From assembly GCA_964576435.1 (NCBI GenBank), contig CAZNUP010000001.1, positions 162,345 to 226,344 on the forward strand: a stretch of DNA of 64,000 bases, written 5' to 3'. The stretch comes from an uncultured Gammaproteobacteria bacterium. GTDB taxonomy: Bacteria; Patescibacteriota; Microgenomatia; JAMCZE01. How positions within the stretch are numbered: the first letter of the stretch is position 1; each line of letters opens with the position of its first letter. The notes below the pieces were generated by a model. It saw only the letters and a program-made list of their open reading frames with translations. It was not told where the DNA came from and searched no databases. Both the position numbers and the translations under genes were made by a program. Of this stretch, positions 1 through 64,000 are shown piece after piece.

Positions 1-1044
1 ATCAATTAATGGAATTTCAGGTAAGGGCAATCCAAACTCTGTAAAAAACTCTTTTATTGCTTCCCACTCTCTAAACCTGAAACCCACATGTTCTACCTCA
101 TGGAACTGCTTACGAATCTTCGTTGTAAGAACCTCTTTCTCGAATCCGTTTCTAACACTTATTATTAAAGAAATGTTTGGATAGTGTTTTATATCTTTCA
201 GAAGAACAGGTAGACTCTTTTTCCAAAATGTGGGGTTTTCAGATTCGTTTAATGCATCAATGATTATAAAAAAACGTGATTTTGTCTTCTCACCAAGTCT
301 ATCGAACTTCTTTAGAAGCTCTGTTTTTGATTTTATCCTGTGGTCATTATTCTGTTTTAAAAGTTGTTTCCATATATCGTCGGTCGCGTTAATTTCTTGT
401 CCTAAAGTAATAAAACTAAAGGCACCAGATTCAATTCTGTTATTTACTAAGTCGCAAAGAAGGTGAGTTTTTCCTATCCCAGTAACACCCATCAATAGCA
501 GGAAAGGGTGGTTAGACAATACCGCCGCATCAGAATCGGATAATTCATTTAAGTTATGAAGCGGACTTCTGAACCTACTAAGATAATGGGATTCTGAACC
601 GAAGATCTTTTCCGAGTGTTCTTCTTTCTTTTCGTTGTCAGGACTTTTTTGGACTTTATAAATTTTATCTTGAAGATTCCAGCTATATTCTTCTAACTTT
701 TTCGCGGTTTTTTTAATTTCTTCCCAGTGAATTTTAGAAGTGGAATATTCTTTAACGTTACCTATCAAACTAAGTAGTTCTTCGAAACAATAATCGAAGT
801 TTATAAGTTCAATGCCGAGTAATTCAGGATTAGTTCTAGGAAAAATATCTTTTCTGCTTTTGCGTAGTTCTCCAAAAAGTTTTCTAGCCCTATCGTAAAA
901 AAACTGGTTCCTTGCCAAGCCATCAAATGTTTGGGTTATCGGTAAATTAACGTTTATTTCGGGGGTGTAGCGCTTACCAGCTAAATTCTTAGCCTTTTCG
1001 TAAAGATCTTCTTGCCACTTATTATCCTTAGCAGTTATTCTCAT
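1..1044 (-). CDS. P-loop NTPase (partial, runs off the window start); AAA/STAND/KAP-like ATPase
   Basis: ATG at 1044 on the minus strand and the ORF continues past position 1. The reverse translation of ~430-520 gives HPFLLLMGVTGIGKTHLLCDL, a Walker A motif (GxxGxGKT). It is not in the ORF track because it is truncated. It sits beside an XRE repressor inside a putative integrative element. Confidence 0.5.
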   Translation of the reverse strand, partial: MRITAKDNKWQEDLYEKAKNLAGKRYTPEINVNLPITQTFDGLARNQFFYDRARKLFGELRKSRKDIFPRTNPELLGIELINFDYCFEELLSLIGNVKEYSTSKIHWEEIKKTAKKLEEYSWNLQDKIYKVQKSPDNEKKEEHSEKIFGSESHYLSRFRSPLHNLNELSDSDAAVLSNHPFLLLMGVTGIGKTHLLCDLVNNRIESGAFSFITLGQEINATDDIWKQLLKQNNDHRIKSKTELLKKFDRLGEKTKSRFFIIIDALNESENPTFWKKSLPVLLKDIKHYPNISLIISVRNGFEKEVLTTKIRKQFHEVEHVGFRFREWEAIKEFFTEFGLPLPEIPLID

Positions 1045-1110
1045 ATCCATATACGAAAAAACCCCTACTAGAAGGGGCAGTTTCAAGACATATTATACTC
1101 GCCTTAGTGC

Positions 1111-1320
1111 TTAGAACGGAAGCAATTCGCCTGCATCAATTTTCAGAGCTTTTGCCAGGCGCTCTAGATTGATAAGTGAAGGGTTACGCTTACCCCTCTC
1201 TATCTGACCAATATAGGTAAAATGAAGGCCTGCAAGGTCTGCAAGTCCTTCCTGTGTAAGTCCTTTACCTTCCCGTAACTTTCGAAGGTGTTTGCCAAAT
1301 TTGGCTCGTATATCTTCCAT
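1111..1320 (-). CDS. XRE-family helix-turn-helix transcriptional regulator
   Basis: 69 aa containing GLTQEGLADLAGLHFTYIGQIERGKRNPSLINLERLAKAL, the classic Cro/C1-type HTH. Confidence 0.8.
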   Translation of the reverse strand: MEDIRAKFGKHLRKLREGKGLTQEGLADLAGLHFTYIGQIERGKRNPSLINLERLAKALKIDAGELLPF

Positions 1321-1346
1321 GCTTATATGGTCTCTAAAGGAAGACT

Positions 1347-1760
1347 ATGTATCCAGAGACGATAAGTCTCTTTTGTGATACAATGATGACGATGAGTCTT
1401 AATTCAACACAGCCTATTACCCCAACCCAGAGCAAGAAAGTTGCTTTTGCACTAGGTCTTTCGATTATTGTCTTCCTTTTAGGAACACTTTTTGGCACAA
1501 CATTAAGTAAAGCGCCTCAAATAAAAGAGGTAGAGGTCGAAAAGAATCTTTCTATTTGGAGAGAGCTAAAGGAAGTGGACGACCAGACATTTGTAATAGC
1601 TGTAAAGAGTTCTGAATTATCTTCAGCGGCCTTCTATGCAATTTCACAGGGTGACAGCGGAACAATTCAAGCAGTAACATTGGAAGCAAAAAAGAATACC
1701 GAAGAATTTAATAGACTTAAAATCAAACGACAAGAAATCCTAACCAAGCTAGGATACTAA
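1347..1760 (+). CDS. hypothetical membrane-anchored protein
   Basis: 137-aa ORF with one N-terminal hydrophobic helix (VAFALGLSIIVFLLGTLFG). It is divergent from the XRE gene and followed by a terminator hairpin. Confidence 0.4.
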   Translation: MYPETISLFCDTMMTMSLNSTQPITPTQSKKVAFALGLSIIVFLLGTLFGTTLSKAPQIKEVEVEKNLSIWRELKEVDDQTFVIAVKSSELSSAAFYAISQGDSGTIQAVTLEAKKNTEEFNRLKIKRQEILTKLGY

Positions 1761-1765
1761 CTTCC

Positions 1766-1790
1766 AAAGTGCGCCACGTGTCGCACTTTT
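1766..1790. terminator. rho-independent terminator-like hairpin (AAAGTGCG-CCACGTGT-CGCACTTTT)
   Basis: An 8-bp stem with an 8-nt loop and a T-run immediately after the stop codon at 1760. An A-run upstream makes it potentially bidirectional. Confidence 0.5.
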
Positions 1791-1965
1791 AATCGATCTG
1801 ACGGCCTAATCTTGTATTTTCATAAATGATTTGTTAGTATAAATGTAAGTTGCGTGTTGGAAATCTTTTTCCAAACACCTTAGCCCGCTAGAGATTTGTT
1901 CTCTTTGCGCGATATTGACTGCTAGATACAACGGTTGTATTTAGCGGTCTTTTTTTTGCGCAAAT

Positions 1966-2184
1966 ATGGATATTGAGAACAAATCAAATCAGAAAAGTCT
2001 TCATACAAACACGCTTCCCTTGCGTCTTTCTTCCAATGCAATAAAGGAATTTCAAGAACTCTATTTCAAAGAATACCGAGTAAATATTTCTGTCCAAGAA
2101 GCCGACCGCTTAGGCATGAATTTACTCAAATTGATTTCCATCGTTTATAAACCAATAAAGAAAAATGACTATGCAAATGAATAA
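1966..2184 (+). CDS. hypothetical small protein (mobile-element cargo)
   Basis: 72-aa ORF lying between two inverted copies of the GCGCCACGTGTCGC motif. I see no recognisable domain. Confidence 0.3.
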   Translation: MDIENKSNQKSLHTNTLPLRLSSNAIKEFQELYFKEYRVNISVQEADRLGMNLLKLISIVYKPIKKNDYANE

Positions 2185-2404
2185 CTATCGAGTTAAAGAT
2201 CTATACCTAGCCGCTTATCTTTACGGAGAAGGATTGGAACTACATGGGGTTGAAAGAGAAGGCAAGGTCTGCTGGTTCTCATTTACTAATAAAGAGCAGT
2301 GCGAAGAACTTGTAAGTCTTTACTGGAAAAACCAAGCTGTTTCTAAAGTTAAGTCGTTTACTGACGCTATTAGAACTCTGAAAGACTTGATTTATTCAAG
2401 TTAA
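2165..2404 (+). CDS. hypothetical small protein, possibly DUF5659-like phage/plasmid protein
   Basis: 79 aa overlapping the previous ORF by 20 nt. The motif DLYLAAYLYGEGLEL resembles small phage-associated proteins, but this is recalled from memory only. Confidence 0.3.
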   Translation: MTMQMNNYRVKDLYLAAYLYGEGLELHGVEREGKVCWFSFTNKEQCEELVSLYWKNQAVSKVKSFTDAIRTLKDLIYSS

Positions 2405-2426
2405 AACCGCGACACGTGGCGCGTAT

Positions 2427-2921
2427 ATGGATATGGATAAAATTGATAAAACTCTACCAGACGTCATAAGACGTTTAAATGAAAATGCCAAACAGACAAA
2501 AGAGTTGGCATATAGATTCCTTTGGGTAAAGGTCAATTTTTCCGTAGTTAGAGATGGACACATGAGGCAAGTTGGCGCACGCGCTTTTGGTGTATTTTTC
2601 GTCATAAGAACATATATGAATAAGAACAATGTTGCATTCCCAAGTCTTAAAAGAATCGCCTATGACTCAAAACTTAGTGTCAACACTGTTAAAAAAGAAA
2701 TTCAAATCTTAATAAAACACGGTTGGTTAATTCAAACGGTCGAAAGAAACGAGAATGGAAGATTTGAAAATGCAGAATACTTAATTTTAGAAAATGATTT
2801 AATTCGCGGCACTAATTCACAAAGCTTTATGAAACAACCAGTGTCAAAGATTGATAACGGTTATCAGCCTGAACCAATATCAAATATCCATAACGGTAAT
2901 TTGATGCATAAGAAGTATTAA
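2427..2921 (+). CDS. winged-helix/HTH DNA-binding protein, phage or plasmid replication-initiator-like
   Basis: 164 aa. The segment FPSLKRIAYDSKLSVNTVKKEIQILIKHGWL is the typical helix-turn-helix pattern of phage replication/organizer proteins (HTH_36-like). It lies immediately upstream of the integrase. Confidence 0.45.
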   Translation: MDMDKIDKTLPDVIRRLNENAKQTKELAYRFLWVKVNFSVVRDGHMRQVGARAFGVFFVIRTYMNKNNVAFPSLKRIAYDSKLSVNTVKKEIQILIKHGWLIQTVERNENGRFENAEYLILENDLIRGTNSQSFMKQPVSKIDNGYQPEPISNIHNGNLMHKKY

Positions 2922-2963
2922 GAATAAAAGAAGTATTAAAAGAATAATTATAAAAATGATAGA

Positions 2964-4664
2964 ATGAAGACGATAAGTCCTAAACTACAAATGAATAGAT
3001 ACCTTACATACGCACGAAAATCCAGTGAGACCGAAGATAGACAGATTGCATCTATTCCAGATCAACTTAAAGAAATTCACTTATTAAGAACTCGCTTAGG
3101 TATACCTGAACCAGTCTCGTTTTCTGAGTCAAGGAGTGCAAAAATCCCTGGCAGAAGCGAGTTTAATAAGATGGTTGACCTTATTGAAAGAGGCGGAATA
3201 AAGGGTGTCTTATGCTGGAATCTATCAAGGCTTGCTCGTAACGGCAAAGATGGCGGCGTCATTATTTGGGCTGTTAACGAACTTGGATTAGAAATTGTCA
3301 CCCCTTCAAAAACATTTACCAAAGAAGATATTTTCCTCATGTATATCGAGTTTGGTATGGCTAACCAATTCATAAATGACTTATCGAAAAATGTAAAAAG
3401 AGGATTAAAGTCAAAGGCGGAAAAAGGGTGGTTGCCGAGTGGTGCAAAAGCAGGTTATGCGAATGATAAATATGCAGAAAAAGGAAATAAAACAATATTG
3501 CCCGACCCAGACAGATTTCCACTTATTCGTAAAGCTTGGGATATGATGTTAACTGGGATTTATAGTCCACTACAAGTTCTTAGAACTTTAAACGACGATT
3601 GGGGCTATCGCACTCCAAAACACAAAAGGATTGGCGGGAAGCCGATGTCAAGAAGTCATATTTACAAAATGTTTACCGACGCTTTTTACTACGGGGAATT
3701 TGAATATCAAGGTAACTGGTATATGGGCAAACATAAACCAATGATTTCAAAAGATGAGTTTGATAGAGTTCAAGCTTATTTAGGCAATAAAGGACGTCCA
3801 AGGCCAAGAACACATGAGTTTGCATTCACTGGATTATTCAAATGTGGTGAATGTGGTGCGATGATAACGGCAGAAGAAAAGTTTCAAATAATATGTTCTC
3901 ACTGTAAATGTAAGTTTGCATCATTAAATAAAGTTAGATGTCCCCGTTGTCAAACCTTGATAACGGATATGAATAATCCTACTCGACTTCACTACACCTA
4001 CTACCATTGCACAAAACGAAAGAAAAAGTCTTGTACTCAACGAGCTATCAGAATCGAATCGTTAGAACAGCAACTCGATTCATTATTAGAAAATATTCAA
4101 ATTTCAGAAGGTTTTAAAGATTGGGCTATTAAGCATCTGAGTGAAGTAGCAGAAATTGAAACCGAAGATAGAGATTCAATCATTCAGTCCCAACAAAAAG
4201 CGTACGACGATTGTGTGAAACGAATAGATAATTTAGTTAAACTGAAAATATCATCACAAAATTCTAATAATGAATTACTTTCAGATGAAGAATTTAAAAA
4301 TCAAAAAGAATCCCTGCTCGCTGAAAAGTCTAAGTTAATGGAGAAACTTCAAGATACGGACGGACGAATAGATAAATGGCTAGAGCTAACAGAAAAGACT
4401 TTTAACTTTGCTTGTTACGCCCGTCGTTGGTTTACGGAAGGAAACATTGCAACTAAGAAACAAATATTATTAGGAATCGGTTCGAACTTTACTTTAAAAG
4501 ACGGAGTTGTGGGTGTAGACCTGGAAAAACCATTACAGTTTATAGAATTTGCCAAAAACAAAGTTGTGGAGATTTCACCAACGTTCGAACCTGAAAAAGA
4601 GGGCTATAAATCAAGCCAAATGGACTCTTTTTACTCTAAAAATCTAACTTTGCTCCTCCGCTAG
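2964..4664 (+). CDS. large serine recombinase (integrase)
   Basis: 566 aa. The N-terminal resolvase catalytic domain carries YARKSS...R...Q, followed by a recombinase domain and a Cys-rich zinc ribbon (CGECG...CSHCKC...CPRC). The stop codon at 4662-4664 overlaps the 3' end of tRNA-Asn. Confidence 0.85.
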   Translation: MKTISPKLQMNRYLTYARKSSETEDRQIASIPDQLKEIHLLRTRLGIPEPVSFSESRSAKIPGRSEFNKMVDLIERGGIKGVLCWNLSRLARNGKDGGVIIWAVNELGLEIVTPSKTFTKEDIFLMYIEFGMANQFINDLSKNVKRGLKSKAEKGWLPSGAKAGYANDKYAEKGNKTILPDPDRFPLIRKAWDMMLTGIYSPLQVLRTLNDDWGYRTPKHKRIGGKPMSRSHIYKMFTDAFYYGEFEYQGNWYMGKHKPMISKDEFDRVQAYLGNKGRPRPRTHEFAFTGLFKCGECGAMITAEEKFQIICSHCKCKFASLNKVRCPRCQTLITDMNNPTRLHYTYYHCTKRKKKSCTQRAIRIESLEQQLDSLLENIQISEGFKDWAIKHLSEVAEIETEDRDSIIQSQQKAYDDCVKRIDNLVKLKISSQNSNNELLSDEEFKNQKESLLAEKSKLMEKLQDTDGRIDKWLELTEKTFNFACYARRWFTEGNIATKKQILLGIGSNFTLKDGVVGVDLEKPLQFIEFAKNKVVEISPTFEPEKEGYKSSQMDSFYSKNLTLLLR

Positions 4665-4921
4665 GACTCGAACCTAGGACATCTTCGTTACAAGAACCCT
4701 TAAATTACTCTAAGGCTTGGACTATCTCATCTCCGATGTGACATCGGAGTCGGGTATATAGTCTCTACACATTTAGTCCGACACAAGGTCGGACACTTAG
4801 CTCGGGATTGTCCTGCTTGTGGCGGGAGTTCCCCGAATTAGCCCGATTTTCACTCATGCATTGCTGCAAGAGGCTGCCAAACTTAGACAGCGAAGCGCTC
4901 TACCAACTGAGCTACAGAGGA
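4653..4921 (-). tRNA. tRNA-Asn(GUU) interrupted by a group I intron in the anticodon loop (exons 4887..4921 and 4653..4690)
   Basis: The exons, read on the minus strand, give TCCTCTGTAGCTCAGTTGGTAGAGCGCTTCGCTGT | TAACGAAGATGTCCTAGGTTCGAGTCCTAGCGGAGGAG. This is a clean cloverleaf: 7-bp acceptor with one G-U pair, D-arm GCTC/GAGC, anticodon stem CTTCG/CGAAG, loop CUGUUAA, T-arm CTAGG-TTCGAGT-CCTAG, discriminator G. It is nearly identical to the E. coli tRNA-Asn framework. No CCA is encoded. Confidence 0.8.
4691..4886 (-). ncRNA. group I intron (~196 nt) between anticodon positions 35 and 36 of tRNA-Asn
   Basis: The 5' exon ends in U and the intron ends in G. The conserved R-like element GTAGAGACTATA and S-like element GAGATAGTCC are present, as are a P/Q-like pair (AAATCGGGC ... 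AATCCCGAGC). There is no ORF inside. Confidence 0.7.
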
Positions 4922-4974
4922 ATATTAACTTGTCAGATGGAATTTTAGCACCTCAGTAAGCTTTAATCTACCTA

Positions 4975-5409
4975 CTATTTATTTTGGGAGTTCTTTTGAA
5001 GTTTCCAAAAAATGACCATCGCCACTGTTATTACCAAAAATGCAATCATGGACAAGAAGGGAATGGTGACGAAACCGAAATATTCAACAAATTTTGTGGT
5101 GCACGACACGCCGTTTATGCACGGTGCCGCGGCTTCTGGAATTATGTTGTAGTAAAGCAGGTTGTGATAAATCCCGATTAAAAGTCCAATTACAGAAAGC
5201 GGCAAGACATATAAAGGAAGATCTTTGTTTTTTCGCAGAATCCCGACGGAAAGAATTACAACCAAAGGATACATGGCAATTCGCTGGTACCAACACAGCA
5301 CACACGGAGGGTATTTCAAAATTTCACTGAAGAATAAACTCCCGAGCATTGCTATCCAGGCAACCAAGAGTGCAAAATACGCCAAATATTTTTGTTTGCT
5401 ATTAAACAT
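4975..5409 (-). CDS. disulfide bond formation protein B / BdbC-like thiol-disulfide oxidoreductase
   Basis: 144 aa with 4 TM helices. A PCVLCWYQR CxxC motif sits in the first periplasmic loop and a second Cys pair (PCINGVSC) in the second loop. Confidence 0.6.
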   Translation of the reverse strand: MFNSKQKYLAYFALLVAWIAMLGSLFFSEILKYPPCVLCWYQRIAMYPLVVILSVGILRKNKDLPLYVLPLSVIGLLIGIYHNLLYYNIIPEAAAPCINGVSCTTKFVEYFGFVTIPFLSMIAFLVITVAMVIFWKLQKNSQNK

Positions 5410-5440
5410 TAATCCTTAAACCTTAAGTCTTAAACCTTAA

Positions 5441-6592
5441 TTATTCAAGATAATCTTTTAGTTTTTTGGAACGGGAAGGATGCTTCAATTTTCTGATTGC
5501 CTTAGCTTCAATTTGTCTAATACGTTCTCTTGTAACACCAAATGCTTTACCCACTTCTTCCAAAGTTCTTGGTCTTCCGTCTTCAAGTCCAAATCTCATG
5601 ATGAGAACCTTTTTCTCACGGTCATTTAAAGTGGCTAGCACTTCATCAAGGTGTTCCTTAAGAAGGGCCTTTGATGTTTGTTCATAAGGGGATGGGATGT
5701 GTTCATCAGCGATAAAATCTCCAAGTTGAGAATCTTCTTCGTCACCAATCTTTGTTTGAAGTGATGTTGGTTCCTGAGAAATCTTTTGAATCTCATGAAT
5801 CTTTGATACGTCCAGTTCCAACTCTTTAGCAATTTCTTCAGGAAGTGGATCACGTCCCAGTTCAGCAGTCATTCTATTCCTAGTTCTCACATATCTATTA
5901 ATAGTCTCGACCATGTGAACTGGAATTCGGATTGTTCTAGCTTGATCAGCAATTGCCCTAGTGATTGCCTGTCTAATCCACCAAGTAGCATAAGTTGAGA
6001 ACTTGAATCCTCGTCTCCAATCGTATTTCTCTGTAGCTCTTATAAGTCCTTGATTTCCTTCCTGTATAAGGTCAAGCATGGTCATTCCTCGTCCAAGGTA
6101 TTTTTTGGCAATTGACACAACGAGTCTCAAATTTGAAGAAATGAGCTTGTCCTTGGCTTTTTTATCACCCTTTTCTGCCTTTTTGGCTAGTTCGACTTCT
6201 TCTTTGGCATTCAAAAGGGGAATGCGGCCAATTTCTTTAAGGTACATTCGAACTGGGTCTGTTGCTCCACTTTCATCAAGTGCGGCAATTGCTCCAAGCT
6301 CTTTTTCAAGGTCCGTGGCACTTTTTTGTGCCTCTTCCATGTCTTCCGCAGTTGTTTCGAAGATATCAACGTCAGCGTTAATGAGTCTGTCATAGAATTC
6401 GTCAAGCTCATCAATATGCTCTTCAGCCTTAGGAAAAACGGCAAGAACTTCCTCTTGAGTAACAAAACCAGCTGTTTTACCCTTTTTAAGAAGCTCTAAA
6501 GCACCAACTGGTAGATCTGATTTTGCTTGGGATTCTTTCTTAGGAGACTTAGTAACCTTTTTAACTGCCTTAGTGGCCATATATTTAAACAA
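5441..6592 (-). CDS. rpoD: RNA polymerase sigma-70 factor RpoD
   Basis: Region 2 [59 protein letters not shown] and region 4 [30 protein letters not shown] are both present. Confidence 0.95.
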
Positions 6593-6642
6593 GGATCTCG
6601 AGGTAATTAGAGCTTGATATCTCTGTCCGCCTCTTGAAATGC

Positions 6643-7176
6643 CTAACTATTATACCTCTCCTCTAGTATTTTTGCAATTAAGAGCGTGTCGCCAATCACC
6701 ACGTGGTTTTTAACAAGTTCATCGTAAAGTCCTTTGATAGGTAGTTCAATAAGTTCTTGGAGTTCATCCTCGTCTCTAGCCGTATCCCCAACCTCAAAAT
6801 CAGTGATAAAGTAAATTGTTTTGAAGCCTGTGATATGAGGGCCCATTGCCACTTTAACAATCATTTCATATTTACCACCAATTATTCCCATTTCTTCTTT
6901 TTGTTCTCTTTTTAGCTCTAACAAATTTTCCTCATCACTTTCATGAGGTGTTCTAGCTCCAGTAAATTGAGTTAAATATGTCTCAGGCCCCTGTCGCCAT
7001 TCTTTAACCATTAATACCTTGCCATTTCTAATCGGGACCCCAGTAGTTATCCCCGGAAAAACGACCACGTTCCACTCCACCACCTTTCCATTGGGTAGTT
7101 CTATTTTTCTACTATCAACTCGAATTTTCGTGCTGTCAAAAACGGTTTTTGAAGAAATAACTTTGTAATCTTTCAT
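6643..7176 (-). CDS. NUDIX hydrolase-like protein (ADP-ribose pyrophosphatase-like, degenerate Nudix box)
   Basis: 177 aa. The pattern VKEWRQG...[28 protein letters not shown] follows the NudF-type GX5EX7REXXEEXG layout loosely. Confidence 0.45.
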
Positions 7177-7189
7177 TCTTATCTGTATT

Positions 7190-9025
7190 TTATACCGAGC
7201 TGTTTTGCATGACTAGTGCCTTCTGTTCCAATAGTTCCTGAAGTCTTGATGCTGTTGTTGTGAAATCTTGTTCCAGATTTTCCGCATCAGGGTTTTTTTT
7301 GATTTCTCCACTAAGATTCTTGAGTCTCTTTCTTAAAGAAAGTTCTTTGACTTCCCACACGGTTTTTTGAATTTCTTCAAGGACATGATTTGAATCTTTG
7401 AAGTCAACCTTAATTTCTAAAAGATATAGTCTATTAAATGTATCCATAAGTTCCGGTGGAATTAAAACCGCCAGTTGATTGATTTCAAATTTTTCAGTTG
7501 TCAAAACGACATCAGATTTTGGGTTATCAATAAAGGTAACCATTGTTTGATAAATCTTTCCAAAAGCTGTGTTAATAAAATCCTCAGCACTGAGTCTAAT
7601 TGTTGAAATAACTAGGTAGTCAGATGGGTTTGGTGCTTGAAGAAGCATTGCCATAAGATATTCTTCCATCATTTCTTCTCGTGGTCTTTTGCTTTGTGGT
7701 TCGCTGCTAACTTCTTGATTTATATTTGCCTGTGGAACTTTTAATTTTCTGATTTCTTTGTCCACTTGTGCTTCTAAGCTATCAAGTGACACATTTAACT
7801 TATCAGCCAGTTTCTTTAAATAGTGTTCTCGAATAACAAGGTTTTCAATTACACCAATAAACTTTGCGGTTTCTGAAATAATTTTCTTAACCCCTTGTGG
7901 ATCATCAATTGAATATTTCTCACAAGCTGAATCAATTATGTAATCATAAAAGTTAACTGCGTTCTTGACTGCATTTCTCCATAAGTTTGGGTCAAGTTTA
8001 ATTAGTTCATCAGGGTCTTTAGCTTCTTTGAAGGTAACTACTTTAATATTAAATCCTGCTTTATCAGCTGTCTCAATTCCACGGTGCGCTGCTTGATCTC
8101 CAGCAAAATCAGAATCGAGTGACAAATACAAAGTATCTGTGTATCTCTTAAGTAAATTAATTTGTCCATCAGTTAGGGCAGACCCTTTAATGGCAACCAC
8201 GTTCCTAACACCTGCTTGATAAGATTGAATTGCGTCAATCTCTCCTTCAACAATAACTACAAAACCCTCCTTTTTAATTTCGTCTTTAGTTGTTTCAAGT
8301 GCGTATAAAACATCACCCTTAACATAGACTGGAGTCTCCGCTGTGTTTATATATTTTGCTTCTTTAGCATCTGGATCAAGGAGCCTCCCAGCAAACCCGA
8401 CAACCTTTCCTCTTGGGTCTTTAAGTGTAAACATCATTCTTCCTCTAAATCTGTCAAACACATTTCCAATTCCAGATCTAGAAACTAATCCTGCTTGAAA
8501 CAGTTCCTCTTCCTTGTATCCTTTCTTGCTAAGGAACTTATAAAGGTTATCCCACGATTGGGGAGCATATCCCAGTTGAAATAGTTTCCAGGAGTTTTCT
8601 GAAATCTTTCTTTCGCTAAAGTAGTCTCTGGCTTTTGCCCCCAGTGGGTGAGTGGTTAATAAATAGTTATAAAACTCCGCAGCTAAATGATTAATTTCAA
8701 AAATTTTGTCTTTGAGATCTGCCTTTTGACTAGCCTGAACACTTCTTTCAATTTTGATTCCCGCACGGTCTGCAAGAATTTTAAGAGCTTCCCCAAATTC
8801 GATGTTTTCAATTCTCATAAGAAACTTAAAAACATCCCCACCATCATTGCATCCTCCAAAGCAGTGCCATATTTGCCTTTCAGGAGATACGACAAAAGAA
8901 GGCGTCTTTTCTTCGTGGAATGGGCAAAGTCCTTTGAAGTTAGCTCCCGTTTTTTTAAGTTGGACATACTCAGAAATAAATTCCACAATGTCCACTTTCT
9001 CTTTAATTTGCTCAAGGTCAGTCAT
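7190..9025 (-). CDS. dnaG: DNA primase DnaG
   Basis: CHC2 zinc finger CPFHEEKTPSFVVSPERQIWHCFGGC, a TOPRIM segment VVIVEGEIDAIQ...LDSDFAGDQAA, and the conserved dnaG-rpoD arrangement. Confidence 0.9.
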   Translation of the reverse strand: MTDLEQIKEKVDIVEFISEYVQLKKTGANFKGLCPFHEEKTPSFVVSPERQIWHCFGGCNDGGDVFKFLMRIENIEFGEALKILADRAGIKIERSVQASQKADLKDKIFEINHLAAEFYNYLLTTHPLGAKARDYFSERKISENSWKLFQLGYAPQSWDNLYKFLSKKGYKEEELFQAGLVSRSGIGNVFDRFRGRMMFTLKDPRGKVVGFAGRLLDPDAKEAKYINTAETPVYVKGDVLYALETTKDEIKKEGFVVIVEGEIDAIQSYQAGVRNVVAIKGSALTDGQINLLKRYTDTLYLSLDSDFAGDQAAHRGIETADKAGFNIKVVTFKEAKDPDELIKLDPNLWRNAVKNAVNFYDYIIDSACEKYSIDDPQGVKKIISETAKFIGVIENLVIREHYLKKLADKLNVSLDSLEAQVDKEIRKLKVPQANINQEVSSEPQSKRPREEMMEEYLMAMLLQAPNPSDYLVISTIRLSAEDFINTAFGKIYQTMVTFIDNPKSDVVLTTEKFEINQLAVLIPPELMDTFNRLYLLEIKVDFKDSNHVLEEIQKTVWEVKELSLRKRLKNLSGEIKKNPDAENLEQDFTTTASRLQELLEQKALVMQNSSV

Positions 9026-9106
9026 AGAGGGCCTTCAAGGCGGATTGTACCACTTGAAATTCTTTCCACTAAGAGCTAATAATATTAGCGAAGAACTGAA
9101 TATTTA

Positions 9107-10441
9107 ATGAATCAAACCTTAAAAATTATTTTAATTGGTCTAGGAATCGGAGTAGTTGCATTTATAGGTCTCTTCTTAGTTGCCCGCTTTGTAAAGATTC
9201 ATAGAACTACCCAAGGTGCTGTTCAAGGAACACTAAGTGGAACTTTGGATTTGAATGGTTATGTCCCAGGAGGGGCCTATGCCAGAATCCAAGTCCGCAC
9301 TTTGCCAAATGGTAATTATGTGACAGCAGTTGACAGTCTTGCGGCAAGAGATGGTGCCAGTTGGTCATACCCAAATGCCACATCAGGTGAAACCTATCAA
9401 GTCCAAGCACAAATGGTTGTTAACAATAATGTAACAGACACTTCAAAAGCAGTAATCGCAGTTGCCCCTCAATCAAACATCGCCTTAGAAATTAACTCCA
9501 CCAGTCAACCAACTAGCCCTACAAGTTCTGTAATTTCAGGAACTATTAACCTCAATGGATTTATTCCATCAGGAAGCACAATTTCAATCTCTGCTCAAAA
9601 GCAAGGCACTTCAAGTTATCAAGTAGTAGCAAGTGGAATTCCAGCTAAAGACGGAGGAACCTGGACATGGAACAGTGCTGAAACTGGAACATCCTACAAT
9701 ATTAGAGGTGCCCTAGTTAGTAGTAGTGGAACAAATATTACTTTGTCATCTCCTGAAGTAATGACTGCTCCAGCAGCAGGGGAGTTGATCACAATTAACT
9801 CAACAGCCACTCCTCCAACACCAACTGCAGTTTCTGTTTCAGGAACTGTGACCTTTAATGGTAGTATGCCAAGTAATCCGACCTTTAGTCTTGGTGTTAG
9901 AAAATCAGGAACAACAGCCTTTAATAATGTAACTAGTGGTCAATCAGTAAGTCAGGGTATGTCTTGGACATATAACGCAGCAACTCCAGGAGTTTCTTAT
10001 GATATTCAAGGTTATCTGTGGAGTAATGGTCAACCCTATTCCCAGTCTCAAATCTTAACTCTAACCGCTCCAGCTAGCGGGGAAGTGCTAACAATCAATG
10101 CTCAAACTCAACCACAGGCACCCGGCTCTGGAACAATTAATGTTTCTTGTGGCAATCAACAAAACAATCTCTACCAAGTTACAGTTAACTTTAATACTCA
10201 AAACAATTTGCCAAACGCTCAGCAGTATCAAGTTGCCATTGGTTCAACAAGTGGAGCAAGTGATATGTTTAGTTCCACAGTTTCACCAAGTAATCCAAAT
10301 AGTTCTCAATCACTAACTACAAATTTCCTTTTCTCAAGAGCAGTCAACTATTATGCCCAGTATTCCTATTCCACCTGCCAAGGTGGTAACTGCAGTACTT
10401 TCTCACAACCATCTCCATCAGTCTCGTTTAACTGTCAATGA
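9107..10441 (+). CDS. secreted or membrane-anchored Ser/Thr-rich repeat protein (cell surface)
   Basis: 444 aa with an N-terminal TM anchor and three or four ~100-aa internal repeats, each starting SGT(L/I/V)xLNG(Y/F/S)(V/I/M)P and each containing a conserved Trp (SWSY / TWTW / SWTY). The C-terminus is Cys-containing. Confidence 0.5.
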   Translation: MNQTLKIILIGLGIGVVAFIGLFLVARFVKIHRTTQGAVQGTLSGTLDLNGYVPGGAYARIQVRTLPNGNYVTAVDSLAARDGASWSYPNATSGETYQVQAQMVVNNNVTDTSKAVIAVAPQSNIALEINSTSQPTSPTSSVISGTINLNGFIPSGSTISISAQKQGTSSYQVVASGIPAKDGGTWTWNSAETGTSYNIRGALVSSSGTNITLSSPEVMTAPAAGELITINSTATPPTPTAVSVSGTVTFNGSMPSNPTFSLGVRKSGTTAFNNVTSGQSVSQGMSWTYNAATPGVSYDIQGYLWSNGQPYSQSQILTLTAPASGEVLTINAQTQPQAPGSGTINVSCGNQQNNLYQVTVNFNTQNNLPNAQQYQVAIGSTSGASDMFSSTVSPSNPNSSQSLTTNFLFSRAVNYYAQYSYSTCQGGNCSTFSQPSPSVSFNCQ

Positions 10442-11214
10442 AAGAAAGAACCTATCTAATAATTGTAATTCTCCTAATTGTTGGTCTTATTGTTGTAGGA
10501 ACAATTTCCTTTTGGCCCACTTTTTGGCCACAGTCAACGCAAAATATGCCAGCTCAAACTGTAACTACAACTAATAAATCACTTAGTGATGCCAGTGCCT
10601 CGATTGGTTATGAAATAAAAGCCAGCTATCCAGAAGTCTCTGGGCTCGGAAATCAAACCACACAAGAAACAATTAATGCAGGGATTAGATCACTAGTAGA
10701 TAAACAAGTGAATGCATTTAAAACGGCTTTAAATACAAATCAACCAACCACAGAAGTTCCTGGAATTTCGGAGCTCGTTATTACAGATAAGGTGTCTTCC
10801 GCAAACAACAATGTAGTTTCAGTCTGGTTTAAGATTTTAGATTCACAGCCTGGCATGGCCCATCCAAATAACTACAACCTTGTCTATAATTATGATGTAC
10901 AAGCTGGAAAAGAGCTACAATTAGCAGATCTTTTTACTCCAGGCAGCAATTACGTTGAAACTCTTTCCAAGATTGCGAAAAAAAATCTTGAAGCAAAACC
11001 AGAACTTAAGACAATTGAAGGCCTCTCATTTTTTGTAAATGAAGGTGCAGGCCCAAAAGCAGAAAACTTTCAACTGTTCAATTTAAACAACAAAAGTTTG
11101 ATATTAATTTTTAATCCCGGAACCGTAGCCCCAGAATTTGCTAGTACTCAAACAGTTGAAATCCCCCTATCTGAGTTAAAAGATATTCTCTTCGCACCAC
11201 CAGTTACGCCCTAA
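10438..11214 (+). CDS. membrane-anchored extracytoplasmic protein, DUF3298/RsiV-C-like (tentative)
   Basis: 258 aa with an N-terminal TM helix. The layout resembles DUF4163/DUF3298 proteins, from memory only. The start overlaps the stop of the previous gene (ATGA). Confidence 0.3.
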   Translation: MKERTYLIIVILLIVGLIVVGTISFWPTFWPQSTQNMPAQTVTTTNKSLSDASASIGYEIKASYPEVSGLGNQTTQETINAGIRSLVDKQVNAFKTALNTNQPTTEVPGISELVITDKVSSANNNVVSVWFKILDSQPGMAHPNNYNLVYNYDVQAGKELQLADLFTPGSNYVETLSKIAKKNLEAKPELKTIEGLSFFVNEGAGPKAENFQLFNLNNKSLILIFNPGTVAPEFASTQTVEIPLSELKDILFAPPVTP

Positions 11215-11244
11215 TTAATTTCTGCTAAAATAGGCAAATGTCTC

Positions 11245-11328
11245 GGAGGAGTCGGATAGTGGACCATTCCGTTTGCTTGGAAAGCAAATGAGCGCAAGCT
11301 CGCGCGAGTTCGAATCTCGCCTCCTCCG
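11245..11328 (+). tRNA. tRNA-Ser(GGA), type II with long variable arm
   Basis: GGAGGAG...CTCCTCC acceptor, anticodon stem TTTGC/GCAAA with loop TTGGAAA, variable arm TGAGCGCAAGCTCGC, T-arm GCGAG-TTCGAAT-CTCGC, discriminator G. Confidence 0.8.
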
Positions 11329-11343
11329 CCCCAACAACATGAT

Positions 11344-11817
11344 ATGAGAACAGAGTTGAAGAATAAATTAATATTAGCAATACAAAACGGGGCAACAGAT
11401 GAACCTAATGTCGTATATGTTCTGTCCAGAATTAGGAAAATTTTCGAACTCGATCCCGCATTACGAAAACAGCACAAGGTACTAAATGTCTATTGTAACT
11501 GGTCACTTCATGCAAGTATCGATCGAACAGAAGATGTTAAAGAAATACTTGAAGAATTTATTGAAAAAGCCGAATTAAGACACCATTTTGTATATCTTGA
11601 AGCTTTTAAAAGCGATTTCATAATATTCGCTAAAAACACATTAACTATAGACCTCAACGAAGACTATCTGGATAGATTTGGGAAATCTCTTATTGAGATA
11701 ATAGCTGACACTCCTATTTCTTATATTGAGTCAAGGAAAACTACCATTGTCATCAATCCATCAGAGTTACCACGACGGTCGGACCAAATAACATATAAAA
11801 TAATTCCAGAGACATAG
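11344..11817 (+). CDS. hypothetical protein
   Basis: 157-aa ORF with no recognised motif. Confidence 0.3.
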   Translation: MRTELKNKLILAIQNGATDEPNVVYVLSRIRKIFELDPALRKQHKVLNVYCNWSLHASIDRTEDVKEILEEFIEKAELRHHFVYLEAFKSDFIIFAKNTLTIDLNEDYLDRFGKSLIEIIADTPISYIESRKTTIVINPSELPRRSDQITYKIIPET

Positions 11818-11882
11818 TCTAAAGTTATAAGGATGCTGGGGTTCCAGACTCAGCTGCTCCGCACTGTATAATTTATCCAATT

Positions 11883-12401
11883 GTGATAGAAACACACCCA
11901 TTCGGAATCTTTATACCTAAAAATCCTAAGTATTTGCTCCTGGGTAGTTTTACAACTAAAGAAGCTAATTTCGACCCAAGCTATGATTGGTTTTACGGTA
12001 CCGGTAGAAATCAATTCTGGAAAATATTAAGAATTGTGTACAACCTTCCCTTAGAAAACAAACAACACAAGCAAGAACTCTTTTCTAATCTCCATATGGC
12101 TTTAGGAGATATTATTCAAAGCTGTGAAAGACTTAAAAACAGTAATCTTGACGTTAATTTAGTAAACATTGTCTACAACTTGGGTGGGGTAGAGGATCTT
12201 CTGAAAAATAATAAAATTGAAACTGTCTTCTTTTCAAGTAAATTCGTCGAAAGTTCATTTCGTCGTAAGTTCAAATACTTAGTAGAAGCCTATCCAGAAA
12301 TGAAGCTTATAGCCCTCCCATCTCCCTCTCCTCGCTTTGCCTCCATGAATTTTGATGAAAAAGTAAATCGTTATAAGTCCTTGCTTCCGAAACTGGTTTA
12401 G
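11883..12401 (+). CDS. uracil-DNA glycosylase superfamily protein, family-6 hypoxanthine-DNA glycosylase-like
   Basis: LLLGSFTTKEANFDPSYDWFYGTGRNQFWKIL matches the LILGTFPS...YYGHPRNRFWKVL signature of hypoxanthine-DNA glycosylases, and the downstream ALGDIIQSCER resembles ALWDVIxSCxR. This is recalled, not searched. Confidence 0.5.
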   Translation: MIETHPFGIFIPKNPKYLLLGSFTTKEANFDPSYDWFYGTGRNQFWKILRIVYNLPLENKQHKQELFSNLHMALGDIIQSCERLKNSNLDVNLVNIVYNLGGVEDLLKNNKIETVFFSSKFVESSFRRKFKYLVEAYPEMKLIALPSPSPRFASMNFDEKVNRYKSLLPKLV

Positions 12402-12427
12402 GTAAACTTATGTGAGAAAGCGGGGAT

Positions 12428-12616
12428 ATGACCCAAAAAGAACTGCAGCAAGCCTTTGGTAAGTTTCAGAAGATATTTTTCTCAATACTTTTTGCATTTA
12501 TTGGTATTCTTTTAGTATTTTCTGGATTAGGTTTAATTTCCATTTCTCCTGTCTTAGTACTCTATTCCGGTATTTTCTTCCTCATTTTTGCACTTGCCTT
12601 CTACTTCCTTCTTTGA
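12428..12616 (+). CDS. small hydrophobic membrane protein
   Basis: 62 aa with two predicted TM helices. Confidence 0.3.
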   Translation: MTQKELQQAFGKFQKIFFSILFAFIGILLVFSGLGLISISPVLVLYSGIFFLIFALAFYFLL

Positions 12617-12651
12617 TTAAATAAGACAAATCGAAGTAGTCTGAGAGTCTC

Positions 12652-13149
12652 ATGTTAATAAATCTTTTCATTTGGGCTTTTGCATCTCTGGTTTTTTCCT
12701 CACAAACCGCACCTGTTTACGCCTCAGAAATTTCAGAAAAGAAAGAAATAGAACTTCCAATTAAAGTTGAACTCATTGAACCTGTAAAACTTTCAAGTGA
12801 ACTGACGGGAGTTAAATTTGTCTCACTTGAACTTAAAAAAGCAGCTAAAGTCTTAAGCGCCTCAATTGATGTGGAAGCCCTTCTAAGTAAGTATAGCTCT
12901 GAGTATGGTATAGATAAAAACTTACTTTCAAAGATTGCTAACTGTGAATCTCATTACCACACAACCTCAGTAAACGGTGACTACGGTGGAATGTTCCAGT
13001 TCTCAACAGGAACCTGGATTGGAACCAGAAATCAAATGGGACTAGATTCTAATCCCGAGTTAAGGTTTAGTGGAGAAGAGGCAATTAGAACTGCTGCATT
13101 TAAGATTTCCCGTGGTGGAGTTTCTGCTTGGGCAAACTGTGCTAAATAA
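12652..13149 (+). CDS. secreted transglycosylase-like domain protein (Rpf/SLT-like)
   Basis: Signal peptide followed by C-terminal CESHYHTTSVNGDYGGMFQFSTGTWIGT...GGVSAWANC, the transglycosylase-like GxFQF pattern with flanking Cys. Confidence 0.5.
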   Translation: MLINLFIWAFASLVFSSQTAPVYASEISEKKEIELPIKVELIEPVKLSSELTGVKFVSLELKKAAKVLSASIDVEALLSKYSSEYGIDKNLLSKIANCESHYHTTSVNGDYGGMFQFSTGTWIGTRNQMGLDSNPELRFSGEEAIRTAAFKISRGGVSAWANCAK

Positions 13150-13222
13150 GAACTAAACAAGCAAGAAGTTAATAAGTAAGGTAACTAAATAATTAATCAA
13201 CTAAACAAATTAAATAACAACT

Positions 13223-13255
13223 AAAAAACCCTGTCTTTTGACAGGGTTTTTATTT
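13223..13255. terminator. bidirectional rho-independent terminator
   Basis: AAAAAACCCTGTC-TTTT-GACAGGGTTTTTATTT, flanked by an A-run and a T-run. It lies between convergent genes ending at 13149 (+) and 13273 (-). Confidence 0.65.
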
Positions 13256-13272
13256 AACTCCTTGAATCTATT

Positions 13273-13773
13273 TTATCTTGTGACCTCAATTGTAGCAGCC
13301 ACCTGAGGTACTGCTGACACTGTCACTCTTGGTGTTCCAGATCCAGTTGCTACTGAAACTGTATACCCACTGCCATAACTTGTGCAGCTAACATAAGTTC
13401 CTGTTGAAGGATCTTTTGGTAACTGGGCAATAAAGGTTGGCACCAAATCTTCACAGAACGCTACTCCGGTGTCAGTTGCACCAGTTGTAGAAACTACTGC
13501 GTAAGATGTTCCACCTGTAAGCCTTGTGGATGCTCCACTTGCTCCAACGTGTGGAAGGTTTCCACCATTCTCCGCCGCATACTGGTGAATGGAATTAAGG
13601 ATAGCGTTAACATCGCTCTTCCTTTGTGTGTCATTGGCTTGTGCGAACTGTCTCGCCGGGTTAATGGCGATAAGAACAATAGCTAACAGAACTGCAAGGA
13701 TGCCAATAACAACCAAGAGTTCAATGAGGGTGAAACCTCTTCGAAGAAAATGGGCAGTTTTCATAGATTTCAA
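13273..13773 (-). CDS. type IV pilin (prepilin-type N-terminal cleavage/methylation domain), probable major pilin
   Basis: The N-terminus MKSMKTAHFLRRGFTLIELLVVIGILAVLLAIVL has the G|FTLIE class III signal. The protein is 166 aa with a C-terminal Cys pair. Confidence 0.8.
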   Translation of the reverse strand: MKSMKTAHFLRRGFTLIELLVVIGILAVLLAIVLIAINPARQFAQANDTQRKSDVNAILNSIHQYAAENGGNLPHVGASGASTRLTGGTSYAVVSTTGATDTGVAFCEDLVPTFIAQLPKDPSTGTYVSCTSYGSGYTVSVATGSGTPRVTVSAVPQVAATIEVTR

Positions 13774-13831
13774 AGGAAATTAACTAACAATATATTCAGA
13801 ATAGACCACATGAAAAGCACTTGTCAAGTAT

Positions 13832-14914
13832 CTAGTTTGGGTTTGTGAGTGTTATAACGGCATCGAAGCTGGTATTTGGTTCTTCTCTGGTTGCAGGATT
13901 TGGATAACTTCCGCTAAGCGAGCTGATAATTGCCTGCCTAACTTCACTTGAAAGACTGGGAGAAAAAACAATTTGAATTCTCGGGCTATTAACTACACTA
14001 GAATTACCGGCTGTTATATTCTTAAATCCCGCACTTGTTAAATTTTGTCTTGACGTTTCTAACGCACCAGCTTGTCCGCTCCCATTTAAAATTTGAATTT
14101 TTACACTATCAAATAAAGCACTTGGCGACGCCGTTTCAGTAGGAGCCACACTAGGTATTTCGGTTGGTGTAGGCACTTCACTAACTACAGTTTCAGTTGG
14201 AGCTGGTGTCGGTGTCAGTGTTTGAGCAGGTTTGTCAGGGAATAAGAAAGATTTAGCAACCACACCTCCCAGAACTAGGACCAAAAGCGTAAGAACTAGT
14301 AAAAGCCAAAGTAGTTTTCTATTCTTTCTAGGATCTGAACTAACATTGTTTTCTGCCTGAATTGCTTGTTCTGGGTCAAATATTAAACTATTTTGCCTAA
14401 CAAGTGCACTCTTCCTGAGAATGTCCTCTCCGATCCCTGTTGAGAACTGTCCAGCTGGTAGTCCCAGTGTCACACTGGGTGTAACGGAAGCAACAGGATA
14501 TCCATTTCTCTCAAGTATTTCCTGTACTCCCTCATAAAGTTCCCTATTAATAATAATTACAATAAGGTCGCGCCCATTTTGCAAACTAGTCCATCCAACA
14601 TGGTTAAATGGTGCCATCTTAATGGCTTCGTCGATCTTTTCCTTAGCCATTTGTTTATTTGTATCTGGAATTCTTTCCGGAAGAACTGTACTCTCCCCAA
14701 GAATTACAAACACCGGATCTCCCGAAGGGATTTTTATTTGTAAAAGTAGGGGAATGATAATTTTCTCAAGGTCAGCAACCTTTTTAATTTCTAAATCCTT
14801 AATTACCGTGTCAGGGATGGGAGCTTCAACAATATTTTTAATTGCTGGATGAAATATTTTTATCTTGTCGCGCTCAAGAACAAGAACCCAATGTTGGACA
14901 GGATTTTTAGCCAT
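13832..14914 (-). CDS. bitopic membrane protein with C-terminal LytR_C-like domain (pilus-locus associated)
   Basis: 360 aa: a ~200-aa cytoplasmic N-domain, a TM helix LLWLLLVLTLLVLVLGGVVA, a Thr/Pro linker, and a C-terminal SVKIQILNGSGQAGALETSRQNLTSAGFKNITAGNS...RIQIVFSP resembling the LytR_C (PF13399) pattern. Confidence 0.4.
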   Translation of the reverse strand: MAKNPVQHWVLVLERDKIKIFHPAIKNIVEAPIPDTVIKDLEIKKVADLEKIIIPLLLQIKIPSGDPVFVILGESTVLPERIPDTNKQMAKEKIDEAIKMAPFNHVGWTSLQNGRDLIVIIINRELYEGVQEILERNGYPVASVTPSVTLGLPAGQFSTGIGEDILRKSALVRQNSLIFDPEQAIQAENNVSSDPRKNRKLLWLLLVLTLLVLVLGGVVAKSFLFPDKPAQTLTPTPAPTETVVSEVPTPTEIPSVAPTETASPSALFDSVKIQILNGSGQAGALETSRQNLTSAGFKNITAGNSSVVNSPRIQIVFSPSLSSEVRQAIISSLSGSYPNPATREEPNTSFDAVITLTNPN

Positions 14915-14917
14915 AGT

Positions 14918-15292
14918 TTAAAGCTCTTTCCAAGAGTTAATTGTGAATACATTATTGTTGAAACTACCTCGCACTTCAATAACCCGTCTAAAAGTTCCAA
15001 TCGTCCCAACAGATTTAATTACTGGATTAGTGGTCCCACTTGTAACAGTAATTTGGGCCGATCCTGATCCAACTGGTAAAGTCTCTCCGACATAATTGTG
15101 GTTTCTAATTGTCCGAAGGATTCCGTTTTCAGCGCCACTCTCAGCAATAGCCAGTGCCACATCACCCTGGTTAAATTTTGTAGCTCCTGTGTAATTAACA
15201 ATTGTAATTGTTGTTACAGCAGAAACCACAACAATTGTAATTGCTAAAAAAATCACCAATAAAACCAATGTCTGCCCGCTATTCTTTTTCAT
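14918..15292 (-). CDS. pilin-like protein (minor pilin candidate)
   Basis: 124 aa with N-terminal MKKNSGQTLVLLVIFLAITIV. There is a hydrophobic N-helix but no canonical Glu at +5. It lies in a pilin operon. Confidence 0.35.
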   Translation of the reverse strand: MKKNSGQTLVLLVIFLAITIVVVSAVTTITIVNYTGATKFNQGDVALAIAESGAENGILRTIRNHNYVGETLPVGSGSAQITVTSGTTNPVIKSVGTIGTFRRVIEVRGSFNNNVFTINSWKEL

Positions 15293-15771
15293 CTAAGTCC
15301 AATTGTTGTTTGGTAATCTCTAACCTCGTATCCTGATTTCAAAGCTTGCCTACTTGTTAGGGTGAAACTAATTGCTAAACTGTTTTTTCCTCCACTAGTT
15401 CCAAGTCTTCTAAAACTCAAGTTTGAAATTTGACTTCCATAGCTTGTTAAATTGTCACTGCCACTCGCATTTGTAACTACAAGATCCCCACTCGTCCCGC
15501 TATAAGAGTTAGAATCCCCATCAATTGTCAGTTGGAGAGTTGGCGAACTTTGCCCAAGTGTAGAAGGTGTTGAAATTGTTGTTGCGTTTCTTATGTCATA
15601 CGACAACTTTGATAAAACGTATTTTCCATCTTGAGCGACCGATGACACCGCAGTTGACTGACTTTGTAGATCTAAGATAGATAAAAAAATCTCCGTAACT
15701 ACCGCAATTAGAATTGACAGTAGTCCCATATAAATTAAAAGTTCGACAATTGTGAAGCCTTTCTTTTTCAT
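15289..15771 (-). CDS. prepilin-type minor pilin
   Basis: MKKKGFTIVELLIYMGLLSILIAV carries the G|FTIVE motif. 160 aa. Confidence 0.7.
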   Translation of the reverse strand: MKKKGFTIVELLIYMGLLSILIAVVTEIFLSILDLQSQSTAVSSVAQDGKYVLSKLSYDIRNATTISTPSTLGQSSPTLQLTIDGDSNSYSGTSGDLVVTNASGSDNLTSYGSQISNLSFRRLGTSGGKNSLAISFTLTSRQALKSGYEVRDYQTTIGLR

Positions 15772-18173
15772 GGGGAGTAATTTGTTACAACATCAGACAC
15801 TCTTGGAGTAGTGTTGTAATCAGTTGTTGATAAATAAAATTTATATTTAAAGCACTGTGTAGAATTGTATGGAATTGTTCCTGAAATTGACGCACTAAGT
15901 GGGTCATAAAATGTCCCACTAGTTCCATCAGGTCCAACATAATTGTAAGTAGCTCCAATACAACTTCCAGACACCATTGGACTAGTTGCCACCTGTGCTC
16001 TAACCCCTGTGTTAGATGGAATAGTCACACTACTCGTAAAATTATTAAATGCAGTTGGATAGTTAGATACACAAGCCGCTGATTCATAAGTCCCTTCGGC
16101 TGCATAAGTTCCATCAGGCCCTCCTTGAATAATCTTAAGTTCCTTGTCGTTTGTGTTAGCAACCATATAAACAAACGTGTCAAAATCCGCTTCAGTAACC
16201 GATGTTAGGTCATTAAATCCTTGATCAAAATCAATTCCTCCGCAATAACTTGGAGACGACTCACTGCTTAAATTCAAAACTTGATAATCTTTTGGGTTGG
16301 TTCCGTCGCTTGGTTTCCCGTCTTTTCCAACAAGAACCACTCGTTGTCCATTGAGAACTGTAAGCGACCTTCTAGGAAACATCTGAATGTTTGTTGAGTC
16401 GCCATCATAGTATCCACTCGTTGCACCACTAGATGGTGTTCCAGACAAGAATGCTGGTGAACTTTTGTTTGTTGTGTTAACCACATAAAACTGTCTACTA
16501 TCGGGTTGTCCATTATTGTTGTTATCAACCCCGCCATTTGAAGAAATATAAGCTCTTGTTCCAGTTGTATTTGCATATACTGAATTTGCTGCCTCAACAG
16601 TGTTACTGGTTGAGTTGAAATCAAGTGAGCCTGTCATTTTCCAATTGGCGGCCCCACCAGAAATTCTTCCACAACTACTGCCAGTCAAGGCAGTTCCTGA
16701 AGTGGGCGGAGTATTTACGTTGGCAATGTTAAGTTCCGGATCAGTTCCAGCTCCAACAGCCACATAGACATATTTTTTTCCATCAGAAGCAATTAAGGGA
16801 TAAATATCATTATCAGCATATAGTTCAACGTTTCCTCCATCAATACATTGGTTGCTGGACGATTGTTGGTCCCCCCAGCTAGTTCCAGTCTGACCACTAT
16901 TATATTTTTTATTTATTCCAGTTCCCGGTTTACAGTCATATCCACTAAGTTCAATTCGACATCCAACCATTGGGAGGCTTGTACTGGTTGTCGCCGAATC
17001 TATATTTGTTAAATCAAATGCATAAAGATACCCACCAGACGTAACATATCCAGTGTTTCCAAGTGTTGCTACAGAAATTCCTCCATAGTCATATGGTGCT
17101 TGGTCCTGATTGGGGGTAGAAGAGTTATTTCCTTGATAAATTCGAGTGTTAAAAAAAGCCCAATATTTATATATTTTATTTGTCGGATCTTGATACGTGT
17201 CATTTGTTCCATTTGTTAGTCTAATTGCAATTACCTCTCGATCTGGTTTCGTTGTAGTCAAAAGTCCATATAAATTTCCGGCAGATGATCTATAGTAAGC
17301 AACCCCATTAGTTGCAAAGCTATTGTCTAATCCAATTCCACTAGGAACTAAAGAAGGCGAGCTATAGGCACTCGGGTCAAGTGTAAAAATTCCTTTAAGA
17401 GTTGGAACTGGCGGGTCAGTATTGGCTGTTACTGTGACATATGCAAGTTTTCCAGAACTTGTTGCATAAGGTGCAATTGCTACAAAAACTTCATTGGGTG
17501 TGCTTGTTGAAATAGCACTTGATGTAGCAGCAACTGCAACAGGTGGTCCGTCGGGTAAATCAATAGTGGCACTTGATAAAGAAGGGGAGCACCACTTAGC
17601 TTTTGTATTTGGCCCCAATGTAACATCGCCCCCACCAGTTGTAGTTGACTCAGTGTTAACAAATGTTCCTTCATCAAAATCTGCCTTTGTGGTATCTGAA
17701 CAAGATAAGTTGTCTAAGTATCTTGTCATATAGGTTGTAGAACTAACTGAGTTTGCAATTGGGGAGTTCCAAGATACTGTTGTTACTACTTTTTTTGTTG
17801 AAGGGTCAACAGTTCCAGAGCTTGCAATAACCCCATTGCTATCCCTATAAACATCCGAAATTACTACACTAGTCGTAAGTCCTGCTGATGTTGAAGCTCC
17901 AGAAACTAGTCCCCAAGCTGATGCGGAAACTCTTGGATAGTAAGTGCCATTGGCTGAAAAACTATTCCATCCTGCTTCCCGGACCTGACGAAGTGCCTCC
18001 TCGGTTTCTCTAAGTTTTGAAACCGCTTGAACTCTTGTTTCTTCTTGAACTTTTCCTCTCCCTGAATAAATTATTCCAGTAGCAAGTGCGGGCAAAAAAA
18101 TTGCCAACACTCCAATAGCAATTAAAAGTTCAATTAAACTGGCACCTCTTTTAGTTGACATTTGTAATAACAC
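15768..18173 (-). CDS. giant prepilin-type protein (801 aa; putative pilus tip/adhesin or PilY/PilV-like minor pilin)
   Basis: N-terminal KRGASLIELLIAIGVLAIFLPAL matches the prepilin cleavage motif. The remainder is a long Ser/Thr/Gly/Asn-rich extracellular region with scattered Cys pairs. Confidence 0.6.
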   Translation of the reverse strand: MLLQMSTKRGASLIELLIAIGVLAIFLPALATGIIYSGRGKVQEETRVQAVSKLRETEEALRQVREAGWNSFSANGTYYPRVSASAWGLVSGASTSAGLTTSVVISDVYRDSNGVIASSGTVDPSTKKVVTTVSWNSPIANSVSSTTYMTRYLDNLSCSDTTKADFDEGTFVNTESTTTGGGDVTLGPNTKAKWCSPSLSSATIDLPDGPPVAVAATSSAISTSTPNEVFVAIAPYATSSGKLAYVTVTANTDPPVPTLKGIFTLDPSAYSSPSLVPSGIGLDNSFATNGVAYYRSSAGNLYGLLTTTKPDREVIAIRLTNGTNDTYQDPTNKIYKYWAFFNTRIYQGNNSSTPNQDQAPYDYGGISVATLGNTGYVTSGGYLYAFDLTNIDSATTSTSLPMVGCRIELSGYDCKPGTGINKKYNSGQTGTSWGDQQSSSNQCIDGGNVELYADNDIYPLIASDGKKYVYVAVGAGTDPELNIANVNTPPTSGTALTGSSCGRISGGAANWKMTGSLDFNSTSNTVEAANSVYANTTGTRAYISSNGGVDNNNNGQPDSRQFYVVNTTNKSSPAFLSGTPSSGATSGYYDGDSTNIQMFPRRSLTVLNGQRVVLVGKDGKPSDGTNPKDYQVLNLSSESSPSYCGGIDFDQGFNDLTSVTEADFDTFVYMVANTNDKELKIIQGGPDGTYAAEGTYESAACVSNYPTAFNNFTSSVTIPSNTGVRAQVATSPMVSGSCIGATYNYVGPDGTSGTFYDPLSASISGTIPYNSTQCFKYKFYLSTTDYNTTPRVSDVVTNYSP

Positions 18174-18594
18174 CGTATTTATTTATAGTAATCGTTTTGG
18201 TAGCTGTGTTGGCCCACTGAAGTGTGACCGTATTTCCTGTTGCAGAATAGTTAATAACGCTTCCAGAGGCAGTTGCAAAACTAATTGCTTGACTTGGAAA
18301 AGCTACACTTGAAAACCTAGTATTAGCTGGTAAGCTAACCACAAATCCCTCAGGTATTAATGTATAGCTAGTTGTTCCAAAAGCAACGCCTGATGGAGTG
18401 GCGTTAACTCCATCGTTTTCCCCAGTCATTGATTTAAGTTGTTGTGACCTAAGGTCAGTAATTAATGTATTTGTAGCAGACGTCAAGGATGTTGCACCCT
18501 GAGGTTGAAGTACATTAATATAAACAAAAGATAATAAAATCCCAGTTATAGCGGCAGTTACTAAAACCTCGATCAGTGTGAAGCCATTTTTCAT
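18151..18594 (-). CDS. prepilin-type pilin
   Basis: MKNGFTLIEVLVTAAITGILLSF carries G|FTLIEV. 147 aa. Confidence 0.75.
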   Translation of the reverse strand: MKNGFTLIEVLVTAAITGILLSFVYINVLQPQGATSLTSATNTLITDLRSQQLKSMTGENDGVNATPSGVAFGTTSYTLIPEGFVVSLPANTRFSSVAFPSQAISFATASGSVINYSATGNTVTLQWANTATKTITINKYGVITNVN

Positions 18595-18595
18595 T

Positions 18596-20023
18596 TTAAT
18601 CTAGTGTGCTATGAATAATTCCAAGACCCTCAGTTCCTTTGTGCTTTTGCGCTTCAGTAAATCCAGCATCTGTGTAAATTGGTAAAGTAAAGCTAAATGT
18701 TGCCCCCTTGCCCTTGCCCTCCGATTGGGCGTCAATCGTTCCATTGTGAAGTTCCACAATGGATTTGCTTATAAATAATCCAAGTCCCGTTCCTTGTGCC
18801 GCGTTCTGGTTTGTAATGTAAGAACCTTTGACTAGGCCAAATTTTTGGAAAAGTTTTGGAATATCATTTGAATCTAACCCTTCACCATTGTCAGTTACGT
18901 GAATCCCTACAAACTTTTCATTAAAGTCACACCAAATTTTTACCCACCCACCTTGTTTAGTAAATTTCAAAGAATTACCAATGAAGTTGATTAGTACTTC
19001 TTTAATTTTGTCCGAGTCAGCAAGTACAGGGGGTAGTGGATTTTTACCCGCCTCATTATTAATTGTGATCCCAAGTTCGTCAGCTCTTGGTTTAACTTCA
19101 GCTATAACCTCGTTAACAAAGTTAGCTACATCCAGCTTTTGCATGTCAACTGACAATTTTCCTGATTCAATTCGAGAGACATTAAGAAGGTCATTAACTA
19201 ATTTAATAAGTCTGTCTGTTGAGACATAAGCTCTTTCCAAATAATATTTTTGTTTGTCTGTAATATTTCCGCCCCTTCCAGCAATTGCCATCCACAAATA
19301 AGATTTAATAGCTGTCATTGGAGTTCTAAGTTCATGTGAAGCAACAGAGACGAATTCACTTTTTAGTTTATCAAGCTCATGGAGCCTATTATTTGCTTGG
19401 TCAAGTTTTTGTGAAGTTTGCTCTAAGTTTGAGTATAGCTCCGCATTTTGCACTGCAATGGCAACTATATCTGTAAAACCGCTAAGAAGTTCAAGTTCAG
19501 TCTCTTTTACTTCTGAATAGCCTTTAACCATACTGAATATGACTACTCCCACTGATTTGCCTTTTAATAAAATAGGCAGAATCATACTCGTTTTAATTCC
19601 CGATGCTTCTTGGTTAGTCCTCGCTTCCTGAGGAGATAGCGGAGGTGTCAGAATATCTTTCCAGTCAGTTGTTACATATTTTTTTTGATCTAAAAATGCA
19701 CGCACACAATAATTTTCTGTTTGATCAATTGGAATGACTATTTTTTCAAAAGGTATAGCAGATGCCGCCGTTGCAGCTTTTGCTTCAGGGGTTTGGGACA
19801 AGGATACTCTTTTTAAACCGCCAGACTCTTTGTCATAAAGAGATAAAACAATTATTCTATAGCCAAGATTTAGATAGCCAAGCTCGCTTAAAAGGCTATC
19901 ACAAATTTTCTGGGAGACCTCATTAAAATCCAGAGTGTCTAAGACAACTTTGGAGATTTTCCATAGTGCCTTGGCTAAGTCTTTGGACACAACTTCATCT
20001 TGGGCAGAAGAATCCATGATCAT
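18596..20023 (-). CDS. sensor histidine kinase with N-terminal GAF-like domain
   Basis: HisKA H-box SHELRTPMTAIKSY, an N-box, and a G2 motif GLGLFISKSIVELHNGTI. There are no TM helices, so it is cytoplasmic. Confidence 0.85.
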   Translation of the reverse strand: MIMDSSAQDEVVSKDLAKALWKISKVVLDTLDFNEVSQKICDSLLSELGYLNLGYRIIVLSLYDKESGGLKRVSLSQTPEAKAATAASAIPFEKIVIPIDQTENYCVRAFLDQKKYVTTDWKDILTPPLSPQEARTNQEASGIKTSMILPILLKGKSVGVVIFSMVKGYSEVKETELELLSGFTDIVAIAVQNAELYSNLEQTSQKLDQANNRLHELDKLKSEFVSVASHELRTPMTAIKSYLWMAIAGRGGNITDKQKYYLERAYVSTDRLIKLVNDLLNVSRIESGKLSVDMQKLDVANFVNEVIAEVKPRADELGITINNEAGKNPLPPVLADSDKIKEVLINFIGNSLKFTKQGGWVKIWCDFNEKFVGIHVTDNGEGLDSNDIPKLFQKFGLVKGSYITNQNAAQGTGLGLFISKSIVELHNGTIDAQSEGKGKGATFSFTLPIYTDAGFTEAQKHKGTEGLGIIHSTLD

Positions 20024-20065
20024 ATCTTAGACAAACAGAAGCAAGTTTAAAAGCCGCAATAGGAA

Positions 20066-20953
20066 TTACCTTAGCTTAAAGCGGAGTAATAATTCATCAA
20101 TTACTATTTCGTGGGTATTTAAGCCGCTTAAAAATCTTAAAAGTCTTGCTCTTGCATAAGGTGGATTGTTCTCAACTATTTTTTTAGGAATTTCTGCTGG
20201 AGAAAATTTTGCTGGTGCAGCATTTTCTGTCGATATGTCGGTGTCAATTTGACTCTCAAAGAATCCCACCGGTATATTTCCATGTCTAAATAAAACGAGA
20301 TTATTTTTATCTTGATTATAGTTAAAACCCAAAATGGTGTATGAGCCTTTGACTCTCTCGTAATGATGTTTATGATCAGCCAAATAATAAATCCCAAACG
20401 CTCTGGCCAGTTCAATTGCCTCATCTTCGGAAACAATTTCTTTTTCGCCAGTCCTATTATAAGATGTTATTCCAGGCCATTTGATCCCAGCTCTTTTAAT
20501 ATCACCAAAGAACTTTTCAGCATAAGAATTGCCGTTTGGATCCCAATATTGGATAACCGGATTTCCTGTTGAGTTGTCAAGAACTGCGCTTGGAATTTCA
20601 AACTTTTCTGCCAACTCTTTAACTATTGGCACTCTTAAAAAGCACAGAGCGCCAAATAATGTAGATATTTTCTTATGGTCTCTAAAAGTTTCCTTCCAAC
20701 TTTCTGGAATCCGTTTGAAGTCAATTAGTGGGACCACATCGCTTGAATCCAAAACCAGGGACAAGGGCTTGGAGCTTCTTGCTCCGCCTTTAATTCGCAT
20801 TACTTCATTATTCATAGAACGCGCATCGCCAATTAGGGCATTTACAGCAAGATTTTTCATTCCTATGACTTTACCTTGGGTAATCAATTTGACAGCATGT
20901 CTTTTGTCGGAGACTGACCTTATGGATCCAATGTCTAATATATCAGGAGACAT
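20066..20953 (-). CDS. hypothetical protein
   Basis: 295-aa ORF with no recognised domain and local repeats of H/Y (ADHKHHYERV). Confidence 0.3.
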   Translation of the reverse strand: MSPDILDIGSIRSVSDKRHAVKLITQGKVIGMKNLAVNALIGDARSMNNEVMRIKGGARSSKPLSLVLDSSDVVPLIDFKRIPESWKETFRDHKKISTLFGALCFLRVPIVKELAEKFEIPSAVLDNSTGNPVIQYWDPNGNSYAEKFFGDIKRAGIKWPGITSYNRTGEKEIVSEDEAIELARAFGIYYLADHKHHYERVKGSYTILGFNYNQDKNNLVLFRHGNIPVGFFESQIDTDISTENAAPAKFSPAEIPKKIVENNPPYARARLLRFLSGLNTHEIVIDELLLRFKLR

Positions 20954-21054
20954 AACCTATAACTTTTGACTATCAGACACATTATAACATATAATTGTTT
21001 TACGGATGTGAGAAAAGTTGTATATCTGTAAACTAATAGTCAGTATTAAAAAAA

Positions 21055-22194
21055 ATGATCGCTGTAGCAAACGTTGAAAACAGTTTGGTAAAAGAACTAG
21101 AGCTCCAGGCGATAAAACCACCTGGTCAAGACCAAGTTATAGGGAGCTTTTATAAGGCTGTTTTAGAGAGTATAAATTCTAATCAGTTGTTGGGGAAACT
21201 GGTAACGGGCGTTTCGCAAGAAAGGCAGATGTCACCTCAATTATTTGTAAATTTGCTTTTTAGAGCATTTCAGTTTTATCTAACTGAAAATTATCGTCAA
21301 AAAGACTATCCTATTGGACTAGATAGTGAGTCTCAATGGTCACCGCTTCTAGAAAACGTTTTGTCTGATCGTGATCAATTTAAGACAATAGAAGACTTAC
21401 TTTTAACAGAGCACACAACAACAACAATTTACGAACGTTATGCAAGTTCTGTGGCAATAGCAGTGGCACTATACAATCACTCGAATGTTTCCTGGGTAGA
21501 TTTAGGTTGTGGAGGCGGGTTTGGTTCTTTAGGAGCCGTTCAAGGAGAACCATTTGGTCAGATTGTTGATGATACAAGTAATAAATATTTTACAAATCAG
21601 ATAAATGAATTTAATAATGGCCAATTTAGGATTGGCACTGCAATTGGTATAGATCTATATGACCCAAGATTGGAAAAGACCAAAAGATGGCGACGTGCCT
21701 GCCAATTTTATCCTAAAGAATGGGGACAACGAGAACAAAGAATTGCTGTTGAAGAAAAATTATTGGATGCAGACAAAGTAACCTTCGCTATCGGTGATTT
21801 TACAACTGGTAGAAATCAATATAGTGACGGTCAAGGTGGAGCCGTTGTTATTCCTAAGGGTTCTCAAAACATCGTTGTGCTAAATACCGTCTTATATATG
21901 CATCAGAGTCTTTCACAACAAGAAAACATTTTAGACTATGCCCACAGTCTTATTAAACCTGATGGGGTTATAGTTTTATCTGAGTTTGCAAACAAAGCAG
22001 CTGGTGAAGATGTACTTAACTTTACAGGTGTAGAGTGGGGGACACCATTTAATTATAGAACTTTCATTATCGGTGATATTACCAATAATAAAATTTGGGA
22101 AATTTTTCAATGGGACAGCGGTAGATGTAAAGTTGTTAAAAATGGCGAAGACTTTGAAAAGTTTTTACTAAAAACCCACAGAAGGGCTGTTTAG
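21055..22194 (+). CDS. hypothetical protein, possibly class I SAM-dependent methyltransferase-like
   Basis: 379 aa. VDLGCGGGFGSLG resembles MTase motif I (hhDhGcGxG). Otherwise unrecognised. Confidence 0.3.
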   Translation: MIAVANVENSLVKELELQAIKPPGQDQVIGSFYKAVLESINSNQLLGKLVTGVSQERQMSPQLFVNLLFRAFQFYLTENYRQKDYPIGLDSESQWSPLLENVLSDRDQFKTIEDLLLTEHTTTTIYERYASSVAIAVALYNHSNVSWVDLGCGGGFGSLGAVQGEPFGQIVDDTSNKYFTNQINEFNNGQFRIGTAIGIDLYDPRLEKTKRWRRACQFYPKEWGQREQRIAVEEKLLDADKVTFAIGDFTTGRNQYSDGQGGAVVIPKGSQNIVVLNTVLYMHQSLSQQENILDYAHSLIKPDGVIVLSEFANKAAGEDVLNFTGVEWGTPFNYRTFIIGDITNNKIWEIFQWDSGRCKVVKNGEDFEKFLLKTHRRAV

Positions 22195-22251
22195 TGTTCT
22201 TGCAATCGTTTTCTAGAGGATATACTATGAGAGCAGATTGGTGGTGATTTA

Positions 22252-22656
22252 ATGATAACTTTAGAACAAGCAAAAAAAGCACTAGAAGCCTCTGAAAAAA
22301 AAGCTACAGAGCTGGGTATAGGAGTGTCCACTGCAATAGTCGATGACCATGGAACACTGGTCGCGTTTTCAAGGATGGAAAAGGCTTTTACAATTAGTCC
22401 TAAGTTTGCATTAGCTAAAGCCCTGACATCGGGCACATTAGGAATGCCAACAAAAGACATGGCACCGTTTGCCTTAGAAGGTAAGCCATACCACGATTTA
22501 AACTCTCTTTCGGGTGGCGAGTTAACTACAATTGCTGGAGGGTTTCCTATTGTGATCGATGGGAAATTGGTCGGTGGAATTGGAGTTGGTGGTTCAGCAG
22601 ACGTCGAACAAGATGTTCTTTGTGGGCAAGCCGCATTAAATGCTTTATTAAATTAA
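22252..22656 (+). CDS. GlcG/HbpS-like heme-binding protein (DUF336 family)
   Basis: 134 aa: [24 protein letters not shown] ... [34 protein letters not shown], the DUF336/PduO-C pattern. Confidence 0.6.
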
Positions 22657-22703
22657 CGATAGATAGGCTTGATTTTAATACCTAACTATACTATCGTTTT
22701 GTC

Positions 22704-23090
22704 ATGGCAAAGAAAATTCTCCTGGTTGATGACGACCTCTACATCCGTGATCTCTACGCTGAAGTTCTAAAAGATGAAAACTATGATGTTTTAATTGCAG
22801 CAGATGGCGAAGAGGCCTTAGCAGTAGCTGGTGCAAATACTCCTGATCTCATTCTTCTTGATATCATGATGCCAAAAATGGACGGTATCCAAGTTTTAAG
22901 TAAAGTCAAAGAAAATCCTACTTTAAAAAATATCCCGGTCATTATGCTAACTAACTTTGGTCAAGAAGATCTGATTAAACAAGCTGTCAATCTTGGTTCT
23001 GTAGAGTACCTCCTAAAATATAACATCACACCGGGGGAGATAATTAAAAAGGTGGGTCTCGTCCTAAATCCTGCACAAGTTAATCTTTAA
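22704..23090 (+). CDS. response regulator, receiver domain only (CheY-like)
   Basis: ILLVDDDLYIRDLY ... DLILLDIMMPKMDG ... a conserved K, and 128 aa with no output domain. Confidence 0.85.
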   Translation: MAKKILLVDDDLYIRDLYAEVLKDENYDVLIAADGEEALAVAGANTPDLILLDIMMPKMDGIQVLSKVKENPTLKNIPVIMLTNFGQEDLIKQAVNLGSVEYLLKYNITPGEIIKKVGLVLNPAQVNL

Positions 23091-23095
23091 TCTCT

Positions 23096-23488
23096 ATGGC
23101 TAAAAAAATACTCTTAATTGATGACGACACCTATATTAGAGATCTGTATAACGAGCTTTTAACTAGTGAAGGCTTTGAAATTGATTTAGCAAAAGACGGT
23201 GCTACTGGCCTAGAAAAAATCCAGCAAGGTGGCTATGATTTAGTTCTCCTTGATATCATGCTTCCCAAAATTGATGGCCATGGAGTACTTGTCAAATTAA
23301 AAGAAAACCCGCCTCAAAAACCAAACGGTCCAATAATAATTCTTACCAATTTAGCAAACGACCCCATTGTTGAGGAGTCAGTTAAACTTGGTGCCAAAGC
23401 TTCCTACATTAAGTCTGATCATACCCCAGAAGAGTTCTTGAATATGATTAAGAAGTATTTGGCTACCGACCCCCAACCTGCCCAATAA
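23096..23488 (+). CDS. response regulator, receiver domain only (CheY-like), tandem paralog
   Basis: ILLIDDDTYIRDLY ... DLVLLDIMLPKIDG. 130 aa, about 45% identical to the previous gene by eye. Confidence 0.85.
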   Translation: MAKKILLIDDDTYIRDLYNELLTSEGFEIDLAKDGATGLEKIQQGGYDLVLLDIMLPKIDGHGVLVKLKENPPQKPNGPIIILTNLANDPIVEESVKLGAKASYIKSDHTPEEFLNMIKKYLATDPQPAQ

Positions 23489-24536
23489 GTCCATAAATAG
23501 GGGCTATAATAGCAAGCATCATTCCTCCAACCAAAGCGCCAACAACCACAAGCATTAAAGGTTCCAAAATAACAGTCAAAGTCTTAAGTGTTTCGGAGAC
23601 TTTATAGTCTAAATATTCTGATATATCTAGCATGGCCTTGGGAAGTGATCCACTTTTTTCTCCAACCTCAATAAGTTTCAGCATGATTGTGGGAATATCT
23701 CCTCTCGCACTAGATAATCCCTCGGATAGTTTTTTCCCGGACAACATCATCACTCGGGATTTTTCGATGACATCAGCCATCTGTTTTCTCATCACAACGT
23801 CTTTTGAGAGTTCAAGTGCTGTTGTAATCGGTAACCCTGCTGTCAAAAGTAAATACAAGTTTCTAGAAAATCTAGTCAAATCAATTTCTTTAACGAGTTT
23901 AGATATAAGGGGCAGGTGATAAAAAGCATTAAGCATTGGTTTCCTAAATTTTTTGAAAAGAACCATAAAAATTCCTACAAAAACAGCTAAACCAACCAAA
24001 ACATACCACCCATTTTTTGTAATCATGTCAGACATAAAAATCAAAATCTTTGTAGGCAAGGGGAGTTCCACCCCCAAATTTGAAAACACAGTAGAAATTT
24101 TTGGTATAACTACAATGAGAATCATAAGAAGTACTCCCAAAAACACCAGTGAAATAATAATTGGGTAGATCATTGCTCCTTTAATCTTTCCTGAAAATTC
24201 CACTTCCTTTCGTATGTTGTCAGACAAATCTTTAAGAGCCGTTTCTAAAGTGCCAGCCTCTTCAGAGGCTTTTATAACTGAGACTGTTACCTTGTCGAAC
24301 GAGTTGGGAAATCTAGCAAGAGTCACGTAGACATGATTACCTGACATTAAATCATCTCGAAGCGTTCCCAAAAATATTTTTGAATTACCCGTTGCGTCTG
24401 AAAGTAGCGAGTCAACAGCCTCATATAAAGCAATTCCCGAGCTAAGCATTGTTGTAAGATTTCCAACAATGCTAATTTTCTCGGACGCAGATAATGAAAT
24501 ATCTTTTTTTTGTGGTGTGCCAAAAGGTAAAGTCAT
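23463..24536 (-). CDS. pilC: type IV pilus assembly platform protein PilC (GspF family)
   Basis: 357 aa with the polytopic T2SSF-type repeat (GxSLxxAL...E.SG.L). Its start overlaps the pilB stop. Confidence 0.75.
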   Translation of the reverse strand: MTLPFGTPQKKDISLSASEKISIVGNLTTMLSSGIALYEAVDSLLSDATGNSKIFLGTLRDDLMSGNHVYVTLARFPNSFDKVTVSVIKASEEAGTLETALKDLSDNIRKEVEFSGKIKGAMIYPIIISLVFLGVLLMILIVVIPKISTVFSNLGVELPLPTKILIFMSDMITKNGWYVLVGLAVFVGIFMVLFKKFRKPMLNAFYHLPLISKLVKEIDLTRFSRNLYLLLTAGLPITTALELSKDVVMRKQMADVIEKSRVMMLSGKKLSEGLSSARGDIPTIMLKLIEVGEKSGSLPKAMLDISEYLDYKVSETLKTLTVILEPLMLVVVGALVGGMMLAIIAPIYGLIGQVGGR

Positions 24537-26230
24537 AGGAATTCTGTTGTAGCAACTCGCAATACCTCCTCAATTGTCGTAATCCCTCGAGAAACTTTCT
24601 CGAGTCCGTCATGAAGCATGGTGGTCGTCCCTTCAGCAAGGGCCGCCTTTTTAATAACATCAGAGTCACTTTTGGTCGTGATTAAGTCTCTAATTTTTTG
24701 AGTTACTTCAATAACTTCAAAGACACCAATTCTCCCAACATATCCAGTCCCATCACAAACTTTGCACCCCTTGCCTTTGTAAATTCTAATTTCCTTCTGT
24801 TCTCCAATTGGTACAAAGCTTTCCTGGACAATTTCTGGAGTCAGTTTTTTGCCAAGTTCCTCTTCTGTTATTGTGGTTGATACCCGGCAGGCATCACAAA
24901 TTTTTCGAACCAGTCTTTGAGCAATAATTACATTAACTGTTGATGCAACCAAAAATGGTTCCACTCCCATATCGATAAGTCTGGGGATTGCTGTAGCCGC
25001 ATCGTTAGTGTGAAGAGTTGAAAAAACCAAGTGCCCGGTAAGAGCCGCATTGACTGCAATGTCGGCTGTTTCTCCATCTCGAATTTCTCCCACAAAGATA
25101 ATATTTGGATCCTGTCTAAGGATCGATCTAAGTCCATTTGCAAAAGTTAAGTTTGTTTTTGCATTAACCTGTACTTGATTGGCTCCGTTAATGCGGTATT
25201 CAACAGGATCTTCGATCGTTGTTAAATTTTTCTCCCTTTGGTTTAATATTTTTAGAATGGAATAAATTGATGTTGTCTTTCCGCTCCCAGTAGGTCCAGT
25301 TGATAAAACCATTCCAAAAGATTTCCCAAAAGCTGTATTAGTCACTTTGAGATCTCGCTCGTTCATTCCAAGGTCCACCAAGGTATAGCTTCCTATTTTT
25401 GAAGACAAAAGTCTAAGGACTGCCTTTTCTCCTTCAACAATTGGCAAAATTGAAAGCCGGATGTCCAAATTTTCTTCAGGCAGTTCCACTCGTAGTTTGC
25501 CATCTTGTGCCGAAAGATGTTCATCAGTTCTGAGATTAGATAGGACCTTAAGTCTTGTTATGACCCGGTCATGAAGCCCCTTGTCCATGACAAAAAGATC
25601 ATTAAGCATTCCATCAATTCTGAATCTAATTAGTGAGTTTTTTTCCTGTGGCTCAATGTGAATATCACTTGCCCGATCTTCATAAGCAGATGCAATTAAT
25701 GTGTCAACAATTTTTGTAATAGGGGCTTCAGATAAATAATTTGGTCTAATTCGCCCCGCCTCTTCTTTGATAAGTTCGTCAATAATCTTTTGTAGATTAC
25801 GCTTATATCCTTTAGTTTTTACCTCAATTTCTTCAGGGCTAGAAAAATATAAGAAAACTTTTTGTCCCGTTTTCTGGCCTACTAGCTCAAGTACTGGTTT
25901 AATCTTTTCAGGTTCAGAAGTTGCTAGATGTATTCCTTGCTCGTCTCTTTTAAAAGCAACAATTTTAAATGACTTTGCTACTCGTTCTGGAACAATAGCT
26001 AAAACTTCTTCTGGAATCTCAGTCTTAGCAAGACTAACAAATGGCAGGTTAAATTCCTTAGCTAGAATTTCTGAAAGCTTTGCCTCATTGGCCTTATCCT
26101 CAGAAATAAAAGCTTCATAAAGAGAAGTTTTATTTGTGCTAGCGCGCTTCTCAAGCTCCTCTATTTTTTTACTATCAGCAATTCCGTTGTTCGCAAGAAT
26201 GGACTTAACCTTTTCGTCGGGCAGGTTCAT
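24533..26230 (-). CDS. pilB: type IV pilus assembly ATPase PilB (GspE family)
   Basis: Walker A LSTGPTGSGKTTS, Asp box, Walker B, His box, tetracysteine CKVCDGTG, and an N-terminal T2SSE_N-like domain. Confidence 0.9.
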   Translation of the reverse strand: MNLPDEKVKSILANNGIADSKKIEELEKRASTNKTSLYEAFISEDKANEAKLSEILAKEFNLPFVSLAKTEIPEEVLAIVPERVAKSFKIVAFKRDEQGIHLATSEPEKIKPVLELVGQKTGQKVFLYFSSPEEIEVKTKGYKRNLQKIIDELIKEEAGRIRPNYLSEAPITKIVDTLIASAYEDRASDIHIEPQEKNSLIRFRIDGMLNDLFVMDKGLHDRVITRLKVLSNLRTDEHLSAQDGKLRVELPEENLDIRLSILPIVEGEKAVLRLLSSKIGSYTLVDLGMNERDLKVTNTAFGKSFGMVLSTGPTGSGKTTSIYSILKILNQREKNLTTIEDPVEYRINGANQVQVNAKTNLTFANGLRSILRQDPNIIFVGEIRDGETADIAVNAALTGHLVFSTLHTNDAATAIPRLIDMGVEPFLVASTVNVIIAQRLVRKICDACRVSTTITEEELGKKLTPEIVQESFVPIGEQKEIRIYKGKGCKVCDGTGYVGRIGVFEVIEVTQKIRDLITTKSDSDVIKKAALAEGTTTMLHDGLEKVSRGITTIEEVLRVATTEFL

Positions 26231-26300
26231 AAATTAATAATAGCATCCTCTTGTATAAATAGTAATTGTGATAACGGATAGAATGTATTAAATTTTAATT

Positions 26301-27041
26301 ATGATTGCTGTTCATAAGAAATTGCGCAGAAGTGAAGATATAAAGACTTTTGCTCGCAATTTGAGAAGGCAAGGAAAATCATATTCTGAGATAGTTAACG
26401 AACTTCAAGTTCCAAGAAGTACTTTGCACCTTTGGCTTAAAGATATCAGCATTCCAATAAGATTTACCGGTGAGGCTAGAAAATCTTGGTGGAAAAGTAT
26501 GCAAAGATTGGCTGTAGAAGCAAATAAAAAAAAGTATACATCTATCTATTCCAAAATAGACGAAAAAATCTTATTAGAACAAAAAAGTCTGACAATAGAT
26601 GTAGATTTTTGTAAGTCATTACTATCAGCGATATATTGGACTGAAGGATCTAAAGGTCGCCACAGCATAGTGGTATTTGCAAATACAGATCCCGGCCTGA
26701 CTCTTCTTTTTGTAACTCTGCTGCGAAAATGTTATAAGATAGACGAATCGAAATTTAGGGTCAGATTGCATCTTCATGATTACCATAACGAAGAAAAAGT
26801 TAAAACCTTTTGGTCCCATTTGCTCAAAATTCCACAGGACCAATTCACAAAAACATATAGGAAAGAAAGAAGTAAAGAAAAAACTTTTCGTCGTAATTTT
26901 GGAGGAATCTGCTTTGTGAACTATAATAGTGTCTATCTCAGGGCAGAAATAGCCCAATACGGTAAATTTCTTGGACAAAAAATTACAGGCAAAATTAATG
27001 TACCTGAGGTTTCAAGTAATTGGGATAGCGTGTCCTCGTAG
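26301..27041 (+). CDS. hypothetical protein with N-terminal HTH; possibly degenerate LAGLIDADG-like
   Basis: 246 aa. The N-terminal GKSYSEIVNELQVPRSTLHLW is an HTH. LLSAIYWTEGSKG loosely resembles a LAGLIDADG motif. The stop codon overlaps the first 10 nt of tRNA-Arg. Confidence 0.3.
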   Translation: MIAVHKKLRRSEDIKTFARNLRRQGKSYSEIVNELQVPRSTLHLWLKDISIPIRFTGEARKSWWKSMQRLAVEANKKKYTSIYSKIDEKILLEQKSLTIDVDFCKSLLSAIYWTEGSKGRHSIVVFANTDPGLTLLFVTLLRKCYKIDESKFRVRLHLHDYHNEEKVKTFWSHLLKIPQDQFTKTYRKERSKEKTFRRNFGGICFVNYNSVYLRAEIAQYGKFLGQKITGKINVPEVSSNWDSVSS

Positions 27042-27106
27042 CTCAACGGATAGAGTACGGCCCTGCGAAGGTTGAGATGCCAGTTCGATTCTGGCCGGGG
27101 ACGCCA
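27032..27106 (+). tRNA. tRNA-Arg with anticodon GCG as folded by hand (CCA encoded)
   Basis: GTCCTCG/CGGGGAC acceptor with one G-U pair, D-arm GCTC-AACGGATA-GAGT, anticodon stem CGGCC/GGTTG with loop CTGCGAA, T-arm GCCAG-TTCGATT-CTGGC, discriminator G, then CCA. Confidence 0.7.
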
Positions 27107-27111
27107 AAGAA

Positions 27112-27193
27112 GGAGGATGGGCAGGGCGGTAATGCGCTGGTTTCGAAAACCAGTGAGAGCAATCTCTAACAGGTTCGACTCCTGTATCCTCCG
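27112..27193 (+). tRNA. tRNA-Ser(CGA), type II
   Basis: GGAGGAT/ATCCTCC acceptor, anticodon stem CTGGT/ACCAG with loop TTCGAAA, long variable arm, T-arm ACAGG-TTCGACT-CCTGT, discriminator G. Confidence 0.75.
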
Positions 27194-27240
27194 CAAAAAG
27201 GCTCTTGCAAAAGAAAGTTTAAGTTGTGAGAATATATCTA

Positions 27241-27647
27241 TGGACTACAACTACAACAGTGATGTGATGTATCAAACCAATTCTTCCGCAGCAATGGGAC
27301 CATTTTTCTGGGTCGTACTAGTTTTAGAACTTGTTCTACTTATAGCCATAATAGTTGGCTTTTGGAAGATGTTTGTCAAAGCTGGTAAGCCAGGCTGGGC
27401 ATCTCTCATTCCGTTTTACAATATTTATGTGCTTCTTAAAATAGTAGGTAAGCCTGGTTGGTGGCTACTTCTTTATTTCATTCCATTAGTAAACATTGTC
27501 GTAATGATCCTAGTCATGCTGGATCTAGCTAAGGCATTTGGGCGAAGTGTTCTTTTTGCAATCTTTGGTTTGATAATCTTTACTCCAATTGGAATCCTTA
27601 TCTTAGGGTTTGGTAATTCCAAATACATCGCTCCAAAGGCTAAATAA
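27241..27647 (+). CDS. small polytopic membrane protein (DUF5684-like, tentative)
   Basis: The ORF track begins at 27072, inside the tRNAs, so I trimmed it to the Met at 27241 (MDYNYNSD...). It has 3-4 TM helices with repeated GKPGW motifs. Confidence 0.4.
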
Positions 27648-27727
27648 ACATTTCTTTTATCCTTCACATAAACCGTTAACAAGTCTTTTTATAAGTTTAA
27701 ACTTTCGTGATAACATGCAAAGAAGAA

Positions 27728-27800
27728 GCCCCCGTAGCTTAACTGGATAGAGTATGGCCCTCCGAAGGCTGAGATGTGGATTCAACTTCCGCCGGGGGCA
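27728..27800 (+). tRNA. tRNA-Arg(CCG)
   Basis: GCCCCCG/CGGGGGC acceptor, anticodon stem TGGCC/GGCTG with loop CTCCGAA, T-arm GTGGA-TTCAACT-TCCGC, discriminator A. It is a paralog of the 27032 tRNA. Confidence 0.75.
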
Positions 27801-28380
27801 CATTTTTAGATAGTCCCGTATTCTCCTTAGGTTTATCTGTAAAGTCCTTTTTGATCATTTTGTCGAGTGGAAACTTGCGGCTAAACCAATCTGCCATTCT
27901 TTCAGGTACTGTTTTTTCGACATTCTCAATATATGGCAAATATTCTGCAAGAATATTTCTAATTTCCTTCCAATTGTCAGGGTGAACCATAATCATTAGT
28001 TGTCCAAAAACATTTTTAGTTGCGACATGTAAAAAGACGTCATTTTTTTTGTGCGAAAACCAAAATGGTCCCAAGTCAGCCCACACATAACTTCTTCCCA
28101 TAGAAATAATTCCTCTGTTTGTAATTTTGTGTTCTACCTCAGTTGGAGGGACTTTGTTAAGGGCATAAAACAAGAAAAAAGACGCCCATACAACCACAAT
28201 TGCTAACCATTCCTGAATAAAAGCCAGTATAAGTGAAACTAAAACTGCAATCGCTCCAATAGTTCGAATTGCTTCGGTTGAGAAACTCCATGCCGGCCTA
28301 TTAAGTGAATGCCACGCAATCAAATCAACCACTTCAAATGGATCTGGTCTCTCTTGTGGGGATGGTTGCACTTCCTCCAT
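27739..28380 (-). CDS. hypothetical membrane protein
   Basis: 213 aa with 2-3 TM helices. The 3' 62 nt of the ORF run antisense across tRNA-Arg(CCG), so the true C-terminus is uncertain. Confidence 0.3.
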   Translation of the reverse strand: MEEVQPSPQERPDPFEVVDLIAWHSLNRPAWSFSTEAIRTIGAIAVLVSLILAFIQEWLAIVVVWASFFLFYALNKVPPTEVEHKITNRGIISMGRSYVWADLGPFWFSHKKNDVFLHVATKNVFGQLMIMVHPDNWKEIRNILAEYLPYIENVEKTVPERMADWFSRKFPLDKMIKKDFTDKPKENTGLSKNVPPAEVESTSQPSEGHTLSS

Positions 28381-28419
28381 CGCTTAAATATACCGCAAAC
28401 TTCCAAGAAGATGCAACCT

Positions 28420-29754
28420 TTATTGGCAAATTCCAAGTTCTTTAAGTGCAGCAAGGTTACTGGTTGCGTTGTTTATAGCAGGGTCTCTTACCACACTCGT
28501 AGTTGAGTTTCCAAAAATATGGAAGAGATTGTATAAAGCGGGTTTGAGCGCTAAAGCCTTGTTTGAAATCATTCTTACATCTAAGGCTTCTTGCATTTGA
28601 GTTCCCAAATTTACCTCGTTTAAGTTGCAACTTGGAAAGTTAGCTCTAATGACGTTCACGGCATGAGTTTTTAGTTGCCAAAAACGTCCATCAATTTTTA
28701 GATTATTCTCCACAACGTTTCCAGTAATTATCTGGCCGTTAACTGGAAGCCTGTTTGAGTTATTTGCTAATGCTTGGAATTCAGGTGTTGAAACTGGTGT
28801 TGTCGGTTTTAAGATAGAGGGTTCTCTCAGACTACTAAACACTGGCTCTGTGTATTCCATAAGAAGACCAGTAGCACCTAACCCCATTATAAAAGCTCCT
28901 CCGTCTGAAATAATATGGGTTCTTATCTTATTTTCCCTAAGGCGATCTATATTGTTTACCAAGGTTATCGTCGCAAGTCCGGCGACAACTGCAAATGTGT
29001 CAAGGGTTTGACTGTATTCATGTCCCCCAAATTGTGTCAAAAAGAATCTAGTAATTGCCCCTAATCCAAACGCAATTCCAGTTTCTAACCATCCAACCTT
29101 CTCGTGTGTAGGTGACACAGGGGGAACGGGTGCAACTGGCGGAACTGGTGGAACTCCAGGATTAGGTGGGGTATTAATATAGATTACACGTGGGGGTCGG
29201 GCACCTCGAGGTGGATAGGTGCGGGCCGGCGTATTTGGAGATTGAGGCCTTGGGGAAACTGGCAATAGCCCTCCACTTTGGTTTCCTGGATTATTAACAA
29301 CCATTTGGTGGTTGGATGACTGGTTCTGAGGTTTGCTATCAGGGGTTTCCTTTACTGTCAGGCCATGCTGGTTTATTGGTAACATTTGTCTTGTTTGATG
29401 GTCATCATGAGAAGAACCCCTATTATTATCCGGGTTATCAATAAGTACGAAGTCAGTATCAGAATTATCAACCGCGTTTAGGCGTTCATTTTCTGCTTTT
29501 TTAAATTTTCTAATTTCCCCCTCAATGTAAACCTTGCAAGCTACCGCATACCCAGATCCTGCACCATCTTTTTCAACAGCAGCGAATTTTTCTTCTACAA
29601 GCAGTTTGGCCGCTTCCCGCAGATCTCCATTACCTGAATTCGCAATTTTTTCTCTAAATTCAGATAAGACATTTGCTCTTTCGGATTTTCTTAAAGTCCA
29701 TCCGCGATTATTCAGGCTCACACGACTATCTGGAAAATGACCCTCTTTTGTCAT
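28420..29754 (-). CDS. hypothetical protein with Pro-rich linker and C-terminal TM segment
   Basis: 444 aa. A PPxP-rich stretch (PPNPGVPPVPPVAPVPPVSP) is followed by hydrophobic helices. Confidence 0.35.
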   Translation of the reverse strand: MTKEGHFPDSRVSLNNRGWTLRKSERANVLSEFREKIANSGNGDLREAAKLLVEEKFAAVEKDGAGSGYAVACKVYIEGEIRKFKKAENERLNAVDNSDTDFVLIDNPDNNRGSSHDDHQTRQMLPINQHGLTVKETPDSKPQNQSSNHQMVVNNPGNQSGGLLPVSPRPQSPNTPARTYPPRGARPPRVIYINTPPNPGVPPVPPVAPVPPVSPTHEKVGWLETGIAFGLGAITRFFLTQFGGHEYSQTLDTFAVVAGLATITLVNNIDRLRENKIRTHIISDGGAFIMGLGATGLLMEYTEPVFSSLREPSILKPTTPVSTPEFQALANNSNRLPVNGQIITGNVVENNLKIDGRFWQLKTHAVNVIRANFPSCNLNEVNLGTQMQEALDVRMISNKALALKPALYNLFHIFGNSTTSVVRDPAINNATSNLAALKELGICQ

Positions 29755-29793
29755 AGTGAAAGAATCATATCACACTATAAGATATAATTCAAA

Positions 29794-31404
29794 TTAAAAG
29801 AACACTATTGTTGTTGTCTTTTTTGAGCGCCCTAAGGGGTCGTTTGCGTAAACTTGACCAATCGCCGACAAGACCGCTTTTGAGTTAGGATTCTTTGCAT
29901 AACTAGATTCCAAGCTTTTAGCCCCCAGTTCCATTTGTCCAAATGTAAACAAAGCATTAGCTAAAGTCAAATGTTGGAAGTAGTCTTTTCCGTAAACCAA
30001 TTTCATCTCCCTCTTTTCCGTACTAAAAACTACTGCATAAGGGTCTAAATAAACTAAATGCCATTTTGGATTTTTAACAATCTCACTTAAAAATTGCCCT
30101 GCCCACGGAGTTCCGTCTGTGTGAGCAAAAATGATTGTGTTGAATTTATAAACTTCACTAACTTTTTCAAAGTTATCCCCATTTGCCTGCATGGGAATAT
30201 AAACGTTTTGGAAGAACCTAGTTGGATATGCCTCTGGCCTTCCGTCAACAAATACTTTTGTTTTAGGATACAACCTGTAATCCAAGTAGCTTCCGATATC
30301 AAAATTATTAAAAATTGGCCCTTTAAGTTTGTTACTAATGACAAAATCCACTGCGCCTTTCCCACTTTCAGAAACAGTGTTTCCAAATCTTTTTGGTGAG
30401 TCTGTGCTTAAGTAGTAATCATTTGTCATAAGTCGAAACACTCTTAGGAAACTTATTGCAACAACAAAGATTACTATATAGGTTTGGTATGGAATTCTGA
30501 ACCTAATATTTGCAAGGTTGAAGGCAAAAATTGGCAGCAAAATTAGAAAAAGTAAAGGAAAACTCCTGATATGTAAAATTGGTAAAACCAGAAAACCAGT
30601 AAGCATCAAGTTGATTAGGGTTATTTTCTTTGACAAAACAAACGAAGCTATAAAAAAAACTACTCCTATCCAAAAATATAAGATATTGGGATTATTTGTG
30701 ACCTGTGCCAAAAAGAAGATATTTTGGTTTTCAACAATTGTATAGCCGTAATTTCCAAATACCTGCAAAGGATTAAGAGCTCCTGCTATTCCATTTGGAT
30801 TTAAAAGACAAACAAAAGTACTAATTATTCCTAAAACTGCAAGAAATTTATCTCGCCTAGAGATTGCAAACACAAATATCAGTGCGGGACCGAGGATAAA
30901 ATAAATATGTGCATTAACCCAAAAAATTTGAATAACAGGAAGCGCCCACAACCAGTTTTTTTTACCAAATAAAAGTAGGTATAAAAAAATTGCAACAAAA
31001 AGATAGCTAAAAATTTCGGGCCTAATCTCTGTTCTTTCTAAAAGAACCGGGACAAATATTAAAAAACTGACTGCTGTAGCAGCTAAATTTTTTGAATATC
31101 TAAAAGCAGTCCAGACTGTAAGTGTTCCCGCTGTAACTAAGATTAAAGTCTTAAAGTAAAGAAGCGTGGGACTTCCAATAAGATAAAACACCACTTCCGA
31201 AAGCCAATGAGAGTTGATAAATGGGAAGTTTGGATGCGTATAGCTGAGAAGATTAGTTTGTGGAACAAATTTCCCATCTAGTATTATTTGCCCCATTAAA
31301 AGATGCCTCCCTAAATCTTGATCAAACTCAATTATGTTATGGAAAAACATCGCAAAAAGAAGAAGAACAACACTAACAAAGAAGAAAATAGTTAATTTTT
31401 GCAT
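29794..31404 (-). CDS. polytopic membrane protein, possibly GT-C-fold glycosyltransferase (ArnT/PMT/YfhO-like)
   Basis: 536 aa with about 12 TM helices in the N-terminal 330 aa and a soluble C-terminal domain. The topology is typical of GT-C glycosyltransferases, but no motif is confirmed. Confidence 0.35.
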   Translation of the reverse strand: MQKLTIFFFVSVVLLLFAMFFHNIIEFDQDLGRHLLMGQIILDGKFVPQTNLLSYTHPNFPFINSHWLSEVVFYLIGSPTLLYFKTLILVTAGTLTVWTAFRYSKNLAATAVSFLIFVPVLLERTEIRPEIFSYLFVAIFLYLLLFGKKNWLWALPVIQIFWVNAHIYFILGPALIFVFAISRRDKFLAVLGIISTFVCLLNPNGIAGALNPLQVFGNYGYTIVENQNIFFLAQVTNNPNILYFWIGVVFFIASFVLSKKITLINLMLTGFLVLPILHIRSFPLLFLILLPIFAFNLANIRFRIPYQTYIVIFVVAISFLRVFRLMTNDYYLSTDSPKRFGNTVSESGKGAVDFVISNKLKGPIFNNFDIGSYLDYRLYPKTKVFVDGRPEAYPTRFFQNVYIPMQANGDNFEKVSEVYKFNTIIFAHTDGTPWAGQFLSEIVKNPKWHLVYLDPYAVVFSTEKREMKLVYGKDYFQHLTLANALFTFGQMELGAKSLESSYAKNPNSKAVLSAIGQVYANDPLGRSKKTTTIVFF

Positions 31405-31632
31405 CTATCTTGCAACCGACGCCCCAAGAACCGAAGTTGAAATTAAAGGCCCCAAAAAGCCCTGCTGCCAAGAAACGAACATTAAAAGAGTTATCACAAC
31501 AAAAAGTAAAAGAAGCATTTCAGTTTCATCAAACTTCAAATCTAAGATCGGAGCATGTAGTTTCTTTGATAAAGTTTTTTTCTTCACACACCCAGTATAT
31601 GAAGATTGAGACTAAAAAGTAAAGTCCTAATT

Positions 31633-31717
31633 TGGCGGAGGATACAGGAGTCGAACCTGTTAGTCCTTGCGAACATTGGTTTTCAAGACCAACGCCTTAC
31701 CGTTCGGCCAATCCTCC
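31633..31717 (-). tRNA. tRNA-Ser(UGA), type II, CCA encoded
   Basis: Minus-strand read GGAGGATTGGCCGAACGGTAAGGCGTTGGTCTTGAAAACCAATGTTCGCAAGGACTAACAGGTTCGACTCCTGTATCCTCCGCCA. The anticodon loop is CTTGAAA. Confidence 0.8.
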
Positions 31718-31792
31718 AAAAACATGCCTATTATATCCTAAATTTTTAGTTTATTTGTTCGTCGGGCTGTTTACCTTCTCCACTTAGAAGAT

Positions 31793-32137
31793 TTAATCTG
31801 ATTCGGGAGGTTCAACTAATGTAAGACCCACCAAGGCTCCCAATATAATTATGTCTTCTGGTGAAAAGGTACTCCTTCTAGCAAATTCCACTTCAAGTGC
31901 CCAAGGTCTTACTATCGTCGTATCAACAACTACAGTAACTCCAGATTCGTCACTAGCGCTATATGCAACTCTACTTTCTTTTGAATACCACCCATTATTT
32001 CTTGCACTCAAGCGTTGCTTCGAGCCTGGGTTAACTACAACCCCTTCTGTTCTTTTTTGGAAAAAATTTATAAGTCTCTCGAACATAATAGTTAATTCTC
32101 TGATGTCGAATATAACAAATTTGGAGTCACTTATCAA
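31793..32137 (-). CDS. hypothetical protein
   Basis: 114-aa ORF with no motifs. Weak. Confidence 0.2.
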   Translation of the reverse strand: MISDSKFVIFDIRELTIMFERLINFFQKRTEGVVVNPGSKQRLSARNNGWYSKESRVAYSASDESGVTVVVDTTIVRPWALEVEFARRSTFSPEDIIILGALVGLTLVEPPESD

Positions 32138-32252
32138 CTATAGGACAGATAATAAGAATTCAATTGAAAACTTATGGTCTAACTTAGCTATCTTGAAAGT
32201 ATGGTGGGGACTTTCTGTAGCGCTTTATTATTATATAGTTCCGAAATTACGG

Positions 32253-32337
32253 CGGAGGAGGCGAGATTCGAACTCGCGACATCTTGCGACGTGGCGGTTT
32301 AGTAAACCGCTGCACTAGACCACTATGCGACTCCTCC
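32253..32337 (-). tRNA. type II (Ser-like) tRNA with apparent anticodon ACU
   Basis: GGAGGAGTCGCATAGTGGTCTAGTGCAGCGGTTTACTAAACCGCCACGTCGCAAGATGTCGCGAGTTCGAATCTCGCCTCCTCCG. The anticodon stem is GCGGT/ACCGC with loop TTACTAA. The acceptor and T-arm are identical to tRNA-Ser(GGA) at 11245. Confidence 0.55.
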
Positions 32338-32352
32338 AGTTTTTTTGGCGAG

Positions 32353-32439
32353 CGGAGGAGACAGGATTCGAACCTGCGCGAGCCTTGCGGCCCAGAGATT
32401 TAGCAAACCTCCGCAATGGACCAGCTATGCGACTCCTCC
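32353..32439 (-). tRNA. tRNA-Ser(GCU), type II
   Basis: GGAGGAGTCGCATAGCTGGTCCATTGCGGAGGTTTGCTAAATCTCTGGGCCGCAAGGCTCGCGCAGGTTCGAATCCTGTCTCCTCCG. The anticodon loop is TTGCTAA. Confidence 0.75.
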
Positions 32440-32523
32440 GTATGCTCCAATTATACATTCAAACCCTGAGGTCTGGTAGCTGAAGTCGACTTCACTTGAA
32501 CTCTCAAATTATTTAACTAAGAT

Positions 32524-33228
32524 ATGCCTATGAAAACAGAACATGAGATCCATCCAATCCAAGGCGCGATTGTCCAAAAACTTTTGTTTAGTCAGAAAGC
32601 CCGTTTTAGTGAACTAAATACAACAAAAGTTAGTACCGATCAGTTTAATTTTCATTTAAAAGCGCTTTTAGATTCTGGTGTCATTAAAAAGATTGATGGC
32701 CATTATGAGTTAACTTCCTATGGTAAAGAGTTTGCCAATCGTTTTGATACAGAAAAGTCACAAATCGAAAAACAAGCAAAGATTTCTGTTGTTTTAAACT
32801 GTGTCAGAAAAGTTAACGGTGTGACAAAGTATCTTCTTCAACAGAGACTAAAACAGCCTTATTATGGATATCATGGTGCGGTTGGCGGCAAAGTAAGATG
32901 GGGTGAAACAGTTGAGGAGGCAGCCATAAGAGAATTTAAGGAAGAAACTGGACTTGATGCCAAGGTTTATCTGCAGATGATTAAACACAAGATGGACTAT
33001 TCAAAAACCGGCGAACTCCTTGAGGATAAATATTTTTTCGTTTTCAAAGCTACTGTAGTAGGAGGGAAATTTATCTCAAAATTTGATGGCGGTAAAAATA
33101 TATGGCTCACAATTGATGAAATAAAAAAACTCAATCCCATTTTTGATGACTTGGATAGATCAATGAAGATCACCAGACGCAAAAAACTTGCTTTTGTGCA
33201 GAATAAATACACTGTCTCGGGCTTTTGA
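32524..33228 (+). CDS. NUDIX hydrolase with N-terminal winged-helix domain
   Basis: Nudix box GGKVRWGETVEEAAIREFKEETGL (GX5EX7REUXEEXGU), preceded by an N-terminal ~90-aa wHTH-like region. Confidence 0.7.
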   Translation: MPMKTEHEIHPIQGAIVQKLLFSQKARFSELNTTKVSTDQFNFHLKALLDSGVIKKIDGHYELTSYGKEFANRFDTEKSQIEKQAKISVVLNCVRKVNGVTKYLLQQRLKQPYYGYHGAVGGKVRWGETVEEAAIREFKEETGLDAKVYLQMIKHKMDYSKTGELLEDKYFFVFKATVVGGKFISKFDGGKNIWLTIDEIKKLNPIFDDLDRSMKITRRKKLAFVQNKYTVSGF

Positions 33229-33911
33229 TCTACAATGTAATTGTGTGGGATTCTCTTCTTGATATAGTCTTTCCGAGGTCCTGCTTTGGCTGTGGAAAGT
33301 GGGGAAGTTATATTTGTAAAAGTTGTGCTACAAATAAAATTTCCTATTTTAACTTTCAAGTTTGTCCGGTTTGTGAGCGCGCAAGTCAGAGCGGCTTAAC
33401 TCATTCAACTTGTAAGTCTGATTTAGATGGTCTCTTTGTCTTAGCAAACTATAAGGATTTAATCATAAAAGTTGTTAGGGAAATAAAATACCAAGGTGTA
33501 TTCGCTGCTTCATCTGAGGTCGGAAGTTTAATTAGACAACACTATCACAAAGAATTTGAATTTGACTATTTTGTTCCCGTCCCACTTTCCAAAAAGCGCG
33601 AACGTTTAAGAGGCTTTAATCAAGCCGAAAAGCTTGCCAAAGCTTTGAAGCTAAAACCTGTAAAAAATTTATTAGTACGAACTAAGGAAACAAAACCCCA
33701 ATTCGACTTAAAGTTCGAACAAAGAAAAGATAACGTAAAAGGTGTTTTTGCAATTAACCCCAACTTATTAACTCGCAATCTGCAAAACTTATCTCTCTGT
33801 CTTGTTGATGATGTAGCAACCACCGGCTCAACACTTTTTGAATGCGCCAAAACTTTGAAAATGGCAGGCGCCAAAAGAGTTTACGGAGTAACAATAGCAA
33901 GGGGTGGTTAG
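33225..33911 (+). CDS. comF: ComF family protein (phosphoribosyltransferase domain, competence protein F-like)
   Basis: N-terminal double CxxC zinc finger (CFGCG...CKSC...CPVC), a C-terminal PRTase motif LCLVDDVATTGSTL, and 4-nt overlap with the upstream gene. Confidence 0.7.
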   Translation: MIYNVIVWDSLLDIVFPRSCFGCGKWGSYICKSCATNKISYFNFQVCPVCERASQSGLTHSTCKSDLDGLFVLANYKDLIIKVVREIKYQGVFAASSEVGSLIRQHYHKEFEFDYFVPVPLSKKRERLRGFNQAEKLAKALKLKPVKNLLVRTKETKPQFDLKFEQRKDNVKGVFAINPNLLTRNLQNLSLCLVDDVATTGSTLFECAKTLKMAGAKRVYGVTIARGG

Positions 33912-33925
33912 GTTATAATTAACCT

Positions 33926-34363
33926 GTGAGAATTGAAAATCGTCAAGCTCGATATGACTATGAGATTCTTGAAAAATTCGAAGCCGGCATAAATCTTTTA
34001 GGTCCGGAGGTTAAATCTATCAGGGAAAACGAAATTTCCTTAAATGAATCCTTTGTCCACATGCGGGACGGTCAAGCATATCTTGTTAATGCTCACATCC
34101 ACCCTTACCAAAATTCGGCTCTTTCAATTAGTCCAACAAGAACAAGAAAACTTCTCCTACACAAAAAAGAATTAACTCATTTAAATTCAAAAATCGCCGC
34201 CACTGGTTTGACCCTAATTCCACTAGTGCTGTATAATAAAGGTAACATTTTTAAGCTCGAAGTCGCTTTGGCGAAGGGCAAGAAAAAATGGGATAAGCGC
34301 GAAGCGATCAAAAAACAAACCATGAATAGGGAAGTAGAAATCGCTTTACGAGATAAATCTTAA
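33926..34363 (+). CDS. smpB: SsrA-binding protein SmpB
   Basis: NRQARYDYEILEKFEAGINLLGPEVKSIR...AHIHPY...RTRKLLLHKKEL is the canonical SmpB sequence, and ssrA follows directly. Confidence 0.9.
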   Translation: MRIENRQARYDYEILEKFEAGINLLGPEVKSIRENEISLNESFVHMRDGQAYLVNAHIHPYQNSALSISPTRTRKLLLHKKELTHLNSKIAATGLTLIPLVLYNKGNIFKLEVALAKGKKKWDKREAIKKQTMNREVEIALRDKS

Positions 34364-34368
34364 TTCCT

Positions 34369-34789
34369 GGGGATGTACGAATCGCTGGGAGAGCACTTTG
34401 AAAACTGCAAGCCGAAGATGATAGCTAGAATTCGTTAAAAACGCTATCAAAAACTTAAGTGCTGGAACACAATCCACACTGACTGCGTATCTGGAGAAAC
34501 TCCAGAAGAAAGCCGAATTGGCTTTCAACGCTAACTTCAAGGCGCAAGCCCAAGTTTTAGCTTACGCGTAAAGTCTGTTTCATAAATCCTCTCTCAGTGG
34601 GATTTTTGAGGCATTATTCAGCTGAGATGCTAACTTAAGGGTTTGGTTTTCCTTTGAGAATATAGACCAGTAACCACGCTATATTTGTCTTGTTAATTCG
34701 ATCGGGTATAGCAAGAATTAGAATTAACTACGCTTGTAGATGTTTAAGGGTCGTTCTAACCATACGGGGCTTCACCGCCCCCATCTCCA
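34369..34789 (+). ncRNA. ssrA: tmRNA (ssrA), ~421 nt, proposed tag peptide ANFKAQAQVLAYA
   Basis: It starts GGGGATG 6 nt after the smpB stop. An internal tag ORF GCT AAC TTC AAG GCG CAA GCC CAA GTT TTA GCT TAC GCG TAA lies at 34530-34571. The 3' tRNA-like end has T-arm GGGGC-TTCACC-GCCCC (34766-34781) and acceptor strand CATCTCC (34782-34788) pairing with the 5' GGGGATG, with discriminator A. No CCA is encoded. Confidence 0.65.
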
Positions 34790-36305
34790 CATGAGGGATT
34801 TTTCTTGGAGAAAGATCGCGCATTAGCTCGATCGGACGGGACAAAGTCGCTGTTCCAAAACCATTTTCTTTGTCGAACGTCAACTTGTCTTCGAAATACA
34901 TCAAAACAATAGCTCTCTTATTTTGCCAATTAGGGTTTTTCCACATATCAACAGGGTTTTCCAATGTTTGGAAAACCAAACTCGAGGCAGTTCCAAATTC
35001 TTTGTCAGAGTAGTGGCGATCTAGTCCTTGTTGCTCTTCAAGCTCTTTCTTTTGGGAAAGTTTACCCTTTAGCTCGTTCTCATAAACTCCAATAAGCTCT
35101 TCGTCTTTTGACTTGATTATTCGAGCCTTCAAAGAAGTGATTTCCGATTCAATGTCATAAATCAATGACTGATCAAGATCCCTTTTTGCCTCAAAGGAGG
35201 TTCTGTGTTGCGCCCAGACGTCTCCTAATACTGCCAACACTAGATCAGTTACTCCTTTGGCTGGCTTGGCACCTTCCATTAAGTCGAGAAGTTGATCATG
35301 CATTTTGTCTCTATGGAGAGTTTTCCAACGCATTGGGCAGCCCAGCTTCTTACAATCATATTTAGGATACTTCTGCTTGCCGTTTCTCCCAGTGCTCCAG
35401 CTCCCTGTTACAGGCCCATTGCAGAGGGAACAGCGCACAAGCCCTCTCAAGGGAAAATCATTACTGTAATCTTTGCGAACCTTAATGATCGGCTTTTTAG
35501 CAAATTTGTTAAGAACTATTGGGTAAAGACTTGGATCAACCAGGCCGTCGTGTTGGCCTTTCCCTAAAGGAATTCCCCAGGGATCATATTCAATCATGCC
35601 AAAATAAAGCGGGTTTTTAAGAATGCCCTGTATTCCATGATGAGAGATATTACTTTTGGCCCCTAGTTTGTAAAGCTCACAGTCAACAAACAGTTTAACC
35701 TCGTCCTGTGTCCGCAGCTCGCCGCTTGCAAATTTTTCAATTGCAGCCTTCCTGACTATAGCGTTGGGGCTTCCGTCTGGTTTCAGGATTTTGCCACGAA
35801 TGGGATCTTTGAAGTTCTTGAGTCCAGGAGGCATGCAGAATGGCCAAAAACCGCTCTCCAGTCGAGCTTTCATCTTTTGAATAACCTGCCTTCTATTCTT
35901 TTGTCTTTCATATTGAGAGGTTGCCGCGGCCACATTTTCGATTAATTCTCCTTCTGGACTATCCTCAAAATTAAAATTCGGACTTTCCAGCTTGGCTCCT
36001 CGCCCCACCAGCTCACTCTTTAACTGAAGATGAACTTTGACATCTCGAGCCAACCTACTCAGATCGTCAAAAATAATCACATAGTTTTCTATCTTATGGA
36101 CTTCAAGATGGGTAATTAACTTCTTCATTCCTGGCCGCTCAAAAAGCCCCCCAGAAACACCATCGTCAGGGAAAACTACCTCGACTTTGTATCCTTTTTC
36201 CCTGGCGTAGTTACGACATCTCCTTTCCTGAGATTCAAGTCCGTGGCCTTCATTGACCTGGCGATCTGAACTTACCCGACAATAAATTAAGCACTTAGTT
36301 TGCAT
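34728..36305 (-). CDS. large serine recombinase (integrase) of an ssrA-integrated island
   Basis: 525 aa. The N-terminal resolvase domain is LIYCRVSSDRQ...GLESQ...R; there is a recombinase domain, a zinc-ribbon Cys cluster (CSLCNG...CKKLGC) and a coiled-coil. The last ~20 codons overlap the 3' tRNA-like domain of ssrA. Confidence 0.85.
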   Translation of the reverse strand: MQTKCLIYCRVSSDRQVNEGHGLESQERRCRNYAREKGYKVEVVFPDDGVSGGLFERPGMKKLITHLEVHKIENYVIIFDDLSRLARDVKVHLQLKSELVGRGAKLESPNFNFEDSPEGELIENVAAATSQYERQKNRRQVIQKMKARLESGFWPFCMPPGLKNFKDPIRGKILKPDGSPNAIVRKAAIEKFASGELRTQDEVKLFVDCELYKLGAKSNISHHGIQGILKNPLYFGMIEYDPWGIPLGKGQHDGLVDPSLYPIVLNKFAKKPIIKVRKDYSNDFPLRGLVRCSLCNGPVTGSWSTGRNGKQKYPKYDCKKLGCPMRWKTLHRDKMHDQLLDLMEGAKPAKGVTDLVLAVLGDVWAQHRTSFEAKRDLDQSLIYDIESEITSLKARIIKSKDEELIGVYENELKGKLSQKKELEEQQGLDRHYSDKEFGTASSLVFQTLENPVDMWKNPNWQNKRAIVLMYFEDKLTFDKENGFGTATLSRPIELMRDLSPRKIPHVEMGAVKPRMVRTTLKHLQA

Positions 36306-36498
36306 TGTTGTCTCCTTTTGATGTTTGCCAGAAGGTTTCTATAACCTCGTTAGATAGAAGGTATAAAAAGTCGAGTATAGACTGGATATCGCTGTCTTTC
36401 ATGTTTTTGGATTTTTCCCCAAGCATCTGCCTCGCTTGGTCAACAGTCACTTTTCGATCCTGACTGCCGTTTTGCCCTGTCCATTTTCCGCTCGGCAT
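36295..36498 (-). CDS. small hypothetical protein (possible recombination directionality factor/excisionase position)
   Basis: 67-aa ORF immediately upstream of, and overlapping, the integrase start. No motif. Confidence 0.25.
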   Translation of the reverse strand: MPSGKWTGQNGSQDRKVTVDQARQMLGEKSKNMKDSDIQSILDFLYLLSNEVIETFWQTSKGDNNAN

Positions 36499-36607
36499 AA
36501 ATCCTCCTGCCTCTCAAAACCCACGGGTTGGATAATGCCGTGTTTAAGATACAGAGGATGTGCCTATGGATAGGCCAAGTCCACCTCGTCTAAGAATGTT
36601 TATTTAA

Positions 36608-36928
36608 CTAATAGAATTCGCTATTTTCTCTCAATATTTCTTCAACCAATGATTTCATGTCCTCCTTTGGCGCTATTTCCGTGTTTAGCCGCCAGTGAAG
36701 GCCTTCTTCACCTCTTCCAGATGGAATTAACAACTGTTTGCCGTCAATCTTGGTTCGGGAAAGACTTGAAATTCTGGCTCCCAGCTGTTTGTCTTTCTGA
36801 TCCAGAGCGCCTGAGATCGTGGTTGTGGTCATTATGTTGGAGTCCAACTCAAGGATGGAAGCTAAGGCCTGAAGTTTCTCCAAGGTGAACTTTCTAAGAG
36901 TGTTTTCGAGAGAGTTATTTTGGTTCAT
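36608..36928 (-). CDS. hypothetical protein
   Basis: 106-aa ORF with no recognised domain. Confidence 0.3.
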   Translation of the reverse strand: MNQNNSLENTLRKFTLEKLQALASILELDSNIMTTTTISGALDQKDKQLGARISSLSRTKIDGKQLLIPSGRGEEGLHWRLNTEIAPKEDMKSLVEEILRENSEFY

Positions 36929-37002
36929 GTAGCCAATTTACCAAAGCATACATTGCTTGTCAAGCATATGGTGAATATCGAGCATAATGACCAAATTCTT
37001 CT

Positions 37003-37221
37003 CTAAGAGGAGATGTCCAAAAGCTCGGATAACTTAATGCCTAAAGCAGTGGCTATCTGATATGCCGTTTTGATTGAAATGTTCCTCCCTTGTTCAATAT
37101 CCCAAAAGTAGGCACGGTGAAGTCCTGCCTTCTCTGCCAATTGTTCTTGAGTTAAGCCCTTCCTCTTCCTAAGAGTCTCTATCCTGTAGCCAAGCTTTGC
37201 ATAAAGATTTTTATAGTTCAT
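37003..37221 (-). CDS. XRE-family HTH transcriptional regulator (repressor-like)
   Basis: LRKRKGLTQEQLAEKAGLHRAYFWDIEQGRNISIKTAYQIATALGIKLSELL. 72 aa, divergent from the DUF4352 gene. Confidence 0.8.
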   Translation of the reverse strand: MNYKNLYAKLGYRIETLRKRKGLTQEQLAEKAGLHRAYFWDIEQGRNISIKTAYQIATALGIKLSELLDISS

Positions 37222-37352
37222 GGCAAGCCTAGACTAGCGGATTGCCAGACTTTTCTTTACCAGACATATCTTGCTTTTTTGCGCCTATTAGGGCTTATTA
37301 TTGGGACGAGAGTTAGAAATAAGAATATAGCCACAAGGAGGTGAATCATTAA

Positions 37353-37931
37353 ATGAAGAAAATATTAAAGTGGGTTGGGATTGTGTTCTTGATATTTATC
37401 GCTCTCGGAGTACTTGGTGCCATCTTTGGAGCTGGCAAGAAAGGCAATCAACAAGTAGCACCAACCAGCCAGACCTCAACTCAAACAGGTCAAGAGACTG
37501 CCCCAACTCAGAGTCCAGAACAAAAAATGGCAGGGCTTAACCAAACTGTTAAGGAAGGTGATCTAGGATTTACAGTCTTAGCAGTTAATAAGCAAAAGAC
37601 ACTCGGAGGTGCCTACACCCAGAAGACAGCTCAGGGGACATATTATGTTGTTACCTTAAAGCTCGACAACACTGGCAAGAAAACTGCCACCTTTGACAGT
37701 TCGATGGCCAAGATCACAGACGATCAAGGCAGAGAATTTGACCGCTCAATTGACGGCCAAACAGCTCTTGGCATGTCAAACGGCAAAGTGGATCTGTTCT
37801 TACAGCAAATCCAACCTGGTCTTTCCTACACTGGAGATTTAGTTTTTGATCTACCTGATCAAGTCAAAAATCCAGTTCTTGTTGTCAAAGATTCACTCTT
37901 TGGCCAGGGGGCGAAGATTAGTTTGGAATAA
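37353..37931 (+). CDS. DUF4352-like secreted/lipoprotein (phage-associated surface protein)
   Basis: Signal/TM, a low-complexity Thr/Gln linker, then GDLGFTVLAVNKQKTLGG...YYVVTLKLDNTGKKTATF...GDLVFDLP, the typical DUF4352 beta-sandwich pattern. Recalled, not searched. Confidence 0.5.
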   Translation: MKKILKWVGIVFLIFIALGVLGAIFGAGKKGNQQVAPTSQTSTQTGQETAPTQSPEQKMAGLNQTVKEGDLGFTVLAVNKQKTLGGAYTQKTAQGTYYVVTLKLDNTGKKTATFDSSMAKITDDQGREFDRSIDGQTALGMSNGKVDLFLQQIQPGLSYTGDLVFDLPDQVKNPVLVVKDSLFGQGAKISLE

Positions 37932-38014
37932 CAAAAAGAAAGCATCAACAGAAGGCTCTAACCATGAGCCTTTTGTTATGGCATAACTTGGATAAGGCGA
38001 TATAATAGGCCAAA

Positions 38015-39094
38015 ATGATAGATCAAAAATATAAGATGACGAGCACCTCGCTTTATAGCTCCAAGATTGAGGATATCGACCTTGGCGAGAGTGGAAGCGG
38101 GTTAACACGACGAGTTTTGAGAGCACAAGTTGTGGAAAACTACAAGGAAAAGGAGAATTCAGTTGAATTTGCCATAATTCATCAAAGACGCGCAAGCAGA
38201 GAAAAACCATGGGAAGATTTAGGAGGGAAAACCCTAGCCAATTTAAAAGCAGGAGAAGCTTCAAAAATGCAGCTTGACACTCAACAAACCAAGAATCTCT
38301 TTGATCATCTCCTTAATCTCTATCGAATTGGGAAAGATGGCGTGCGGATGGGCGAAACAGTTCTGGTTATAGGTGATGAGGATGAGGTTATAAGAACAGA
38401 TAAGGGAAGGGCAAGAATAATCAAGAAATTATTGGATGGAAATCACAGTGAGGAAGTATGGCAGGCTTTAGTCGATGACTATCCAGAGTTGGCTACAAAA
38501 ATGTCATTGGCGAAAATTTACAACGAAAAGAAGAAAGTTGTTGAAGAGTTCGAGGCAAATATTTCAGCTGGAAAAGACGAAAACTACTGGCAGGGTCTTT
38601 TAGAAGCAAACGGTTGGGTTTTTGGAACAAACTATGAAAAGCGGATTGGTGAAAGGCGAGTCAACATTGGCTCTACAGTTGATCATCCACTTGTAACCGA
38701 AGATGGTTGTCTGGAAATAATTGAGATTAAGCGTCCCGATACGGTTTTTTGGAAAACAGACACAGCAGGAGAACTTTATAAGTATAGGGGGAAATATTTA
38801 GTGCCCTCAACCGAATTATCTGGGACAATTAGCCAGGCAACTGGTTATATTCTTGATCTGGAAAAACAAGTTGATGTTACTTCCTGGGCTGCCGATCATG
38901 AAGGTGTAGTTCCTCTCAAACCCCGTTGTGTTGTTATTTTAGGGCGTTCAAATAATTGGGCGCAAGAAGAAATGAATCAATTCAGATTACTAAACGATAG
39001 CCTCCATGGGGTAACTATTCAAACTTTTGATCATCTCCTCCTTCGGGCTAAAAAGGCTCTAGAAATGTTTAAACCTCAAAATACGAATGAATAA
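38015..39094 (+). CDS. candidate Shedu-like defence nuclease (DUF4263-type, PD-(D/E)xK fold)
   Basis: 359 aa. The C-terminal region has VDHPLVTEDGCLEIIEIKRP (a D...E.K nuclease-like core) and the tail PRCVVILGRSNNW...RLLNDSLHGVTIQTFDHLL, resembling the DUF4263 C-terminal signature of SduA proteins. It is a solitary gene inside an integrative island. Confidence 0.45.
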   Translation: MIDQKYKMTSTSLYSSKIEDIDLGESGSGLTRRVLRAQVVENYKEKENSVEFAIIHQRRASREKPWEDLGGKTLANLKAGEASKMQLDTQQTKNLFDHLLNLYRIGKDGVRMGETVLVIGDEDEVIRTDKGRARIIKKLLDGNHSEEVWQALVDDYPELATKMSLAKIYNEKKKVVEEFEANISAGKDENYWQGLLEANGWVFGTNYEKRIGERRVNIGSTVDHPLVTEDGCLEIIEIKRPDTVFWKTDTAGELYKYRGKYLVPSTELSGTISQATGYILDLEKQVDVTSWAADHEGVVPLKPRCVVILGRSNNWAQEEMNQFRLLNDSLHGVTIQTFDHLLLRAKKALEMFKPQNTNE

Positions 39095-39191
39095 TCTTTG
39101 CCGACTTTTAGACAAAATTTTCTCCCCGAAAGCTGCCTTCTGTGATGCAAAGCCACTTTGAGATGTAGAACCTGGAACCAGGGGTCAGCAA

Positions 39192-39207
39192 CTCTCTAAT
39201 TAGAGAG
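39192..39207. repeat. perfect 16-bp palindrome CTCTCTAATTAGAGAG, copy 1
   Basis: Copy 1, with extended context AACTCTCTAATTAGAGAGGAAAGTT. The identical core recurs at 40360, where the flanking 25-nt context matches at about 23 of 25 positions. Confidence 0.8.
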
Positions 39208-39383
39208 GAAAGTTTTCAAGACGAAGCGCTTAAACGACCACTACCTATGGTTTTTGTATTGTTTTTGTGTGTTCTTTGTTTGTTCTGAAGGTGAATACTT
39301 TTATTGTCCTTACAAGACAATTCTAAATTTAGACAAAAGCATGAATCCAACCCAAAAGTGATATAATATGATCTAATTAAATT

Positions 39384-39761
39384 ATGGCAGAGGATCTTGA
39401 AAAGACACAGCCAAAATTGATAGAGCTCATTAAACCAGACATGCACGAGGAGGAGCTCAAAGGTCTGGTAACTCAATTTATTTCTCCTGAGGAGGAAGAA
39501 ATTTTGGGTGGTAAAGAGGAAGCAATTCAAAGAATAACTGACGCAACAGCATATGTAGGCGTGTTTGCGCCAGTGCCAGCTACTTTTGATCTTGCCGCCT
39601 TCAGTGCAGTTAACGCTAGAGGTCTGACTGAAGAACAGACAAATAAGGTGTTAGAGATATGCAAGCGAATGGGTGTGATAGAGGATGTGGAAGGAAGACC
39701 TGGAAGAATGGCAGTTTCCAGAGAAATGGTCGAGATAGCAAAAAACCAGTTTTTAACTTAA
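39384..39761 (+). CDS. hypothetical acidic protein
   Basis: 125-aa ORF, higher GC than its surroundings, co-oriented with the MOSC gene. Confidence 0.35.
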   Translation: MAEDLEKTQPKLIELIKPDMHEEELKGLVTQFISPEEEEILGGKEEAIQRITDATAYVGVFAPVPATFDLAAFSAVNARGLTEEQTNKVLEICKRMGVIEDVEGRPGRMAVSREMVEIAKNQFLT

Positions 39762-39774
39762 AAATTAGCTGACT

Positions 39775-40371
39775 ATGGCGAACAGATCTGAAGTAATTGC
39801 AATCTTTATTTGCCCCGACAAAGGGGAGCCAATGCAGGAATTTGACAGTGTTAGGGCAATCGCAGGCAGGGGGCTTGAAGGGGACAGATATGCCGAGGGC
39901 AAAGGCGCCTACTCCAAATCAAAGCGGGTTACTACTCGACACGCTTCGTTAATAGCCATTGAAGCGATAGACGCAGCGAATTATGAGAACGGAACTGACT
40001 TTTTGCCTTCAGACACCAGGAGAAACATTGTTACCTCTGGAATTGATCTTAATAGCCTAGTTGGTCAAGAGTTCACTGTTGGCGAAGTGAGTATGAAAGG
40101 GGTTGAGCTCTGTGATCCTTGCGCCCGCCCTTCCGCACTTTCTGGAAAGAAAGGGTTCGAGCCCGCATTTCAAAATCGTGGCGGCCTAAGAGCCGAAGTT
40201 CTCACTGATGGTCTAATCAGGAAAGGAGACACATTCAGTGTTCAAATTGGCCCCCGCCATGTTCCCCAGCAACAAAAAGACGGAACTAATCTGATGGTTC
40301 CAGACCACACTGGTTCTGTGGCTGACCATGTAGCAGCAATTCGAGAACAAATGGCGAAACTCTCTAATTAG
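39775..40371 (+). CDS. MOSC domain-containing protein (YiiM/YcbX-like)
   Basis: RGLEGDRYAEGKG...RHASLIAIEA...VGEVSMKGVELCDPCARP carries the MOSC beta-barrel signature with the conserved Cys. The local GC is visibly higher than in neighbouring genes. Confidence 0.6.
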   Translation: MANRSEVIAIFICPDKGEPMQEFDSVRAIAGRGLEGDRYAEGKGAYSKSKRVTTRHASLIAIEAIDAANYENGTDFLPSDTRRNIVTSGIDLNSLVGQEFTVGEVSMKGVELCDPCARPSALSGKKGFEPAFQNRGGLRAEVLTDGLIRKGDTFSVQIGPRHVPQQQKDGTNLMVPDHTGSVADHVAAIREQMAKLSN

Positions 40372-40375
40372 AGAG
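40360..40375. repeat. perfect 16-bp palindrome CTCTCTAATTAGAGAG, copy 2 (overlaps the MOSC stop codon)
   Basis: Context GAAACTCTCTAATTAGAGAGGGAATTT. Confidence 0.8.
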
Positions 40376-40442
40376 GGAATTTAGCCCCTGTGTGCCGAAC
40401 TGTTGTGATGATTTTTGGTTTTTGTTATGATAACTATCAGAT

Positions 40443-40904
40443 ATGTCTGAATCGGCCGAAACTCCTAGTATTGTTGAGATCGGAAAGGGTCAATTTGATC
40501 GGCTAGCTTCAGTTTTGGGACAGCGAGAAGGAAGCAAATACAATTTAGTCGGCTGGGGTGGTTCTACAGCTGATTTGAGGACTTCGGTAGAAGGTAAAGC
40601 ACTTTATCCATCTTCAGCTTTTGCCGTTGTTGCGGAGGGGATTTCTAGGTACAAACGTGGAGAAGAGAGAATGTATGACGACACGGATTCCATGCGTGAG
40701 CTCTCACAAGCTTTGGCAGATGGGTCAGAAGTTTACGGGCAGGCAAAAGAATTAGATGAAACCACACTGAAATCTCAAATAAAGGAATATCTCCAATCTC
40801 ATGGCGGCGTTTATGATGAAAATATTAACTGGCAAGATTTTATTGCAGAGAGAGCAACAAGAATAAAAAATCGGGCCGATCAGATAGATGAAGTTAACAG
40901 ATAA
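40443..40904 (+). CDS. hypothetical protein
   Basis: 153-aa ORF with no recognised motif. Confidence 0.35.
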   Translation: MSESAETPSIVEIGKGQFDRLASVLGQREGSKYNLVGWGGSTADLRTSVEGKALYPSSAFAVVAEGISRYKRGEERMYDDTDSMRELSQALADGSEVYGQAKELDETTLKSQIKEYLQSHGGVYDENINWQDFIAERATRIKNRADQIDEVNR

Positions 40905-41046
40905 TACTTCCTTAATTTAAGTTTCCCTTAAACAAGAGACTTTCTATGTTCCCACCCAAAGCCTCCCAACGTCGTACCAGTTGTCCCAATTTCTAGTGCC
41001 ACGGCCTTCTACAGACGACTAAGTGCGGAGTGTATAGCTAGGTTAG

Positions 41047-41075
41047 GGGGGATGGGCTTTTAAGGCCCATCCCCC
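41047..41075. other. GC-rich 11-bp perfect hairpin GGGGGATGGGC-TTTTAAG-GCCCATCCCCC in a ~420-bp non-coding gap
   Basis: A strong stem in an otherwise AT-rich intergenic region. It contains CATCCCCC, the exact complement of the ssrA 5' end GGGGATG. Confidence 0.5.
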
Positions 41076-41322
41076 ACTCATTCCTGAATAGCTACGTTTA
41101 CTATGGAAGGATGTGATAAAGAAGCGGGGGAAAGAGTTAGATTTTGGCTTGTTGTTAAGCCCTGTTTAATATCTGTTAAAATTGAGCTCCATTTCCAGAT
41201 ATAGGATTCGATCTGGTTCCAACTTTTTTCCCACGTGTCCACAGATAAAGACCAATTAATAAACGTATTCCATACAAATGCGGTTTATTGTAGGCGTAAG
41301 GGTGAGCTGATTACTTGAAAGC

Positions 41323-41676
41323 TTAGTTGTTTCTAGAGTTTTTACCAGGCGAGTTTGAAGGTGGGGTAAATTTTATTTCACGACCTGGAGGGATTTTTAC
41401 AATTCCCAATTTTAGTATTGCGCTTACAACTTCTGGATTGGGTCGAATGTCGTCTTTATTTAAGGTGACTTCTTTATCTTCTCCTGCGTCTAGTATGATA
41501 TTTCCATTAGGGCCAATAGCCTTAACTTTATAGAAGATTCCATTTCGACCCGTGACGGTATCACCAAGCTCATATCCTTCAGTGGGTTGTTCAATTTTAT
41601 CAAATTCACCAGTCCCTAAGAAACCATTCCAACGGATCTCCCAATCGTTCTGTTCCCCTTTTTTCTCTTCTGCCAT
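41323..41676 (-). CDS. hypothetical protein
   Basis: 117-aa ORF with no motif. Confidence 0.3.
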   Translation of the reverse strand: MAEEKKGEQNDWEIRWNGFLGTGEFDKIEQPTEGYELGDTVTGRNGIFYKVKAIGPNGNIILDAGEDKEVTLNKDDIRPNPEVVSAILKLGIVKIPPGREIKFTPPSNSPGKNSRNN

Positions 41677-41822
41677 GCAAAAATTATAATATAACGTAAT
41701 CTCTTTTCAACGACGAATAAATTTAAGTATATTTTCGTTTGACAGATTTATAAAAATATCAAACCATTGGAAAATATATTGTTCTAATCGGTTCCATTGA
41801 ATCTCCTGGAGGTCCACCAAGG

Positions 41823-43736
41823 TTATTTCATATTAATCCCATAAACCTTAGATCCAGAAACTAAGAATATTTTCTTTTCCTCTTCATCCGCAAGGATGAT
41901 CGCTTTCTCCGCATTCTTTATTGTTGGTAACTGATATTGTGCTTGATAAAGTCCTTCCTTATTTACAACCACCACTCTATTATTCATGGCATCCCAAATA
42001 TAAATGTTCTTTTCCTCATCTGAAGAGTACATACTATTAAATGATCCAATTGGAGAAGGAAGGCTTTTAAGTTCCAATTGCTCCGGAGCTCCCGAAGCAA
42101 ATTTCCAAACCGCATTTGGTTCAAACACATAGATAAACCCATCAATTTCCATCCCATTAGCTTCCAATAAATCTAAATTCGTCCCAGGTTGAATGTATGG
42201 AACTGGCTCTCCAAATCCGCCTTCCTCAGTTCCTTGATATTTCCATACCTGACTATTTCCAGGATCGAGAAGGTATAAATTCCCCCCAAAACTAGACATC
42301 GCGGTTATTTCTCCAGAAGAACTGGCATCTTTTGCAATGGTTTTAAAACCTCCACTCGTTGTCAAATCTTTTTTCTTGATTCCAGAAGAGTCGTGAACGT
42401 ATAAATTGTCACTATAAAAATCTACCAAGGAGTTAGATTTAAAGTTTCCACCAGCAACAATAGTTCCAGATTTGTTACTGGTTCCAAGAGAGTAAACACT
42501 GCCATTCTTGCCATCCAGTGCCATGATTGTTCCATCATGCAATTTTGCAGATGTAATGTTTGGGTTGGGTTTTAAAAGTGAGAAGTCATAAAAAGTAGTT
42601 AGGGGAACGCTATTTATATTTCCAGCCCTAGCAATTTCCTGGTCATATTTAGCTACAATTGCCCGAAGTTGATCACCTTCTTTAGATTTAAGATTTTTCC
42701 AATCACTTCCAAAATCTCTTTCGATTTCAGAAACAATCTCCTTTTTCTTATCAACAAGTGATTGTCTGGCAAGTTGATCATTGAGTCCAATTAGTTTTCC
42801 TGAGGCTTCTAAGCTTTCGTTAGCTTCTGCTTGGATTCTTGCCACGTTTTGTGTTTGCACCTCTAAAGATCTTGACCTTAGTTGAAAGGCAATTACAGAC
42901 AAAAGCGTTACGAACGCAATTAGAACTAGGTATAAGGTTTTCTTTGGAGGCGCGCTTTCAAATCCTTTCTCCCGAGCCTGTTTGAGATACATTATATTTT
43001 CTTTTGTCGGTACAAGCTTTGTGAGTCCACTAAATATTCCAGATACCTTAGAAATTTTTCCCCAGTTTGGCGGCGTAGTTGGGAGCGGTTCTTCAACTGA
43101 AGTTGCCTCTTCTTCGATTTTTGTTCCACTTTCCTCCGACTTTTGAGGCATATCATTTTGTTCAATTGATGCTTTAGGGACTTCAGTTTCAACCACTTGG
43201 TCAAATTTCAAAACTAATCCACAGATGTCGGGACTCTCATGTTCTCCTTCAAGGTTGGGAAGTAGTGCATCTCTTATTTCGGTCGGATTTTTGTTACTTT
43301 GATTGGTAAGTTCTGAAAAATTAATCTTTGACATTAGTTTCTCTGTGCCAAGAACTATGACATCATCTTGAGAAAGTGTTCCTGACAAAGTTGGAGCTGT
43401 TAAATTAATAATCTTTCCTTTTCTGATAAGCTTGGTACCACAGCTTCCAAGTGTAGCTAGAGATAAGTTGTTTTCGACAATATTAGCAACCACTAATGAC
43501 AAACTTATGTCACTTCCCAGCTGTTCTCTGATAGAAATTGCTAATTCTTTAGGTGAAACTTGTGGATTTTGGGAAATCGCTTCCTCAATCTTTGTAACAC
43601 TATCTCTTCCAATTTCTAGGTTAACCCTTTCCTTGTCTCCCAATAAAAGAAGCACAATAAAAAAGTTACCAGAGACAATTGTTTGCGCATAAACTCCTTC
43701 GCCAGAACTTCCAGCGATTGCGGCGTGTGACAACAT
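41823..43736 (-). CDS. hypothetical bitopic membrane protein with C-terminal extracytoplasmic beta-rich domain
   Basis: 637 aa. The N-terminal ~150 aa look like the tail of a PP2C/SpoIIE-type fold (weak). A TM helix LYLVLIAFVTLLSVIAF is followed by a long Ser/Gly/Asn-rich C-terminal domain. Confidence 0.3.
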   Translation of the reverse strand: MLSHAAIAGSSGEGVYAQTIVSGNFFIVLLLLGDKERVNLEIGRDSVTKIEEAISQNPQVSPKELAISIREQLGSDISLSLVVANIVENNLSLATLGSCGTKLIRKGKIINLTAPTLSGTLSQDDVIVLGTEKLMSKINFSELTNQSNKNPTEIRDALLPNLEGEHESPDICGLVLKFDQVVETEVPKASIEQNDMPQKSEESGTKIEEEATSVEEPLPTTPPNWGKISKVSGIFSGLTKLVPTKENIMYLKQAREKGFESAPPKKTLYLVLIAFVTLLSVIAFQLRSRSLEVQTQNVARIQAEANESLEASGKLIGLNDQLARQSLVDKKKEIVSEIERDFGSDWKNLKSKEGDQLRAIVAKYDQEIARAGNINSVPLTTFYDFSLLKPNPNITSAKLHDGTIMALDGKNGSVYSLGTSNKSGTIVAGGNFKSNSLVDFYSDNLYVHDSSGIKKKDLTTSGGFKTIAKDASSSGEITAMSSFGGNLYLLDPGNSQVWKYQGTEEGGFGEPVPYIQPGTNLDLLEANGMEIDGFIYVFEPNAVWKFASGAPEQLELKSLPSPIGSFNSMYSSDEEKNIYIWDAMNNRVVVVNKEGLYQAQYQLPTIKNAEKAIILADEEEKKIFLVSGSKVYGINMK

Positions 43737-43791
43737 GGATTAAGTGTATCACTGACTGGCAACCAAGAGCCAGAATTGATACCATGAATCC

Positions 43792-46209
43792 ATGGATTCT
43801 CCACAGTCTGAGCTTACAATACAAGAACTTTTGCAAGTCACCACCAAGTTTCAAAATCTGGCAGATGATACAACCTCTTTTGAATCAGAAAACGGGCGTG
43901 GCAAGATAAGTAGACAAGAAGCTAAAAAGCAGATCATCAAAAAACTCACCCTTCTTGATAAAGAACATACATTTAATCTTCCCCATGGTGCAATCGAGTT
44001 CTTGGAAAAAAGTGACGTCAAATCAGTCGAAACTTGGAAGGTCGCTACCAGTCTCTTGCGCGGACAGCCGGCCCCACTTTTGGACAATAGTGTCCCCGGT
44101 AATCTAGGTGATCTCAAGGAACAAAGACTTAAAGTCCAACTTGGGGCGGAGGCCTCGCGAATAAACGGTCAACTACCTGACGACGTAATTAAAAGATATG
44201 TTCAGGCTCTAAAAGATAGTTACAAATTATCCGATAAACAAGTGGCTGAAGTTGAACAGGAGATAAAGAATTTACGAACCGAGCAGGCAAAAGAATCTCC
44301 ACAAGAAATAGTTGTATCTAATACCAAAGCTGGGAATCGCGATATCCCCGTTTCCGCCCCCTCCTCAAAAGTGGAAGAGATTTCTCTCCAGTCTGACCGA
44401 AAGGATGACTCGCCTTCTAAGGACGACAAGCAAACTAGTCCAAATTCCAAACTTAGTAAACAAACTAAAGAAGCAATCGAGCGAGCCGGCGAAAGAGCTG
44501 AGATGCGAGGATATAATCCAAAGACTGAAACCGGCGCCTATTTAGCTAATCAAGTCTCCTTTGGATTTAGTTATTTAAATGAAATCTGGAATACAAACCC
44601 TGAGGCCATTAGCCAAGCCATTGGAGATAGTGTTTCTTATGGTGAAACTTACGCTGAATCAAAATCTATTTCCAAAAAGATACCTTCTAAAGCAGAACAA
44701 ACTGTTAATCAAGTAGCCCAGGCAGCAGCCGCGGCTTCTGCACTTGTTCGCTCCGAACAAGTTCAAGATGTGGCAGCTCAAACTATTAGTGCTGGCCAAA
44801 TAGGGGCCCGTCGTTTGAAAGATAAAGTTGGTCCCGTAATAATTGGAACGGGAATAGGTGCAGTAGCAGGACTTTTGACTGGTAATCCATTGGCAGTAGC
44901 TGGGGGTGCAGCAGCAGGTGGTTTCATGGGCTACTCTTTAGGTGACGGCAGGACAAGAAGTGTACCACCTTCTCAGGGTGGAGGCAGTCCTTCACCTCAA
45001 TCTAGTAGAAGGCGAGGGGGGATTTTACCAGCCGCAGCCAACCTTGCTAATGCCCAAGCTCTCAAGGGGATAGTAGCATCGCTTGGGGGTGCTGGCTTAG
45101 CTTCCATCGCAGGTTGGATTTTGGTTGGAATAGGAATAGCTATTTTGATTGCTATCCTTGCGATTTTCTTCCTAAACTATTCTTTCCAACCGAGCTCCGA
45201 AGTTCTTGATCTACAAGGTGGTCCACCAATAGTTACGGTTTCCAAAACTGCGGATATTGATGAAATGGGGAATTTTGAGGAAGCTACTGTTCCTCAAAAA
45301 ATAGCCAACTATTCAATCCAAATTTCTGCTCATGAAGGGGATGTAAAAATTTCAGCTAAAGACGATGTTCGTTTTTTTGGAGAATCAGGAACCTTTGACA
45401 AAAGTCAGATGCAAGCAACTACTACCCCCATTACTTGGCCGACTTCAGTAACACCTACCGGTTCCACTGTAGCGTACGGAATTGTAATTCCAGTGAATGC
45501 AGCAAATAGACAAAACCTGAACGATGGGTATTTGGTAAATACTGTAACTATCACAGCCACAGATGAAAATGGTAAATCTGAATCTCGTTCTGCCCAAGCA
45601 ATTATTAAAGTGGGCAATCCACCAGAGGGACATCCATATGGGTTCCCCAAATCAGGAAGCATTAGTTCACTAGATAACGAGCCAATTCCTGCAATTACAG
45701 GCGAGGATGGAAAAGTTTTACCTGCACATGATCATTGTGGCGAAATCCCTTCTCTTGCGGGTTGTATTGGAGGGGGATTGGATATAACTGGTGAGGGTCA
45801 AGTAAAATCTACTGCTGAAGGTTATGTTATCTATAGTCAATTTGATTCACGTCTTGGTGGGGTTGTTTACATCTTGGCGGGAGATCACTCTGCAGCGTTC
45901 CTCCATCTTGCTGAAGAAGGTCTTGCACCTCTTGGAAAGATTAGCAGGGGAGACACTGTCGGTACTGTCTATCCAGGAAAGCTTCCTACCTCATCGGGGC
46001 CACACGTTCACTATCAAGTTTTTGACGGTGGACAAAATGTTTTCTTTAAAAATTCAGCCAGTGTAGGTGCTTGCGAAAATCCAAACGCGATCATTAGCCC
46101 AACAAACGCCCAACAACTAGCTACTAGAAGTATTCCAGCGGGTGCTGATGGCGATGGTACCGGCAATTTTTCTTGCAATATCAGCAACCCACCTGCTGTG
46201 GTAAATTAA
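43792..46209 (+). CDS. large membrane protein with C-terminal M23 (LytM-type) peptidase domain
   Basis: 805 aa: a ~330-aa cytoplasmic coiled region, two Gly-rich TM helices, then a C-terminal LPAHDHCGE...VIYSQFDSRLGGVVYILAGDHSAAFLHLAE...GDTVGTVYPGKLPTSSGPHVHYQVF matching the M23 HxxxD ... HxH architecture. Confidence 0.55.
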   Translation: MDSPQSELTIQELLQVTTKFQNLADDTTSFESENGRGKISRQEAKKQIIKKLTLLDKEHTFNLPHGAIEFLEKSDVKSVETWKVATSLLRGQPAPLLDNSVPGNLGDLKEQRLKVQLGAEASRINGQLPDDVIKRYVQALKDSYKLSDKQVAEVEQEIKNLRTEQAKESPQEIVVSNTKAGNRDIPVSAPSSKVEEISLQSDRKDDSPSKDDKQTSPNSKLSKQTKEAIERAGERAEMRGYNPKTETGAYLANQVSFGFSYLNEIWNTNPEAISQAIGDSVSYGETYAESKSISKKIPSKAEQTVNQVAQAAAAASALVRSEQVQDVAAQTISAGQIGARRLKDKVGPVIIGTGIGAVAGLLTGNPLAVAGGAAAGGFMGYSLGDGRTRSVPPSQGGGSPSPQSSRRRGGILPAAANLANAQALKGIVASLGGAGLASIAGWILVGIGIAILIAILAIFFLNYSFQPSSEVLDLQGGPPIVTVSKTADIDEMGNFEEATVPQKIANYSIQISAHEGDVKISAKDDVRFFGESGTFDKSQMQATTTPITWPTSVTPTGSTVAYGIVIPVNAANRQNLNDGYLVNTVTITATDENGKSESRSAQAIIKVGNPPEGHPYGFPKSGSISSLDNEPIPAITGEDGKVLPAHDHCGEIPSLAGCIGGGLDITGEGQVKSTAEGYVIYSQFDSRLGGVVYILAGDHSAAFLHLAEEGLAPLGKISRGDTVGTVYPGKLPTSSGPHVHYQVFDGGQNVFFKNSASVGACENPNAIISPTNAQQLATRSIPAGADGDGTGNFSCNISNPPAVVN

Positions 46210-46250
46210 TTTAATTAATTTTAACGTGTATAATAAATTAGAAAAATACC

Positions 46251-47486
46251 ATGGCCGAACCACAACCTAGAACACGATCAAAAGAGTCTCTTAATGAAGA
46301 ACAAACTGTCAAGCGACTGGAGTCGATTGATTACAATCCTTGGGCTAGAATTGCCTTAGCGACGAGGTCAATTTCAGGTTACGCCCCAGATGCGAATGCG
46401 TTAAACATGGTATTGGCCGATATCAGGAATAATTCCGACCCGCTTGGGAACCGTCTTTTATTGGTTAGGGAATATCATGAACCATTTCAAAGTGTTCCCA
46501 TTGGGAAATCAGAATTTGAAAAAGTGGCAAGACAAAAAAACTCTTTAATGACATTTGAACAAGCCAGCAGTGTTCGTGATAATTTATCTTTTAATCAAGT
46601 CTGGCAGCAAGCGTGTAAGATAGCGGAAGAAGAAAGGCACACGCCACCTACAGCAGATCCGGTAGAAAATTTCGATTTAGCAGTTTACACAGTTCTTGAT
46701 TACTTTGAACAAGCTGAAAGAGTTAGAAATCTTTCAGCTACCGAAGGAGAGCAGCTTGCTGACCTCCTTCGTAATCAAGCTTACTCTCCAAATATTGTTC
46801 GGCAGAATTATAAAAGCACAATTTCTGGCGATAGTTTAGATATAGCACCTCTTTTTATTCCAAAGGGTGTCTATGCTCGTGGCACAGAGAATAGTGTTCG
46901 TGGTTTCAATGAAAGAGCTTTTATTCGGGATAGAAAAGAAGACATGGGGAAGCTTATGCAGTTAAGAAAAGATCTGGAAACAAAACTAACAACAGGCGCT
47001 GAAGCGGAGCGTGCCAACAAAATTCTTAACTACATAGATTCCCCTGGTTTCCCAGCTAGGGTGGCAGAGTCAGGAGCTCTTTTGCAACAAGGCAGAATTG
47101 AACGAGCTGCTATTTTAAACCTAATTTTAGGGGCCGTATTTGTTGGTGTTGTTTCTGCAGCAACTGAGCACAATCCTGCTGCTGAATTGGGGGCTTTGGG
47201 GTTGTGGACTATACCCGCTGTGTATCTCTTTATGTTTAAATATGAAAAAGTTGGACAAATAATTGAAAAGCTTGGAATATCTTTAAATCGTGGTCCCATA
47301 AGCGTGAGTACTCGTGGCTCTGAATCCGAAACAATATTCCAGACCTCCCCAACTCCCCCTGCCGAGGTGCAACCTAGTCCAGAAGGATCGCGTTCTCCTA
47401 CAACCCCCGACTCCTCTCAAACTCCTCCTGTGGCGGATGTGTTTTCTCAAGGCAAATGGAAGCCATCGCAACGTAGGAGAAATTAA
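46251..47486 (+). CDS. hypothetical protein with C-terminal TM helices and Pro-rich tail
   Basis: 411-aa ORF with no known domain. Confidence 0.35.
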   Translation: MAEPQPRTRSKESLNEEQTVKRLESIDYNPWARIALATRSISGYAPDANALNMVLADIRNNSDPLGNRLLLVREYHEPFQSVPIGKSEFEKVARQKNSLMTFEQASSVRDNLSFNQVWQQACKIAEEERHTPPTADPVENFDLAVYTVLDYFEQAERVRNLSATEGEQLADLLRNQAYSPNIVRQNYKSTISGDSLDIAPLFIPKGVYARGTENSVRGFNERAFIRDRKEDMGKLMQLRKDLETKLTTGAEAERANKILNYIDSPGFPARVAESGALLQQGRIERAAILNLILGAVFVGVVSAATEHNPAAELGALGLWTIPAVYLFMFKYEKVGQIIEKLGISLNRGPISVSTRGSESETIFQTSPTPPAEVQPSPEGSRSPTTPDSSQTPPVADVFSQGKWKPSQRRRN

Positions 47487-47513
47487 TTATCGATATATAA
47501 ATAATACTGCTTT

Positions 47514-47960
47514 ATGGAAAATAAAAATTTAAACCCTTCAGATATTTTACAAAAAATAGTCAATTCGCTTGGGTATGCCCAGAAAGAAAAAGAAAATATT
47601 CTTGCGGGCTTTCGGGTTTTATGTACTAATAGACTAGGAGAATCAATGTCTGACTATTTGAAGGGAATTCCCCAATCTGAAAACTTGACAAAACTGTTTA
47701 CGGGTGACTATATAGATGAGGAAATATTTGTCAAACAAGTTTCAAATCTGCTTTCTTCGGAAGAAAATTATAAAATAGATAAAGATAAAATTTTATCTTT
47801 GTATGTTAACTCTATTATGTCGTCATTTGTAGATGTACTGGGTGTTATTGAGGAAACTGCAAATTCGGAAGAGAAAATGGTTATCCGAAAAATTTTGTCC
47901 GAAAACAAGTTAACTCAAGAGTTATTCCAATTATGGCAGGAGAATCACAAATCACTTTAG
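47514..47960 (+). CDS. hypothetical protein
   Basis: 148-aa ORF. Confidence 0.3.
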   Translation: MENKNLNPSDILQKIVNSLGYAQKEKENILAGFRVLCTNRLGESMSDYLKGIPQSENLTKLFTGDYIDEEIFVKQVSNLLSSEENYKIDKDKILSLYVNSIMSSFVDVLGVIEETANSEEKMVIRKILSENKLTQELFQLWQENHKSL

Positions 47961-50038
47961 GAAACCGATGGGAGCGTGTACCTGTTCCCTCAATAAAAGA
48001 AAAAGGTCTTGAAGCATGGCCGATAAAGCCTTTGAAGGAACTTGTTGGAGAGAATCCGATCCCTCAAAACGAATCAACCTCTCCAATAGCGATTAGAAGA
48101 AGCTTAGATATTTCTGTGGGTGATGCACTATTAAATACAGGAAATAACGATGATCTATCGAAAGTAATAAGCTCCGCTATTTCAGATTTCTCAGAGCTAC
48201 CAGTTGACTGGATTCAGACAGTTCGAAAAGTATCTCAAGAAGTTGGGGAAAGTAAGGCAGATTTAATTCGGCTTTCAGCTCATAATATGGAGGAGTTGGG
48301 GAGGGTGGCTCAAAGAAAAGTAAACATGGGGGAGAACCCTGAGAAGGAGCAAATTCAAAATTTTCTCCAGAGCGAGGTCAGTACAGTCAAACGAGCAATA
48401 GAATCCGGAGAATGGTTGTTCAAACCCATTTCTGGAGGCTCGACACCATGGATTGAAGACCCTGGAGGAATGCTGGATACAATAAATGCAGACTTGGCAG
48501 CATCTGCAGGTAATCCGGATGAGGTGCGTACCTTACAGACAGTTAAGAGAATATTTAGCGATTATAATGACGACATTGATCCAACAACTGAAACAGCAAG
48601 AAGCTTAGATGTTTTAAGAGAACAATTAAGTCAGGCTAAAGTGACAAAACCCGATATTATAGAACACTATTTAGATCAGGTTTCTGCTTATCGAAGAGCC
48701 AATAGACCTGCCCTAGATGCTGTTCAAGGTGCTTTAAACGCAGAAGCTCGCAGCGCATCAGGGATTATTACTTCAGAAATGGCTGAAGATAGATTTAATA
48801 GGTCTCCAGATAAAGTGGGGTACGTGCGAGCTAGGATAGACTGGATTAGAGGGATTTATAAAAGTCCGGATGAATTTCGAGGTACACACTTTGTCCCATA
48901 CGAAGAACTTGTGAACGCCGAAGCAGCAATTCAGGCCTATTCCCCTCGTCTTTGGTTGGAAGAGCAATACACTTTCCCCATGATTTCGGTTGGTATGGTG
49001 GCTCGCGGTGCAAACGAAATGACTGATATACTGCAGCAGGCCGGTAAGTGGACAGCTGAATTTTTCCAAACAATGACCAGACTTCCTTTGACTCAGGCAG
49101 CGACTGGTAGCAATGTTGAGGCAGTAGCCAAGGGTTTTTCTCTTTTGGAGCGGTACAAGGTGGAGTATATGCGTCTCCCTAGAGAAAACAAAAGTGAACT
49201 TATAAATGTTGTTTCTTGGATGATCCACGGCTATTCTGAAGCTGACTCTCGAGCGCGAGCTGCAGCCAACATGAAAGCGCCCTATTTTTCAGCAGCTATG
49301 GATGCAGAAGATCTTTGGCTAGGGACTTTAAGAGGCATAGTTCCTGCCAAATCTGGGACCGATGTATTAAGAGAAAGTATTGTCTACCCTGCATACAGGC
49401 TTGCTAATATTCAATCATCAGTCAAAGCAAATCCAGAAGTTTTAAGATTTTTTAAAGAAGAAGGCAATAAATATGTTGATCCTTTTTTTGTTGACTTTTG
49501 GACCTATTTAGCTTTCTCTAAGCCTGAGAGAATAGGTTTGCCAACAGGGATGCTTCAAAGAACCCCAAGTGGGGGGTATAGGATGGAGAATAATTTACAG
49601 AATGTTAATATCGCCTCAATAAATTTCCAAGCAGACATGAAGCCAAACCAATTTTTTAGTAAGTACCTTGCTTACGCGACCAATGCAGATAAATTCAGAG
49701 CCTTAGCAGAAAAGGGCGGTGTTTTTACAAATCCGAGAGACATGGAAGTCCTATCTAAACACATTGCTGATGGGCTATGGAATAAACAGGATTATGGTGA
49801 AGAAGGGGAGATTGGCGAGCTAAGGGCAGCGGCTATTTGCAATGTGGCCGAAGGGATAGTTGAGTTTAATAAAAGAAGTTTTAATAGTCCTGCAAAAAGA
49901 GATATAAAGGGAAGTTGGCCTGATCAATGGGATCATAAAACTATCAAAAATCAATTAAACAAGTTAACGGCGCCACCATTTAATATAAGTCCCAATAGTA
50001 GGGTATTTAACCGCCTCAAGAAAAAGTACGCTGTTTGA
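47933..50038 (+). CDS. hypothetical large protein
   Basis: 701-aa ORF with no Walker motifs or other recognised signature. Confidence 0.35.
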   Translation: MAGESQITLGNRWERVPVPSIKEKGLEAWPIKPLKELVGENPIPQNESTSPIAIRRSLDISVGDALLNTGNNDDLSKVISSAISDFSELPVDWIQTVRKVSQEVGESKADLIRLSAHNMEELGRVAQRKVNMGENPEKEQIQNFLQSEVSTVKRAIESGEWLFKPISGGSTPWIEDPGGMLDTINADLAASAGNPDEVRTLQTVKRIFSDYNDDIDPTTETARSLDVLREQLSQAKVTKPDIIEHYLDQVSAYRRANRPALDAVQGALNAEARSASGIITSEMAEDRFNRSPDKVGYVRARIDWIRGIYKSPDEFRGTHFVPYEELVNAEAAIQAYSPRLWLEEQYTFPMISVGMVARGANEMTDILQQAGKWTAEFFQTMTRLPLTQAATGSNVEAVAKGFSLLERYKVEYMRLPRENKSELINVVSWMIHGYSEADSRARAAANMKAPYFSAAMDAEDLWLGTLRGIVPAKSGTDVLRESIVYPAYRLANIQSSVKANPEVLRFFKEEGNKYVDPFFVDFWTYLAFSKPERIGLPTGMLQRTPSGGYRMENNLQNVNIASINFQADMKPNQFFSKYLAYATNADKFRALAEKGGVFTNPRDMEVLSKHIADGLWNKQDYGEEGEIGELRAAAICNVAEGIVEFNKRSFNSPAKRDIKGSWPDQWDHKTIKNQLNKLTAPPFNISPNSRVFNRLKKKYAV

Positions 50039-50049
50039 AATTTACCTCT

Positions 50050-51612
50050 TTATTTAATTTGCCCTTTTGAAGGTAGGTTTCTCAAGAGAATATTAGGTTT
50101 ATTGGATGTGGGTTTATTGGGAAGTGGAGTACCTCTTAAATCGGCCTTTATTTTCTCTTGACTGTAGGTCTCCCATTCTTTGGCAGATTTACCTACCAAT
50201 TCTCCGTAGCCATAAGAATATGCCCTTCCCCCAGTATTATTCCATCCGAACTTAACCGCTTCAGTCCAAGCACCTGCCCACTTAAATGCTGGAGCCTTGA
50301 ATGTTTGCTGTAGAATCTCTAAAGCCTTTGGAATTGTAAGTAAAATGCCAATTCCAATTAAAGCTTGAATAGCTTGTTGATTGTTTCCACCAATTAAGGG
50401 TGGAACAAATCCTTGCCCTTCTGGCCCAATCCATTGAGGTCCATTAGGACCAGCTAAGGCTAGAGCAACGAACATCATGCCGATAACAAGAGGGAAAGTC
50501 ATAAGGTTTGCGAGAAGTGTCCTGACCCATGCCTGAAATTGATTTTGTCCAGGAACAGCGTCAAGCATAAGCTGTAGAGGAGCAAAAATGATCGCTAAAA
50601 TAATATTCACATATGCTCCCAAAAGAACAAGCCATGTTTTGAAAAGTGCCCAAAGTATGGCAATTGCTACAATCAAAAATCCAAGGCTTCCGCCAACTGC
50701 TCCAAGAATTACGCCAGTCCCCCCACTAACACCCACGTTTCCAAGGAATTGGATAATAATTGCGTTAATAGCATAAAACGCACTCAAGCTCACTCCAACT
50801 CCGCCATTAATTCCACCTCCTAAGAAAAATGAAAAAATTGTCTGTCCACTAAGTAGATTTTGTTTAATACTATCTACCTGGCTAGACATGCCACCTATTG
50901 ATGACAGAACTGCCAAAAATAGATTGATCATTACGTACATTATGTCGATTAAAAATCCAGCAATGGCATAAGAAAAAGTCACCAATATTAATGCCATAAC
51001 AATTTTAGGTAAAGCCGTCTGAACTGTCGCAACAGTTTTTGGATCTATTTTAAATCGAAGCATAATCATAATACCGACTGCCACAAAAATAACGGCAAAT
51101 ATTACATATGCGACATTTCTAAATGCAGTCCAAATTTGAAGTACTGGTTGTAAACTAGTAAATCCCACACCGCCCACAGTTGCTGCGTAAGCTGGTTCTG
51201 TTCCAGGGACCTGAATCCGTGATGCGATATAGTTTGTAAAATCAGCTCCTGACGCGGGTTTTGTCGAAGCCATATAAACAATGCCGTTTCCAAACATACT
51301 AATTGCTCCAGGAACAAATCCGGTAGTTTTTTGCCCTGTTGCAGTCGTGACTGTCTTGGGATACCCACTGATTGCAAGTCCAGCTCCTCCCATGACGGGT
51401 CCGGTTAGCCATCCCATTGCCCAGCATTGTTGATTGGTGGGAAAGCAATTCTCAAATGCCTGAATCATGGTTTCAGGTGTTTGTATTTCTGGATTTTGTG
51501 AGAGAGTGCCCGTCACACTACCCGGTGCAATAGGCGCAGCAAACACTGGCTGTAGAACTCCACAAAAGACAAAAACACCAAAAAGAAGCACACTAAAAAA
51601 CGCCCTTTTCAT
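50050..51612 (-). CDS. polytopic membrane protein, VirB6/TrbL-like topology (tentative)
   Basis: I trimmed the start to MKRAFFSVLLFGVFVFCGVLQPVFAAP (signal peptide). It has an extracytoplasmic N-domain, at least 6 TM helices with Gly-rich segments, and a C-terminal tail. It is co-oriented with three VirB2-like genes. Confidence 0.35.
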   Translation of the reverse strand: MKRAFFSVLLFGVFVFCGVLQPVFAAPIAPGSVTGTLSQNPEIQTPETMIQAFENCFPTNQQCWAMGWLTGPVMGGAGLAISGYPKTVTTATGQKTTGFVPGAISMFGNGIVYMASTKPASGADFTNYIASRIQVPGTEPAYAATVGGVGFTSLQPVLQIWTAFRNVAYVIFAVIFVAVGIMIMLRFKIDPKTVATVQTALPKIVMALILVTFSYAIAGFLIDIMYVMINLFLAVLSSIGGMSSQVDSIKQNLLSGQTIFSFFLGGGINGGVGVSLSAFYAINAIIIQFLGNVGVSGGTGVILGAVGGSLGFLIVAIAILWALFKTWLVLLGAYVNIILAIIFAPLQLMLDAVPGQNQFQAWVRTLLANLMTFPLVIGMMFVALALAGPNGPQWIGPEGQGFVPPLIGGNNQQAIQALIGIGILLTIPKALEILQQTFKAPAFKWAGAWTEAVKFGWNNTGGRAYSYGYGELVGKSAKEWETYSQEKIKADLRGTPLPNKPTSNKPNILLRNLPSKGQIK

Positions 51613-51658
51613 CACATTTAGAATGTCAAATTTTTGTCCCTTTGTCAACGTTAAAAGG

Positions 51659-51994
51659 TTACTGAGAAACGTAGACACTGAAGTTTTGAAGAGGATTTGG
51701 AATTCCAAGAAAACTAGCTACTATATTTGAAGCAATAAAGATAAAAAGTGCTGCTACAACCCCAATAATTGCATAGGTAAATGTTTTTTTGCCTTTTTCT
51801 AAAGCTTTAGCGTCACCTCGGGAAATAATAATTTGTAAAATCCCCCACAACATAACAATAAGTGCCACTGCCCCAAGGAACATTATTAGAATTCCAATGA
51901 TGTTGGCAACAACAATTGTTAAACATCCTAGAGAGGGTACTGTGCCATTTGCTAGTTCACAACCAATACTTGGGTCATTTGTAATGCTTGCCAT
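51659..51994 (-). CDS. VirB2/TrbC-like small pilin paralog 1 (two TM helices with charged loop)
   Basis: 111 aa. ...IVMLWGILQIIISRGDAKALEKGKKTFTYAIIGVVAALFIFIA shares the hairpin-helix layout of the next two genes. Confidence 0.4.
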   Translation of the reverse strand: MASITNDPSIGCELANGTVPSLGCLTIVVANIIGILIMFLGAVALIVMLWGILQIIISRGDAKALEKGKKTFTYAIIGVVAALFIFIASNIVASFLGIPNPLQNFSVYVSQ

Positions 51995-52066
51995 GCCCTA
52001 TCAGAATACCAAAAACCCGCTCGTTTTAAAAGCGGGTTTAGGATTTTTCTTCTAAAAAATCAAAAA

Positions 52067-52480
52067 TTACAATTGTGGAACAGTCAAACCTGTTAAGCCA
52101 TTTGATAGTCCAAAGAATGTAAAGATGATGTTGATAAGGACCCAAGAAGCAAGAACAATTGCAAGTCCTACAAGGGCTGCAGTAACTGATGCTTTTGCTT
52201 TCCCAGTTGCTTCTTTGTCACCACCACTAAGTACCCACTTAATACCACCATAAATTAAGTACAAAAGTGCTGCCACAAAGGCCACGAAAAGTCCTACGTT
52301 AACAGCTGTAGTTACAACTACATCTAGTGTTACATTGCAAAGATTAGACGGATCAATTCCCTGTTCTGTTTGGCCGCACAAATCCAATGCATAGGCGGGA
52401 TTGCTGTAGGCTAAAAATGCTGCTGCGGAGCTAAGTCCGATGATTACCTTTTTCATACACCTCCTTACAAGTTTATTCAA
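52067..52480 (-). CDS. VirB2/TrbC-like small pilin paralog 2
   Basis: 137 aa with a signal peptide ending AYA|LD. The mature part is LLYLIYGGIKWVLSGGDKEATGKAKASVTAALVGLAIVLASWVL: two hydrophobic helices joined by a Lys/Gly loop. Confidence 0.45.
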   Translation of the reverse strand: MNKLVRRCMKKVIIGLSSAAAFLAYSNPAYALDLCGQTEQGIDPSNLCNVTLDVVVTTAVNVGLFVAFVAALLYLIYGGIKWVLSGGDKEATGKAKASVTAALVGLAIVLASWVLINIIFTFFGLSNGLTGLTVPQL

Positions 52481-52538
52481 TTACTAACTATTACATTAAG
52501 ATTGAATCAGTTGACTTAAAATGTCAAGAACTAAATGG

Positions 52539-52910
52539 TTATATTATCAGTAATTTTACGCCAAAGAAGTTTCCAATTATTGTTAAAATAACAAAAGACG
52601 CAAGAGCTAGTGCAACCCCTAAAAGAGCATAAGTGACTGTGTTTTTTGCTTTTGCAGTTCCTTCTTTGTTTCCGCCACTTGTCATTATCATAATCCCTCC
52701 AATAATTGTAAAAAGTAAACCTGCTGAGAATATTAAAAATAAAAGCAATGAAATAACAGAAGGAACAGCACTATTCACAATGAAATCCAAACCTCCCCCA
52801 GGCGGCAGAATTCCAGGAGGTGCAATTGAATTGATCCATGTGCTTGGTGGTGCGACTGAATCACCAACAGCATAAACAGGTCTTGGTATAAAAATATTTA
52901 ATATGTTCAT
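52539..52910 (-). CDS. VirB2/TrbC-like small pilin paralog 3
   Basis: 123 aa. TIIGGIMIMTSGGNKEGTAKAKNTVTYALLGVALALASFVIL is clearly homologous to paralog 2. Confidence 0.45.
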   Translation of the reverse strand: MNILNIFIPRPVYAVGDSVAPPSTWINSIAPPGILPPGGGLDFIVNSAVPSVISLLLFLIFSAGLLFTIIGGIMIMTSGGNKEGTAKAKNTVTYALLGVALALASFVILTIIGNFFGVKLLII

Positions 52911-52912
52911 AT

Positions 52913-53797
52913 TTAAAAAAGCCCTGGAATACTAATTATATTTGCTCCAACAACTTGTAGTAGTACCAATGAAAACACTATCAATATTAATCCAGTTAAG
53001 ATCGAAGTAATATTTTCTCGAACTGCCTGCAATTTCTGAGGATCACCAGATGATACCATTAGTGTATAAGCAGTAATTAATGACATTAATAGAATTACAC
53101 CTCCAGCAATACCTAACGCCCATTTCATTAAAAATCCGCCTGCATCTTCAATTGTTCCAGTAGGAATACACCCGATAGCCGTTTGAACCCCCTCCTCTGT
53201 GCCACTAATGCACCCAGTCATAAGGTCCCATCCAGAATTGGCAGCCTGTACACAAGTTTGCGTTTTTTGGTCATAAACCTTACCAGCATTAAAATCGCAT
53301 GCAGTTGTTGGGCTGGTTGCAGTAGAGTTTTTGACTTCCTCAACAATTACCGCACATGACCGTAGATCGTTTCTCTCTAGTGCTGCCGAGGCTCCTCTGC
53401 ACAAGCCATCTTCACAACAATATTTTTCAAGTTCCGAAACTTCCGCCTTTGTGCAGTTAACTCTTAGCAAAGGATTAAAAAAAAGTATATTTGTTTGTCC
53501 TAGGGGGCAGGCGGGGACAGAGCCAGGAACAACACATTTATAGCCATCACATGTCTCTCCGGGACTGCATTGTAGGTTAATGGCTTTGTCCCATCCGGAA
53601 AGTGGTCGGCAGGCTGCCACATTGATTCCTCCAGCTTGAGCTAAAATAGGATAACATTTTGGCTGACTATCACCGCTGCATGCGTTTGCTACCATGCCAG
53701 TTGGACAACACAACTTGTCAGCAGCCTCTACATAGGATGGCGTGGCTGTTACTTTAAAAATTAAAATGAAAAGTAATAGGACTAAAACCTTTTTCAT
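52913..53797 (-). CDS. secreted Cys-rich protein with C-terminal VirB2-like pilin module
   Basis: 294 aa: a signal peptide, a ~200-aa domain with about 20 Cys, then a C-terminal GIAGGVILLMSLITAYTLMVSSGDPQKLQAVRENITSILTGLILIVFSLVLL repeating the two-helix pilin-like module. Confidence 0.4.
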   Translation of the reverse strand: MKKVLVLLLFILIFKVTATPSYVEAADKLCCPTGMVANACSGDSQPKCYPILAQAGGINVAACRPLSGWDKAINLQCSPGETCDGYKCVVPGSVPACPLGQTNILFFNPLLRVNCTKAEVSELEKYCCEDGLCRGASAALERNDLRSCAVIVEEVKNSTATSPTTACDFNAGKVYDQKTQTCVQAANSGWDLMTGCISGTEEGVQTAIGCIPTGTIEDAGGFLMKWALGIAGGVILLMSLITAYTLMVSSGDPQKLQAVRENITSILTGLILIVFSLVLLQVVGANIISIPGLF

Positions 53798-53815
53798 GAA
53801 TTCAGAATATCATAC

Positions 53816-56800
53816 CTAATGTGGTGTTTGTTCACTTGTTGAACCAGTTCCCGCCGGTTGTCCCTCAAATCTAAGAACTTGCTTAACAAAATTTGTTGCA
53901 TTCCAAAAACCTCCCAGTTTATAGAAAAAAAGTTTCCACCCTGTTTCTTTGTGTCCCGTGTCGTCAATTGAAAGACCACTTGAATTAGCTACCTGATAAT
54001 AAACATTATCGGTGCTTGCTGGAATTGGGTCAAAAGCTTTGTCAGCTTCTTCTTTGGACCTCAATACTTCAGTTTGTTCTTTAAATACTCGCAAGAATCC
54101 AACTGCTCCAATGGTGTTCTCTGCAATATCAAATAAATGGGGGAACACTGTCCTAACTTGAACAGTCTCATCAAAATTTTGTACACCAGGTTTTAGTGAC
54201 CCACCCGCTTTGTCTTGTTGGGCACATCGAATTTCACCGGCCGGTCCAACTGTGCAAATTTCTGAATCTGATGTTTCACTGATAGAGTCAACTTTGCATT
54301 CAACCGCCCGCTCATATTCGGACAACCCTGCTACAGGATTACCAAGTTTTGGATCGAGTTGGTAATTGGTTCCATCAATTCGTAAAGTTTTAGTTTCGTC
54401 ATACATTACGTTAGGTGACTTGCTATAAAAGTCTTCCCAATCCCTTGGTCCACAAGCATTTGGGCTAATATATTTCTTTGGATCTAACTCCTTTCCATAA
54501 GTTGGAAGGTTTTTTTGTAAAACCGCCGGATCAGCGCTTGTTATCAAACTCTCTCGAAGTTCCATGTCCTGCCTTGGCATAAGAGCGTTTTGGATTGCAT
54601 CAGTTACTAAAGCTAACCTTTGGACTTCTGGGACAGATACGTAAACTGGTCCATATTTTGCACTTTTTCCGTCATTCGTTTTAAATTTCTCTTGTCCAGT
54701 AATACTGTTATCTGCCATAACGCCAAAAACACTTGGTGCTATAAACTGGATTTCTCCTTGAGAAGCATCATTGGGAAATAATGGTACAGCATACCAATAG
54801 TTGCCAAATTCTTTTTCCCATGCGGTGTATAAGTCTCCATTACTTTTTTCGGGCGGGCAAGAGATTTGAGTTATATTCTTCCCAAATACCTGAAACTCCT
54901 TCCCTGTATAACTATATGATCCATCTGCGCCCTTTATTCTTTCAAGGTATTTTGTATTTTGCTCATTAATTTTGCGGTCTTTAACATACTGTATAAATTC
55001 ACACTTGAGTCTGTCCTGAGTGTCATTATCTAGAATTTTTCGAGCTACCCCAGATTGGTCCCATACTTTTTGCATTGTCTGTTGTGCTTTTTGGGGATCT
55101 CTTAAGTCTTGTTGCAACTTATCTAAATCCTCCTCACTTTGATGTTCGGCATCAAAGACTCCCGCAAAGTAGTCACCAAGCTTGGCTGCAAATGGTAAAA
55201 AGAATGAATTACTTCCATCTTTACCTTTAACTTCAATTTTGGCTCTGCAATTAGCATCTGTTAAACAGGCTCCAACAGTGGTTGTAATTTGTCCAATCTG
55301 TAAGTGCTCTCCCATTTGAATAGGTTGCCCACATTCTGAAACACACCTTGCCTTCTCGTTATAGGTTGGTACACAAGCTGGTAGTCCTTGAATATTTTCT
55401 TGAACAGTTTGGTTCTTATTGGGAGATTTTCCAATATGCTCATAATATTTCAGGCAGTACCCAAAAGTTACTTGGTCTTTTGGTGGTATTTCATTGAGTG
55501 GCACACAGGCATTACTTTGCATTCCCTTATAAACTTTCTGCCACAATTGGTAAATTGGATTATTGGTGCCATCATCAGCTTGTCCCATGCAAAATCCTAT
55601 GATGCTTCTTCCGTAATTTCCCGTCTTATCAGCCCCTCCTCCGCAATCATATCCTCCTTTAGAAACAAAGTCGGGTAGGGAGTCTGGATAACAAAGCCTA
55701 TGGAGTTCTTCACCCGTACACCAATCTCCCCTCATATTATCTTTGTCAATCAGTGATGGGTCGTGACAATATTTGGGTTCCTCGTGTGGGATAATTCCAC
55801 AGGAGTTTGAAACTGGTCCCAAATTTGTCCCATCACCAAACTTAGAATCCACAGCAATTTCTGGAGGACAAACTTGAATTGATCCAAGTGGTGGGTAAGA
55901 TGGGATATCTGAATTAGCCCCCAAGGTAGTGCCAGATTTATGGCTTGTTGATCCTCCGAGGTTAACTGATGCCTGATTATATTCACCTGATGCAACAAGT
56001 TGTCCATTTGCATTAGTTACGTAGTAGTAAGCGTGTATTTTTCCATCAGCATCTCTTACATAAGTCGTTACAACATCAAGCTGATTTCCATGGGGAGTCG
56101 ATAGTAGGGCTTCATAGAACTCCCACAATTTTTTGTCTATTCCTGGCTCAAATACCCCTCCAGGAATACCAAGTTCAGAAATGAGCAAAGGTTTACTGCT
56201 AACATCTTTGAAACCAGATCTACTTAACGTCAAAATTTCGTTTTCAAAATCAGTTTTGATAGTGTCAGCACTTGGTCCAATTACTATAAAAGTGTATGCT
56301 CCAATATTTTCTTTTATCCAGGTATCTACTCTATTTGCTTTTGTTCCAGGAACTAAAGTTTTTAAAGTTTGATAAACACTTGTCATAAAGGCGTCAGGAT
56401 TAAGTCCCGCCCCAGATGAAGAACATCCATTTGCTCCCGGTGTAGTATTTCCACAATAAGAAAGTGGTGACATTGATGGTTCAAAATTTTTCGCAGCTGT
56501 TGCAAATTCATAAAAAGCCTTGGCATAAGTTACTGGGTTTGCAGTACCACCCCATTCATTGTTTAAATTAGCTTCATTTCCAAAGTAAGCAAAGGGTGTG
56601 TGATTTTTGGGGAATGGTTTTTCAAGGGCTCCAATTGCATTATTTAATGCGATAGCATTTGCTTTTGCTGTCTCAGTGTCTATTGAGTCCCATTCGTCTC
56701 CCGCGTTGTCAGACGCCACGCGGATTACGACCTGGATCTTCTGTTCCTGTGCTGTTTTGAAAAACAAATCTAATTGTTCTTGATTAGCTAAATCAGGTCC

Positions 56801-57031
56801 TCTGAATAGAAACGATCCCGAAATCCAGCACTCAGCGGATCCTCCCGCATTTTTATAACCATTCCTAAGATTTACCAGTACATTGGGATCTATATTAGTA
56901 ATCAAGTGATTACCAAGAACTGGGCATTTATCATTTGGTGAAGCAGCCTGAGCATCGATTATTGATTTACCAATTCCTCCAATAATAAGGACAACCAAAA
57001 CAATTGCCAGGATTTTCGCCAGCCTTTTCAT
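53816..57031 (-). CDS. giant secreted protein with N-terminal clan GH-A (GH5-like) glycoside hydrolase domain and Cys-rich C-terminal extension
   Basis: 1071 aa with a signal anchor. FAYFGNEANLNNEW (an NEP-like acid/base) is followed ~130 aa later by PLLISELGIPGG (a TExG-like nucleophile), which is the TIM-barrel GH-A spacing. The C-terminal 700 aa is Cys-rich. Confidence 0.45.
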   Translation of the reverse strand: MKRLAKILAIVLVVLIIGGIGKSIIDAQAASPNDKCPVLGNHLITNIDPNVLVNLRNGYKNAGGSAECWISGSFLFRGPDLANQEQLDLFFKTAQEQKIQVVIRVASDNAGDEWDSIDTETAKANAIALNNAIGALEKPFPKNHTPFAYFGNEANLNNEWGGTANPVTYAKAFYEFATAAKNFEPSMSPLSYCGNTTPGANGCSSSGAGLNPDAFMTSVYQTLKTLVPGTKANRVDTWIKENIGAYTFIVIGPSADTIKTDFENEILTLSRSGFKDVSSKPLLISELGIPGGVFEPGIDKKLWEFYEALLSTPHGNQLDVVTTYVRDADGKIHAYYYVTNANGQLVASGEYNQASVNLGGSTSHKSGTTLGANSDIPSYPPLGSIQVCPPEIAVDSKFGDGTNLGPVSNSCGIIPHEEPKYCHDPSLIDKDNMRGDWCTGEELHRLCYPDSLPDFVSKGGYDCGGGADKTGNYGRSIIGFCMGQADDGTNNPIYQLWQKVYKGMQSNACVPLNEIPPKDQVTFGYCLKYYEHIGKSPNKNQTVQENIQGLPACVPTYNEKARCVSECGQPIQMGEHLQIGQITTTVGACLTDANCRAKIEVKGKDGSNSFFLPFAAKLGDYFAGVFDAEHQSEEDLDKLQQDLRDPQKAQQTMQKVWDQSGVARKILDNDTQDRLKCEFIQYVKDRKINEQNTKYLERIKGADGSYSYTGKEFQVFGKNITQISCPPEKSNGDLYTAWEKEFGNYWYAVPLFPNDASQGEIQFIAPSVFGVMADNSITGQEKFKTNDGKSAKYGPVYVSVPEVQRLALVTDAIQNALMPRQDMELRESLITSADPAVLQKNLPTYGKELDPKKYISPNACGPRDWEDFYSKSPNVMYDETKTLRIDGTNYQLDPKLGNPVAGLSEYERAVECKVDSISETSDSEICTVGPAGEIRCAQQDKAGGSLKPGVQNFDETVQVRTVFPHLFDIAENTIGAVGFLRVFKEQTEVLRSKEEADKAFDPIPASTDNVYYQVANSSGLSIDDTGHKETGWKLFFYKLGGFWNATNFVKQVLRFEGQPAGTGSTSEQTPH

Positions 57032-57079
57032 GAAGTTCAGAATATCAAAAATGAAGTTGTCTAGCTATCCGGGAACTTT

Positions 57080-58780
57080 TTAAGTTCGGAAAATCTTAAG
57101 GAAGGTATCGTTTGGAATTTGCACTTTCCCAATAGACTTCATCTTTTCCTTACCTTTTTTCTGCTTTTGTTCTAGTTTAAGCCGCCTTGTGAAATCCCCA
57201 CCATAAAGTTTTGCCCCCACATCTTTTCTAAATGCGGATATATCTGCTCTTGCAATAATTTGTCCATCAACTGAGGCTTGAATTGGAATTGGAATTTGTT
57301 GTCTAGGGATTACCTCTTTAAGTCTTTCGACAATGAACTTTCCAAATTTTTCAGCTCGTGATCTTTCCATTATTTGGGAAAAGGCATCGATTTCTTCGTG
57401 GTTAATTAAAATATCTAGCTTTACATGGTCAAATGGTCTGTACTCAGCAATTTCATAATCAATACTCGCAAATCCAGATGACTTACTTTTGAGTTGGTCA
57501 AAAAAGTCAGTAATTATTTCGGCAAGTGGTAGTTCGTAGGTAAGTGTCGCATTTTGCCCACTATAATTCGAATCTAATAGTTTCCCCCTCCTGTCTTCAC
57601 AAAGTTGAATAACGGCCCCTACAAAACTTTCTGGAACAATAATAGTTGCAAGCACCCATGGTTCCTCACTATTTATATATTCAACAGTAGGCGAGGTGGC
57701 TAAAATCCCAAGATCAAAATCTTTTTCTAATCTTTCTTGTGATACCTCGGCATGTAAGTGTCCGAGGAATCCACATTTAAATCCTCTCCCTAACGCTTTT
57801 GATGAAGTTGGAGAGTAGGTGAGTGCTGCATCGTTTAGTTTTAATTTAGAAAGTGCATCTTCCAAAATATCAAATTCATCTTGATCAACTGGGAAAAAAC
57901 TAACAAACACAACAGGTTTTGGTTCTCTATACCCCGGCAGTTCTAATGTGGTAGAAACAACAGGCATCACAGTCAATGTGTCTCCAACCTTAACTAGCCC
58001 AGCTTGTTTAATGTTGGTTGCAATATAGCCAACAGACCCGGCATCAAGTTCTTTTTGCACTGTCATCTGAGGCTTAAAGATACCAAGTTCCAGAATTGCC
58101 CCTTCTGCATTAGTGACTAATAGCTTAAGTTTGTCGCTCTCTAATATTTTTCCGTCAAACACTCTTATAAATGCTACTACTCCTCGTTTAGGGTCAAATT
58201 GTGAAGAAAAAACCAGTGCTCTTGTAGGTGCATCCAAATTTCCCGATGGGGCAGGTACTTCCTTAATAACTCTATCAAGTAGTTCGGAAACTCCGTCTCC
58301 AGTTCGTGCAGAGATTTTACTTATCTTATTTCCGACTAAACTATTTAGTTGCTCTTCAACTTCAGAAACCCGTGCGTTAGGGGAATCAATTTTGTTAATT
58401 ACTGGAATTATCGTAAGCCCCAGTCTTTTAGCTTTCTCAAGGTGTGACAAGGTTTGAGCCTGCACCCCTTTGGTTGCGTCAACTAAAAGTATTGCCCCTT
58501 CAGATGCAGCTAAACTTCTTTCTACCTCATAAGAAAAATCCACATGTCCCGGAGTGTCAATTAAATTAAGTTCAAATCCTTGAAAATCCATCGTCACGGG
58601 GGCTAGCTTAATTGTTATTCCTCTCTCTCTTGAAATTGGATGTGAATCTAAAAGTTGTTCTTTTGCGTCCCTTGCTGAAACAGTTCCAGTTATTTCCATA
58701 AGACGGTCTGCAAGCGTAGACTTGCCATGATCAATGTGAGCAATTATCGAAAAATTTCGAATTCTATCTTGGTTCATTGG
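57080..58780 (-). CDS. lepA: elongation factor 4 (LepA)
   Basis: The ORF track extends to 58861, but the likely start is MNQDRIRNFSIIAHIDHGKSTLADRL (G1 motif). DTPGHVDF, NKID and the LepA-specific C-terminal domain are present. Confidence 0.9.
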   Translation of the reverse strand, partial: PMNQDRIRNFSIIAHIDHGKSTLADRLMEITGTVSARDAKEQLLDSHPISRERGITIKLAPVTMDFQGFELNLIDTPGHVDFSYEVERSLAASEGAILLVDATKGVQAQTLSHLEKAKRLGLTIIPVINKIDSPNARVSEVEEQLNSLVGNKISKISARTGDGVSELLDRVIKEVPAPSGNLDAPTRALVFSSQFDPKRGVVAFIRVFDGKILESDKLKLLVTNAEGAILELGIFKPQMTVQKELDAGSVGYIATNIKQAGLVKVGDTLTVMPVVSTTLELPGYREPKPVVFVSFFPVDQDEFDILEDALSKLKLNDAALTYSPTSSKALGRGFKCGFLGHLHAEVSQERLEKDFDLGILATSPTVEYINSEEPWVLATIIVPESFVGAVIQLCEDRRGKLLDSNYSGQNATLTYELPLAEIITDFFDQLKSKSSGFASIDYEIAEYRPFDHVKLDILINHEEIDAFSQIMERSRAEKFGKFIVERLKEVIPRQQIPIPIQASVDGQIIARADISAFRKDVGAKLYGGDFTRRLKLEQKQKKGKEKMKSIGKVQIPNDTFLKIFRT

Positions 58781-60437
58781 TGATTTCTGTTTCGACAACA
58801 ACGTCCGAAACTTCTTTTTCAGCAGCAAACAACAATTTCTTGATCCTGCCAAAAAGGGCAACGAAAGATTGGAGTTCTTTGATATTTAACACCCAAGTAA
58901 GGAAAAGGTAAACAGACATACCAATAAGAGTGGCTGTCCCCGTAAGAAAAATAAGTGGAACTGTTCTTGTCGTATCGAACACTAACTGATCCAAAAGCTT
59001 CATTGGAATATACAAACTAATGCCTGTAAGTGTTGCTGCAACAAGCATTTTTAGTGCTGGTACTAAAAGGTCGTAAAGAGGAAATCCATGCGCTTTGAAG
59101 TATAAAAATACCATAAGTATTGTTGCATACAAGGCATCTGTTATGGCCATAGCAAGTGCTAGTCCCCAAATTGGCAAATGTAAAACAGGTATGGCTAAAA
59201 CTGCAAGGGCGACATTGATAATAACGGTGACAACCCCAATGGCAACTGGCGTTTTACTATCATGTAAAGCATAAAATCCTCGCACGATAATATTTGTTGC
59301 CGATTCAAAAATTAGCGCCACTCCAAGAAAAGCTAATGTCCTCCCCGTATCTACTGTGGCAAACCAGTCAAATTTCGGTGATCCATAAACAAGCCGGACA
59401 ATAGGAATTCGAAGAACAATTAAAATTGCTGCTGCTGGTAAAACCAAAAACAGAATCTGATGTAGGCATGTTAAAAATGTCTTCTTAAATGATTCCAAAC
59501 TTTTGTCCTTTTCTTGTTCTTCAGATAAAGTAGGTAGTGCCGCTTGAGAAATTGTCGCAGCAAAAAGAGACACGGGTATTGCCGCTAATTGTTGAGCAAA
59601 GCTAAAGATTGTCACTCCTCGTGGTCCAAGAAGTGTTGAAATACTAAATGTCACAAGGTATCCAATTTGGTTAATTGAAAGTCCAATTAGTCTTGGGAAA
59701 AACAGCTTCGCCATATCCACAACCCCTGGATGTTTTAGATCCAAAACTGGTTGATATTTGAAGTTTAGGTGCATGACAAGGGGAATCTGAACTAGTGCAA
59801 ATAAGATTGCTCCTATGACGACTCCCCAAACCACACCTAAAAGTCCCATTGATGGCGCCAAAAACCAAATTCCAAGGATTATTCCAATGTTGTAAAGGAT
59901 TGGCGCTGACGCTGGAACCAGGAATCTTTTATGTGATTGAAGTATCCCAGTGAGGAAGTTTCCAAGAAGCAAGGGGAGGGTCTGTCCTATGAGCATTATC
60001 CTTGTGTAGATAACCACTTCCGAAGTCTCTCTAATGGTTAGTCCGGGGGCCAGAATTCTCATCACAGGCTCGGCAAAGACGAAGGTTATTATTGAAAAGA
60101 CCACGAAAACTATCGTTGTTAGATTCAAAACCGTCGAGGCTATCCTATTTGCACCTGCATGGTCCCCCTTGGTGATGTATGAGGTAAAAACAGGGATAAA
60201 GGCAGTTGTCATGGCGCCCATGACAATGAGGTCAAAAAGGACGTTTGGAACCTTAAATGCGGTCAAAAATATGCCAATCTCACTGGCATCAAAAAGACCT
60301 GTCATGAAGCGCCATTTGATAAGGCCTAATATCCGGGAAATGAGGACTGCAGCAGCAATTACCGTCGCCGCTGACAAAATATTGGTTTGACGCCTAAACA
60401 AGATGTCGGTTCCATTGCGGAATAGGTTTTTGACCAT
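58764..60437 (-). CDS. murJ: lipid II flippase MurJ (MviN)
   Basis: About 14 TM helices and an N-terminal ...LGLIKWRFMTGLFDASEIGIFLTAFKVPNVLFDL typical of MurJ. I trimmed the start to MVKNLFRNG (60437), as the upstream extension is probably not translated. Confidence 0.75.
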   Translation of the reverse strand: MVKNLFRNGTDILFRRQTNILSAATVIAAAVLISRILGLIKWRFMTGLFDASEIGIFLTAFKVPNVLFDLIVMGAMTTAFIPVFTSYITKGDHAGANRIASTVLNLTTIVFVVFSIITFVFAEPVMRILAPGLTIRETSEVVIYTRIMLIGQTLPLLLGNFLTGILQSHKRFLVPASAPILYNIGIILGIWFLAPSMGLLGVVWGVVIGAILFALVQIPLVMHLNFKYQPVLDLKHPGVVDMAKLFFPRLIGLSINQIGYLVTFSISTLLGPRGVTIFSFAQQLAAIPVSLFAATISQAALPTLSEEQEKDKSLESFKKTFLTCLHQILFLVLPAAAILIVLRIPIVRLVYGSPKFDWFATVDTGRTLAFLGVALIFESATNIIVRGFYALHDSKTPVAIGVVTVIINVALAVLAIPVLHLPIWGLALAMAITDALYATILMVFLYFKAHGFPLYDLLVPALKMLVAATLTGISLYIPMKLLDQLVFDTTRTVPLIFLTGTATLIGMSVYLFLTWVLNIKELQSFVALFGRIKKLLFAAEKEVSDVVVETEITNEPR

Positions 60438-60478
60438 ACTAGTAGTAATTTTACCAGAAGATCTGATATAATGGGGCC

Positions 60479-60736
60479 ATGCCAAAAATAAAATCGGCCA
60501 TCAAGAAAATGCACCAAGCAGAGAAAAAAGGTGCTGCAAACCGAAAAGTTAAAAACGAACTTAAGTCGGAAATTGATGCTTTCAAAAAATCTCCAACCCC
60601 AAAAGCCTACGCTGAATTGGTTTCTTCAATCGATAAAGCAGCTAAAACTAACATCATCCACAAAAATAAAGCTGACAGACTAAAATCTCGTCTCTCCAAG
60701 CTTCTTAAATCTGAAAAAACTAAGAAAAAAGCTTAA
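60479..60736 (+). CDS. rpsT: 30S ribosomal protein S20
   Basis: MPKIKSAIKKMHQAEKKGAANRKVKNELKS...IIHKNKADRLKSRLSK is the S20 pattern. Confidence 0.9.
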   Translation: MPKIKSAIKKMHQAEKKGAANRKVKNELKSEIDAFKKSPTPKAYAELVSSIDKAAKTNIIHKNKADRLKSRLSKLLKSEKTKKKA

Positions 60737-60780
60737 CCCTCTTACTCCAAGACTCCTCATTGTGATATCCTGAGTTAGTA

Positions 60781-61326
60781 ATGAAACAGGAAAAATTTGT
60801 GACCCCGGAAGTCAACCTTCTGCCCCAGGATGACATGGAACAACATCCCGGTGGCAAATTTTTAAAGTGGGCTTTGTCGTGGGGAAAAAAGATCATTGTT
60901 CTTATTGAGTTGATTGTAGTTATTGCCTTTCTCTCAAGGTTTAAACTAGATTCAGATGTTGCTAACAATTCAGAAGAAATTGCAAGGAGAAAGACAATTA
61001 TCTTAGCTTCCAAAGATTTTGAGAAAGAATTTCGCCAGGTTCAGACAAAAGTAAATAAAGTCAAGTCGATAACTTCTTTGCCAAACTCAGTAACTATTTA
61101 CGATGTTGTTCAAACATTAATTCCAAGTAGTGTAAATGTTGGATCTATTTCAATTACAGGTACGAAGGTAAACCTTGAAGGTGAAGGTGAAGATAGTGCT
61201 CTTTCAAAAATGGTTGCTGATTTCAAAAGTTCCCCAGATTTTTCCGATGTAGTTCTGGAAAAAGTAACTAAACAAGGAGATAGTACTCAAATTAGTTTCT
61301 CTTTATCGGCCGAATATACAAAGTAA
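60781..61326 (+). CDS. pilN: PilN-like type IV pilus assembly protein
   Basis: An N-terminal VNLLPQD motif (the PilN INLLP hallmark), a single TM helix and a periplasmic domain. Confidence 0.55.
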   Translation: MKQEKFVTPEVNLLPQDDMEQHPGGKFLKWALSWGKKIIVLIELIVVIAFLSRFKLDSDVANNSEEIARRKTIILASKDFEKEFRQVQTKVNKVKSITSLPNSVTIYDVVQTLIPSSVNVGSISITGTKVNLEGEGEDSALSKMVADFKSSPDFSDVVLEKVTKQGDSTQISFSLSAEYTK

Positions 61327-61333
61327 TTAAATT

Positions 61334-62014
61334 ATGTCAAACAAGACTGATCAAGCAGATTTAAGGCGATTTGGAAAATATAAAACTCAAATCGAGCCAG
61401 TTATGTCGGATCCAATTATTAGGGGTTACTTCACCCTCGTTGCCTCATTCCTATTAATTGCTTTCTTTATTTTCTTTGCACTCTCTCCAACCTTTTCAAC
61501 TGTTGTTGGATTAGTAAGAAAAATTGATGACCAGAAAAAGACCCTACAAACCTTAGATTCCAAAATTACCAATCTAATTACTGCACAGGAAAACTATAGC
61601 CAAATTGAGTCAAAGCTTCCTCTCTTAGATAGTGCTATGCCTCAAACACCAATGCCCCAAGCTGTTCTTCAAGAAATATTAGCAACCTCTACTTTCTCAG
61701 GAGTCACAATAACTACGCTACAAATTGGTGATGTTTACCTAAGTGGTATTAATCCAAAGCGCCAACCATCGGATTCAACAGCTCCAGTTCAAACTGTTGG
61801 TGTGGCATCAAATATAGGTATTCCAAACGTGCCATTTTCTGTATCATTTACTGGTGATAAAGCTCAAATTAGAAACTTTATTGGCACATTAATGAATCTT
61901 CCGCGCATTATGACAATTTCAACTATAACTGTTGGAGAAAATGTTGAGGAACAAACAAAAGGAGAGTTAAACGCTGACATGACAGGTAATGCGTACTATT
62001 ATCCAAACCCATGA
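61334..62014 (+). CDS. PilO-like type IV pilus assembly protein (tentative)
   Basis: 226 aa: cytoplasmic N-terminus, a TM helix, a coiled-coil (KIDDQKKTLQTLDSKITNLITAQENYSQIESKL) and a C-terminal domain. Its position directly after pilN supports the call. Confidence 0.4.
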   Translation: MSNKTDQADLRRFGKYKTQIEPVMSDPIIRGYFTLVASFLLIAFFIFFALSPTFSTVVGLVRKIDDQKKTLQTLDSKITNLITAQENYSQIESKLPLLDSAMPQTPMPQAVLQEILATSTFSGVTITTLQIGDVYLSGINPKRQPSDSTAPVQTVGVASNIGIPNVPFSVSFTGDKAQIRNFIGTLMNLPRIMTISTITVGENVEEQTKGELNADMTGNAYYYPNP

Positions 62015-62208
62015 AATTTAAAGATAAAACTTGGATTTTAATATCTTTTCTCACTTTAACAATCGCTGTAATATGGCTAGGTATTGTTGTTAAAAATACT
62101 TTGACAAAACCAACATTACCAGAGGATTTAGAACAAATCTCTAAACCTCTTAATCCAACAATAAATCAGTCGGTTTTTGAAAGTCTAAGTAATAGGAAGT
62201 CGCCATAG
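62011..62208 (+). CDS. small single-TM protein (PilP position, tentative)
   Basis: 65 aa with a TM helix, overlapping the previous stop. Confidence 0.25.
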   Translation: MKFKDKTWILISFLTLTIAVIWLGIVVKNTLTKPTLPEDLEQISKPLNPTINQSVFESLSNRKSP

Positions 62209-62216
62209 GGTAGTTC

Positions 62217-63518
62217 ATGGGAAACAAAAAAATACCATCAGTCTTAGGTGTTTTCATAGTTATTTTAATGGTGGCTGCTTTATTTGTGACAACAAATGGT
62301 GTCGATAAAGTTAGAGACATATTTACAAATGCTAGTGGTCAACCAGAACCCAAGAACGTAACAATTGCAAACATCAGTAATAATTCCTTTACTGTCTTTT
62401 GGACGACTGATACGCCGTCTGGTGGCGCCGTCTTTTATGGTACGTCAGAAAATCTTGGTGACGGAATAGCTGTTGATCAAAGGGATCTTGGTGGCGCTGG
62501 AGAAAAGTACCAAACACACTTTGTGATAGTAAATGGCTTATCAGAATCTACAAAGTACTATTTTAAGATAGGTGAATCAGACCCCGCCTTTGGTCCCTAT
62601 GATGCGACCACTGGTCCAAAGTTAGATGATGCTACTGAAGCTGTTCAATTATCTGGAAAGGTTACATCAAGTAGTGGCTTTCCAGTTTCCGGATCGGTTG
62701 CTTCTTGGCAAGCTCCAGGTGCCTCTAAAATTGCATCCTTGGTTAAAAGCGATGGTACTTATGTCCTCCCCATTTCGAATGCCAGAGTTACTAACTTGTC
62801 CAGTGCTTTTGCTCCAGAATCTGGATCACCAGAGAAAATCATTATAACTGGAAGCGAAAGTGAAGCAACAATAAATTGTACCTATGGGGAGGCCACAAAT
62901 TTACCAACTGTCCAAATGGGAAAAACCATTTCCTGTTCTGATACTGCCAGTTCGACGCAAGCCACCTCACAGGAGACCTCTACAGAGACACAAGAAACTA
63001 AAACCACCACGTCAACTGGCTTTAAAAATCTCGTTAAATCCAACACCCAGGCAACTAGTTCAGGATCCACTGAAACCGTTGATGTAAACATTGAATCAGG
63101 GGAATCAGTTTCAACAAGTCTACCAACCTTTTCAGGAAAAGCTGGCCCAAAGCAGAAAGTCAAAATTGTCGTTCATTCAGAAGATGTCTATTCAGGAACT
63201 GTTATTGCAAAACCCGATGGTAGTTGGTCTTGGACTCCTCCAGCAAATCTAACTCCTGGTGAGCATACAGTTACTATAACTGTAGTTAATGCTGATGGTA
63301 CTACTCAAACAGTGAATAGAACATTTACAGTAAATTCAGGAGAATCCATTTTGCCGATCACAGCAGGTACTCCGTCAGCAACAATTACATCAGCTCCATT
63401 ACCTGACGACGAACTCATTGCAACTGGTGTCGAGGCTCCTACAATTTTGGCTTTGACATTGAGTGTTTTATTTATTACTCTAAGTATTGGAACTATTTTT
63501 ATCTATGGATCCAATTAA
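62217..63518 (+). CDS. cell-surface protein with fibronectin type III-like domain and C-terminal TM anchor
   Basis: N-terminal TM helix, NVTIANISNNSFTVFWTTDTPSGGAVFYGTSENL (an FN3/purple-acid-phosphatase N-domain-like start), a Thr/Ser-rich linker, and a C-terminal hydrophobic anchor. Confidence 0.4.
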   Translation: MGNKKIPSVLGVFIVILMVAALFVTTNGVDKVRDIFTNASGQPEPKNVTIANISNNSFTVFWTTDTPSGGAVFYGTSENLGDGIAVDQRDLGGAGEKYQTHFVIVNGLSESTKYYFKIGESDPAFGPYDATTGPKLDDATEAVQLSGKVTSSSGFPVSGSVASWQAPGASKIASLVKSDGTYVLPISNARVTNLSSAFAPESGSPEKIIITGSESEATINCTYGEATNLPTVQMGKTISCSDTASSTQATSQETSTETQETKTTTSTGFKNLVKSNTQATSSGSTETVDVNIESGESVSTSLPTFSGKAGPKQKVKIVVHSEDVYSGTVIAKPDGSWSWTPPANLTPGEHTVTITVVNADGTTQTVNRTFTVNSGESILPITAGTPSATITSAPLPDDELIATGVEAPTILALTLSVLFITLSIGTIFIYGSN

Positions 63519-64000
63519 AACTAATCCAGCCGGACCACAACCAACCCCAGGGGTAGCTACTCCTGTAACTCCAACTCCAAGTTTAGAACCAAAGGTATTT
63601 GATTTGTCGTCTATAAATTCTGTTAACAAAGGCGGAGGAGGAAGTTTCTTCAAAAAAAAGCCAGTAATTGTTGGTGTTTTAAGTGTCTTGGTTCTTGCAT
63701 TAGTTATGGCAGCTGGAGTCGGATTTTTCCTAAATAATCAAAGAACCACGGTTCCACCACAGGCTGCTGATTGTACTGACTATGGTTTTGTCGGCGGTGG
63801 TGGTGGCAACGCTCAATTCTCAGGTGGTCCAAATGGTAAAGGAACGGAAGCTTGGGCAGAAGGAACTGTATTCAATAATTGCTCAACTCCAATTGACTAC
63901 TACGTAATTAGAGCGTGGTGTAAAGCAACCAATTCTTCAATTAACGGTGGTTGTGGTGATAACGCTCAAAAAGAAAAAAGAACACTTCAACCAGGTCAGA
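63505..64000 (+). CDS. hypothetical secreted/membrane protein (partial, runs off the window end)
   Basis: The ATG at 63505 overlaps the upstream stop. A Pro/Thr-rich N-terminus, a TM helix and Gly-rich, Cys-containing sequence follow. No stop within the window. Confidence 0.3.
   Translation, partial: MDPIKTNPAGPQPTPGVATPVTPTPSLEPKVFDLSSINSVNKGGGGSFFKKKPVIVGVLSVLVLALVMAAGVGFFLNNQRTTVPPQAADCTDYGFVGGGGGNAQFSGGPNGKGTEAWAEGTVFNNCSTPIDYYVIRAWCKATNSSINGGCGDNAQKEKRTLQPGQ

Follow-up and report, generated by a model that had tools for sequence, protein, structure and literature searches.

A tRNA-Asn(GUU) gene interrupted within its anticodon by a compact group I intron in a probable member of the Patescibacteria

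Does a tRNA-Asn gene whose anticodon is cut in two by a 196-nt insert still provide a working tRNA, and does the insert belong to the gene as a group I intron? This question is raised by a locus on the minus strand of the 64-kb stretch of DNA analysed here (the window). We consider it very likely (probability of about 0.93) that the locus is a functional tRNA-Asn(GUU) gene, split at position 35/36 by a compact group I ribozyme of 196 nt without an open reading frame.

Judging from similarity to metagenome-assembled contigs whose labels are partly unreliable, the organism most probably belongs to the Patescibacteria and is Microgenomatia-like. The rpoD-dnaG-tRNA neighbourhood is common to the window and to loci of the Microgenomates group (Woesebacteria, Daviesbacteria, Gottesmanbacteria), with 64–73% identity for RpoD and 38–47% for DnaG.

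Exons, splice sites and identity of the insert

The 5′ exon (4887..4921, minus strand; 35 nt, read 4921→4887: TCCTCTGTAGCTCAGTTGGTAGAGCGCTTCGCTGT) covers tRNA positions 1–35 and ends in GCUGU; the 3′ exon (4653..4690, minus strand; 38 nt, read 4690→4653: TAACGAAGATGTCCTAGGTTCGAGTCCTAGCGGAGGAG) covers positions 36–73 and does not encode CCA. Joined, they constitute a 73-nt tRNA-Asn(GUU) that folds into a canonical cloverleaf. The sequence-only reading, made before any database search, had described this gene with its 196-nt insert between anticodon nucleotides 35 and 36, and ARAGORN run in intron mode (-i) returns the same structure: tRNA-Asn(gtt) c[4652,4921] i(36,196). The default ARAGORN run called no gene at the locus, that is, the intron mode is required.

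The insert (4691..4886, minus strand, read 4886→4691) starts with CTAAGTTTGGCAGC and ends with GGGTTCTTG. Its proposed identity as a group I intron was borne out by Rfam: model RF00028 (Intron_gpI) matches 4698–4896 on the minus strand with 64.7 bits (gathering score, 50; E-value, 3.9e-14) over the full model (1–253). As had also been predicted, the final base of the 5′ exon is a U (U35 at 4887, i.e., U-1 of the 5′ splice site) and the last intron nucleotide a G: the omega-G at 4691 immediately precedes the start of the 3′ exon, UAACGAAG. Of the candidate boundaries in the anticodon loop, 35/36 alone combines U-1 and a terminal intron G with U33 and a purine at position 37. The ligated junction GCUGUUAA (GCUGU|UAA) and the guide sequence, UUUGGCAGC, are complementary over 8 bp. 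A homing endonuclease gene is absent from the intron, as stated previously, since the longest stop-free stretch is 48 codons.

Structure, conservation and predicted splicing of the intron

[quoted passage not shown] All coordinates that follow are on the minus strand. In P1 (4873..4891; Rfam alignment), exon GCUGU plus intron C1 (4886–4891) pair with the guide GGCAGC (4873–4878), including the U-1•G wobble. The P2 hairpin (4853..4872) carries a GCAA tetraloop of the GNRA type, and all eight of its pairs covary. The 5′ strand of P3, UCGGG (4842..4846), pairs with CCCGA (4750–4754; 99% paired, three covarying pairs). P4 (4802..4836; UCGGGG at 4831–4836 with UCCCGA at 4802–4807) encloses P5 (4811–4827); P4 is 100% paired and near-invariant, and P5 covaries. 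P6 and the P6a hairpin (4769..4801; GUCCGAC with GUCGGAC) correspond to helices 7–9 of the covariation alignment. The 5′ strand of P7, GACUAU (4758..4763), pairs with AUAGUC (4720–4725) in all 26 aligned introns and is invariant; the guanosine-binding site of group I introns lies in this core helix. An 8-bp P8 hairpin (4731..4749; fold and homologue alignment) and the P9 hairpin with a GUAA (GNRA) tetraloop (4698..4715; 95% paired, six covarying pairs; Rfam alignment) complete the structure, and after P9 there is a 7-nt tail, GUUCUUG, of which omega-G is the last base.

The core elements named in the sequence-only reading were thus assigned in part correctly: the R element (GACUAU) and the S element (AUAGUC) form P7, and the Q element (UCCCGA) is the partner strand in P4. 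Its “P-like” element, AAATCGGGC, is instead the 5′ strand of P3 (UCGGG), the true P being the 5′ strand of P4 (UCGGGG, 4831–4836). By inspection, J7/3 consists of AUA and there is no P7.1/P7.2 hairpin, an absence that would be unusual in a classical IA intron. P10 would comprise only 3 bp, in which UUG (4878–4880) can pair with UAA at the start of the 3′ exon, and it lacks conservation across the family.

The unconstrained minimum-energy fold recovers P2, P3, P4, P5, P6a, P8 and P9, at a z-score of −3.16 (0 of 200 shuffled sequences fold as well). Covariation was assessed in an alignment of 26 homologous 35/36 introns, 25 of them from other genomes. Paired cells make up 89.2% of the total, versus 34–47% in register-shifted controls; in 37 pairs both partners have changed, the covariation score reaches 0.400 as against 0.06–0.11 in the controls, and none of 500 shuffles attained the observed values. 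The U•G pair at the splice site occurs in all 26 homologues.

Long invariant blocks are common to the intron and its homologues. The closest introns amongst the matches listed are in tRNA-Asn genes of Daviesbacteria and Gottesmanbacteria metagenome-assembled genomes (76–78% identity), and the closest published relatives are Microgenomatia tRNA-Asp 35/36 introns (66–67%). The 196-nt tRNA-Asp intron of GCA_001029755.1 was recovered among our loci (L084), and a pattern scan of species-representative genomes yielded at least 20 more tRNA-Asn and at least seven tRNA-Asp cases. The neighbour-joining tree of the 26 introns is star-like, the Asn and Asp hosts being partly intermixed; host switching between the two was considered, and the tree is too poorly resolved to support it. 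A weaker proposal is that one compact lineage of some 190 nt may have moved amongst tRNA-Asn, tRNA-Asp and perhaps tRNA-Tyr genes via their shared CUGU target.

The same data bear on a very improbable alternative, namely that the gene is a dead tRNA-Asn with a decayed, non-splicing intron, the work being done by an uninterrupted tRNA-Asn elsewhere in the genome. Two mismatches in peripheral helices, a U·U in P2 and a C·A in P5, would fit a decayed intron, and our view of the genome in this matter spans 64 kb. Against decay, the intron retains every column that is invariant in the 26 homologues, namely in J3/4-P4, the P4 3′ strand with P6 (AUCCCGAGCUAA), J6/7-P7 and J8/7-P7′. The perfect cloverleaf formed by the exons also speaks against a dead tRNA-Asn, as does the finding of no other tRNA-Asn gene within the 64-kb window.

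For a functional split gene, the RNA of 4653–4921 is predicted to be spliced, on structural grounds and from homology to a relative that splices. An external guanosine in the P7 pocket would attack the 5′ splice site, after which the pocket would be taken over by omega-G (4691). P10 could then hold the initial UAA of the 3′ exon on the adjoining guide bases, and the freed 3′-OH of U35 would be joined to U36, by which the anticodon GUU would be restored and the intron released.

A serine recombinase gene that ends inside the tRNA

A gene for a large serine recombinase of 566 amino acids (2964..4664, plus strand; Pfam Resolvase, Recombinase and Zn_ribbon_recom) is convergent with the tRNA gene, and its final 12 nt overlap the 3′ acceptor strand of the tRNA-Asn. 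Its neighbour is an HTH_36 gene (2427–2921), and genes for DUF5659 and HTH_3/XRE-type proteins are located further to the left (contig L004). The recombinase is a candidate integrase of an element that extends to the left and would include these HTH_36, DUF5659 and HTH_3/XRE-type genes. The same arrangement of recombinase and tRNA was found in seven other intron-bearing loci. The recombinase ORFs end 12–52 nt inside the tRNA, always short of the intron, and in the class with the longer overlap, the C-terminal “DSN.EP.SY” tail of the recombinase is an antisense translation of the T-arm.

It is plausible that the tRNA-Asn serves as the attachment site of an integrative element. The sequence-only reading had asserted this outright: what stands of it is the recombinase ORF ending inside the tRNA, here and at the other seven loci, and what was not found is the att repeat and the far end of the element. 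With up to three mismatches allowed, neither the tRNA 3′ end (22-mer) nor the adjoining 45 nt downstream recurs in the window, and nine related recombinase-bearing loci showed no significant direct repeat either. Leftward extension via contigs encoding the genes of the element yielded only short contigs of the same region. The far end may be out of view, because the element runs off the start of the window.

When metagenomes were scanned with DsbB, the protein encoded next to the tRNA, 80 loci were obtained (46–69% identity) and neither an empty attachment site nor an intron-less allele. A tRNA within 900 nt downstream of DsbB was present in none of the 80, so that the synteny of DsbB with the tRNA is not kept elsewhere. 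A scan of viral contigs with the recombinase gave one match (49% identity) without an adjoining tRNA, which is uninformative about attP.

That the intron, alone or with the 3′ exon, is cargo brought by the serine-recombinase element, and not a resident chromosomal intron, would agree with the recurrence of recombinase ORFs ending in the 3′ ends of intron-bearing tRNA genes. We hold this to be very improbable: the overlaps of 12–52 nt never reach the intron, and locus L096 has a homologous intron in the same tRNA beside rpoD-dnaG, with some 4.4 kb downstream in which no recombinase homologue is detectable. (Locus L119 has a downstream flank of about 370 nt, uninformative on the presence of a recombinase.)

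Targeting of tRNA genes is typical of tyrosine integrases. The existence of a recurrent class of serine recombinases that targets tRNA genes is a tentative proposal, to which we give somewhat less than even odds; if true, it would be a modest novelty. Recurrent serine recombinases that end inside intron-bearing tRNA genes may merit a study of their own.

Relation to described tRNA introns and consequences for annotation

Classical IC3 introns interrupt the cyanobacterial tRNA-Leu(UAA) (34/35), tRNA-fMet (33/34), the Azoarcus tRNA-Ile(CAU) and tRNA-Arg(CCU) (36/37). They share with the intron at 4691–4886 the ribozyme class, a similar size, a simple P1–P9 layout without P5abc and the J6/7-P7 motif GUGUAGAGACUA. 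GNRA tetraloops in L2 and L9, as found here, also occur in the Azoarcus intron. The classical introns differ by their host tRNAs and insertion positions, neither being tRNA-Asn 35/36, and their identity to our intron is 49–52% over the longer sequence.

The arrangement had been presented in the sequence-only reading as unusual, with no Asn example named. Two publications already document the same tRNA and site (10.1101/2020.01.27.920355; PMC13011429). [quoted passage not shown] (PMC13011429). Our intron resembles this tFind class as it is defined there (10.1101/2020.01.27.920355): a tRNA-Asn intron after the fourth nucleotide of the anticodon loop, with U-1 and omega-G. The tFind work is a survey without experiments (10.1101/2020.01.27.920355).

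The 35/36 intron position is already known as common in Patescibacteria: complete genomes of this phylum contain 15 tRNA-Asn(GUU) and three tRNA-Asp(GUC) introns there (PMC13011429). Precise self-splicing in vitro was shown for the GCA_016700035.1 tRNA-Asn and GCA_001029755.1 tRNA-Asp introns, and mutation of omega-G to C in the latter blocked exon ligation (PMC13011429). With the introns of that study, the one described here shares the tRNA-Asn(GUU) host, the 35/36 site, the U-1/omega-G rule, the absence of an endonuclease gene and probably the host phylum; its length of 196 nt is the same as that of the tRNA-Asp intron spliced in vitro. In PMC13011429, the tRNA introns of Patescibacteria are assigned to subgroups other than IC, those at 35/36 mostly to IA (25 of 28). 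None of the 11 fully listed tRNA-Asn introns of that paper, 205–312 nt in length, is of the compact type seen here (196 nt); the other four are longer and carry a homing endonuclease gene. Most of those compared have an additional hairpin in the P7–P3′ junction, which in our intron is AUA alone. The compact type is represented in the same paper by tRNA-Asp, tRNA-Tyr and one 205-nt Paceibacteria tRNA-Asn intron.

Gene identity at such loci can be ambiguous: with boundaries moved by two bases, the gene would be a tRNA-Thr(UGU) with an intron at 33/34, as ARAGORN and tFind call many related genes (e.g., at the retrieved loci L028, L045, L046, L049, L066 and L068), a reading excluded here because the intron would end in U, not G, and opposed by the absence of the 33/34 boundary from the top-scoring ones, by the Rfam alignment, in which U35 is the U of the conserved U•G pair, and by the acceptor stem and remaining tRNA body, which fit a tRNA-Asn framework (compared with the E. 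coli sequence).

The significance of the intron-split tRNA-Asn(GUU) gene lies mostly in annotation. Missed by default ARAGORN, the gene would leave the genome seemingly without tRNA-Asn and with a lower completeness score, a point also made by Nakagawa et al. 2026 (PMC13011429). A group I intron at 35/36 of tRNA-Asn is an arrangement already described, and spliced in vitro in Patescibacteria relatives, and is not new. The locus is one more compact-type tRNA-Asn example in a described and experimentally validated family, and it leaves the knowledge of group I introns unchanged.

A split tRNA-Asn(GUU) gene and its splice sites

A tRNA-Asn(GUU) gene on the minus strand (4653-4921) is split by a group I intron, as the sequence-only reading had proposed, and the gene is confirmed far beyond chance. 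An Rfam scan of the whole window at the gathering threshold returned a single group I intron, a match to RF00028 at 4698-4896 (-) covering the full model (64.7 bits against a gathering score of 50; E 3.9e-14). ARAGORN with intron detection called tRNA-Asn(gtt) at c[4652,4921] with a 196-nt intron from position 36, and no other split tRNA in the window; the default output of this program lists seven tRNAs in the window, and the split one is absent from it. Read on the minus strand, the 35-nt 5′ exon starting at 4921 (TCCTCTGTAGCTCAGTTGGTAGAGCGCTTCGCTGT) is followed by the 196-nt insert (4886 to 4691) and by the 38-nt 3′ exon ending at 4653 (TAACGAAGATGTCCTAGGTTCGAGTCCTAGCGGAGGAG). Once joined, the exons give a canonical cloverleaf whose anticodon loop reads CUGUUAA, and CCA is not encoded.

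Candidate boundaries in the anticodon loop were scored for a U at the exon end, an intron-final G, U33 and a purine at position 37. Insertion between nucleotides 35 and 36, where the sequence-only reading had placed it, is the sole boundary that combines all four. A two-base shift would give a tRNA-Thr(UGU) with an intron at 33/34, a known source of misannotation among 35/36 introns (PMC13011429); it is excluded here, since it would leave U as the final intron base. U35 occupies, in the Rfam alignment, the position of the conserved U•G pair of the RF00028 model. The ligated junction 5′-GCUGU|UAA-3′ finds an eight-pair complement in the guide segment 5′-UUUGGCAGC-3′: five pairs, the U•G wobble among them, join the internal guide sequence to the 5′ exon end GCUGU in P1, and the remaining three (U•G, A-U, A-U) form P10.

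The window holds five tRNA-Ser genes (GGA, CGA, UGA, ACU, GCU), two of which stand in tandem at 32251-32337 (-) and 32352-32439 (-), one with the unusual anticodon ACU (loop UUACUAA) beside a normal GCU copy. A 424-nt tmRNA at 34369-34792 (+) was detected by Rfam at 73.5 bits; the model has 374 positions, and the alignment is of low accuracy mid-sequence. ARAGORN did not call this tmRNA, tmRNA mode included, and it may be divergent or carry an insert.

Intron architecture and covariation

Helices were placed by hand and then checked against the Rfam alignment, and every one from P1 to P9 could be placed (all on the minus strand): P1 (4886-4891 with 4873-4878), P2 (4853-4872; GCAA loop, one U·U mismatch), P3 (4842-4846 with 4750-4754), P4 (4831-4836 with 4802-4807), P5 (4811-4827; one C·A mismatch), P6/P6a (4769-4801), P7 (4758-4763 with 4720-4725; six Watson-Crick pairs), P8 (4731-4749) and P9 (4698-4715; GUAA loop), from which a 7-nt tail leads to the terminal intron G (omega-G) at 4691. 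The unconstrained minimum-energy fold reproduced P2, P3, P4, P5, P6a, P8 and P9, and its energy lies 3.2 standard deviations under that of shuffled sequences, with none of 200 shuffles as stable. The R, S and Q core elements named in the sequence-only reading hold, but its “P” does not: AAATCGGGC is the 5′ strand of P3. As was also claimed there, the intron carries no homing-endonuclease gene, its longest stop-free stretch in any frame being 48 codons.

An alignment of 26 introns inserted at 35/36 shows variation in the peripheral stems and no change in J3/4-P4, the 3′ strand of P4 with P6, J6/7-P7 or J8/7-P7′. With the hand-placed structure projected onto it, standard pairs occupy 89.2% of the cells, as opposed to 34-47% after the 3′ partners had been shifted by 1-3 columns, and the covariation score reaches 0.400, these slid controls giving 0.06-0.11; the structure was drawn from the window sequence, which biases it somewhat in its favour over the slid versions, yet the margin is large. 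Changes on both sides occur in 37 of the 61 pairs, each of the 26 introns keeps the U•G pair and the six P7 pairs, and none of 500 shuffles reached the observed values.

Relatives, host organism and the adjoining recombinase

A pattern scan (GTAGAGACTATA-N15-45-AGATAGTCC) over one genome per GTDB species, with exon boundaries re-derived at each locus before a host tRNA was assigned, gave at least 120 matches: tRNA-Asn 35/36 in at least 20 loci, tRNA-Asp 35/36 in at least seven, Met/Ile2 33/34 in at least three and Leu(UAA) 34/35 in at least two, with seven other single or doubtful host calls, 15 unresolved boundaries and 12 cases of no split-tRNA call among the matches listed. The closest introns among these interrupt tRNA-Asn in a Daviesbacteria MAG (L094; 78% identity) and in a Gottesmanbacteria MAG (L042; 76%). 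The same P7/J8-7 signature recurs very often in tRNA-Arg(UCU) at 34/35 (at least 54 loci; 54/120 among the matches listed), in loci labelled mostly as Gammaproteobacteria (Woeseiaceae, Thiodiazotropha, Chromatiales) and Saprospiraceae; many of these introns measure 630-700 nt and therefore probably include an endonuclease gene.

The Logan metagenome contigs that match the window are identical across the tRNA. The window's RpoD and DnaG are, respectively, 64-73% and 38-47% identical to proteins adjoining split tRNAs in loci labelled Woesebacteria, Daviesbacteria, Gottesmanbacteria and “Patescibacteria group”, and in several such loci the split tRNA lies near rpoD and dnaG; these likenesses point to a Microgenomatia-type patescibacterium as the most likely host. 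The 35/36 tRNA-Asn/Asp intron also occurs in several MAG contigs that bear the label “uncultured Gammaproteobacteria” or “Pseudomonadales” (L096 and L102, also L009, L064, L078, L081, L082 and L098). RpoD of L096 and L102 is 64-71% identical to that of the window, and L102 is nearly identical across the intron to the Woesebacteria locus L119. The labels of these contigs are probably wrong, and they should therefore not be taken as evidence of the 35/36 intron outside Patescibacteria.

Convergent to the tRNA lies a large serine recombinase (2964-4664, +; Resolvase, Recombinase and zinc-ribbon domains), preceded by HTH_36, DUF5659 and XRE-type genes, and its final 12 nt overlap the 3′ acceptor strand of tRNA-Asn. 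Recombinase homologues converge on the split tRNA in several scan loci, and in at least seven the frame terminates within the intron-bearing tRNA-Asn/Asp, with an overlap of either 13-15 nt (L117, L102, L047) or 46-52 nt (L034, L046, L068, L077), hence 12-52 nt overall with the window included; in the longer class, the T-arm read in antisense encodes the C-terminal “DSN.EP.SY”. That this arrangement recurs suggests a recurrent serine-recombinase element targeting these tRNA genes, with integration at or within them likely. The proposal that the tRNA is an attachment site is plausible and in part supported; a repeat of the tRNA 3′ end was found neither in the window, past whose start the element extends, nor in related loci. 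Two metagenome contigs from different samples stop at 4664 (L005) and 4608 (L003), overlapping by exactly 57 nt (12 nt from the end of the tRNA and 45 nt downstream), which could mark a repeat or branch point; such ends fit the pattern of de Bruijn assembly at a repeated segment or alternative junction. The intron is independent of the element, since L096 carries it in the syntenic tRNA with no recombinase homologue detected in about 4.4 kb downstream. In L119, a recombinase match is absent from the about 370 nt of sequence downstream of the tRNA.

Published introns at the same position

A survey of about 80,000 bacterial genomes (Williams, bioRxiv 2020, 10.1101/2020.01.27.920355) extended the four classical settings of bacterial tRNA group I introns to 21, one of which is “Asn.4Ug”, as named in the mSystems paper (PMC13011429). 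In that study of 95 complete Patescibacteria genomes, Nakagawa et al. (mSystems 2026; preprint July 2025) described 35/36 group I introns in 15 tRNA-Asn(GUU) and three tRNA-Asp(GUC) genes; the host tRNA and insertion site, which the sequence-only reading took to be unusual, were thus already in the literature. One tRNA-Asn and one tRNA-Asp intron self-spliced precisely in vitro, and omega-G to C mutants were blocked in exon ligation (PMC13011429). Across 4,934 complete genomes, Patescibacteria hold 19 of the 28 introns at 35/36, the other hosts being Cyanobacteriota, Nitrospirota, Bacillota_A, Bipolaricaulota and Pseudomonadota (PMC13011429).

We compared the window intron directly with published supplementary sequences (PMC13011429). 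The nearest of the introns compared are those of Microgenomatia tRNA-Asp (66-67% identity), including that of GCA_001029755.1, which is likewise 196 nt long, was spliced in vitro (PMC13011429) and was found again in our scan (L084). Most of the patescibacterial tRNA-Asn introns compared (205-312 nt) have an extra P7-P3′ hairpin, whereas the junction is only AUA in the window intron, as in the Microgenomatia tRNA-Asp introns compared. A neighbour-joining tree of the introns was too star-like to tell whether introns had been exchanged between Asn and Asp hosts. The layout looks IC3-like, in that P2 and P9 carry GNRA loops and P7.1/P7.2 are absent; in a model-based classification, the IC subgroup holds no Patescibacteria tRNA intron (PMC13011429). 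The window intron is real and was correctly interpreted, but it is a further case of a kind already described and validated by experiment.

Follow-up and report, generated by a model that had tools for sequence, protein, structure and literature searches.

Phage serine integrases have their attP outside the int ORF, usually insert into protein-coding targets and depend on a separate directionality factor. Mx8, whose integrase is a tyrosine recombinase, targets a tRNA gene. Its attP lies inside the integrase ORF (intP/intX), and integration gives the gene a new 3′ end and alters the behaviour of the integrase (Tojo 1996; Magrini 1999; PMC6070905). As for serine integrases, it has been stated that they do not use tRNA or tmRNA genes (PMC4383910), and our search of the literature on serine recombinases at such genes in Patescibacteria found nothing specific.

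A serine recombinase located at ssrA, the tmRNA gene, has been described in Dehalococcoides: DsiB, of about 540 aa, is encoded on the reverse strand and adjoins attL (McMurdie et al. 2011, PMC3146451). The 3′ end of its gene invariably extends about 70 bp into ssrA (or the repeat), with the stop codon outside the island, and the authors suggested that the gene is perhaps complete only on the circular element (PMC3146451). These islands are marked by a 20-bp direct repeat of ssrA, with insertion inferred in the T-loop, and bear a six-gene module including the small recombinase DsiA, a RecF-like protein, ParB, Mom and an embedded tRNA (PMC3146451).

Here, we analysed a stretch of 64,000 nucleotides (hereafter, the window). 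It very probably contains a 7,027-bp Patescibacteria (CPR) element that was inserted at the end of the tmRNA gene by its own large serine recombinase, thereby splitting the recombinase gene.

The tmRNA gene

33926..34363, plus strand, smpB (PF01668 SmpB, E 2.6e-52; translation)
34369..34792, plus strand, ssrA, the tmRNA gene (Rfam RF00023 match; acceptor and T-arm read directly)
34530..34571, plus strand, tmRNA tag frame ANFKAQAQVLAYA followed by a stop (sequence; tags of relatives)

The Rfam covariance model RF00023 matched ssrA over its full length (1–374), scoring 73.5 bits (gathering score, 47; E 1e-26). The gene starts 6 nt past the last base of the upstream smpB, as the first-pass annotation had it. 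The pairing proposed there between the two ends of the gene can be read directly in the sequence: the 5′ GGGGATG and the 3′ CATCTCC form a tRNA-Ala-like acceptor stem with a G3-U pair, and the T-arm is GGGGC-TTCACC-GCCCC, with 5 bp and a loop of 6 nt. The proposed tag frame ends in VLAYA before the stop and is plausible because the tags of relatives have similar endings (YAYA, FAYA, and AAYA).

Rfam thus supplied the boundaries, while ARAGORN found no tmRNA at the ssrA locus of the window. The same program missed the tmRNA in all the scanned relatives having an Rfam or profile tmRNA match, except L071. This indicates a limitation of the detector on this clade.

The encoded end of ssrA is ACAT instead of ACCA. 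The short T-loop and the non-CCA end, both correctly reported at first, had been read as possible deviations produced by reconstitution of the 3′ end. This reading did not hold: the two features are also found in loci L003–L011, all without an adjoining intact recombinase gene, and are therefore traits of the lineage and not damage caused by integration. At one of these loci, L005, a 34-aa recombinase remnant adjoins ssrA. The encoded CCA is also absent from several island-free relatives, so in this lineage it must be added enzymatically. Apart from the loss of the encoded CCA, ssrA is intact after integration.

The integrated element and its junctions

34791..41817, no strand assigned, integrated element, 7,027 bp with one core copy counted (synteny with empty sites; junctions; GC)
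34786..34790, no strand assigned, attL core TCCAC, the sole identity with attR; last 3 nt of the acceptor stem, discriminator A and C74
41813..41817, no strand assigned, attR core TCCAC, then CA, with which it makes up the end originally encoded in ssrA, ...TCCACCA
41823..43736, minus strand, host gene of 637 aa that originally adjoined the ssrA 3′ end (synteny in relatives)

In L004, L006, and L009 the homologue of the host gene at 41823..43736 lies 1–5 nt from the 3′ end of ssrA, whereas in the window it is 7 kb farther off. This places an insertion at ssrA in the window, in agreement with the island carrying a serine recombinase that the first-pass annotation had postulated. Coherently, the GC content is 0.43–0.44 at 35–41 kb and about 0.38 in the flanks.

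The two junctions share TCCAC only (5 bp). It follows that the crossover occurred inside TCCAC, a position defined to within 5 bp by sequence comparison, and that the T-arm and the acceptor strand are host DNA. Indeed, ssrA is host-derived up to the core, and only the bases past 34790 (AT...) come from the island. The same core, read as GTGGA, is present in 13 other integrated loci and three circular forms; dyad symmetry around attP gave a weak signal, tentatively centred on CC/GG. The rebuilt attB, ...CATCTCCACCAAGGTTATTTCA, mirrors the ...CATCTCCACCAGTTATTTCA of L004. The predicted attP junction of the circular element is GAATCTCCTGGAGGTCCACATGAGGGATTTTTC and the predicted empty attB is CCCCCATCTCCACCAAGGTTATTTCAT.

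A second copy of the 3′ part of ssrA, which the first-pass annotation had suggested seeking as a downstream direct repeat, was searched for across the whole window, and nothing emerged beyond chance 9–12-mers. On this ground, the classical tDNA-fragment model was abandoned.

The recombinase gene in its integrated and rebuilt forms

34728..36305, minus strand, large serine recombinase, chimeric, 525 aa (PF00239; weak PF13408; structural matches of a homologue)
41707..41817, minus strand, detached native recombinase 3′ end VDLQEIQWNRLEQYIFQWFDIFINLSNENILKFIRR followed by a stop (reconstruction; homologous tails and attR fragments)

The 525-aa minus-strand ORF carries the YCRVSSDRQ motif already recognised in the first reading and matches the N-terminal resolvase catalytic domain (PF00239, E 2.8e-26); the residues S12, R10, and Q16 do not vary among the aligned sequences. 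The zinc-ribbon domain PF13408 falls just below its cut-off (24.6 vs 25.3 bits). The 3′ end of the ORF covers the last 65 nt of ssrA (21 codons and the stop), slightly more than the 60 nt or so first estimated, and the overlap stands with the Rfam end at 34792, downstream of 34728. The chance of a 21-codon open stretch is about 0.36, hence an overlap of this length could well arise by chance, and in homologues the distance from the junction to the stop of the antisense tail varies between 11 codons and over 70. Residues 1–505 are element-encoded, while residues 506–525 (EMGAVKPRMVRTTLKHLQA) are the antisense of the T-arm/helix region of the host ssrA. Judging from the sequence, the ORF reads from the island into ssrA, and the host gene provides the last 19 codons of the integrated form.

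When the island ends are rejoined in silico, the recombinase reaches 541 aa and terminates in another tail, of 36 aa (VDLQEIQWNRLEQYIFQWF…); the fragment at attR shares the reading frame of the core and joins at codon 504 on circularisation. The rebuilt protein ends in VD..WN.L..YIF.WF, matching three homologues (P0014, P0037, and P0093) in which the native tail is conserved and which are encoded on circular-looking contigs of 4–7.5 kb. Pairwise identities average 0.45 in the native tail and 0.49 in the body.

The AF2 model of P0037, 47% identical to the window recombinase, has a mean pLDDT of 91 and includes zinc-ribbon strands and long helices (347–423). In this model, the linker 499–508 has pLDDT below 50 and residues 509–538 are a helix. 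Thus, the native tail of the 541-aa protein is predicted to be a helix behind a disordered linker, from an alignment holding only three native-tail sequences. Searching the P0037 model with Foldseek gave full-length matches to the SPbeta, Bxb1, and phiC31 integrases, with E-values of about 1e-15 to 1e-16.

Related elements and alternative explanations

The contigs encoding P0014, P0037, and P0093 (the free forms in L083–L085) have terminal overlaps of 26, 127, and 55 nt. Their core reads GTGGAC, the resemblance to ssrA stops immediately past GTGGA, and no tmRNA-like sequence was found on any of the three. Circular-looking assemblies may also stem from tandem arrays, and one could suppose that the native-tail genes derive from such arrays, with the recombinase completed by a neighbouring second element. 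Tandem repeats do get collapsed into circles during assembly, a pair of tail fragments separated by 778 bp is present in L095, and the option was raised for DsiB by McMurdie et al. (PMC3146451). We consider this improbable: the three contigs are independent, were produced by three assemblers and each close through terminal overlaps of k-mer size, and host genes are absent from all of them, as is the tmRNA. Moreover, the explanation would need the attP-in-gene architecture all the same.

Among the 120 closest recombinase homologues, 107 have an ssrA-antisense tail (VEM/VET…). Profile searches detected a tmRNA overlapping the 3′ end of the recombinase gene in antisense in 34 of 80 metagenome loci, and Rfam added another 8. 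At the distal end of the island in about 17 other metagenome loci, a second GTGGA adjoins a native-tail fragment with an open reading frame; junctions were mapped in 12 of these loci. L095 carries an extra orphan tail fragment. More distant relatives of the recombinase end within genes for tRNA-Ala, tRNA-Ile, tRNA-Leu and other tRNAs. To find the native tails of these tRNA-targeting relatives, upstream ORF fragments were compared all against all; only the small ORF conserved upstream of the recombinase emerged, and no tail family could be clearly recognised.

These data bear on the origin of the overlap. The first-pass annotation had proposed that the island supplies the restored 3′ end of ssrA and that the overlap is constrained both as RNA and as protein; in other words, the island would carry its own ssrA 3′ copy within the recombinase gene and donate it, making the 65 nt dual-coding. 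The VEM-G-x-EP motif appears conserved among homologues, as such a constraint would have it, but it follows the tmRNA of each host and ends at arbitrary, variable stops, and a different conserved tail is found at attR. The absence of a displaced ssrA fragment from the window, the mere 5 bp common to attL and attR and the tmRNA-free circular forms make this explanation hardly credible. The same three observations reverse the direction: it is the host ssrA that completes the recombinase ORF.

We also searched for an excised or empty-site form of the same element with the exact recombinase protein and obtained two contigs, both with the integrated form. Since only this form was found, in two samples, the element could be a fixed, immobile fossil and the chimeric recombinase a disabled gene without regulatory meaning; decay is seen elsewhere in the family, in the L005 remnant and the orphan tail of L095. 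This is unlikely, though somewhat less so than the tandem-array origin: the recombinase ORF, its catalytic motif, both cores, the 36-codon tail and the small upstream ORF are all intact, and no tail fragment among those tabulated for 11 other loci (30–47 aa) is interrupted.

Other genes of the element

36295..36498, minus strand, 67-aa ORF overlapping the start of the recombinase gene, a possible directionality factor or accessory protein (tblastn conservation)
36608..36928, minus strand, 106-aa ORF (no match in Pfam, PHROG or PADLOC families)
37003..37221, minus strand, Cro/C1-type HTH regulator (PF01381, E 1e-13; PADLOC "control protein", E 5e-18)
37353..37931, plus strand, DUF4352 protein, cargo (PF11611, E 1e-23; phrog_806; weak Sie-like phrog match)
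38015..39094, plus strand, Shedu defence nuclease SduA, cargo (PF21407 and PF14082, the DUF4263 nuclease domain; PADLOC SduA, E 1e-48)
39384..41676, no single strand, further cargo ORFs: 125 aa (plus), MOSC-domain 198 aa (plus), 153 aa (plus), 117 aa (minus)

The 67-aa ORF has no Pfam, PHROG or PADLOC match. In at least 14 loci of the family (L084, L089, L092, L097–L101, L104–L106, L110, L127, and L128), tblastn located a homologue of it directly 5′ of the recombinase gene. Other family elements also carry homologues of the HTH regulator. Among the ORFs of the last region, only the MOSC domain was recognised (PF03473, E 4e-10). Neither the island nor the circular contigs showed replication or phage genes by Pfam, PHROGs or PADLOC. 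The Shedu gene in the cargo suggests a role of the element as a small mobile defence island.

Proposed mechanism and significance

Since the attP core lies within the recombinase ORF, at codons 505–506 and 36 codons ahead of the natural stop, integration splits the gene. The body remains at attL and is read on, antisense, across the ssrA acceptor strand, the T-arm and the helix to a chance stop, and the native 36-codon end is stranded without a promoter at attR, at a distance of 7 kb. In the circular form, the 541-aa recombinase would be restored. The native tail is probably needed in the circular state, for integration or its control, because it is conserved like the rest of the protein. The chimeric 525-aa form, perhaps together with the 67-aa protein, may then perform excision or fail to do so. 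We infer that the tail swap has a functional effect: the gene would report its own integration state and respond to it, as with IntP/IntX of Mx8.

More tentatively, the split could be a built-in state sensor, an idea that we regard as possible and rather less likely than its opposite. The native tail helix, which would exist only in the circular state, would license or bias attP × attB recombination, and the ssrA-antisense tail would leave the enzyme excision-competent or silenced; the family would then be an unrecognised class landing on ...CUCCACCA. Loss of the helix alone may also flip the enzyme mode, and possible partners are the 67-aa upstream protein or the mRNA of the integrated form, pairing antisense with the abundant tmRNA. 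If so, directionality would be set by the topology of the gene itself and not solely by a separate directionality factor, and the class would comprise the family as well as its tRNA-targeting relatives, all of them serine integrases landing on the near-universal end of tmRNA and tRNA-Ala, ...CUCCACCA.

Contrary to what has been stated for serine integrases (PMC4383910), a family with hundreds of detectable relatives, mainly in uncultured Patescibacteria, does use tmRNA/tRNA genes. Both states of an integrase gene cut by its own reaction are documented here, with a detached end that is conserved like the rest of the protein, which turns the open speculation on DsiB into a directly testable hypothesis on integration-state sensing by a serine integrase. 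Furthermore, about 90% of the closest database homologues end in antisense tmRNA and not in the native end, which may lead domain models and the search for new integrases astray. With the conserved tmRNA end as its attB, an integrase of this kind could be a broad-host landing-pad tool. Lastly, these elements of 4–7.5 kb probably move defence genes (Shedu; TIR and protease) among bacteria with very small genomes.

Comparison with known systems

The recombinase shares with the phiC31, Bxb1, SPbeta, A118/LI, and TP901-1 integrases the domain order and the fold, with a sequence identity of at most 25% to characterised phage serine integrases. The 5-bp core would fit the short att identity around a central dinucleotide in these enzymes, the dyad symmetry hinting at GG/CC as the centre. 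To our knowledge, the extra C-terminal domain, the linker and the tail helix predicted here have not been described for the phage enzymes. As in the classical tyrosine-integrase islands (Islander/TIGER; Williams 2002, 2003), the target is ssrA, the integrase gene stands beside an intact tDNA and the target remains functional; those islands, however, carry a tDNA fragment and a displaced repeat, whereas the junction described here is almost repeat-free.

Like Mx8, the window element has its attP core inside the integrase ORF and changes the C-terminus on integration (525 aa vs 541 aa in the rebuilt form). Unlike the tyrosine recombinase of Mx8, which belongs to a 50-kb phage, the enzyme is a serine recombinase, found on elements of 4–7.5 kb without phage genes.

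The likeness to DsiB, compared by description, is that a serine recombinase gene beside attL runs into ssrA, for 65 nt in the window. In contrast to the Dehalococcoides islands, the identity is of 5 bp at the acceptor end, with no 20-bp repeat, and Pfam, PADLOC and PHROGs recognised none of the module genes (DsiA, RecF-like, ParB, Mom, embedded tRNA) on the window island. Finally, and unlike DsiB, the native C-terminus was recovered here and is conserved.

The tmRNA gene and its 3' end

The smpB gene (33926-34363; PF01668, E 3e-52) is directly followed by ssrA (34369-34792, forward strand), as the first-pass annotation had proposed. Indeed, the Rfam tmRNA model was matched over its full length with 73.5 bits (E 1e-26; gathering score 47), and acceptor pairing, T-arm and tag could be read from the sequence: 5' GGGGATG pairs with 3' CATCTCC (G3-U pair included), the T-arm reads GGGGC/TTCACC/GCCCC and has a loop of 6 nt, the tag frame (34530-34571) encodes ANFKAQAQVLAYA*, and the encoded end is ...TCCACAT. 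The tags of related tmRNAs end in YAYA, FAYA or AAYA. The SmpB relatives in species-representative genomes were Patescibacteria MAGs, and ssrA directly follows smpB in all 12 relatives examined (12/12). ARAGORN called no tmRNA in the window; since it also missed the gene in all scanned relatives with an Rfam or profile tmRNA match, except locus L071, the miss is a limitation of the detector, not a property of the gene. The Patescibacteria tmRNAs missed by ARAGORN include some with 7-nt T-loops. The window tmRNA is long (424 nt), with an insertion of about 50 nt relative to the Rfam model (34477-34529, just 5' of the tag codons) within which lie two small hairpins, TCTGGAGAAACTCCAGA and AAGCCGAATTGGCTT.

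The short T-loop and the non-CCA end had been taken as signs that the reconstituted 3' end may deviate from the ancestral one. Both are present in the ssrA of the relatives' loci L003-L011, where no adjacent intact recombinase gene was found at ssrA: these T-arms have a 5-bp stem and a 6-nt loop as in the window, and the encoded ends are ACAT, ACCT, ACCC, ACAC, ACTA, ACAA or ACCA. The two traits are lineage features. The 6-nt loops of the clade read TTCACC, CTCACC or GTCAC... instead of 7 nt (window 34765-34780; L003-L011).

An island inserted at the acceptor end of ssrA

In L004, L006 and L009, the 3' end of ssrA is followed, after 1-5 nt, by the end of a convergent gene. Its homologue in the window, the ORF 41823-43736 (35-40% identity in the aligned parts, which span the full length in L004 and L009), is 7 kb distant from ssrA, in agreement with the proposed insertion. 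The GC content between the two is 0.43-0.44, versus about 0.38. The inserted element is 7,027 bp long.

Features of the island
34786-34790: core of the left junction (attL), ...GCCCCCATC-TCCAC-ATGAGGG...
34728-36305, minus strand: recombinase gene
Within the island: 67-aa ORF and 106-aa ORF
Within the island: Cro/C1-type HTH regulator
Within the island: DUF4352 protein
Within the island: Shedu SduA nuclease (PADLOC, E 1e-48)
Within the island: MOSC-domain protein
Within the island: three ORFs of no recognised family
41707-41817, minus strand: detached 36-codon recombinase end, in frame with the core
41813-41817: core of the right junction (attR), ...CTGGAGG-TCCAC-CAAGGTTATTTCAT...

The island had been considered the donor of a restored ssrA 3' end, and a search for a direct repeat of the displaced part had been suggested, but the window contains the ssrA 3' region only once. 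When the left and right flanks are joined, ssrA ends ...CATCTCCACCA, with three bases between this end and the stop codon of the neighbouring gene, the same arrangement as in L004 (...CATCTCCACCAGTTATTTCA). Since attL and attR are identical only in TCCAC and the rebuilt flank matches L004, the T-arm and acceptor strand of the window tmRNA are host DNA, the island giving only the bases after TCCAC. The insertion is real, and the direction of supply is reversed. Integration turned the encoded ACCA into ACAT in the window; many other elements keep CCA, the codon before the core being Leu (TTG or CTG).

A recombinase gene split by its own integration

The minus-strand ORF 34728-36305 encodes, as annotated, a 525-aa serine recombinase with the YCRVSSDRQ motif (Resolvase domain, E 3e-26; weak recombinase zinc ribbon). 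The ORF and ssrA share 65 nt, the Rfam tmRNA end (34792) lying beyond 34728. When the island ends are rejoined (attP), the ORF grows to 541 aa, with the tail ...HVDLQEIQWNRLEQYIFQWFDIFINLSNENILKFIRR versus ...HVEMGAVKPRMVRTTLKHLQA in the integrated form.

We compared the 120 top-ranking homologues, whose full-length matches have 43-64% identity; many are labelled Patescibacteria where the source is named. At the C-terminus of 107 of the 120, VEM or VET is followed by G-x-EP-like strings, and many of these proteins finish in [HL]LQA*. These tails are exactly what is read when tmRNA sequences (the acceptor CATCTCCAC, T-arms of the GGTTCGA type and the conserved CTACGCTTGTAG) are reverse-complemented and translated. 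A "VEMPGIEPGSE...HLQA"-type motif thus recurs in about 90% of the nearest homologues in the databases (P0002-P0120); it is an artefact that arises where the reading frame crosses attL into antisense tmRNA, and gene callers therefore never report the true C-terminus of integrated copies. Three of the 120 (P0014, P0037 and P0093) instead have the tail VD(I/T)....(S)WNQI..YI(F/W)KW(F/Y), a homologue of the tail rebuilt for the window. Their contigs (7.5, 4.3 and 4.2 kb) self-close with overlaps of 26, 127 and 55 nt and carry GTGGAC at the core; no tmRNA was found on them.

In the AlphaFold2 model of P0037 (mean pLDDT 91), catalytic domain, recombinase domain, zinc ribbon and a long coiled coil (347-423) precede an additional C-terminal domain (430-496); next come a linker (499-508) that is disordered (pLDDT <50) and holds the V-D core codons, and a 30-residue tail helix (509-538, pLDDT 73-86). 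Foldseek aligned the whole chain to the SPbeta, Bxb1 and phiC31 integrases (E 1e-15 to 3e-16), while sequence identity to any cultured-phage integrase is at most 25%. Over 15 attP sites, dyad symmetry comes out best around GT|GG|AC, and the crossover is tentatively placed at the CC ending the acceptor stem.

Conservation of the arrangement

Among 80 metagenome loci encoding relatives of the recombinase, a clade-specific profile found a tmRNA opposite the recombinase strand and overlapping its 3' end in 34; Rfam added eight further loci with a tmRNA. At 17 tmRNA loci, as in the window, an open fragment of the native tail sits at the distant, upstream end of an island of 3-9.5 kb, and in the 12 with mapped junctions it directly follows the second GTGGA. 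Across the mapped elements attL and attR share GTGGA only, or GTGGAGAT(G) in three. The native tails have a mean identity among elements of 0.45, versus 0.49 for the protein body, so the detached end is as constrained as the enzyme itself. Conversely, the antisense tails are anything from 11 to >70 residues long and track each host's tmRNA, which argues against protein-level selection on the overlap and the dual RNA/protein constraint previously proposed. A small ORF overlapping the recombinase start is conserved in at least 14 loci.

Several loci presented further features. L005 carries a 34-aa recombinase C-terminus remnant (6797-6898; NGFGSPGLSYSIQLIQRVSELGFRDVEM...) fused to the ssrA 3' end, a scar left by an element that has decayed; ACAT is the encoded ssrA end in L005 too. 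L095 has two native-tail fragments (5399 and 6177, a distance of 778 bp) upstream of its single recombinase, which points to repeated integration at ssrA or to a tandem element there that has decayed. Among the circular-looking family elements, L085 (4.2 kb) has a 90-nt tRNA gene of its own (3916-4005, plus strand; Rfam tRNA, 57.7 bits), and L083 (7.5 kb) has a Trypsin_2 protease and a TIR_2 protein beside the recombinase (2924-4672) and a LexA-like regulator, a defence-like cargo, as is the window's Shedu gene.

Relatives ending in tRNA genes

More distant relatives end antisense in tRNA genes, most commonly tRNA-Ala (7 loci), and also Ile, Leu, Glu, Arg, Tyr and Thr (ARAGORN; L122, L135, L137, L139, L142, L144, L148, L151, L152, L155, L158, L161, L163-L165). 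Recombinase identity is 36-42% in L122-L165 and 32-33% in L166-L168, IMG/VR prophage contigs whose tail sequences suggest the same ending. The string ...CTCCACCA is common to tRNA-Ala and tmRNA. Native tails and far junctions of the tRNA-ending relatives were not found. In unrelated phyla, too, a distantly related serine recombinase (22% identity) lies within 1-3 kb of smpB: in L053 (8543-9496, minus strand; FCPU426) and L017 (7412-8401, plus strand; Bacilli).

Other RNA genes in the window

A group I intron lies inside a tRNA gene at 4640-4925 (minus strand; RF00028, 64.7 bits, 4698-4896), between the tRNA-like halves TCCTCTGTAGCTCAGTTGGTAGAGCGCTTCG... and ...CGAAGATGTCCTAGGTTCGAGTCCTAGCGGAGGA; ARAGORN made no call there. 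A tRNA-Ser with anticodon ACT (A34) is found at 32251-32337 (minus strand), beside tRNA-Ser(GCT), and again in two other Patescibacteria loci (L095 3160-3247, L137 204-291). Bacterial A34 is normally known only from tRNA-Arg(ACG), so a tRNA-Ser with A34 would be unusual.

Mechanism and comparison with known systems

The element inserts site-specifically at the ssrA acceptor end, with its attP core within its own recombinase ORF, and the enzyme has two alternative C-termini, set by the integration state. We are highly confident in this island and split-gene architecture; the function of the tail swap is a hypothesis. The native tail helix is proposed to matter as long as the element is circular, either in integration itself or in its control; the chimeric recombinase may act, or be silenced, once integrated, possibly alongside the small upstream ORF product as a directionality factor. 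Fusing a directionality factor to the phiC31 integrase C-terminus is an established means of driving excision (PMC5737554), which makes the recombinase C-terminus a plausible control point.

The window case is a well-documented example of a known but rarely recognised arrangement. For DsiB, the serine recombinase of the Dehalococcoides ssrA islands, the authors guessed that the gene is perhaps complete only on the circle (PMC3146451). The repeat of those islands is 20 bp long, and their gene module differs from that of the window island; they bear an embedded tRNA-like gene, and the L085 element likewise has its own tRNA gene. Mx8 (intP/intX) follows the same principle as the window element, but with a tyrosine integrase (PMC6070905). 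According to the Islander paper, tRNA genes are not among the known targets of serine recombinases (PMC4383910); contrary to this statement, distant relatives of the window recombinase end antisense in them.

Follow-up and report, generated by a model that had tools for sequence, protein, structure and literature searches.

The SduA protein of B. cereus B4264 (PDB 8TI8/8TI9) is encoded by a single-gene Shedu system and combines an N-terminal SduA_N domain, a helical linker (residues 118–170) and a C-terminal DUF4263 nuclease domain. It is the archetype of Type 1A, the largest Shedu class, which accounts for 1,684 of 7,687 homologs (Gu et al., bioRxiv 10.1101/2023.08.10.552793). According to the same study, the nuclease motifs I–IV of this protein comprise E204, D249, E264/K266, and Q295, respectively, and immunity is lost in D249 and E264 mutants. 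Residue R29, on a putative nucleic-acid-binding surface of the N-domain, is also essential for immunity, Tyr315 and a GGK motif (K238) are needed for activation, and the closest non-Shedu fold is that of EndoMS (Gu et al., bioRxiv 10.1101/2023.08.10.552793). E. coli SduA (8PS4/8PS5; Loeff et al., bioRxiv 10.1101/2023.08.10.552762) likewise has a C-terminal PD-(D/E)xK nuclease domain, and a general block to the propagation of linear DNA by E. coli Shedu has been described. As for mobile islands at tRNA and tmRNA genes, Mageeney et al. 2020 (PMC7192596) found serine integrases at such genes in 14 of 297 elements, a rare usage that, according to these authors, had not been reported before and called for proof.

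Here we describe a Shedu gene, sduA, in a 64,000-nucleotide stretch of DNA (hereafter the window; all positions refer to it). Judged from sequence comparisons and a structural model, this gene very probably (at a rough probability of 0.87) codes for a complete Type 1A Shedu nuclease that appears to be active, and it is carried as cargo by a serine-recombinase island located at the tmRNA gene, ssrA.

The sduA gene and its domain architecture

The gene, its predicted domains, and a promoter-like site located upstream of it are as follows.

37978..38006, + strand: promoter-like site ATGGCA-17-TATAAT (10 of 12 consensus positions), 8 nt 5' of the sduA ATG
38015..39094, + strand: sduA, a 359-aa ORF with an ATG start; complete Type 1A Shedu gene as judged by Pfam, PADLOC, the 8TI8 alignment, and Foldseek
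38042..38341, + strand: N-terminal sensor/regulatory domain (SduA_N, PF21407), probably of the sPC4/Whirly type of Type 1A, aa 10–109
38342..38572, + strand: helical linker domain, about aa 110–186, with helices at 130–141, 145–155, and 157–182 in the AlphaFold2 (AF2) model
38573..39040, + strand: SduA_C/DUF4263 PD-(D/E)xK nuclease domain (PF14082), aa 187–342

The 359-aa ORF reported in a preliminary description of this DNA exists exactly as given there, and the two peptides quoted from it (TEDGCLEIIEIKRPDT and CVVILGRSNNWAQEEMNQFRLLNDSLHGVTIQTFDHLLL) are both present in its translation. The reading frame is full length and contains no frameshift, its start codon is consistent with the N-termini of 12 close homologs, and the length and termini of the protein agree with those of more than 40 homologs. 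The ATGGCA-17-TATAAT site is a possible, weakly indicated promoter of sduA; promoter-like sites in the region numbered 12, compared with 8.3 ± 2.9 in shuffled sequences, and were therefore not above chance. An operon link between the upstream DUF4352 gene (see below) and sduA and a separate sduA promoter were both considered as candidates and set aside, as the promoter and terminator scans yielded nothing above chance.

Two significant and non-overlapping Pfam matches were identified in the protein: SduA_N (aa 10–109; 70.7 bits, E = 1.3e-19, cut-off 27), which spans profile positions 1–98 of 102, and SduA_C/DUF4263 (aa 187–342; 67.6 bits, cut-off 27), which spans profile positions 2–159 of 159. 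In PADLOC, 21 SduA models and no models of any other type were matched, the best being PDLC00385 (E = 1.3e-48, aa 64–349). An NCBIfam search returned no model match, which reflects the content of that library and is not counter-evidence to family membership. The best sequence match in the PDB (phmmer) was B. cereus SduA 8TI8 (E = 1.3e-13), with residues 5–351 of the query aligned to residues 6–379 of the chain, i.e. end to end, and E. coli SduA 8PS4 was matched in the nuclease domain only (aa 221–353; E = 6e-4). Identity to the solved SduA proteins is 16–22%.

An AF2 model of the protein was built from 25 homologs (mean pLDDT, 85.6) and compared with the PDB by Foldseek. The top eight matches were all Shedu structures, the best being E. 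coli SduA 8PS5 (E = 2e-10), and the nuclease domain of 8TI9 matched the model with a TM score of 0.77 and an rmsd of 3.5–3.7 Å. The EndoMS/NucS structures 5GKE and 2VLD came next after Shedu (E about 2e-3). Profile matches, alignment to solved structures, and fold comparison thus all fully support the identity of the protein as a Shedu-family (SduA) PD-(D/E)xK nuclease, which the preliminary description had proposed from its motifs.

In the AF2 model, the N-domain has a beta-beta-beta-beta-alpha arrangement (strands at 4–12, 15–25, 31–40, and 49–58 and a helix at 89–108), and this predicted secondary structure, together with the profile match, fits an sPC4/Whirly-type domain. The helical linker corresponds to that of the B. 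cereus protein. Because the motif residues, the SduA_N domain, and the N-domain arginine R32 are all present (see below), the protein is assigned from its sequence to Type 1A, the class of the B. cereus archetype. The earlier statements that its N-terminal half resembles nothing known and that the protein is a highly divergent Shedu are not supported: the N-domain is a canonical SduA_N that aligns with B. cereus SduA, and the class to which the protein belongs is the largest one.

Catalytic and sensor residues

The motif residues were transferred from B. cereus SduA through the 8TI8 alignment (PDB chain offset, +2), the register of which is confirmed by the E-to-A difference between 8TI8 and 8TI9. 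The codons of the equivalent residues are located as follows.

38108–38110, + strand: R32, N-domain arginine, equivalent of B. cereus R29
38579–38581, + strand: E189, motif I, equivalent of B. cereus E204
38681–38683, + strand: D223, motif II, equivalent of B. cereus D249
38723–38725, + strand: E237, motif III, equivalent of B. cereus E264
38729–38731, + strand: K239, motif III, equivalent of B. cereus K266
38834–38836, + strand: Q274, motif IV, equivalent of B. cereus Q295

An alignment of 25 sequences extending down to 23% identity shows no variation at E189, E237, K239, or Q274 and at least 90% conservation of D223. All five residues and R32 are invariant in 13 close homologs. Of the D...E.K core proposed in the preliminary description, the E..K part (E237 and K239) is right, including its expected conservation among homologs, but the catalytic Asp was misplaced: it is D223 of 'TVDHPL', not the non-conserved D230 of 'EDGCLE'.

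The protein thus shares with B. cereus SduA the three-part architecture, all residues of motifs I–IV, the N-domain Arg, and the single-gene organization (see below). It differs in that identity is only about 22%, in its host (very probably a CPR-type bacterium as opposed to a Firmicute), and at two positions of functional interest: the octamer-interface residue Tyr315 aligns to D294, and in the motif II loop G212-E213-R214 stands opposite GGK (K238). In the subfamily to which the window protein belongs, GGK is replaced by E213-R214-R215, of which E213 and R215 are invariant. Since the Tyr315 and GGK substitutions are common to the whole subfamily, they are lineage traits rather than signs of decay. 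Tyr315 and GGK are features of the archetype's mechanism and do not define the family; their replacement makes an identical mode of activation less sure and leaves membership unaffected. As neither is conserved, the tetramer-to-octamer switch cannot simply be assumed for this protein. The likeness to E. coli SduA is restricted to the C-terminal nuclease domain, and the N-terminal regions of the two proteins do not align. Because these N-domains are unrelated, the end-clamp mechanism of the E. coli protein is not transferable.

A mobile island at the CCA end of ssrA

The gene lies within an island with the following components.

34369..34792, + strand: tmRNA gene (ssrA), the integration target; Rfam RF00023, 73.5 bits
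34790–34792: left junction at the CCA end of the tmRNA; homology to the empty-site locus L088 stops at 34790
34728..36305, − strand: island integrase, a large serine recombinase of 525 aa; Pfam Resolvase, 92.8 bits
36295..36498, − strand: orf67, directly upstream of the recombinase gene and conserved with it; no Pfam family
37003..37221, − strand: XRE-family HTH regulator, 72 aa; HTH_3, E = 1.3e-13; PADLOC 'control protein', E = 5e-18; phage repressor PHROGs
37353..37931, + strand: DUF4352 membrane protein, 192 aa; PF11611, 84.1 bits; divergent from the XRE gene
39384..40904, + strand: other cargo, namely orf125, a MOSC-domain protein gene (39775..40371; E = 4e-10), and orf153
34791..41235, no strand: the inserted island, about 6.45 kb, from the comparison with the empty site in L088; left end exact

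The locus L088 of a related genome, in which SmpB is 81% identical to that of the window, has the gene order NUDIX-ComF-SmpB-tmRNA-119aa(−)-610aa(−)-M23 peptidase. In the window, NUDIX-ComF-SmpB-tmRNA is followed by about 6.5 kb and then by 117aa(−)-637aa(−)-M23, i.e. about 6.5 kb has been inserted relative to the empty site. DNA homology between the two loci is interrupted after 34790 and picks up again at 41833. The sequence at the left junction is, in L088, ...CATCTCCACCAaat (also given as ...CATCTCCACCAaatatc) and, in the window, ...CATCTCCACAtgaggg; this comparison therefore places the insertion at the CCA end of ssrA, leaving the tmRNA of the window without its full encoded CCA. The mobile island at ssrA noted in the preliminary description was thus confirmed. 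Its tmRNA-proximal end is occupied by the recombinase gene on the − strand; this enzyme is not a tyrosine integrase.

The recombinase gene overlaps the 3' end of the tmRNA gene by 65 nt, with its final 20 codons falling within ssrA. A match of the protein to Zn_ribbon_recom scores 24.6 bits, just below the gathering cut-off of 25.3 bits. A homolog of orf67 with 41% identity was detected by tblastn immediately upstream of the recombinase gene in the locus L093, and orf67 is a candidate directionality or regulatory factor. The DUF4352 protein matches phrog_806 over its full length (E = 2.8e-30) and, weakly, the Sie-like phrog_8545 (E = 4.6e-5); its gene is a phage-type accessory gene with a weak resemblance to superinfection-exclusion genes. 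No significant family matches were obtained for orf125 and orf153.

The right end of the island is placed roughly at 41100–41240 as a best guess, within a bracket of 40905..41822. GC content, 0.41–0.49 across the genes of the island, drops to 0.39 at about 41100. A repeat search of 34300..46500 revealed no copy of the tmRNA 3' end, whether as a displaced fragment or as a direct repeat, that would mark attR; such an absence is to be expected of a serine integrase, which needs only a short crossover core. A marginal candidate for an inverted arm at 41209–41234 matches 34793–34818 at 16 of 26 positions (p about 0.04 in shuffles, uncorrected for the many offsets). Short-word blastn of the right-end region against the sister islands in L093, L071, and L014 gave chance-level matches only. 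Closer empty sites were sought through the SmpB homologs P0053, P0047, and P0059, but these contigs end before or within the tmRNA gene or differ in synteny. The orf117 gene (41323..41676) showed no detectable homology (E = 0.3) to the 119-aa gene located at the equivalent position in L088, and its assignment to the backbone is consequently based solely on GC content.

In common with the Islander/TIGER islands (Mageeney et al. 2020, PMC7192596), the island is inserted at the ssrA 3' end, its integrase gene abuts the target in the opposite direction, and the tmRNA is intact apart from the encoded CCA. Unlike those islands, it carries a large serine recombinase in place of a tyrosine integrase, and neither a long direct repeat nor a displaced piece of the tmRNA gene marks its far end.

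Homologs and genomic contexts of sduA

A total of 43 database homologs were found. The closest (P0002–P0029), from Patescibacteria, Zixibacteria, and metagenomes, share 47–60% identity over 96–99% of the length and contain the same two Pfam domains, but their genomic contexts differ from that of sduA in the window. NCBI already lists one of them, P0010 (57% identity), as 'Shedu anti-phage system protein SduA domain-containing protein [Patescibacteria group bacterium]'. A scan of GTDB species-representative genomes with an alignment of 13 close sequences detected 122 relatives; in the CPR, these are found in Shapiro-, Roizman-, Levy-, Pacei-, Falkow-, and Saccharibacteria and in Parcubacteria, and many other phyla are also represented. 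The preliminary description had called such systems scarcely characterised in this lineage; relatives are common across Patescibacteria, and a Shedu name has already been given by NCBI. Defence repertoires of the CPR have also been surveyed previously with standard tools (PMC12259885). The host of the window DNA is itself very probably a CPR bacterium: its SmpB is most similar to proteins labelled Patescibacteria group bacterium, and sduA lies on a contig of 709,729 bp.

The gene for the closest homolog (P0002; 60% identity) is located inside an hsdM-AAA-hsdS-sduA-hsdR operon on a 590-kb contig (L005), and a Pseudomonadales-labelled locus (L071) has the order hsdM-sduA-hsdS-NYN-hsdR; both homologs therefore sit in defence contexts, i.e. 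type I restriction–modification (R-M) operons. The Zixibacteria homolog P0011 (L006) stands alone, adjoining an RND efflux operon, and the contexts of P0002 and P0011 are mutually unrelated.

Every island protein was compared by tblastn with 90 loci (about 80 of them Shedu loci) that do not belong to the population of the window itself. No match was found in these loci for orf106, the DUF4352 protein, orf125, the MOSC protein, or orf153, and the XRE regulator was matched in only three. Thus, no link to Shedu was seen at other loci for orf125, the MOSC protein, and orf153, and Shedu in the window is a single-gene system without conserved partner genes. The description of the gene as solitary is borne out by the lack of any island neighbour that co-occurs with Shedu across related loci. 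The XRE/DUF4352 divergent pair does lie directly upstream, as had been noted, but it is not a conserved Shedu partner, and the possibility that the pair forms a Shedu regulatory module was rejected on the same counts. A two-component system, KELShedu, reportedly includes an adjacent dsDNA-binding partner, KELA; the absence of a conserved neighbour argues against a two-gene system of this kind here.

Related serine recombinases at tmRNA and tRNA genes

Recombinases related to that of the island were observed at the 3' ends of tmRNA or tRNA genes, giving four loci in all, among which the nuclease cargo is swapped. The L093 recombinase (46% identity to that of the window) is located at a tmRNA 3' end with a 68-nt overlap, and its cargo comprises an Mrr-type nuclease, a DUF4352 gene, and a second small recombinase. 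The L071 recombinase (42%) also lies at a tmRNA 3' end, with a 44-nt overlap, and its cargo is the Shedu gene within the type I R-M operon. In L014 (Parcubacteria), the recombinase (31%) is encoded by an ORF that extends across a tRNA gene by 107 nt, and a Shedu gene is located 2.5 kb away. Where a tmRNA gene is the site (the window, L093, and L071), the recombinase has a terminal VEM... tail, which is the antisense reading of CATCTCCAC.

We put at about even the chance that these enzymes form a distinct clade of large serine recombinases (31–47% mutual identity) that targets the extreme 3' ends of tmRNA and tRNA genes in distant lineages labelled Patescibacteria/Parcubacteria and Pseudomonadales, with reading frames that, once integrated, extend 13–34 codons into the RNA gene and with small islands whose nuclease defence cargo is interchangeable: either an Mrr-type nuclease or Shedu, the latter by itself or as part of a type I R-M operon. 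The enzyme responsible for insertion of the island is more unusual than sduA itself.

Proposed mode of action

By analogy with B. cereus SduA, the oligomeric state, activation mechanism, trigger, and anti-phage activity of the protein may be pictured as follows. The C-terminal DUF4263 domain would assemble into a homotetramer that is kept inactive, with D223 of motif II on a loop held away from E189, E237, K239, and Q274. The N-terminal, putatively sPC4/Whirly-type domain, including R32, and the linker would impose this autoinhibition and would also act as the infection sensor, probably through the binding of invader nucleic acid. Upon sensing, the active site would be completed and the invading double-stranded DNA would be cut. 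The gene itself was brought to its present position when the large serine recombinase inserted the island of about 6.5 kb at the tmRNA 3' end of a small-genome host, very probably of the Patescibacteria type.

Alternative interpretations

The presence of 5GKE and 2VLD among the Foldseek matches could point to an unclassified PD-(D/E)xK nuclease or a NucS/EndoMS-like repair endonuclease instead of Shedu. The probability of this is negligible, as Shedu structures match better by 5–7 orders of magnitude, Shedu-specific profiles span the whole protein, and the Shedu fold has already been described in the literature as similar to EndoMS. It is very unlikely that the protein is a highly divergent Shedu with a novel, unclassified N-terminal sensor domain. 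The low identity to solved SduA proteins and the lack of an NCBIfam match would fit such a variant, but the SduA_N score lies far above its 27-bit cut-off over the N-terminal 100 residues, the alignment with B. cereus SduA is residue for residue and includes the functional Arg, and the same two Pfam domains occur in all close homologs. Decay to an inactive relic might be suspected from the isolated position of sduA, the closest homolog of which is embedded in a type I R-M operon, and from the absence of equivalents of Tyr315 and GGK. We consider this extremely improbable: the gene is full length with its catalytic motifs and sensor Arg intact, the Tyr and GGK substitutions are conserved across the whole subfamily, and an identical protein is encoded on contigs from four separate sequencing runs.

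A further interpretation is that the nuclease serves the island itself, through the exclusion of rival elements or linear DNA or through island stability, and that phage defence is incidental. The gene is indeed island cargo, its neighbours being an XRE repressor of phage type and the DUF4352 gene, whose product weakly matches a Sie-like family. In L071, L014, and L093, Shedu or Mrr nucleases accompany recombinases of the same clade, and the general block to linear DNA described for E. coli Shedu would suit such a role. However, this role is barely separable from defence, as the host and the mobile element normally both benefit from defence genes that the element carries, and close homologs are also found in non-mobile contexts, e.g. 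beside the efflux operon in L006. We regard it as unlikely, and a complete, apparently active Type 1A Shedu nuclease carried by the ssrA island remains the preferred reading.

Significance

The sduA gene itself is ordinary, belonging to an already known family from which it is not divergent. Any standard pipeline (Pfam, PADLOC, or the NCBI PGAP naming of close homologs) would annotate it as Shedu, and as it falls in the largest and best-studied architectural class, the finding as originally stated matters little. It further illustrates that defence genes occur in genomes as small as about 0.7 Mb, in which each gene is costly to keep. The subfamily, which retains the catalytic and sensor residues but lacks Tyr315 and GGK, could be used to test the generality of the octamer switch. 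The family of serine-recombinase islands at ssrA neatly exemplifies, in nature, a choice of site that has been called rare and offers a modest, separate lead. If the recombinase clade outlined above is real, it would be a recurring and clear-cut case of the rare use of tRNA and tmRNA genes by serine integrases and would give ultra-small genomes a means of exchanging defence genes.

Large serine recombinases at tmRNA and tRNA genes

The recombinase of the island belongs to a clade of large serine recombinases, the members of which (those of the window, L093, L071, and L014) share 31-47% pairwise identity. The site lies at the 3' end of the tmRNA gene in three loci, i.e. the window, L093 (the locus with the sister island), and L071 (labelled Pseudomonadales), and across a tRNA gene in one, L014 (labelled Parcubacteria). 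For serine integrases, targeting of t(m)RNA sites has been described as rare and unproven (PMC7192596). The cargo is Shedu in the window, L071, and L014 and a Mrr-type nuclease in L093.

Recombinase genes and the RNA genes at their sites
Window: recombinase 34728-36305 (-); tmRNA 34369-34792 (+); overlap 34728-34792
L093: recombinase 7598-9175; tmRNA 9108-9248; overlap 9108-9175
L071: recombinase 16829-18397; tmRNA 18354-18769; overlap 18354-18397
L014: recombinase 5636-7423; tRNA 5672-5742

In the integrated state, 13-21 codons of the recombinase ORFs extend into the tmRNA gene in the window, L093, and L071. All three tmRNA-site recombinases end in a VEM... tail, which is the acceptor strand CATCTCCAC read antisense. 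Because these tails are encoded inside the tmRNA gene, the C-terminal tail of the recombinase would change upon excision. A 67-aa ORF (36295-36498, -) overlaps the start of the recombinase gene in the window, and its counterpart in L093 (7417-7563, 41% identity) lies immediately upstream of the recombinase gene; this ORF could encode a directionality factor or a regulator.

At the island junction (34788-34794), the tmRNA gene terminates in ...CATCTCCA-CA, and that of L088, a related genome fragment lacking the island, encodes ...CATCTCCA-CCA. The insertion seems to have disrupted the encoded CCA of the window tmRNA, in which case completion after transcription would be needed.

Other RNA genes were also identified. 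A tandem tRNA-Ser pair is present in the window (32251-32337, -, and 32352-32439, -); one copy carries an anticodon uncommon among bacteria, ACU (loop UU-ACU-AA; position 34 is A), and the other the normal GCU anticodon. The metagenomic contig bearing the sister island contains a LOOT RNA (RF03000, 60.8 bits; L093 2977-3100, +).

Cargo genes and repeats

In two unrelated genomes, sduA, the Shedu nuclease gene, sits inside a type I restriction-modification operon, including that of L005, which carries the closest homolog.

Operons containing sduA
L005 5132-14084: hsdM-AAA-hsdS-sduA-hsdR
L071 8286-15837: hsdM-sduA-hsdS-NYN-hsdR

The island cargo also includes a MOSC-domain protein (39775-40371, +; E=4e-10) with two ORFs that lack significant family matches, orf125 and orf153, on either side, and the GC content of its gene (0.486) is the island maximum. 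A perfect 16-nt palindrome, CTCTCTAATTAGAGAG, occurs exactly twice in the 64 kb (versus 0 expected), at 39192-39207 and 40360-40375, each time inside a 25-nt direct repeat (92% identical). The two copies flank the orf125/MOSC module just 3' of sduA and could represent an operator, terminator, or recombination site. A hairpin at 41045-41078, in non-coding DNA where the island probably has its right end, has an 11-bp perfect stem (GGGGGATGGGC/GCCCATCCCCC) and no T-tract, and is very stable (dG -30.8 kcal/mol over a 56-nt context, z = -4.3); its stem includes GGGGATG, an exact match to the 5' acceptor strand of the tmRNA.

The DUF4352 membrane protein (37353-37931, +) aligns along its entire length with the phage family phrog_806 (E=2.8e-30) and shows a weak superinfection-exclusion-like match. 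Since a second DUF4352 gene is present in the sister island (L093 4021-4623), such genes may recur as accessories on these serine-recombinase islands.

Follow-up and report, generated by a model that had tools for sequence, protein, structure and literature searches.

Type IV secretion systems (T4SSs) with arrays of VirB2-like pilins, often located away from virB4 and without a relaxase, have been described in Patescibacteria (PMC10633639, PMC12102498 and PMC12857230). Publications of 2023 to 2025 reported the pilin arrays, the fact that these are often encoded apart from virB4, and the poor detection of VirB6 by HMMs in Microgenomatia. PMC12102498 gives 441 VirB2 arrays in 383 assemblies, finds VirB4 in 2,417 of 3,035 Patescibacteria assemblies (80%) and places pilins near virB4 in just 1,135 of 1,948; about 40% of the assemblies with both pilins and VirB4 keep the pilins apart from virB4, and VirB6 is scarce by HMM in Microgenomatia. 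In Southlakia epibionticum the T4SS and the pilins are essential, and no recognisable coupling or relaxase proteins are present (PMC10633639). The function of the patescibacterial T4SS has been called completely unknown (PMC11665869). Other systems with which the locus described here can be compared are the Gram-negative MPF-T systems (A. tumefaciens VirB, R388 Trw), the Gram-positive conjugation systems (pCF10 Prg, pIP501 Tra, ICEBs1 Con), whose VirB4 lineage is related (PMC12102498), and, for one of the proteins, PslG and other clan GH-A endoglycosidases.

In this work we analyzed six co-directional genes on the minus strand, at positions 50050-57031 of a 64-kb stretch of DNA (the whole of which we call the window), that encode a secreted 1071-aa protein with a predicted GH-A domain, a Cys-rich pilin fusion, three small VirB2-like pilins and a polytopic VirB6-like protein. 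All six ORFs, with the peptides and the GNEAN and SELG motifs quoted in an initial annotation, were found at these positions, and the genes of the module are all intact. The same annotation had proposed an undescribed, stripped-down or ATPase-less system. This proposal is not sustained, since homologous modules lie beside PrgI/VirB3, TrsD-like and VirB4 genes and the system type is published; the cluster is a typical example of the T4SS already described in ultra-small Patescibacteria and not a new system. In particular, we think it probable that it is the pilin/VirB6 module of a Patescibacteria-type T4SS, related to the monoderm MPF-FATA machinery, in the core chromosome of a Microgenomatia-like bacterium. 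With the T4SS of S. epibionticum (SEML1_0006-0019) and those surveyed in 3,035 genomes by Quinonero-Coronel et al. 2025 it shares tandem, divergent PF18895 VirB2-like pilins and a VirB6-like protein, a chromosomal location, the lack of a relaxase, nearby cell-wall hydrolases and pilins that are often away from virB4. It differs from them in features that the available text of the two papers does not describe: the module has no linkage at all to virB4 and keeps a constant place between lepA and smpB, its VirB6-like protein is missed by the TrbL/VirB6 profiles, the array consists of fixed positional classes with the fusion pilin first, and the operon is headed by a GH-A protein with an uncharacterised conserved domain.

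The Pfam family PF18895 (T4SS_pilin) matched all four pilin modules with E values from 5e-7 to 7.5e-4. In the order of the operon, these belong to the 294-aa class-1 pilin fusion (52913-53797, minus strand; E 5.4e-7, 30.0 bits), the 123-aa class-2 pilin (52539-52910, minus; E 7.5e-4, 20.0 bits), the 137-aa class-3 pilin (52067-52480, minus; E 1.9e-5, 25.1 bits) and the 111-aa class-4 pilin (51659-51994, minus; E 1.7e-5, 25.3 bits). The curated cut-off of the family, 26.6 bits, was passed by the 294-aa protein only, the 111- and 137-aa pilins remaining about 1.4 bits short of it. Precomputed PF18895 matches exist for the pilin orthologues of six related genomes (L003-L008), one pilin orthologue also matched TrbC/VirB2, and the NCBIfam model of Mbov_0395, a pilin-like conjugal transfer protein of Mycoplasma ICEs, matched the four modules weakly. 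Hydropathy and alignment revealed two hydrophobic helices and an S-G-G-D/N...K loop common to the four modules, and two helices with a polar or basic loop behind a signal peptide are the architecture of VirB2-type pilins; the Sec signal peptide is clear in the 137- and 294-aa proteins, ambiguous in the 123-aa protein and absent from the 111-aa protein. Two-helix pilins with a short basic loop are shared with the MPF-T systems, from which the module differs in that an hhalign comparison of the pilin alignment with A. tumefaciens VirB2 showed no similarity, a weak test given the single-sequence template. The assignment of the small proteins as VirB2-type pilin paralogues, made in the initial annotation, holds, and so does that of the 294-aa protein as a pilin fusion, which comprises a signal peptide, a variable ectodomain of about 190 aa and a C-terminal two-helix module (residues 223-283); its Cys content is 18, and not about 20 as had been estimated.

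Short two-helix proteins easily give weak profile matches, and three of these four lie below the Pfam cut-off, as would be expected if they were unrelated small membrane proteins, such as holins or bacteriocin-immunity proteins, encoded beside an ordinary permease. We consider this explanation extremely improbable: no PHROG family, holins included, was matched at E <= 0.01, no Pfam holin or immunity family was matched, T4SS_pilin was matched consistently in every orthologue, and the small proteins are strictly co-conserved with the DotA/VirB6-like protein and, in relatives, with VirB4. The checks of this alternative and of co-conservation across genomes that the initial annotation had suggested both favour the T4SS reading, the set being strongly co-conserved.

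Comparison of the arrays provides evidence, at the level of sequence, that the pilin paralogues would constitute conserved, ordered positional classes across genomes and not merely a variable array. In the nine related arrays seen, the first pilin gene always encodes a fusion of at least 247 aa in which the variable ectodomain is present, and the class-1 modules group as one clean cluster. The best matches of the 123-aa pilin in other genomes are second-position pilins. The 137-aa pilin, which public gene calls start at Met9 to give 129 aa, has a Sec-type signal peptide that ends in AYA and is 60% identical to its positional orthologue in L003, versus 50% to its closest paralogue in the window; its gene is followed by a terminator-like hairpin with a T-run at 52039-52013. 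Across 8 genomes the pilins in fourth position cluster apart from the others, and the 111-aa member, which is without a cleavable signal peptide, has two Cys ahead of the first helix.

The polytopic protein is encoded by a 552-aa ORF (50050-51708, minus strand), and is probably 520 aa long, given that public gene calls begin at Met33 (50050-51612). Its layout includes a signal or anchor segment, an extracytoplasmic domain of about 90 residues and a helical membrane bundle. Neither Pfam (TrbL, PF04610) nor NCBIfam nor the PDB sequences gave a match with the window protein, the profile of its family did not find VirB6 in the PDB, and hhalign against A. tumefaciens VirB6, again a weak test with a single-sequence template, returned a probability of 0.1%. 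Within the family, Pfam TrbL matched 2 of 62 members (best E 7.9e-5), and none of ten candidate members scanned for these two matches matched; more than 363 homologues exist, none of them annotated. The AlphaFold2 (AF2) model (pLDDT 80) predicts a polytopic protein of at least five helices with a fold like that of solved VirB6-type subunits; DotA and TrwI/VirB6 were the best Foldseek matches, the E value of 0.06 for TrwI/VirB6 not being significant. TrwI/VirB6 among the top matches is a likeness to the MPF-T systems, whereas DotA, which ranks first by structure, belongs to the type IVB system. The gene adjoins the pilin genes and, in relatives, also VirB3/VirB4, and a weak resemblance to the pilin module is seen in the first membrane hairpin of the family. 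By predicted fold and gene context, the designation as VirB6-like holds, and the third check suggested in the initial annotation likewise favours the T4SS reading, the protein not being an ordinary permease.

Neither VirB4 nor VirB3 nor TrsD genes were found in the 64-kb window. A scan of P-loop ORFs, in which only LepA, a type IV pilus PilB-type ATPase and a STAND NTPase appeared, and a Pfam scan revealed no T4SS ATPase there, and tblastn of the window with the VirB4, PrgI and TraC-like proteins of relatives gave no match; the earlier statement that VirB4, VirD4 and VirB11 ATPases are absent from the window is borne out, and with it the VirB4-family ATPase by which a T4SS is recognised is missing from these 64 kb. 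None of the best 80 GTDB VirB4 loci came from the contig of the window or from the genomes L003, L004 and L006. In related Microgenomatia the same set adjoins PrgI/VirB3, TrsD-like and VirB4 genes: genes for PrgI, a TraC-like protein and VirB4 are found within 10 kb of those for the fusion pilin, three pilins and the VirB6-like protein in L005, L007 and L008, and in 20 of 44 VirB4 loci of GTDB species, each with 9 kb or more of sequence upstream, the VirB6-like family is encoded within 10 kb of VirB4, so that the linkage with VirB4 missing from the window is found in the family. Judging from these related genomes, the motor ATPase is probably encoded elsewhere in the genome.

The lack of a T4SS ATPase in the window, together with the detachment of the module from virB4 in four to five related genomes, is what one would also see if the cluster were an autonomous, ATPase-less or non-canonical surface filament or contact system distinct from T4SSs. 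Such a system seems improbable to us in view of the contiguity of the same families with VirB3/TrsD/VirB4 in other Microgenomatia, of the distribution of VirB4 and its frequent separation from pilins given above (PMC12102498), and of the fact that the module encodes no alternative energy source.

The module lies between lepA and smpB in the lineage of the window and in L003 and L004, and in L006 and L089 it follows lepA immediately; the housekeeping neighbours lepA, murJ, rpsT and smpB keep the same order in several genomes that share 40-50% protein identity. Among the scanned ORFs of the window there was no P-loop ORF of the coupling-protein kind (VirD4/TcpA, T4CP) and no Pfam match to a relaxase or coupling protein, the pair that characterises a conjugative T4SS. 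Given that conjugation machinery is the origin of the pilin and VirB6 families and that the window contains two serine recombinase genes, we also considered a chromosomally integrated conjugative element, an ICE or a plasmid, of which the module would be a decayed remnant or a piece of cargo. This is very improbable, because gene order is conserved among the housekeeping genes at that degree of divergence, because all genes are intact and neither relaxase nor coupling protein is present, and because the nearest recombinase sits in a separate island at the tmRNA gene that is missing from the relatives; no convincing attachment repeats were found around this island. The Gram-positive conjugation systems share PrgI/VirB3 and TrsD-like genes with the relatives of the window and differ in being without VirB2-like pilins, in having a relaxase and a coupling protein, and in their location on mobile elements. 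The MPF-T systems differ in that the organism of the window is monoderm, and VirB5, VirB7, VirB9 and VirB10 were not recognised in the window or in related loci. For a chromosomal T4SS module with no relaxase or coupling protein nearby, host interaction, either delivery or uptake, is most likely the function, rather than conjugation.

The 1071-aa protein (53816-57031, minus strand) consists of an N-terminal signal or anchor helix, a GH-A (beta/alpha)8 domain (residues ~35-355), a Cys-rich linker and a conserved C-terminal module (residues ~552-1053) that contains an uncharacterised domain (residues ~597-775). It gave no match in Pfam, NCBIfam or the PDB sequences; neither the protein nor its N-terminal domain matched a Pfam GH family even at E <= 1, GH5 (PF00150, Cellulase) included, and a word-index homologue search with the GH domain alone found nothing. 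In the AF2 model (pLDDT 79 overall, >90 in the barrel) the hallmarks of clan GH-A are predicted: a barrel of eight alternating strand-helix units, N152-E153 after strand 4 (147-150) and E286 on strand 7 (282-288). Foldseek placed the GH26 enzyme AlXyn26A (1.6e-5) and PslG (2e-5) first in the PDB, followed by GH5, GH51, GH53, GH113 and GH128 structures, the E values ranging from 1.6e-5 to about 1.5e-2. N152, E153, E159 and W160 do not vary across 22 relatives, in which the conservation of E286 is 90% or higher. By modelled fold and catalytic residues the domain is assigned to clan GH-A; the catalytic pair described as GH5-like stands in this sense, and the GH5 family does not. Unlike PslG and other clan GH-A endoglycosidases, with which it shares the (beta/alpha)8 fold, the strand-4 Asn-Glu and the strand-7 Glu, this domain belongs to no sequence family, and is fused to the Cys-rich linker and the ~500-residue module in a T4SS pilin operon.

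An exhaustive search of 1.84 billion representatives yielded 68 relatives of the 1071-aa protein, with orthologues at the same position in L003, L004, L089 and L090. The relatives bear interchangeable heads (Glyco_hydro_cc, GH5, GH39, GH42 or SLT_3), and one distant relative of the C-terminal module matched PF00150 at 3.5e-4. The uncharacterised domain, for which profile searches of Pfam and the PDB gave no match, co-occurs with the VirB6-like gene.

On the plus strand, a block convergent with the VirB6-like gene includes the gene of an 805-aa membrane protein (43792-46209) that has hydrophobic segments at residues 346-468 and a Peptidase_M23 domain at residues 662-750 (E 3.9e-9, above the cut-off). 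Its orthologue in L004 (859 aa) also has M23, and the L003 counterpart has the same architecture with an SLT_3 lysozyme-like domain instead. The sequence thus predicts a peptidoglycan-hydrolase domain on a membrane-anchored protein encoded with T4SS genes, and the protein is a candidate cell-wall hydrolase of the apparatus with a VirB1/PrgK-like role. We take this multidomain hydrolase to be comparable to PrgK or CwlT of the Gram-positive systems. The three following genes (411, 148 and 701 aa; 46251-50038, plus) are conserved in position and not in sequence; their products had no match in Pfam, NCBIfam or PHROG, and the 701-aa protein has a sub-threshold resemblance to T4-lysozyme. Every relative has a large opposite-strand gene after the VirB6-like gene; a single family of such genes was rejected, only those of L007 and L008 being alike. 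A neighbouring 637-aa membrane protein (41823-43736, minus) has orthologues at the same position in L003 and L004 (34-36% identity), the former with a faint NHL-repeat match, and its link to the system is uncertain.

By analogy with VirB2/VirB6 biology, the four pilin-module proteins would insert into the membrane, two of them via Sec-type signal peptides, and the VirB6-like protein would serve as the membrane platform for pilin assembly, while the energy would come from the VirB3/TrsD/VirB4 ATPase unit encoded elsewhere, which is adjacent in relatives and whose VirB4 is present in 80% of Patescibacteria assemblies. Domain content and position suggest that the M23 protein may open the cell wall of the producer, that the variable Cys-rich ectodomain of the class-1 pilin may be an adhesin exposed on the filament or channel, and that the 1071-aa protein may take its GH-A glycosidase to the contact site and cut host surface polysaccharide.

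The same T4SS components could be arranged otherwise, with the two-helix proteins staying in the membrane as channel or mating-junction subunits and the fusion ectodomain acting as a membrane-anchored adhesin. In the conjugation systems of wall-less and Gram-positive bacteria, the small pilin-like proteins are assumed to be membrane-resident subunits of this sort, and the weak Mbov_0395 matches, the class-4 pilin without a cleavable signal peptide and the weakly pilin-like first hairpin of the VirB6-like family are consistent with such an arrangement. We know of no pilus made of these pilins that has been observed in any patescibacterium. Monoderm T4SSs are generally without pili (PMC12857230 and PMC12102498), whereas a pilus is deemed likely in reviews (PMC12857230). 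T4SS_pilin is the best profile match and one orthologue matches TrbC/VirB2, and the existence of several conserved pilin classes, of which one bears a display domain, recalls a division into major and minor pilins; on these grounds we hold the membrane-only arrangement to be unlikely.

For the preferred reading, a pilin/VirB6 module of a Patescibacteria-type T4SS, a more specific and tentative extension, in our view rather doubtful, is that the Microgenomatia filament or channel is a display scaffold, in which one pilin class bears interchangeable Cys-rich ectodomains and the domain at residues ~597-775, always encoded with the VirB6-like gene, docks secreted proteins with swappable glycan-hydrolase heads. 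If this were true, the machine would cut through the surface polysaccharide or the wall of the host where the two cells meet.

The T4SS is essential in the sole genetically tractable patescibacterium. The new points contributed by this locus are smaller ones: the positional pilin classes, the variable ectodomain of the first pilin, the VirB6-linked uncharacterised domain and the swappable glycan-hydrolase heads. The VirB6-like family is a candidate for the VirB6 subunit largely missed by published HMM surveys of Microgenomatia, and the uncharacterised domain and its glycan-hydrolase partners, which travel with the module, suggest that the machine may act at the host surface.

The six genes at 50050-57031 on the minus strand are tightly spaced, lie downstream of lepA and encode proteins of 1071 aa and 294 aa, three small proteins of 123, 137 and 111 aa, and a polytopic protein of 552 aa for which public gene calls start at Met33 (520 aa). 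The source contig is 709,729 bp long, G+C in the window is ~39%, and the nearest homologues come from MAGs of Gottesmanbacteria, Microgenomates and unclassified Patescibacteria. Every sequence feature quoted in the initial annotation was found in the window; its observation and, largely, its component assignments hold, but not the proposal of an undescribed surface system, given that the cluster probably belongs to a T4SS of a known type, as its detached pilin/VirB6 module.

Each of the four proteins ends in a two-helix module that matches Pfam PF18895 (T4SS_pilin); the 294-aa protein exceeds the curated cut-off and two other pilins fall short of it by ~1.4 bits. All four also weakly match the NCBIfam model of a pilin-like protein for conjugal transfer in Mycoplasma ICEs, and in L007, one of the loci of related Microgenomatia genomes compared here (L003-L008, L089 and L090), one pilin orthologue additionally matches TrbC/VirB2. 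The small proteins could instead have been holins; no phage holin family was matched, and the pilin call stands. The array was compared over ten genomes including that of the window. In the window and in 9/9 related arrays the first pilin gene encodes a fusion whose N-terminal ectodomain is variable and whose length is at least 247 aa (18 Cys in the window's fusion). Three small pilins come next in seven of the nine; L004 and L090 have additional genes between. At least three classes of module can be told apart: one for the fusion, one for the second and third positions, and one for the fourth. Judged by sequence, the paralogues appear to be old and ordered, because the top cross-genome match falls in the module's own positional class for 31 of 37 modules and, for most, the best cross-genome match outscores every same-genome paralogue. 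Ordered classes favour a division of labour, as between major and minor pilins, over a purely variable array. Straight after the 137-aa gene and ahead of the 111-aa gene there is a perfect stem of 10 bp with a T-run (52013-52039, minus); it might raise the level of the upstream pilin transcript relative to the downstream genes, and sites of this class showed no enrichment over shuffles.

The polytopic protein (50050-51708) has no sequence match in Pfam, NCBIfam or PDB; its family has more than 363 members, all unannotated. Its AF2 model, built with 62 homologues, has a pLDDT of 80, and Foldseek lists TrwI/VirB6 first, below significance; Pfam TrbL is matched by 2/62 family members, and profile comparison of the family with A. 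tumefaciens VirB6 gave no signal. We therefore call the protein putatively VirB6-like by fold and context, and not a sequence member of TrbL. Across the family, the first membrane hairpin (residues ~150-215 of the 520-aa protein, window ~50970-51160) weakly matches pilin profiles: PF18895 is matched by 8/62 members, and an in-house pilin HMM gave domain E-values as low as 6e-5. This likeness could be mere similarity of hydrophobic helices.

The AF2 model of the 1071-aa protein (53816-57031; 38 relatives) contains a confident N-terminal (beta/alpha)8 barrel with Asn152-Glu153 after strand 4 and Glu286 on strand 7, residues that are invariant or nearly so among relatives. Its Foldseek matches, GH26, PslG, GH5, GH51, GH53, GH113 and GH128, all belong to clan GH-A; the earlier label "GH5-like" is too specific because no Pfam GH family was matched. 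The family is small (68 relatives among 1.84 billion representatives), and many relatives have only the C-terminal part in common, with Glyco_hydro_cc, GH5, GH39, GH42, SLT_3 or PKD as other heads. The GH head is accessory, given that the modules of L006, L007 and L008 do not include this gene. Inside this C-terminal part, residues from ~590 or ~597 to ~775 (window 54707-55264) form an uncharacterised conserved domain with the motifs IPFAxxLADHWAG ... GVLKKLLP ... LFPNE, for which no Pfam or PDB relative was found. An HMM of this domain matched 16 ORFs in the loci compared, all 16 with a VirB6-like gene in the same locus and on the same strand, often directly downstream. The domain is present in many large Patescibacteria proteins.

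A block convergent with the VirB6-like gene ends in the gene for a membrane protein of 805 aa that carries an M23 peptidase domain (43792-46209, plus). L004 has an orthologue, and the L003 counterpart is built alike but has a lysozyme-like SLT_3 domain in place of M23; this exchange points to selection for a predicted cell-wall hydrolase with a VirB1/PrgK-type role. In the 701-aa, cytoplasmic-looking product of the gene at 47933-50038, also convergent with the VirB6-like gene, residues ~255-321 resemble T4 lysozyme below threshold (E 0.04-0.9), the many matches being copies of one protein and not independent.

Elsewhere in the window, the tmRNA gene (34369-34792; Rfam, 73.5 bits) comes after smpB, and at its 3' end it overlaps with the end of a gene for a serine recombinase (34728-36305). 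A Shedu SduA defence gene (38015-39094) lies between these and the 637-aa gene (41823-43736, minus), and a MOSC-domain gene and small ORFs occupy the same interval. The region 33926-41700 resembles a defence island of ~7 kb that entered at ssrA, because in both L003 and L004 no more than ~1 kb separates smpB from the orthologue of the 637-aa gene; a search for long flanking repeats found none. A STAND/NACHT-type NTPase gene (2-1092), which runs past the window start, and a nearby second large serine recombinase gene (2964-4664) may mark a further region of mobile or defence genes. The window has seven tRNA genes, five of them for tRNA-Ser (32251-32439; 11244, 27112, 31633); the one at 32251-32337, for which the unusual anticodon ACT was called, is 15 bp away from a tRNA-Ser GCT gene. 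Type IV pilus genes (23463-26230 and 60781-63518) encode a PilC-like T2SSF protein, a PilB-like T2SSE ATPase, PilN, PilO and an Ig-domain protein of 433 aa. In L003 and L006, as in the window, the pilN-rpsT-murJ-lepA group adjoins the T4SS pilin module.

The module is flanked by lepA and smpB in the window, L003 and L004, and comes immediately after lepA in L006 and L089; the pilN-rpsT-murJ-lepA group is on its far side in the window, L003 and L006. VirB4, VirB3, TrsD, a coupling protein and a relaxase were searched for in the 64-kb window and none was found. In L005, L007 and L008, the fusion pilin, three pilins and the VirB6-like gene lie a few kb from genes for PrgI (VirB3-like), TraC-like (TrsD-like) and VirB4 proteins. 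The L005 VirB4 retrieved 375 relatives from GTDB species genomes; among the 44 best VirB4 loci with full upstream flanks, 20 have the VirB6-like family within 10 kb (15/15 of the closest VirB4s, 5/29 of the more distant ones), thus linked and unlinked layouts both exist. VirB4 has been reported in 2,417 of 3,035 Patescibacteria assemblies, with pilin genes close to virB4 in only 1,135 of the 1,948 having both; the same survey counted 441 pilin arrays, the majority in Microgenomatia and Saccharimonadia, and rarely detected VirB6 by HMM in Microgenomatia (PMC12102498). In Southlakia epibionticum the T4SS, pilins included, is essential, and neither coupling nor relaxase proteins were recognised (PMC10633639; review PMC12857230). 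The module described here would work as a pilus or as a channel, in export or in uptake.
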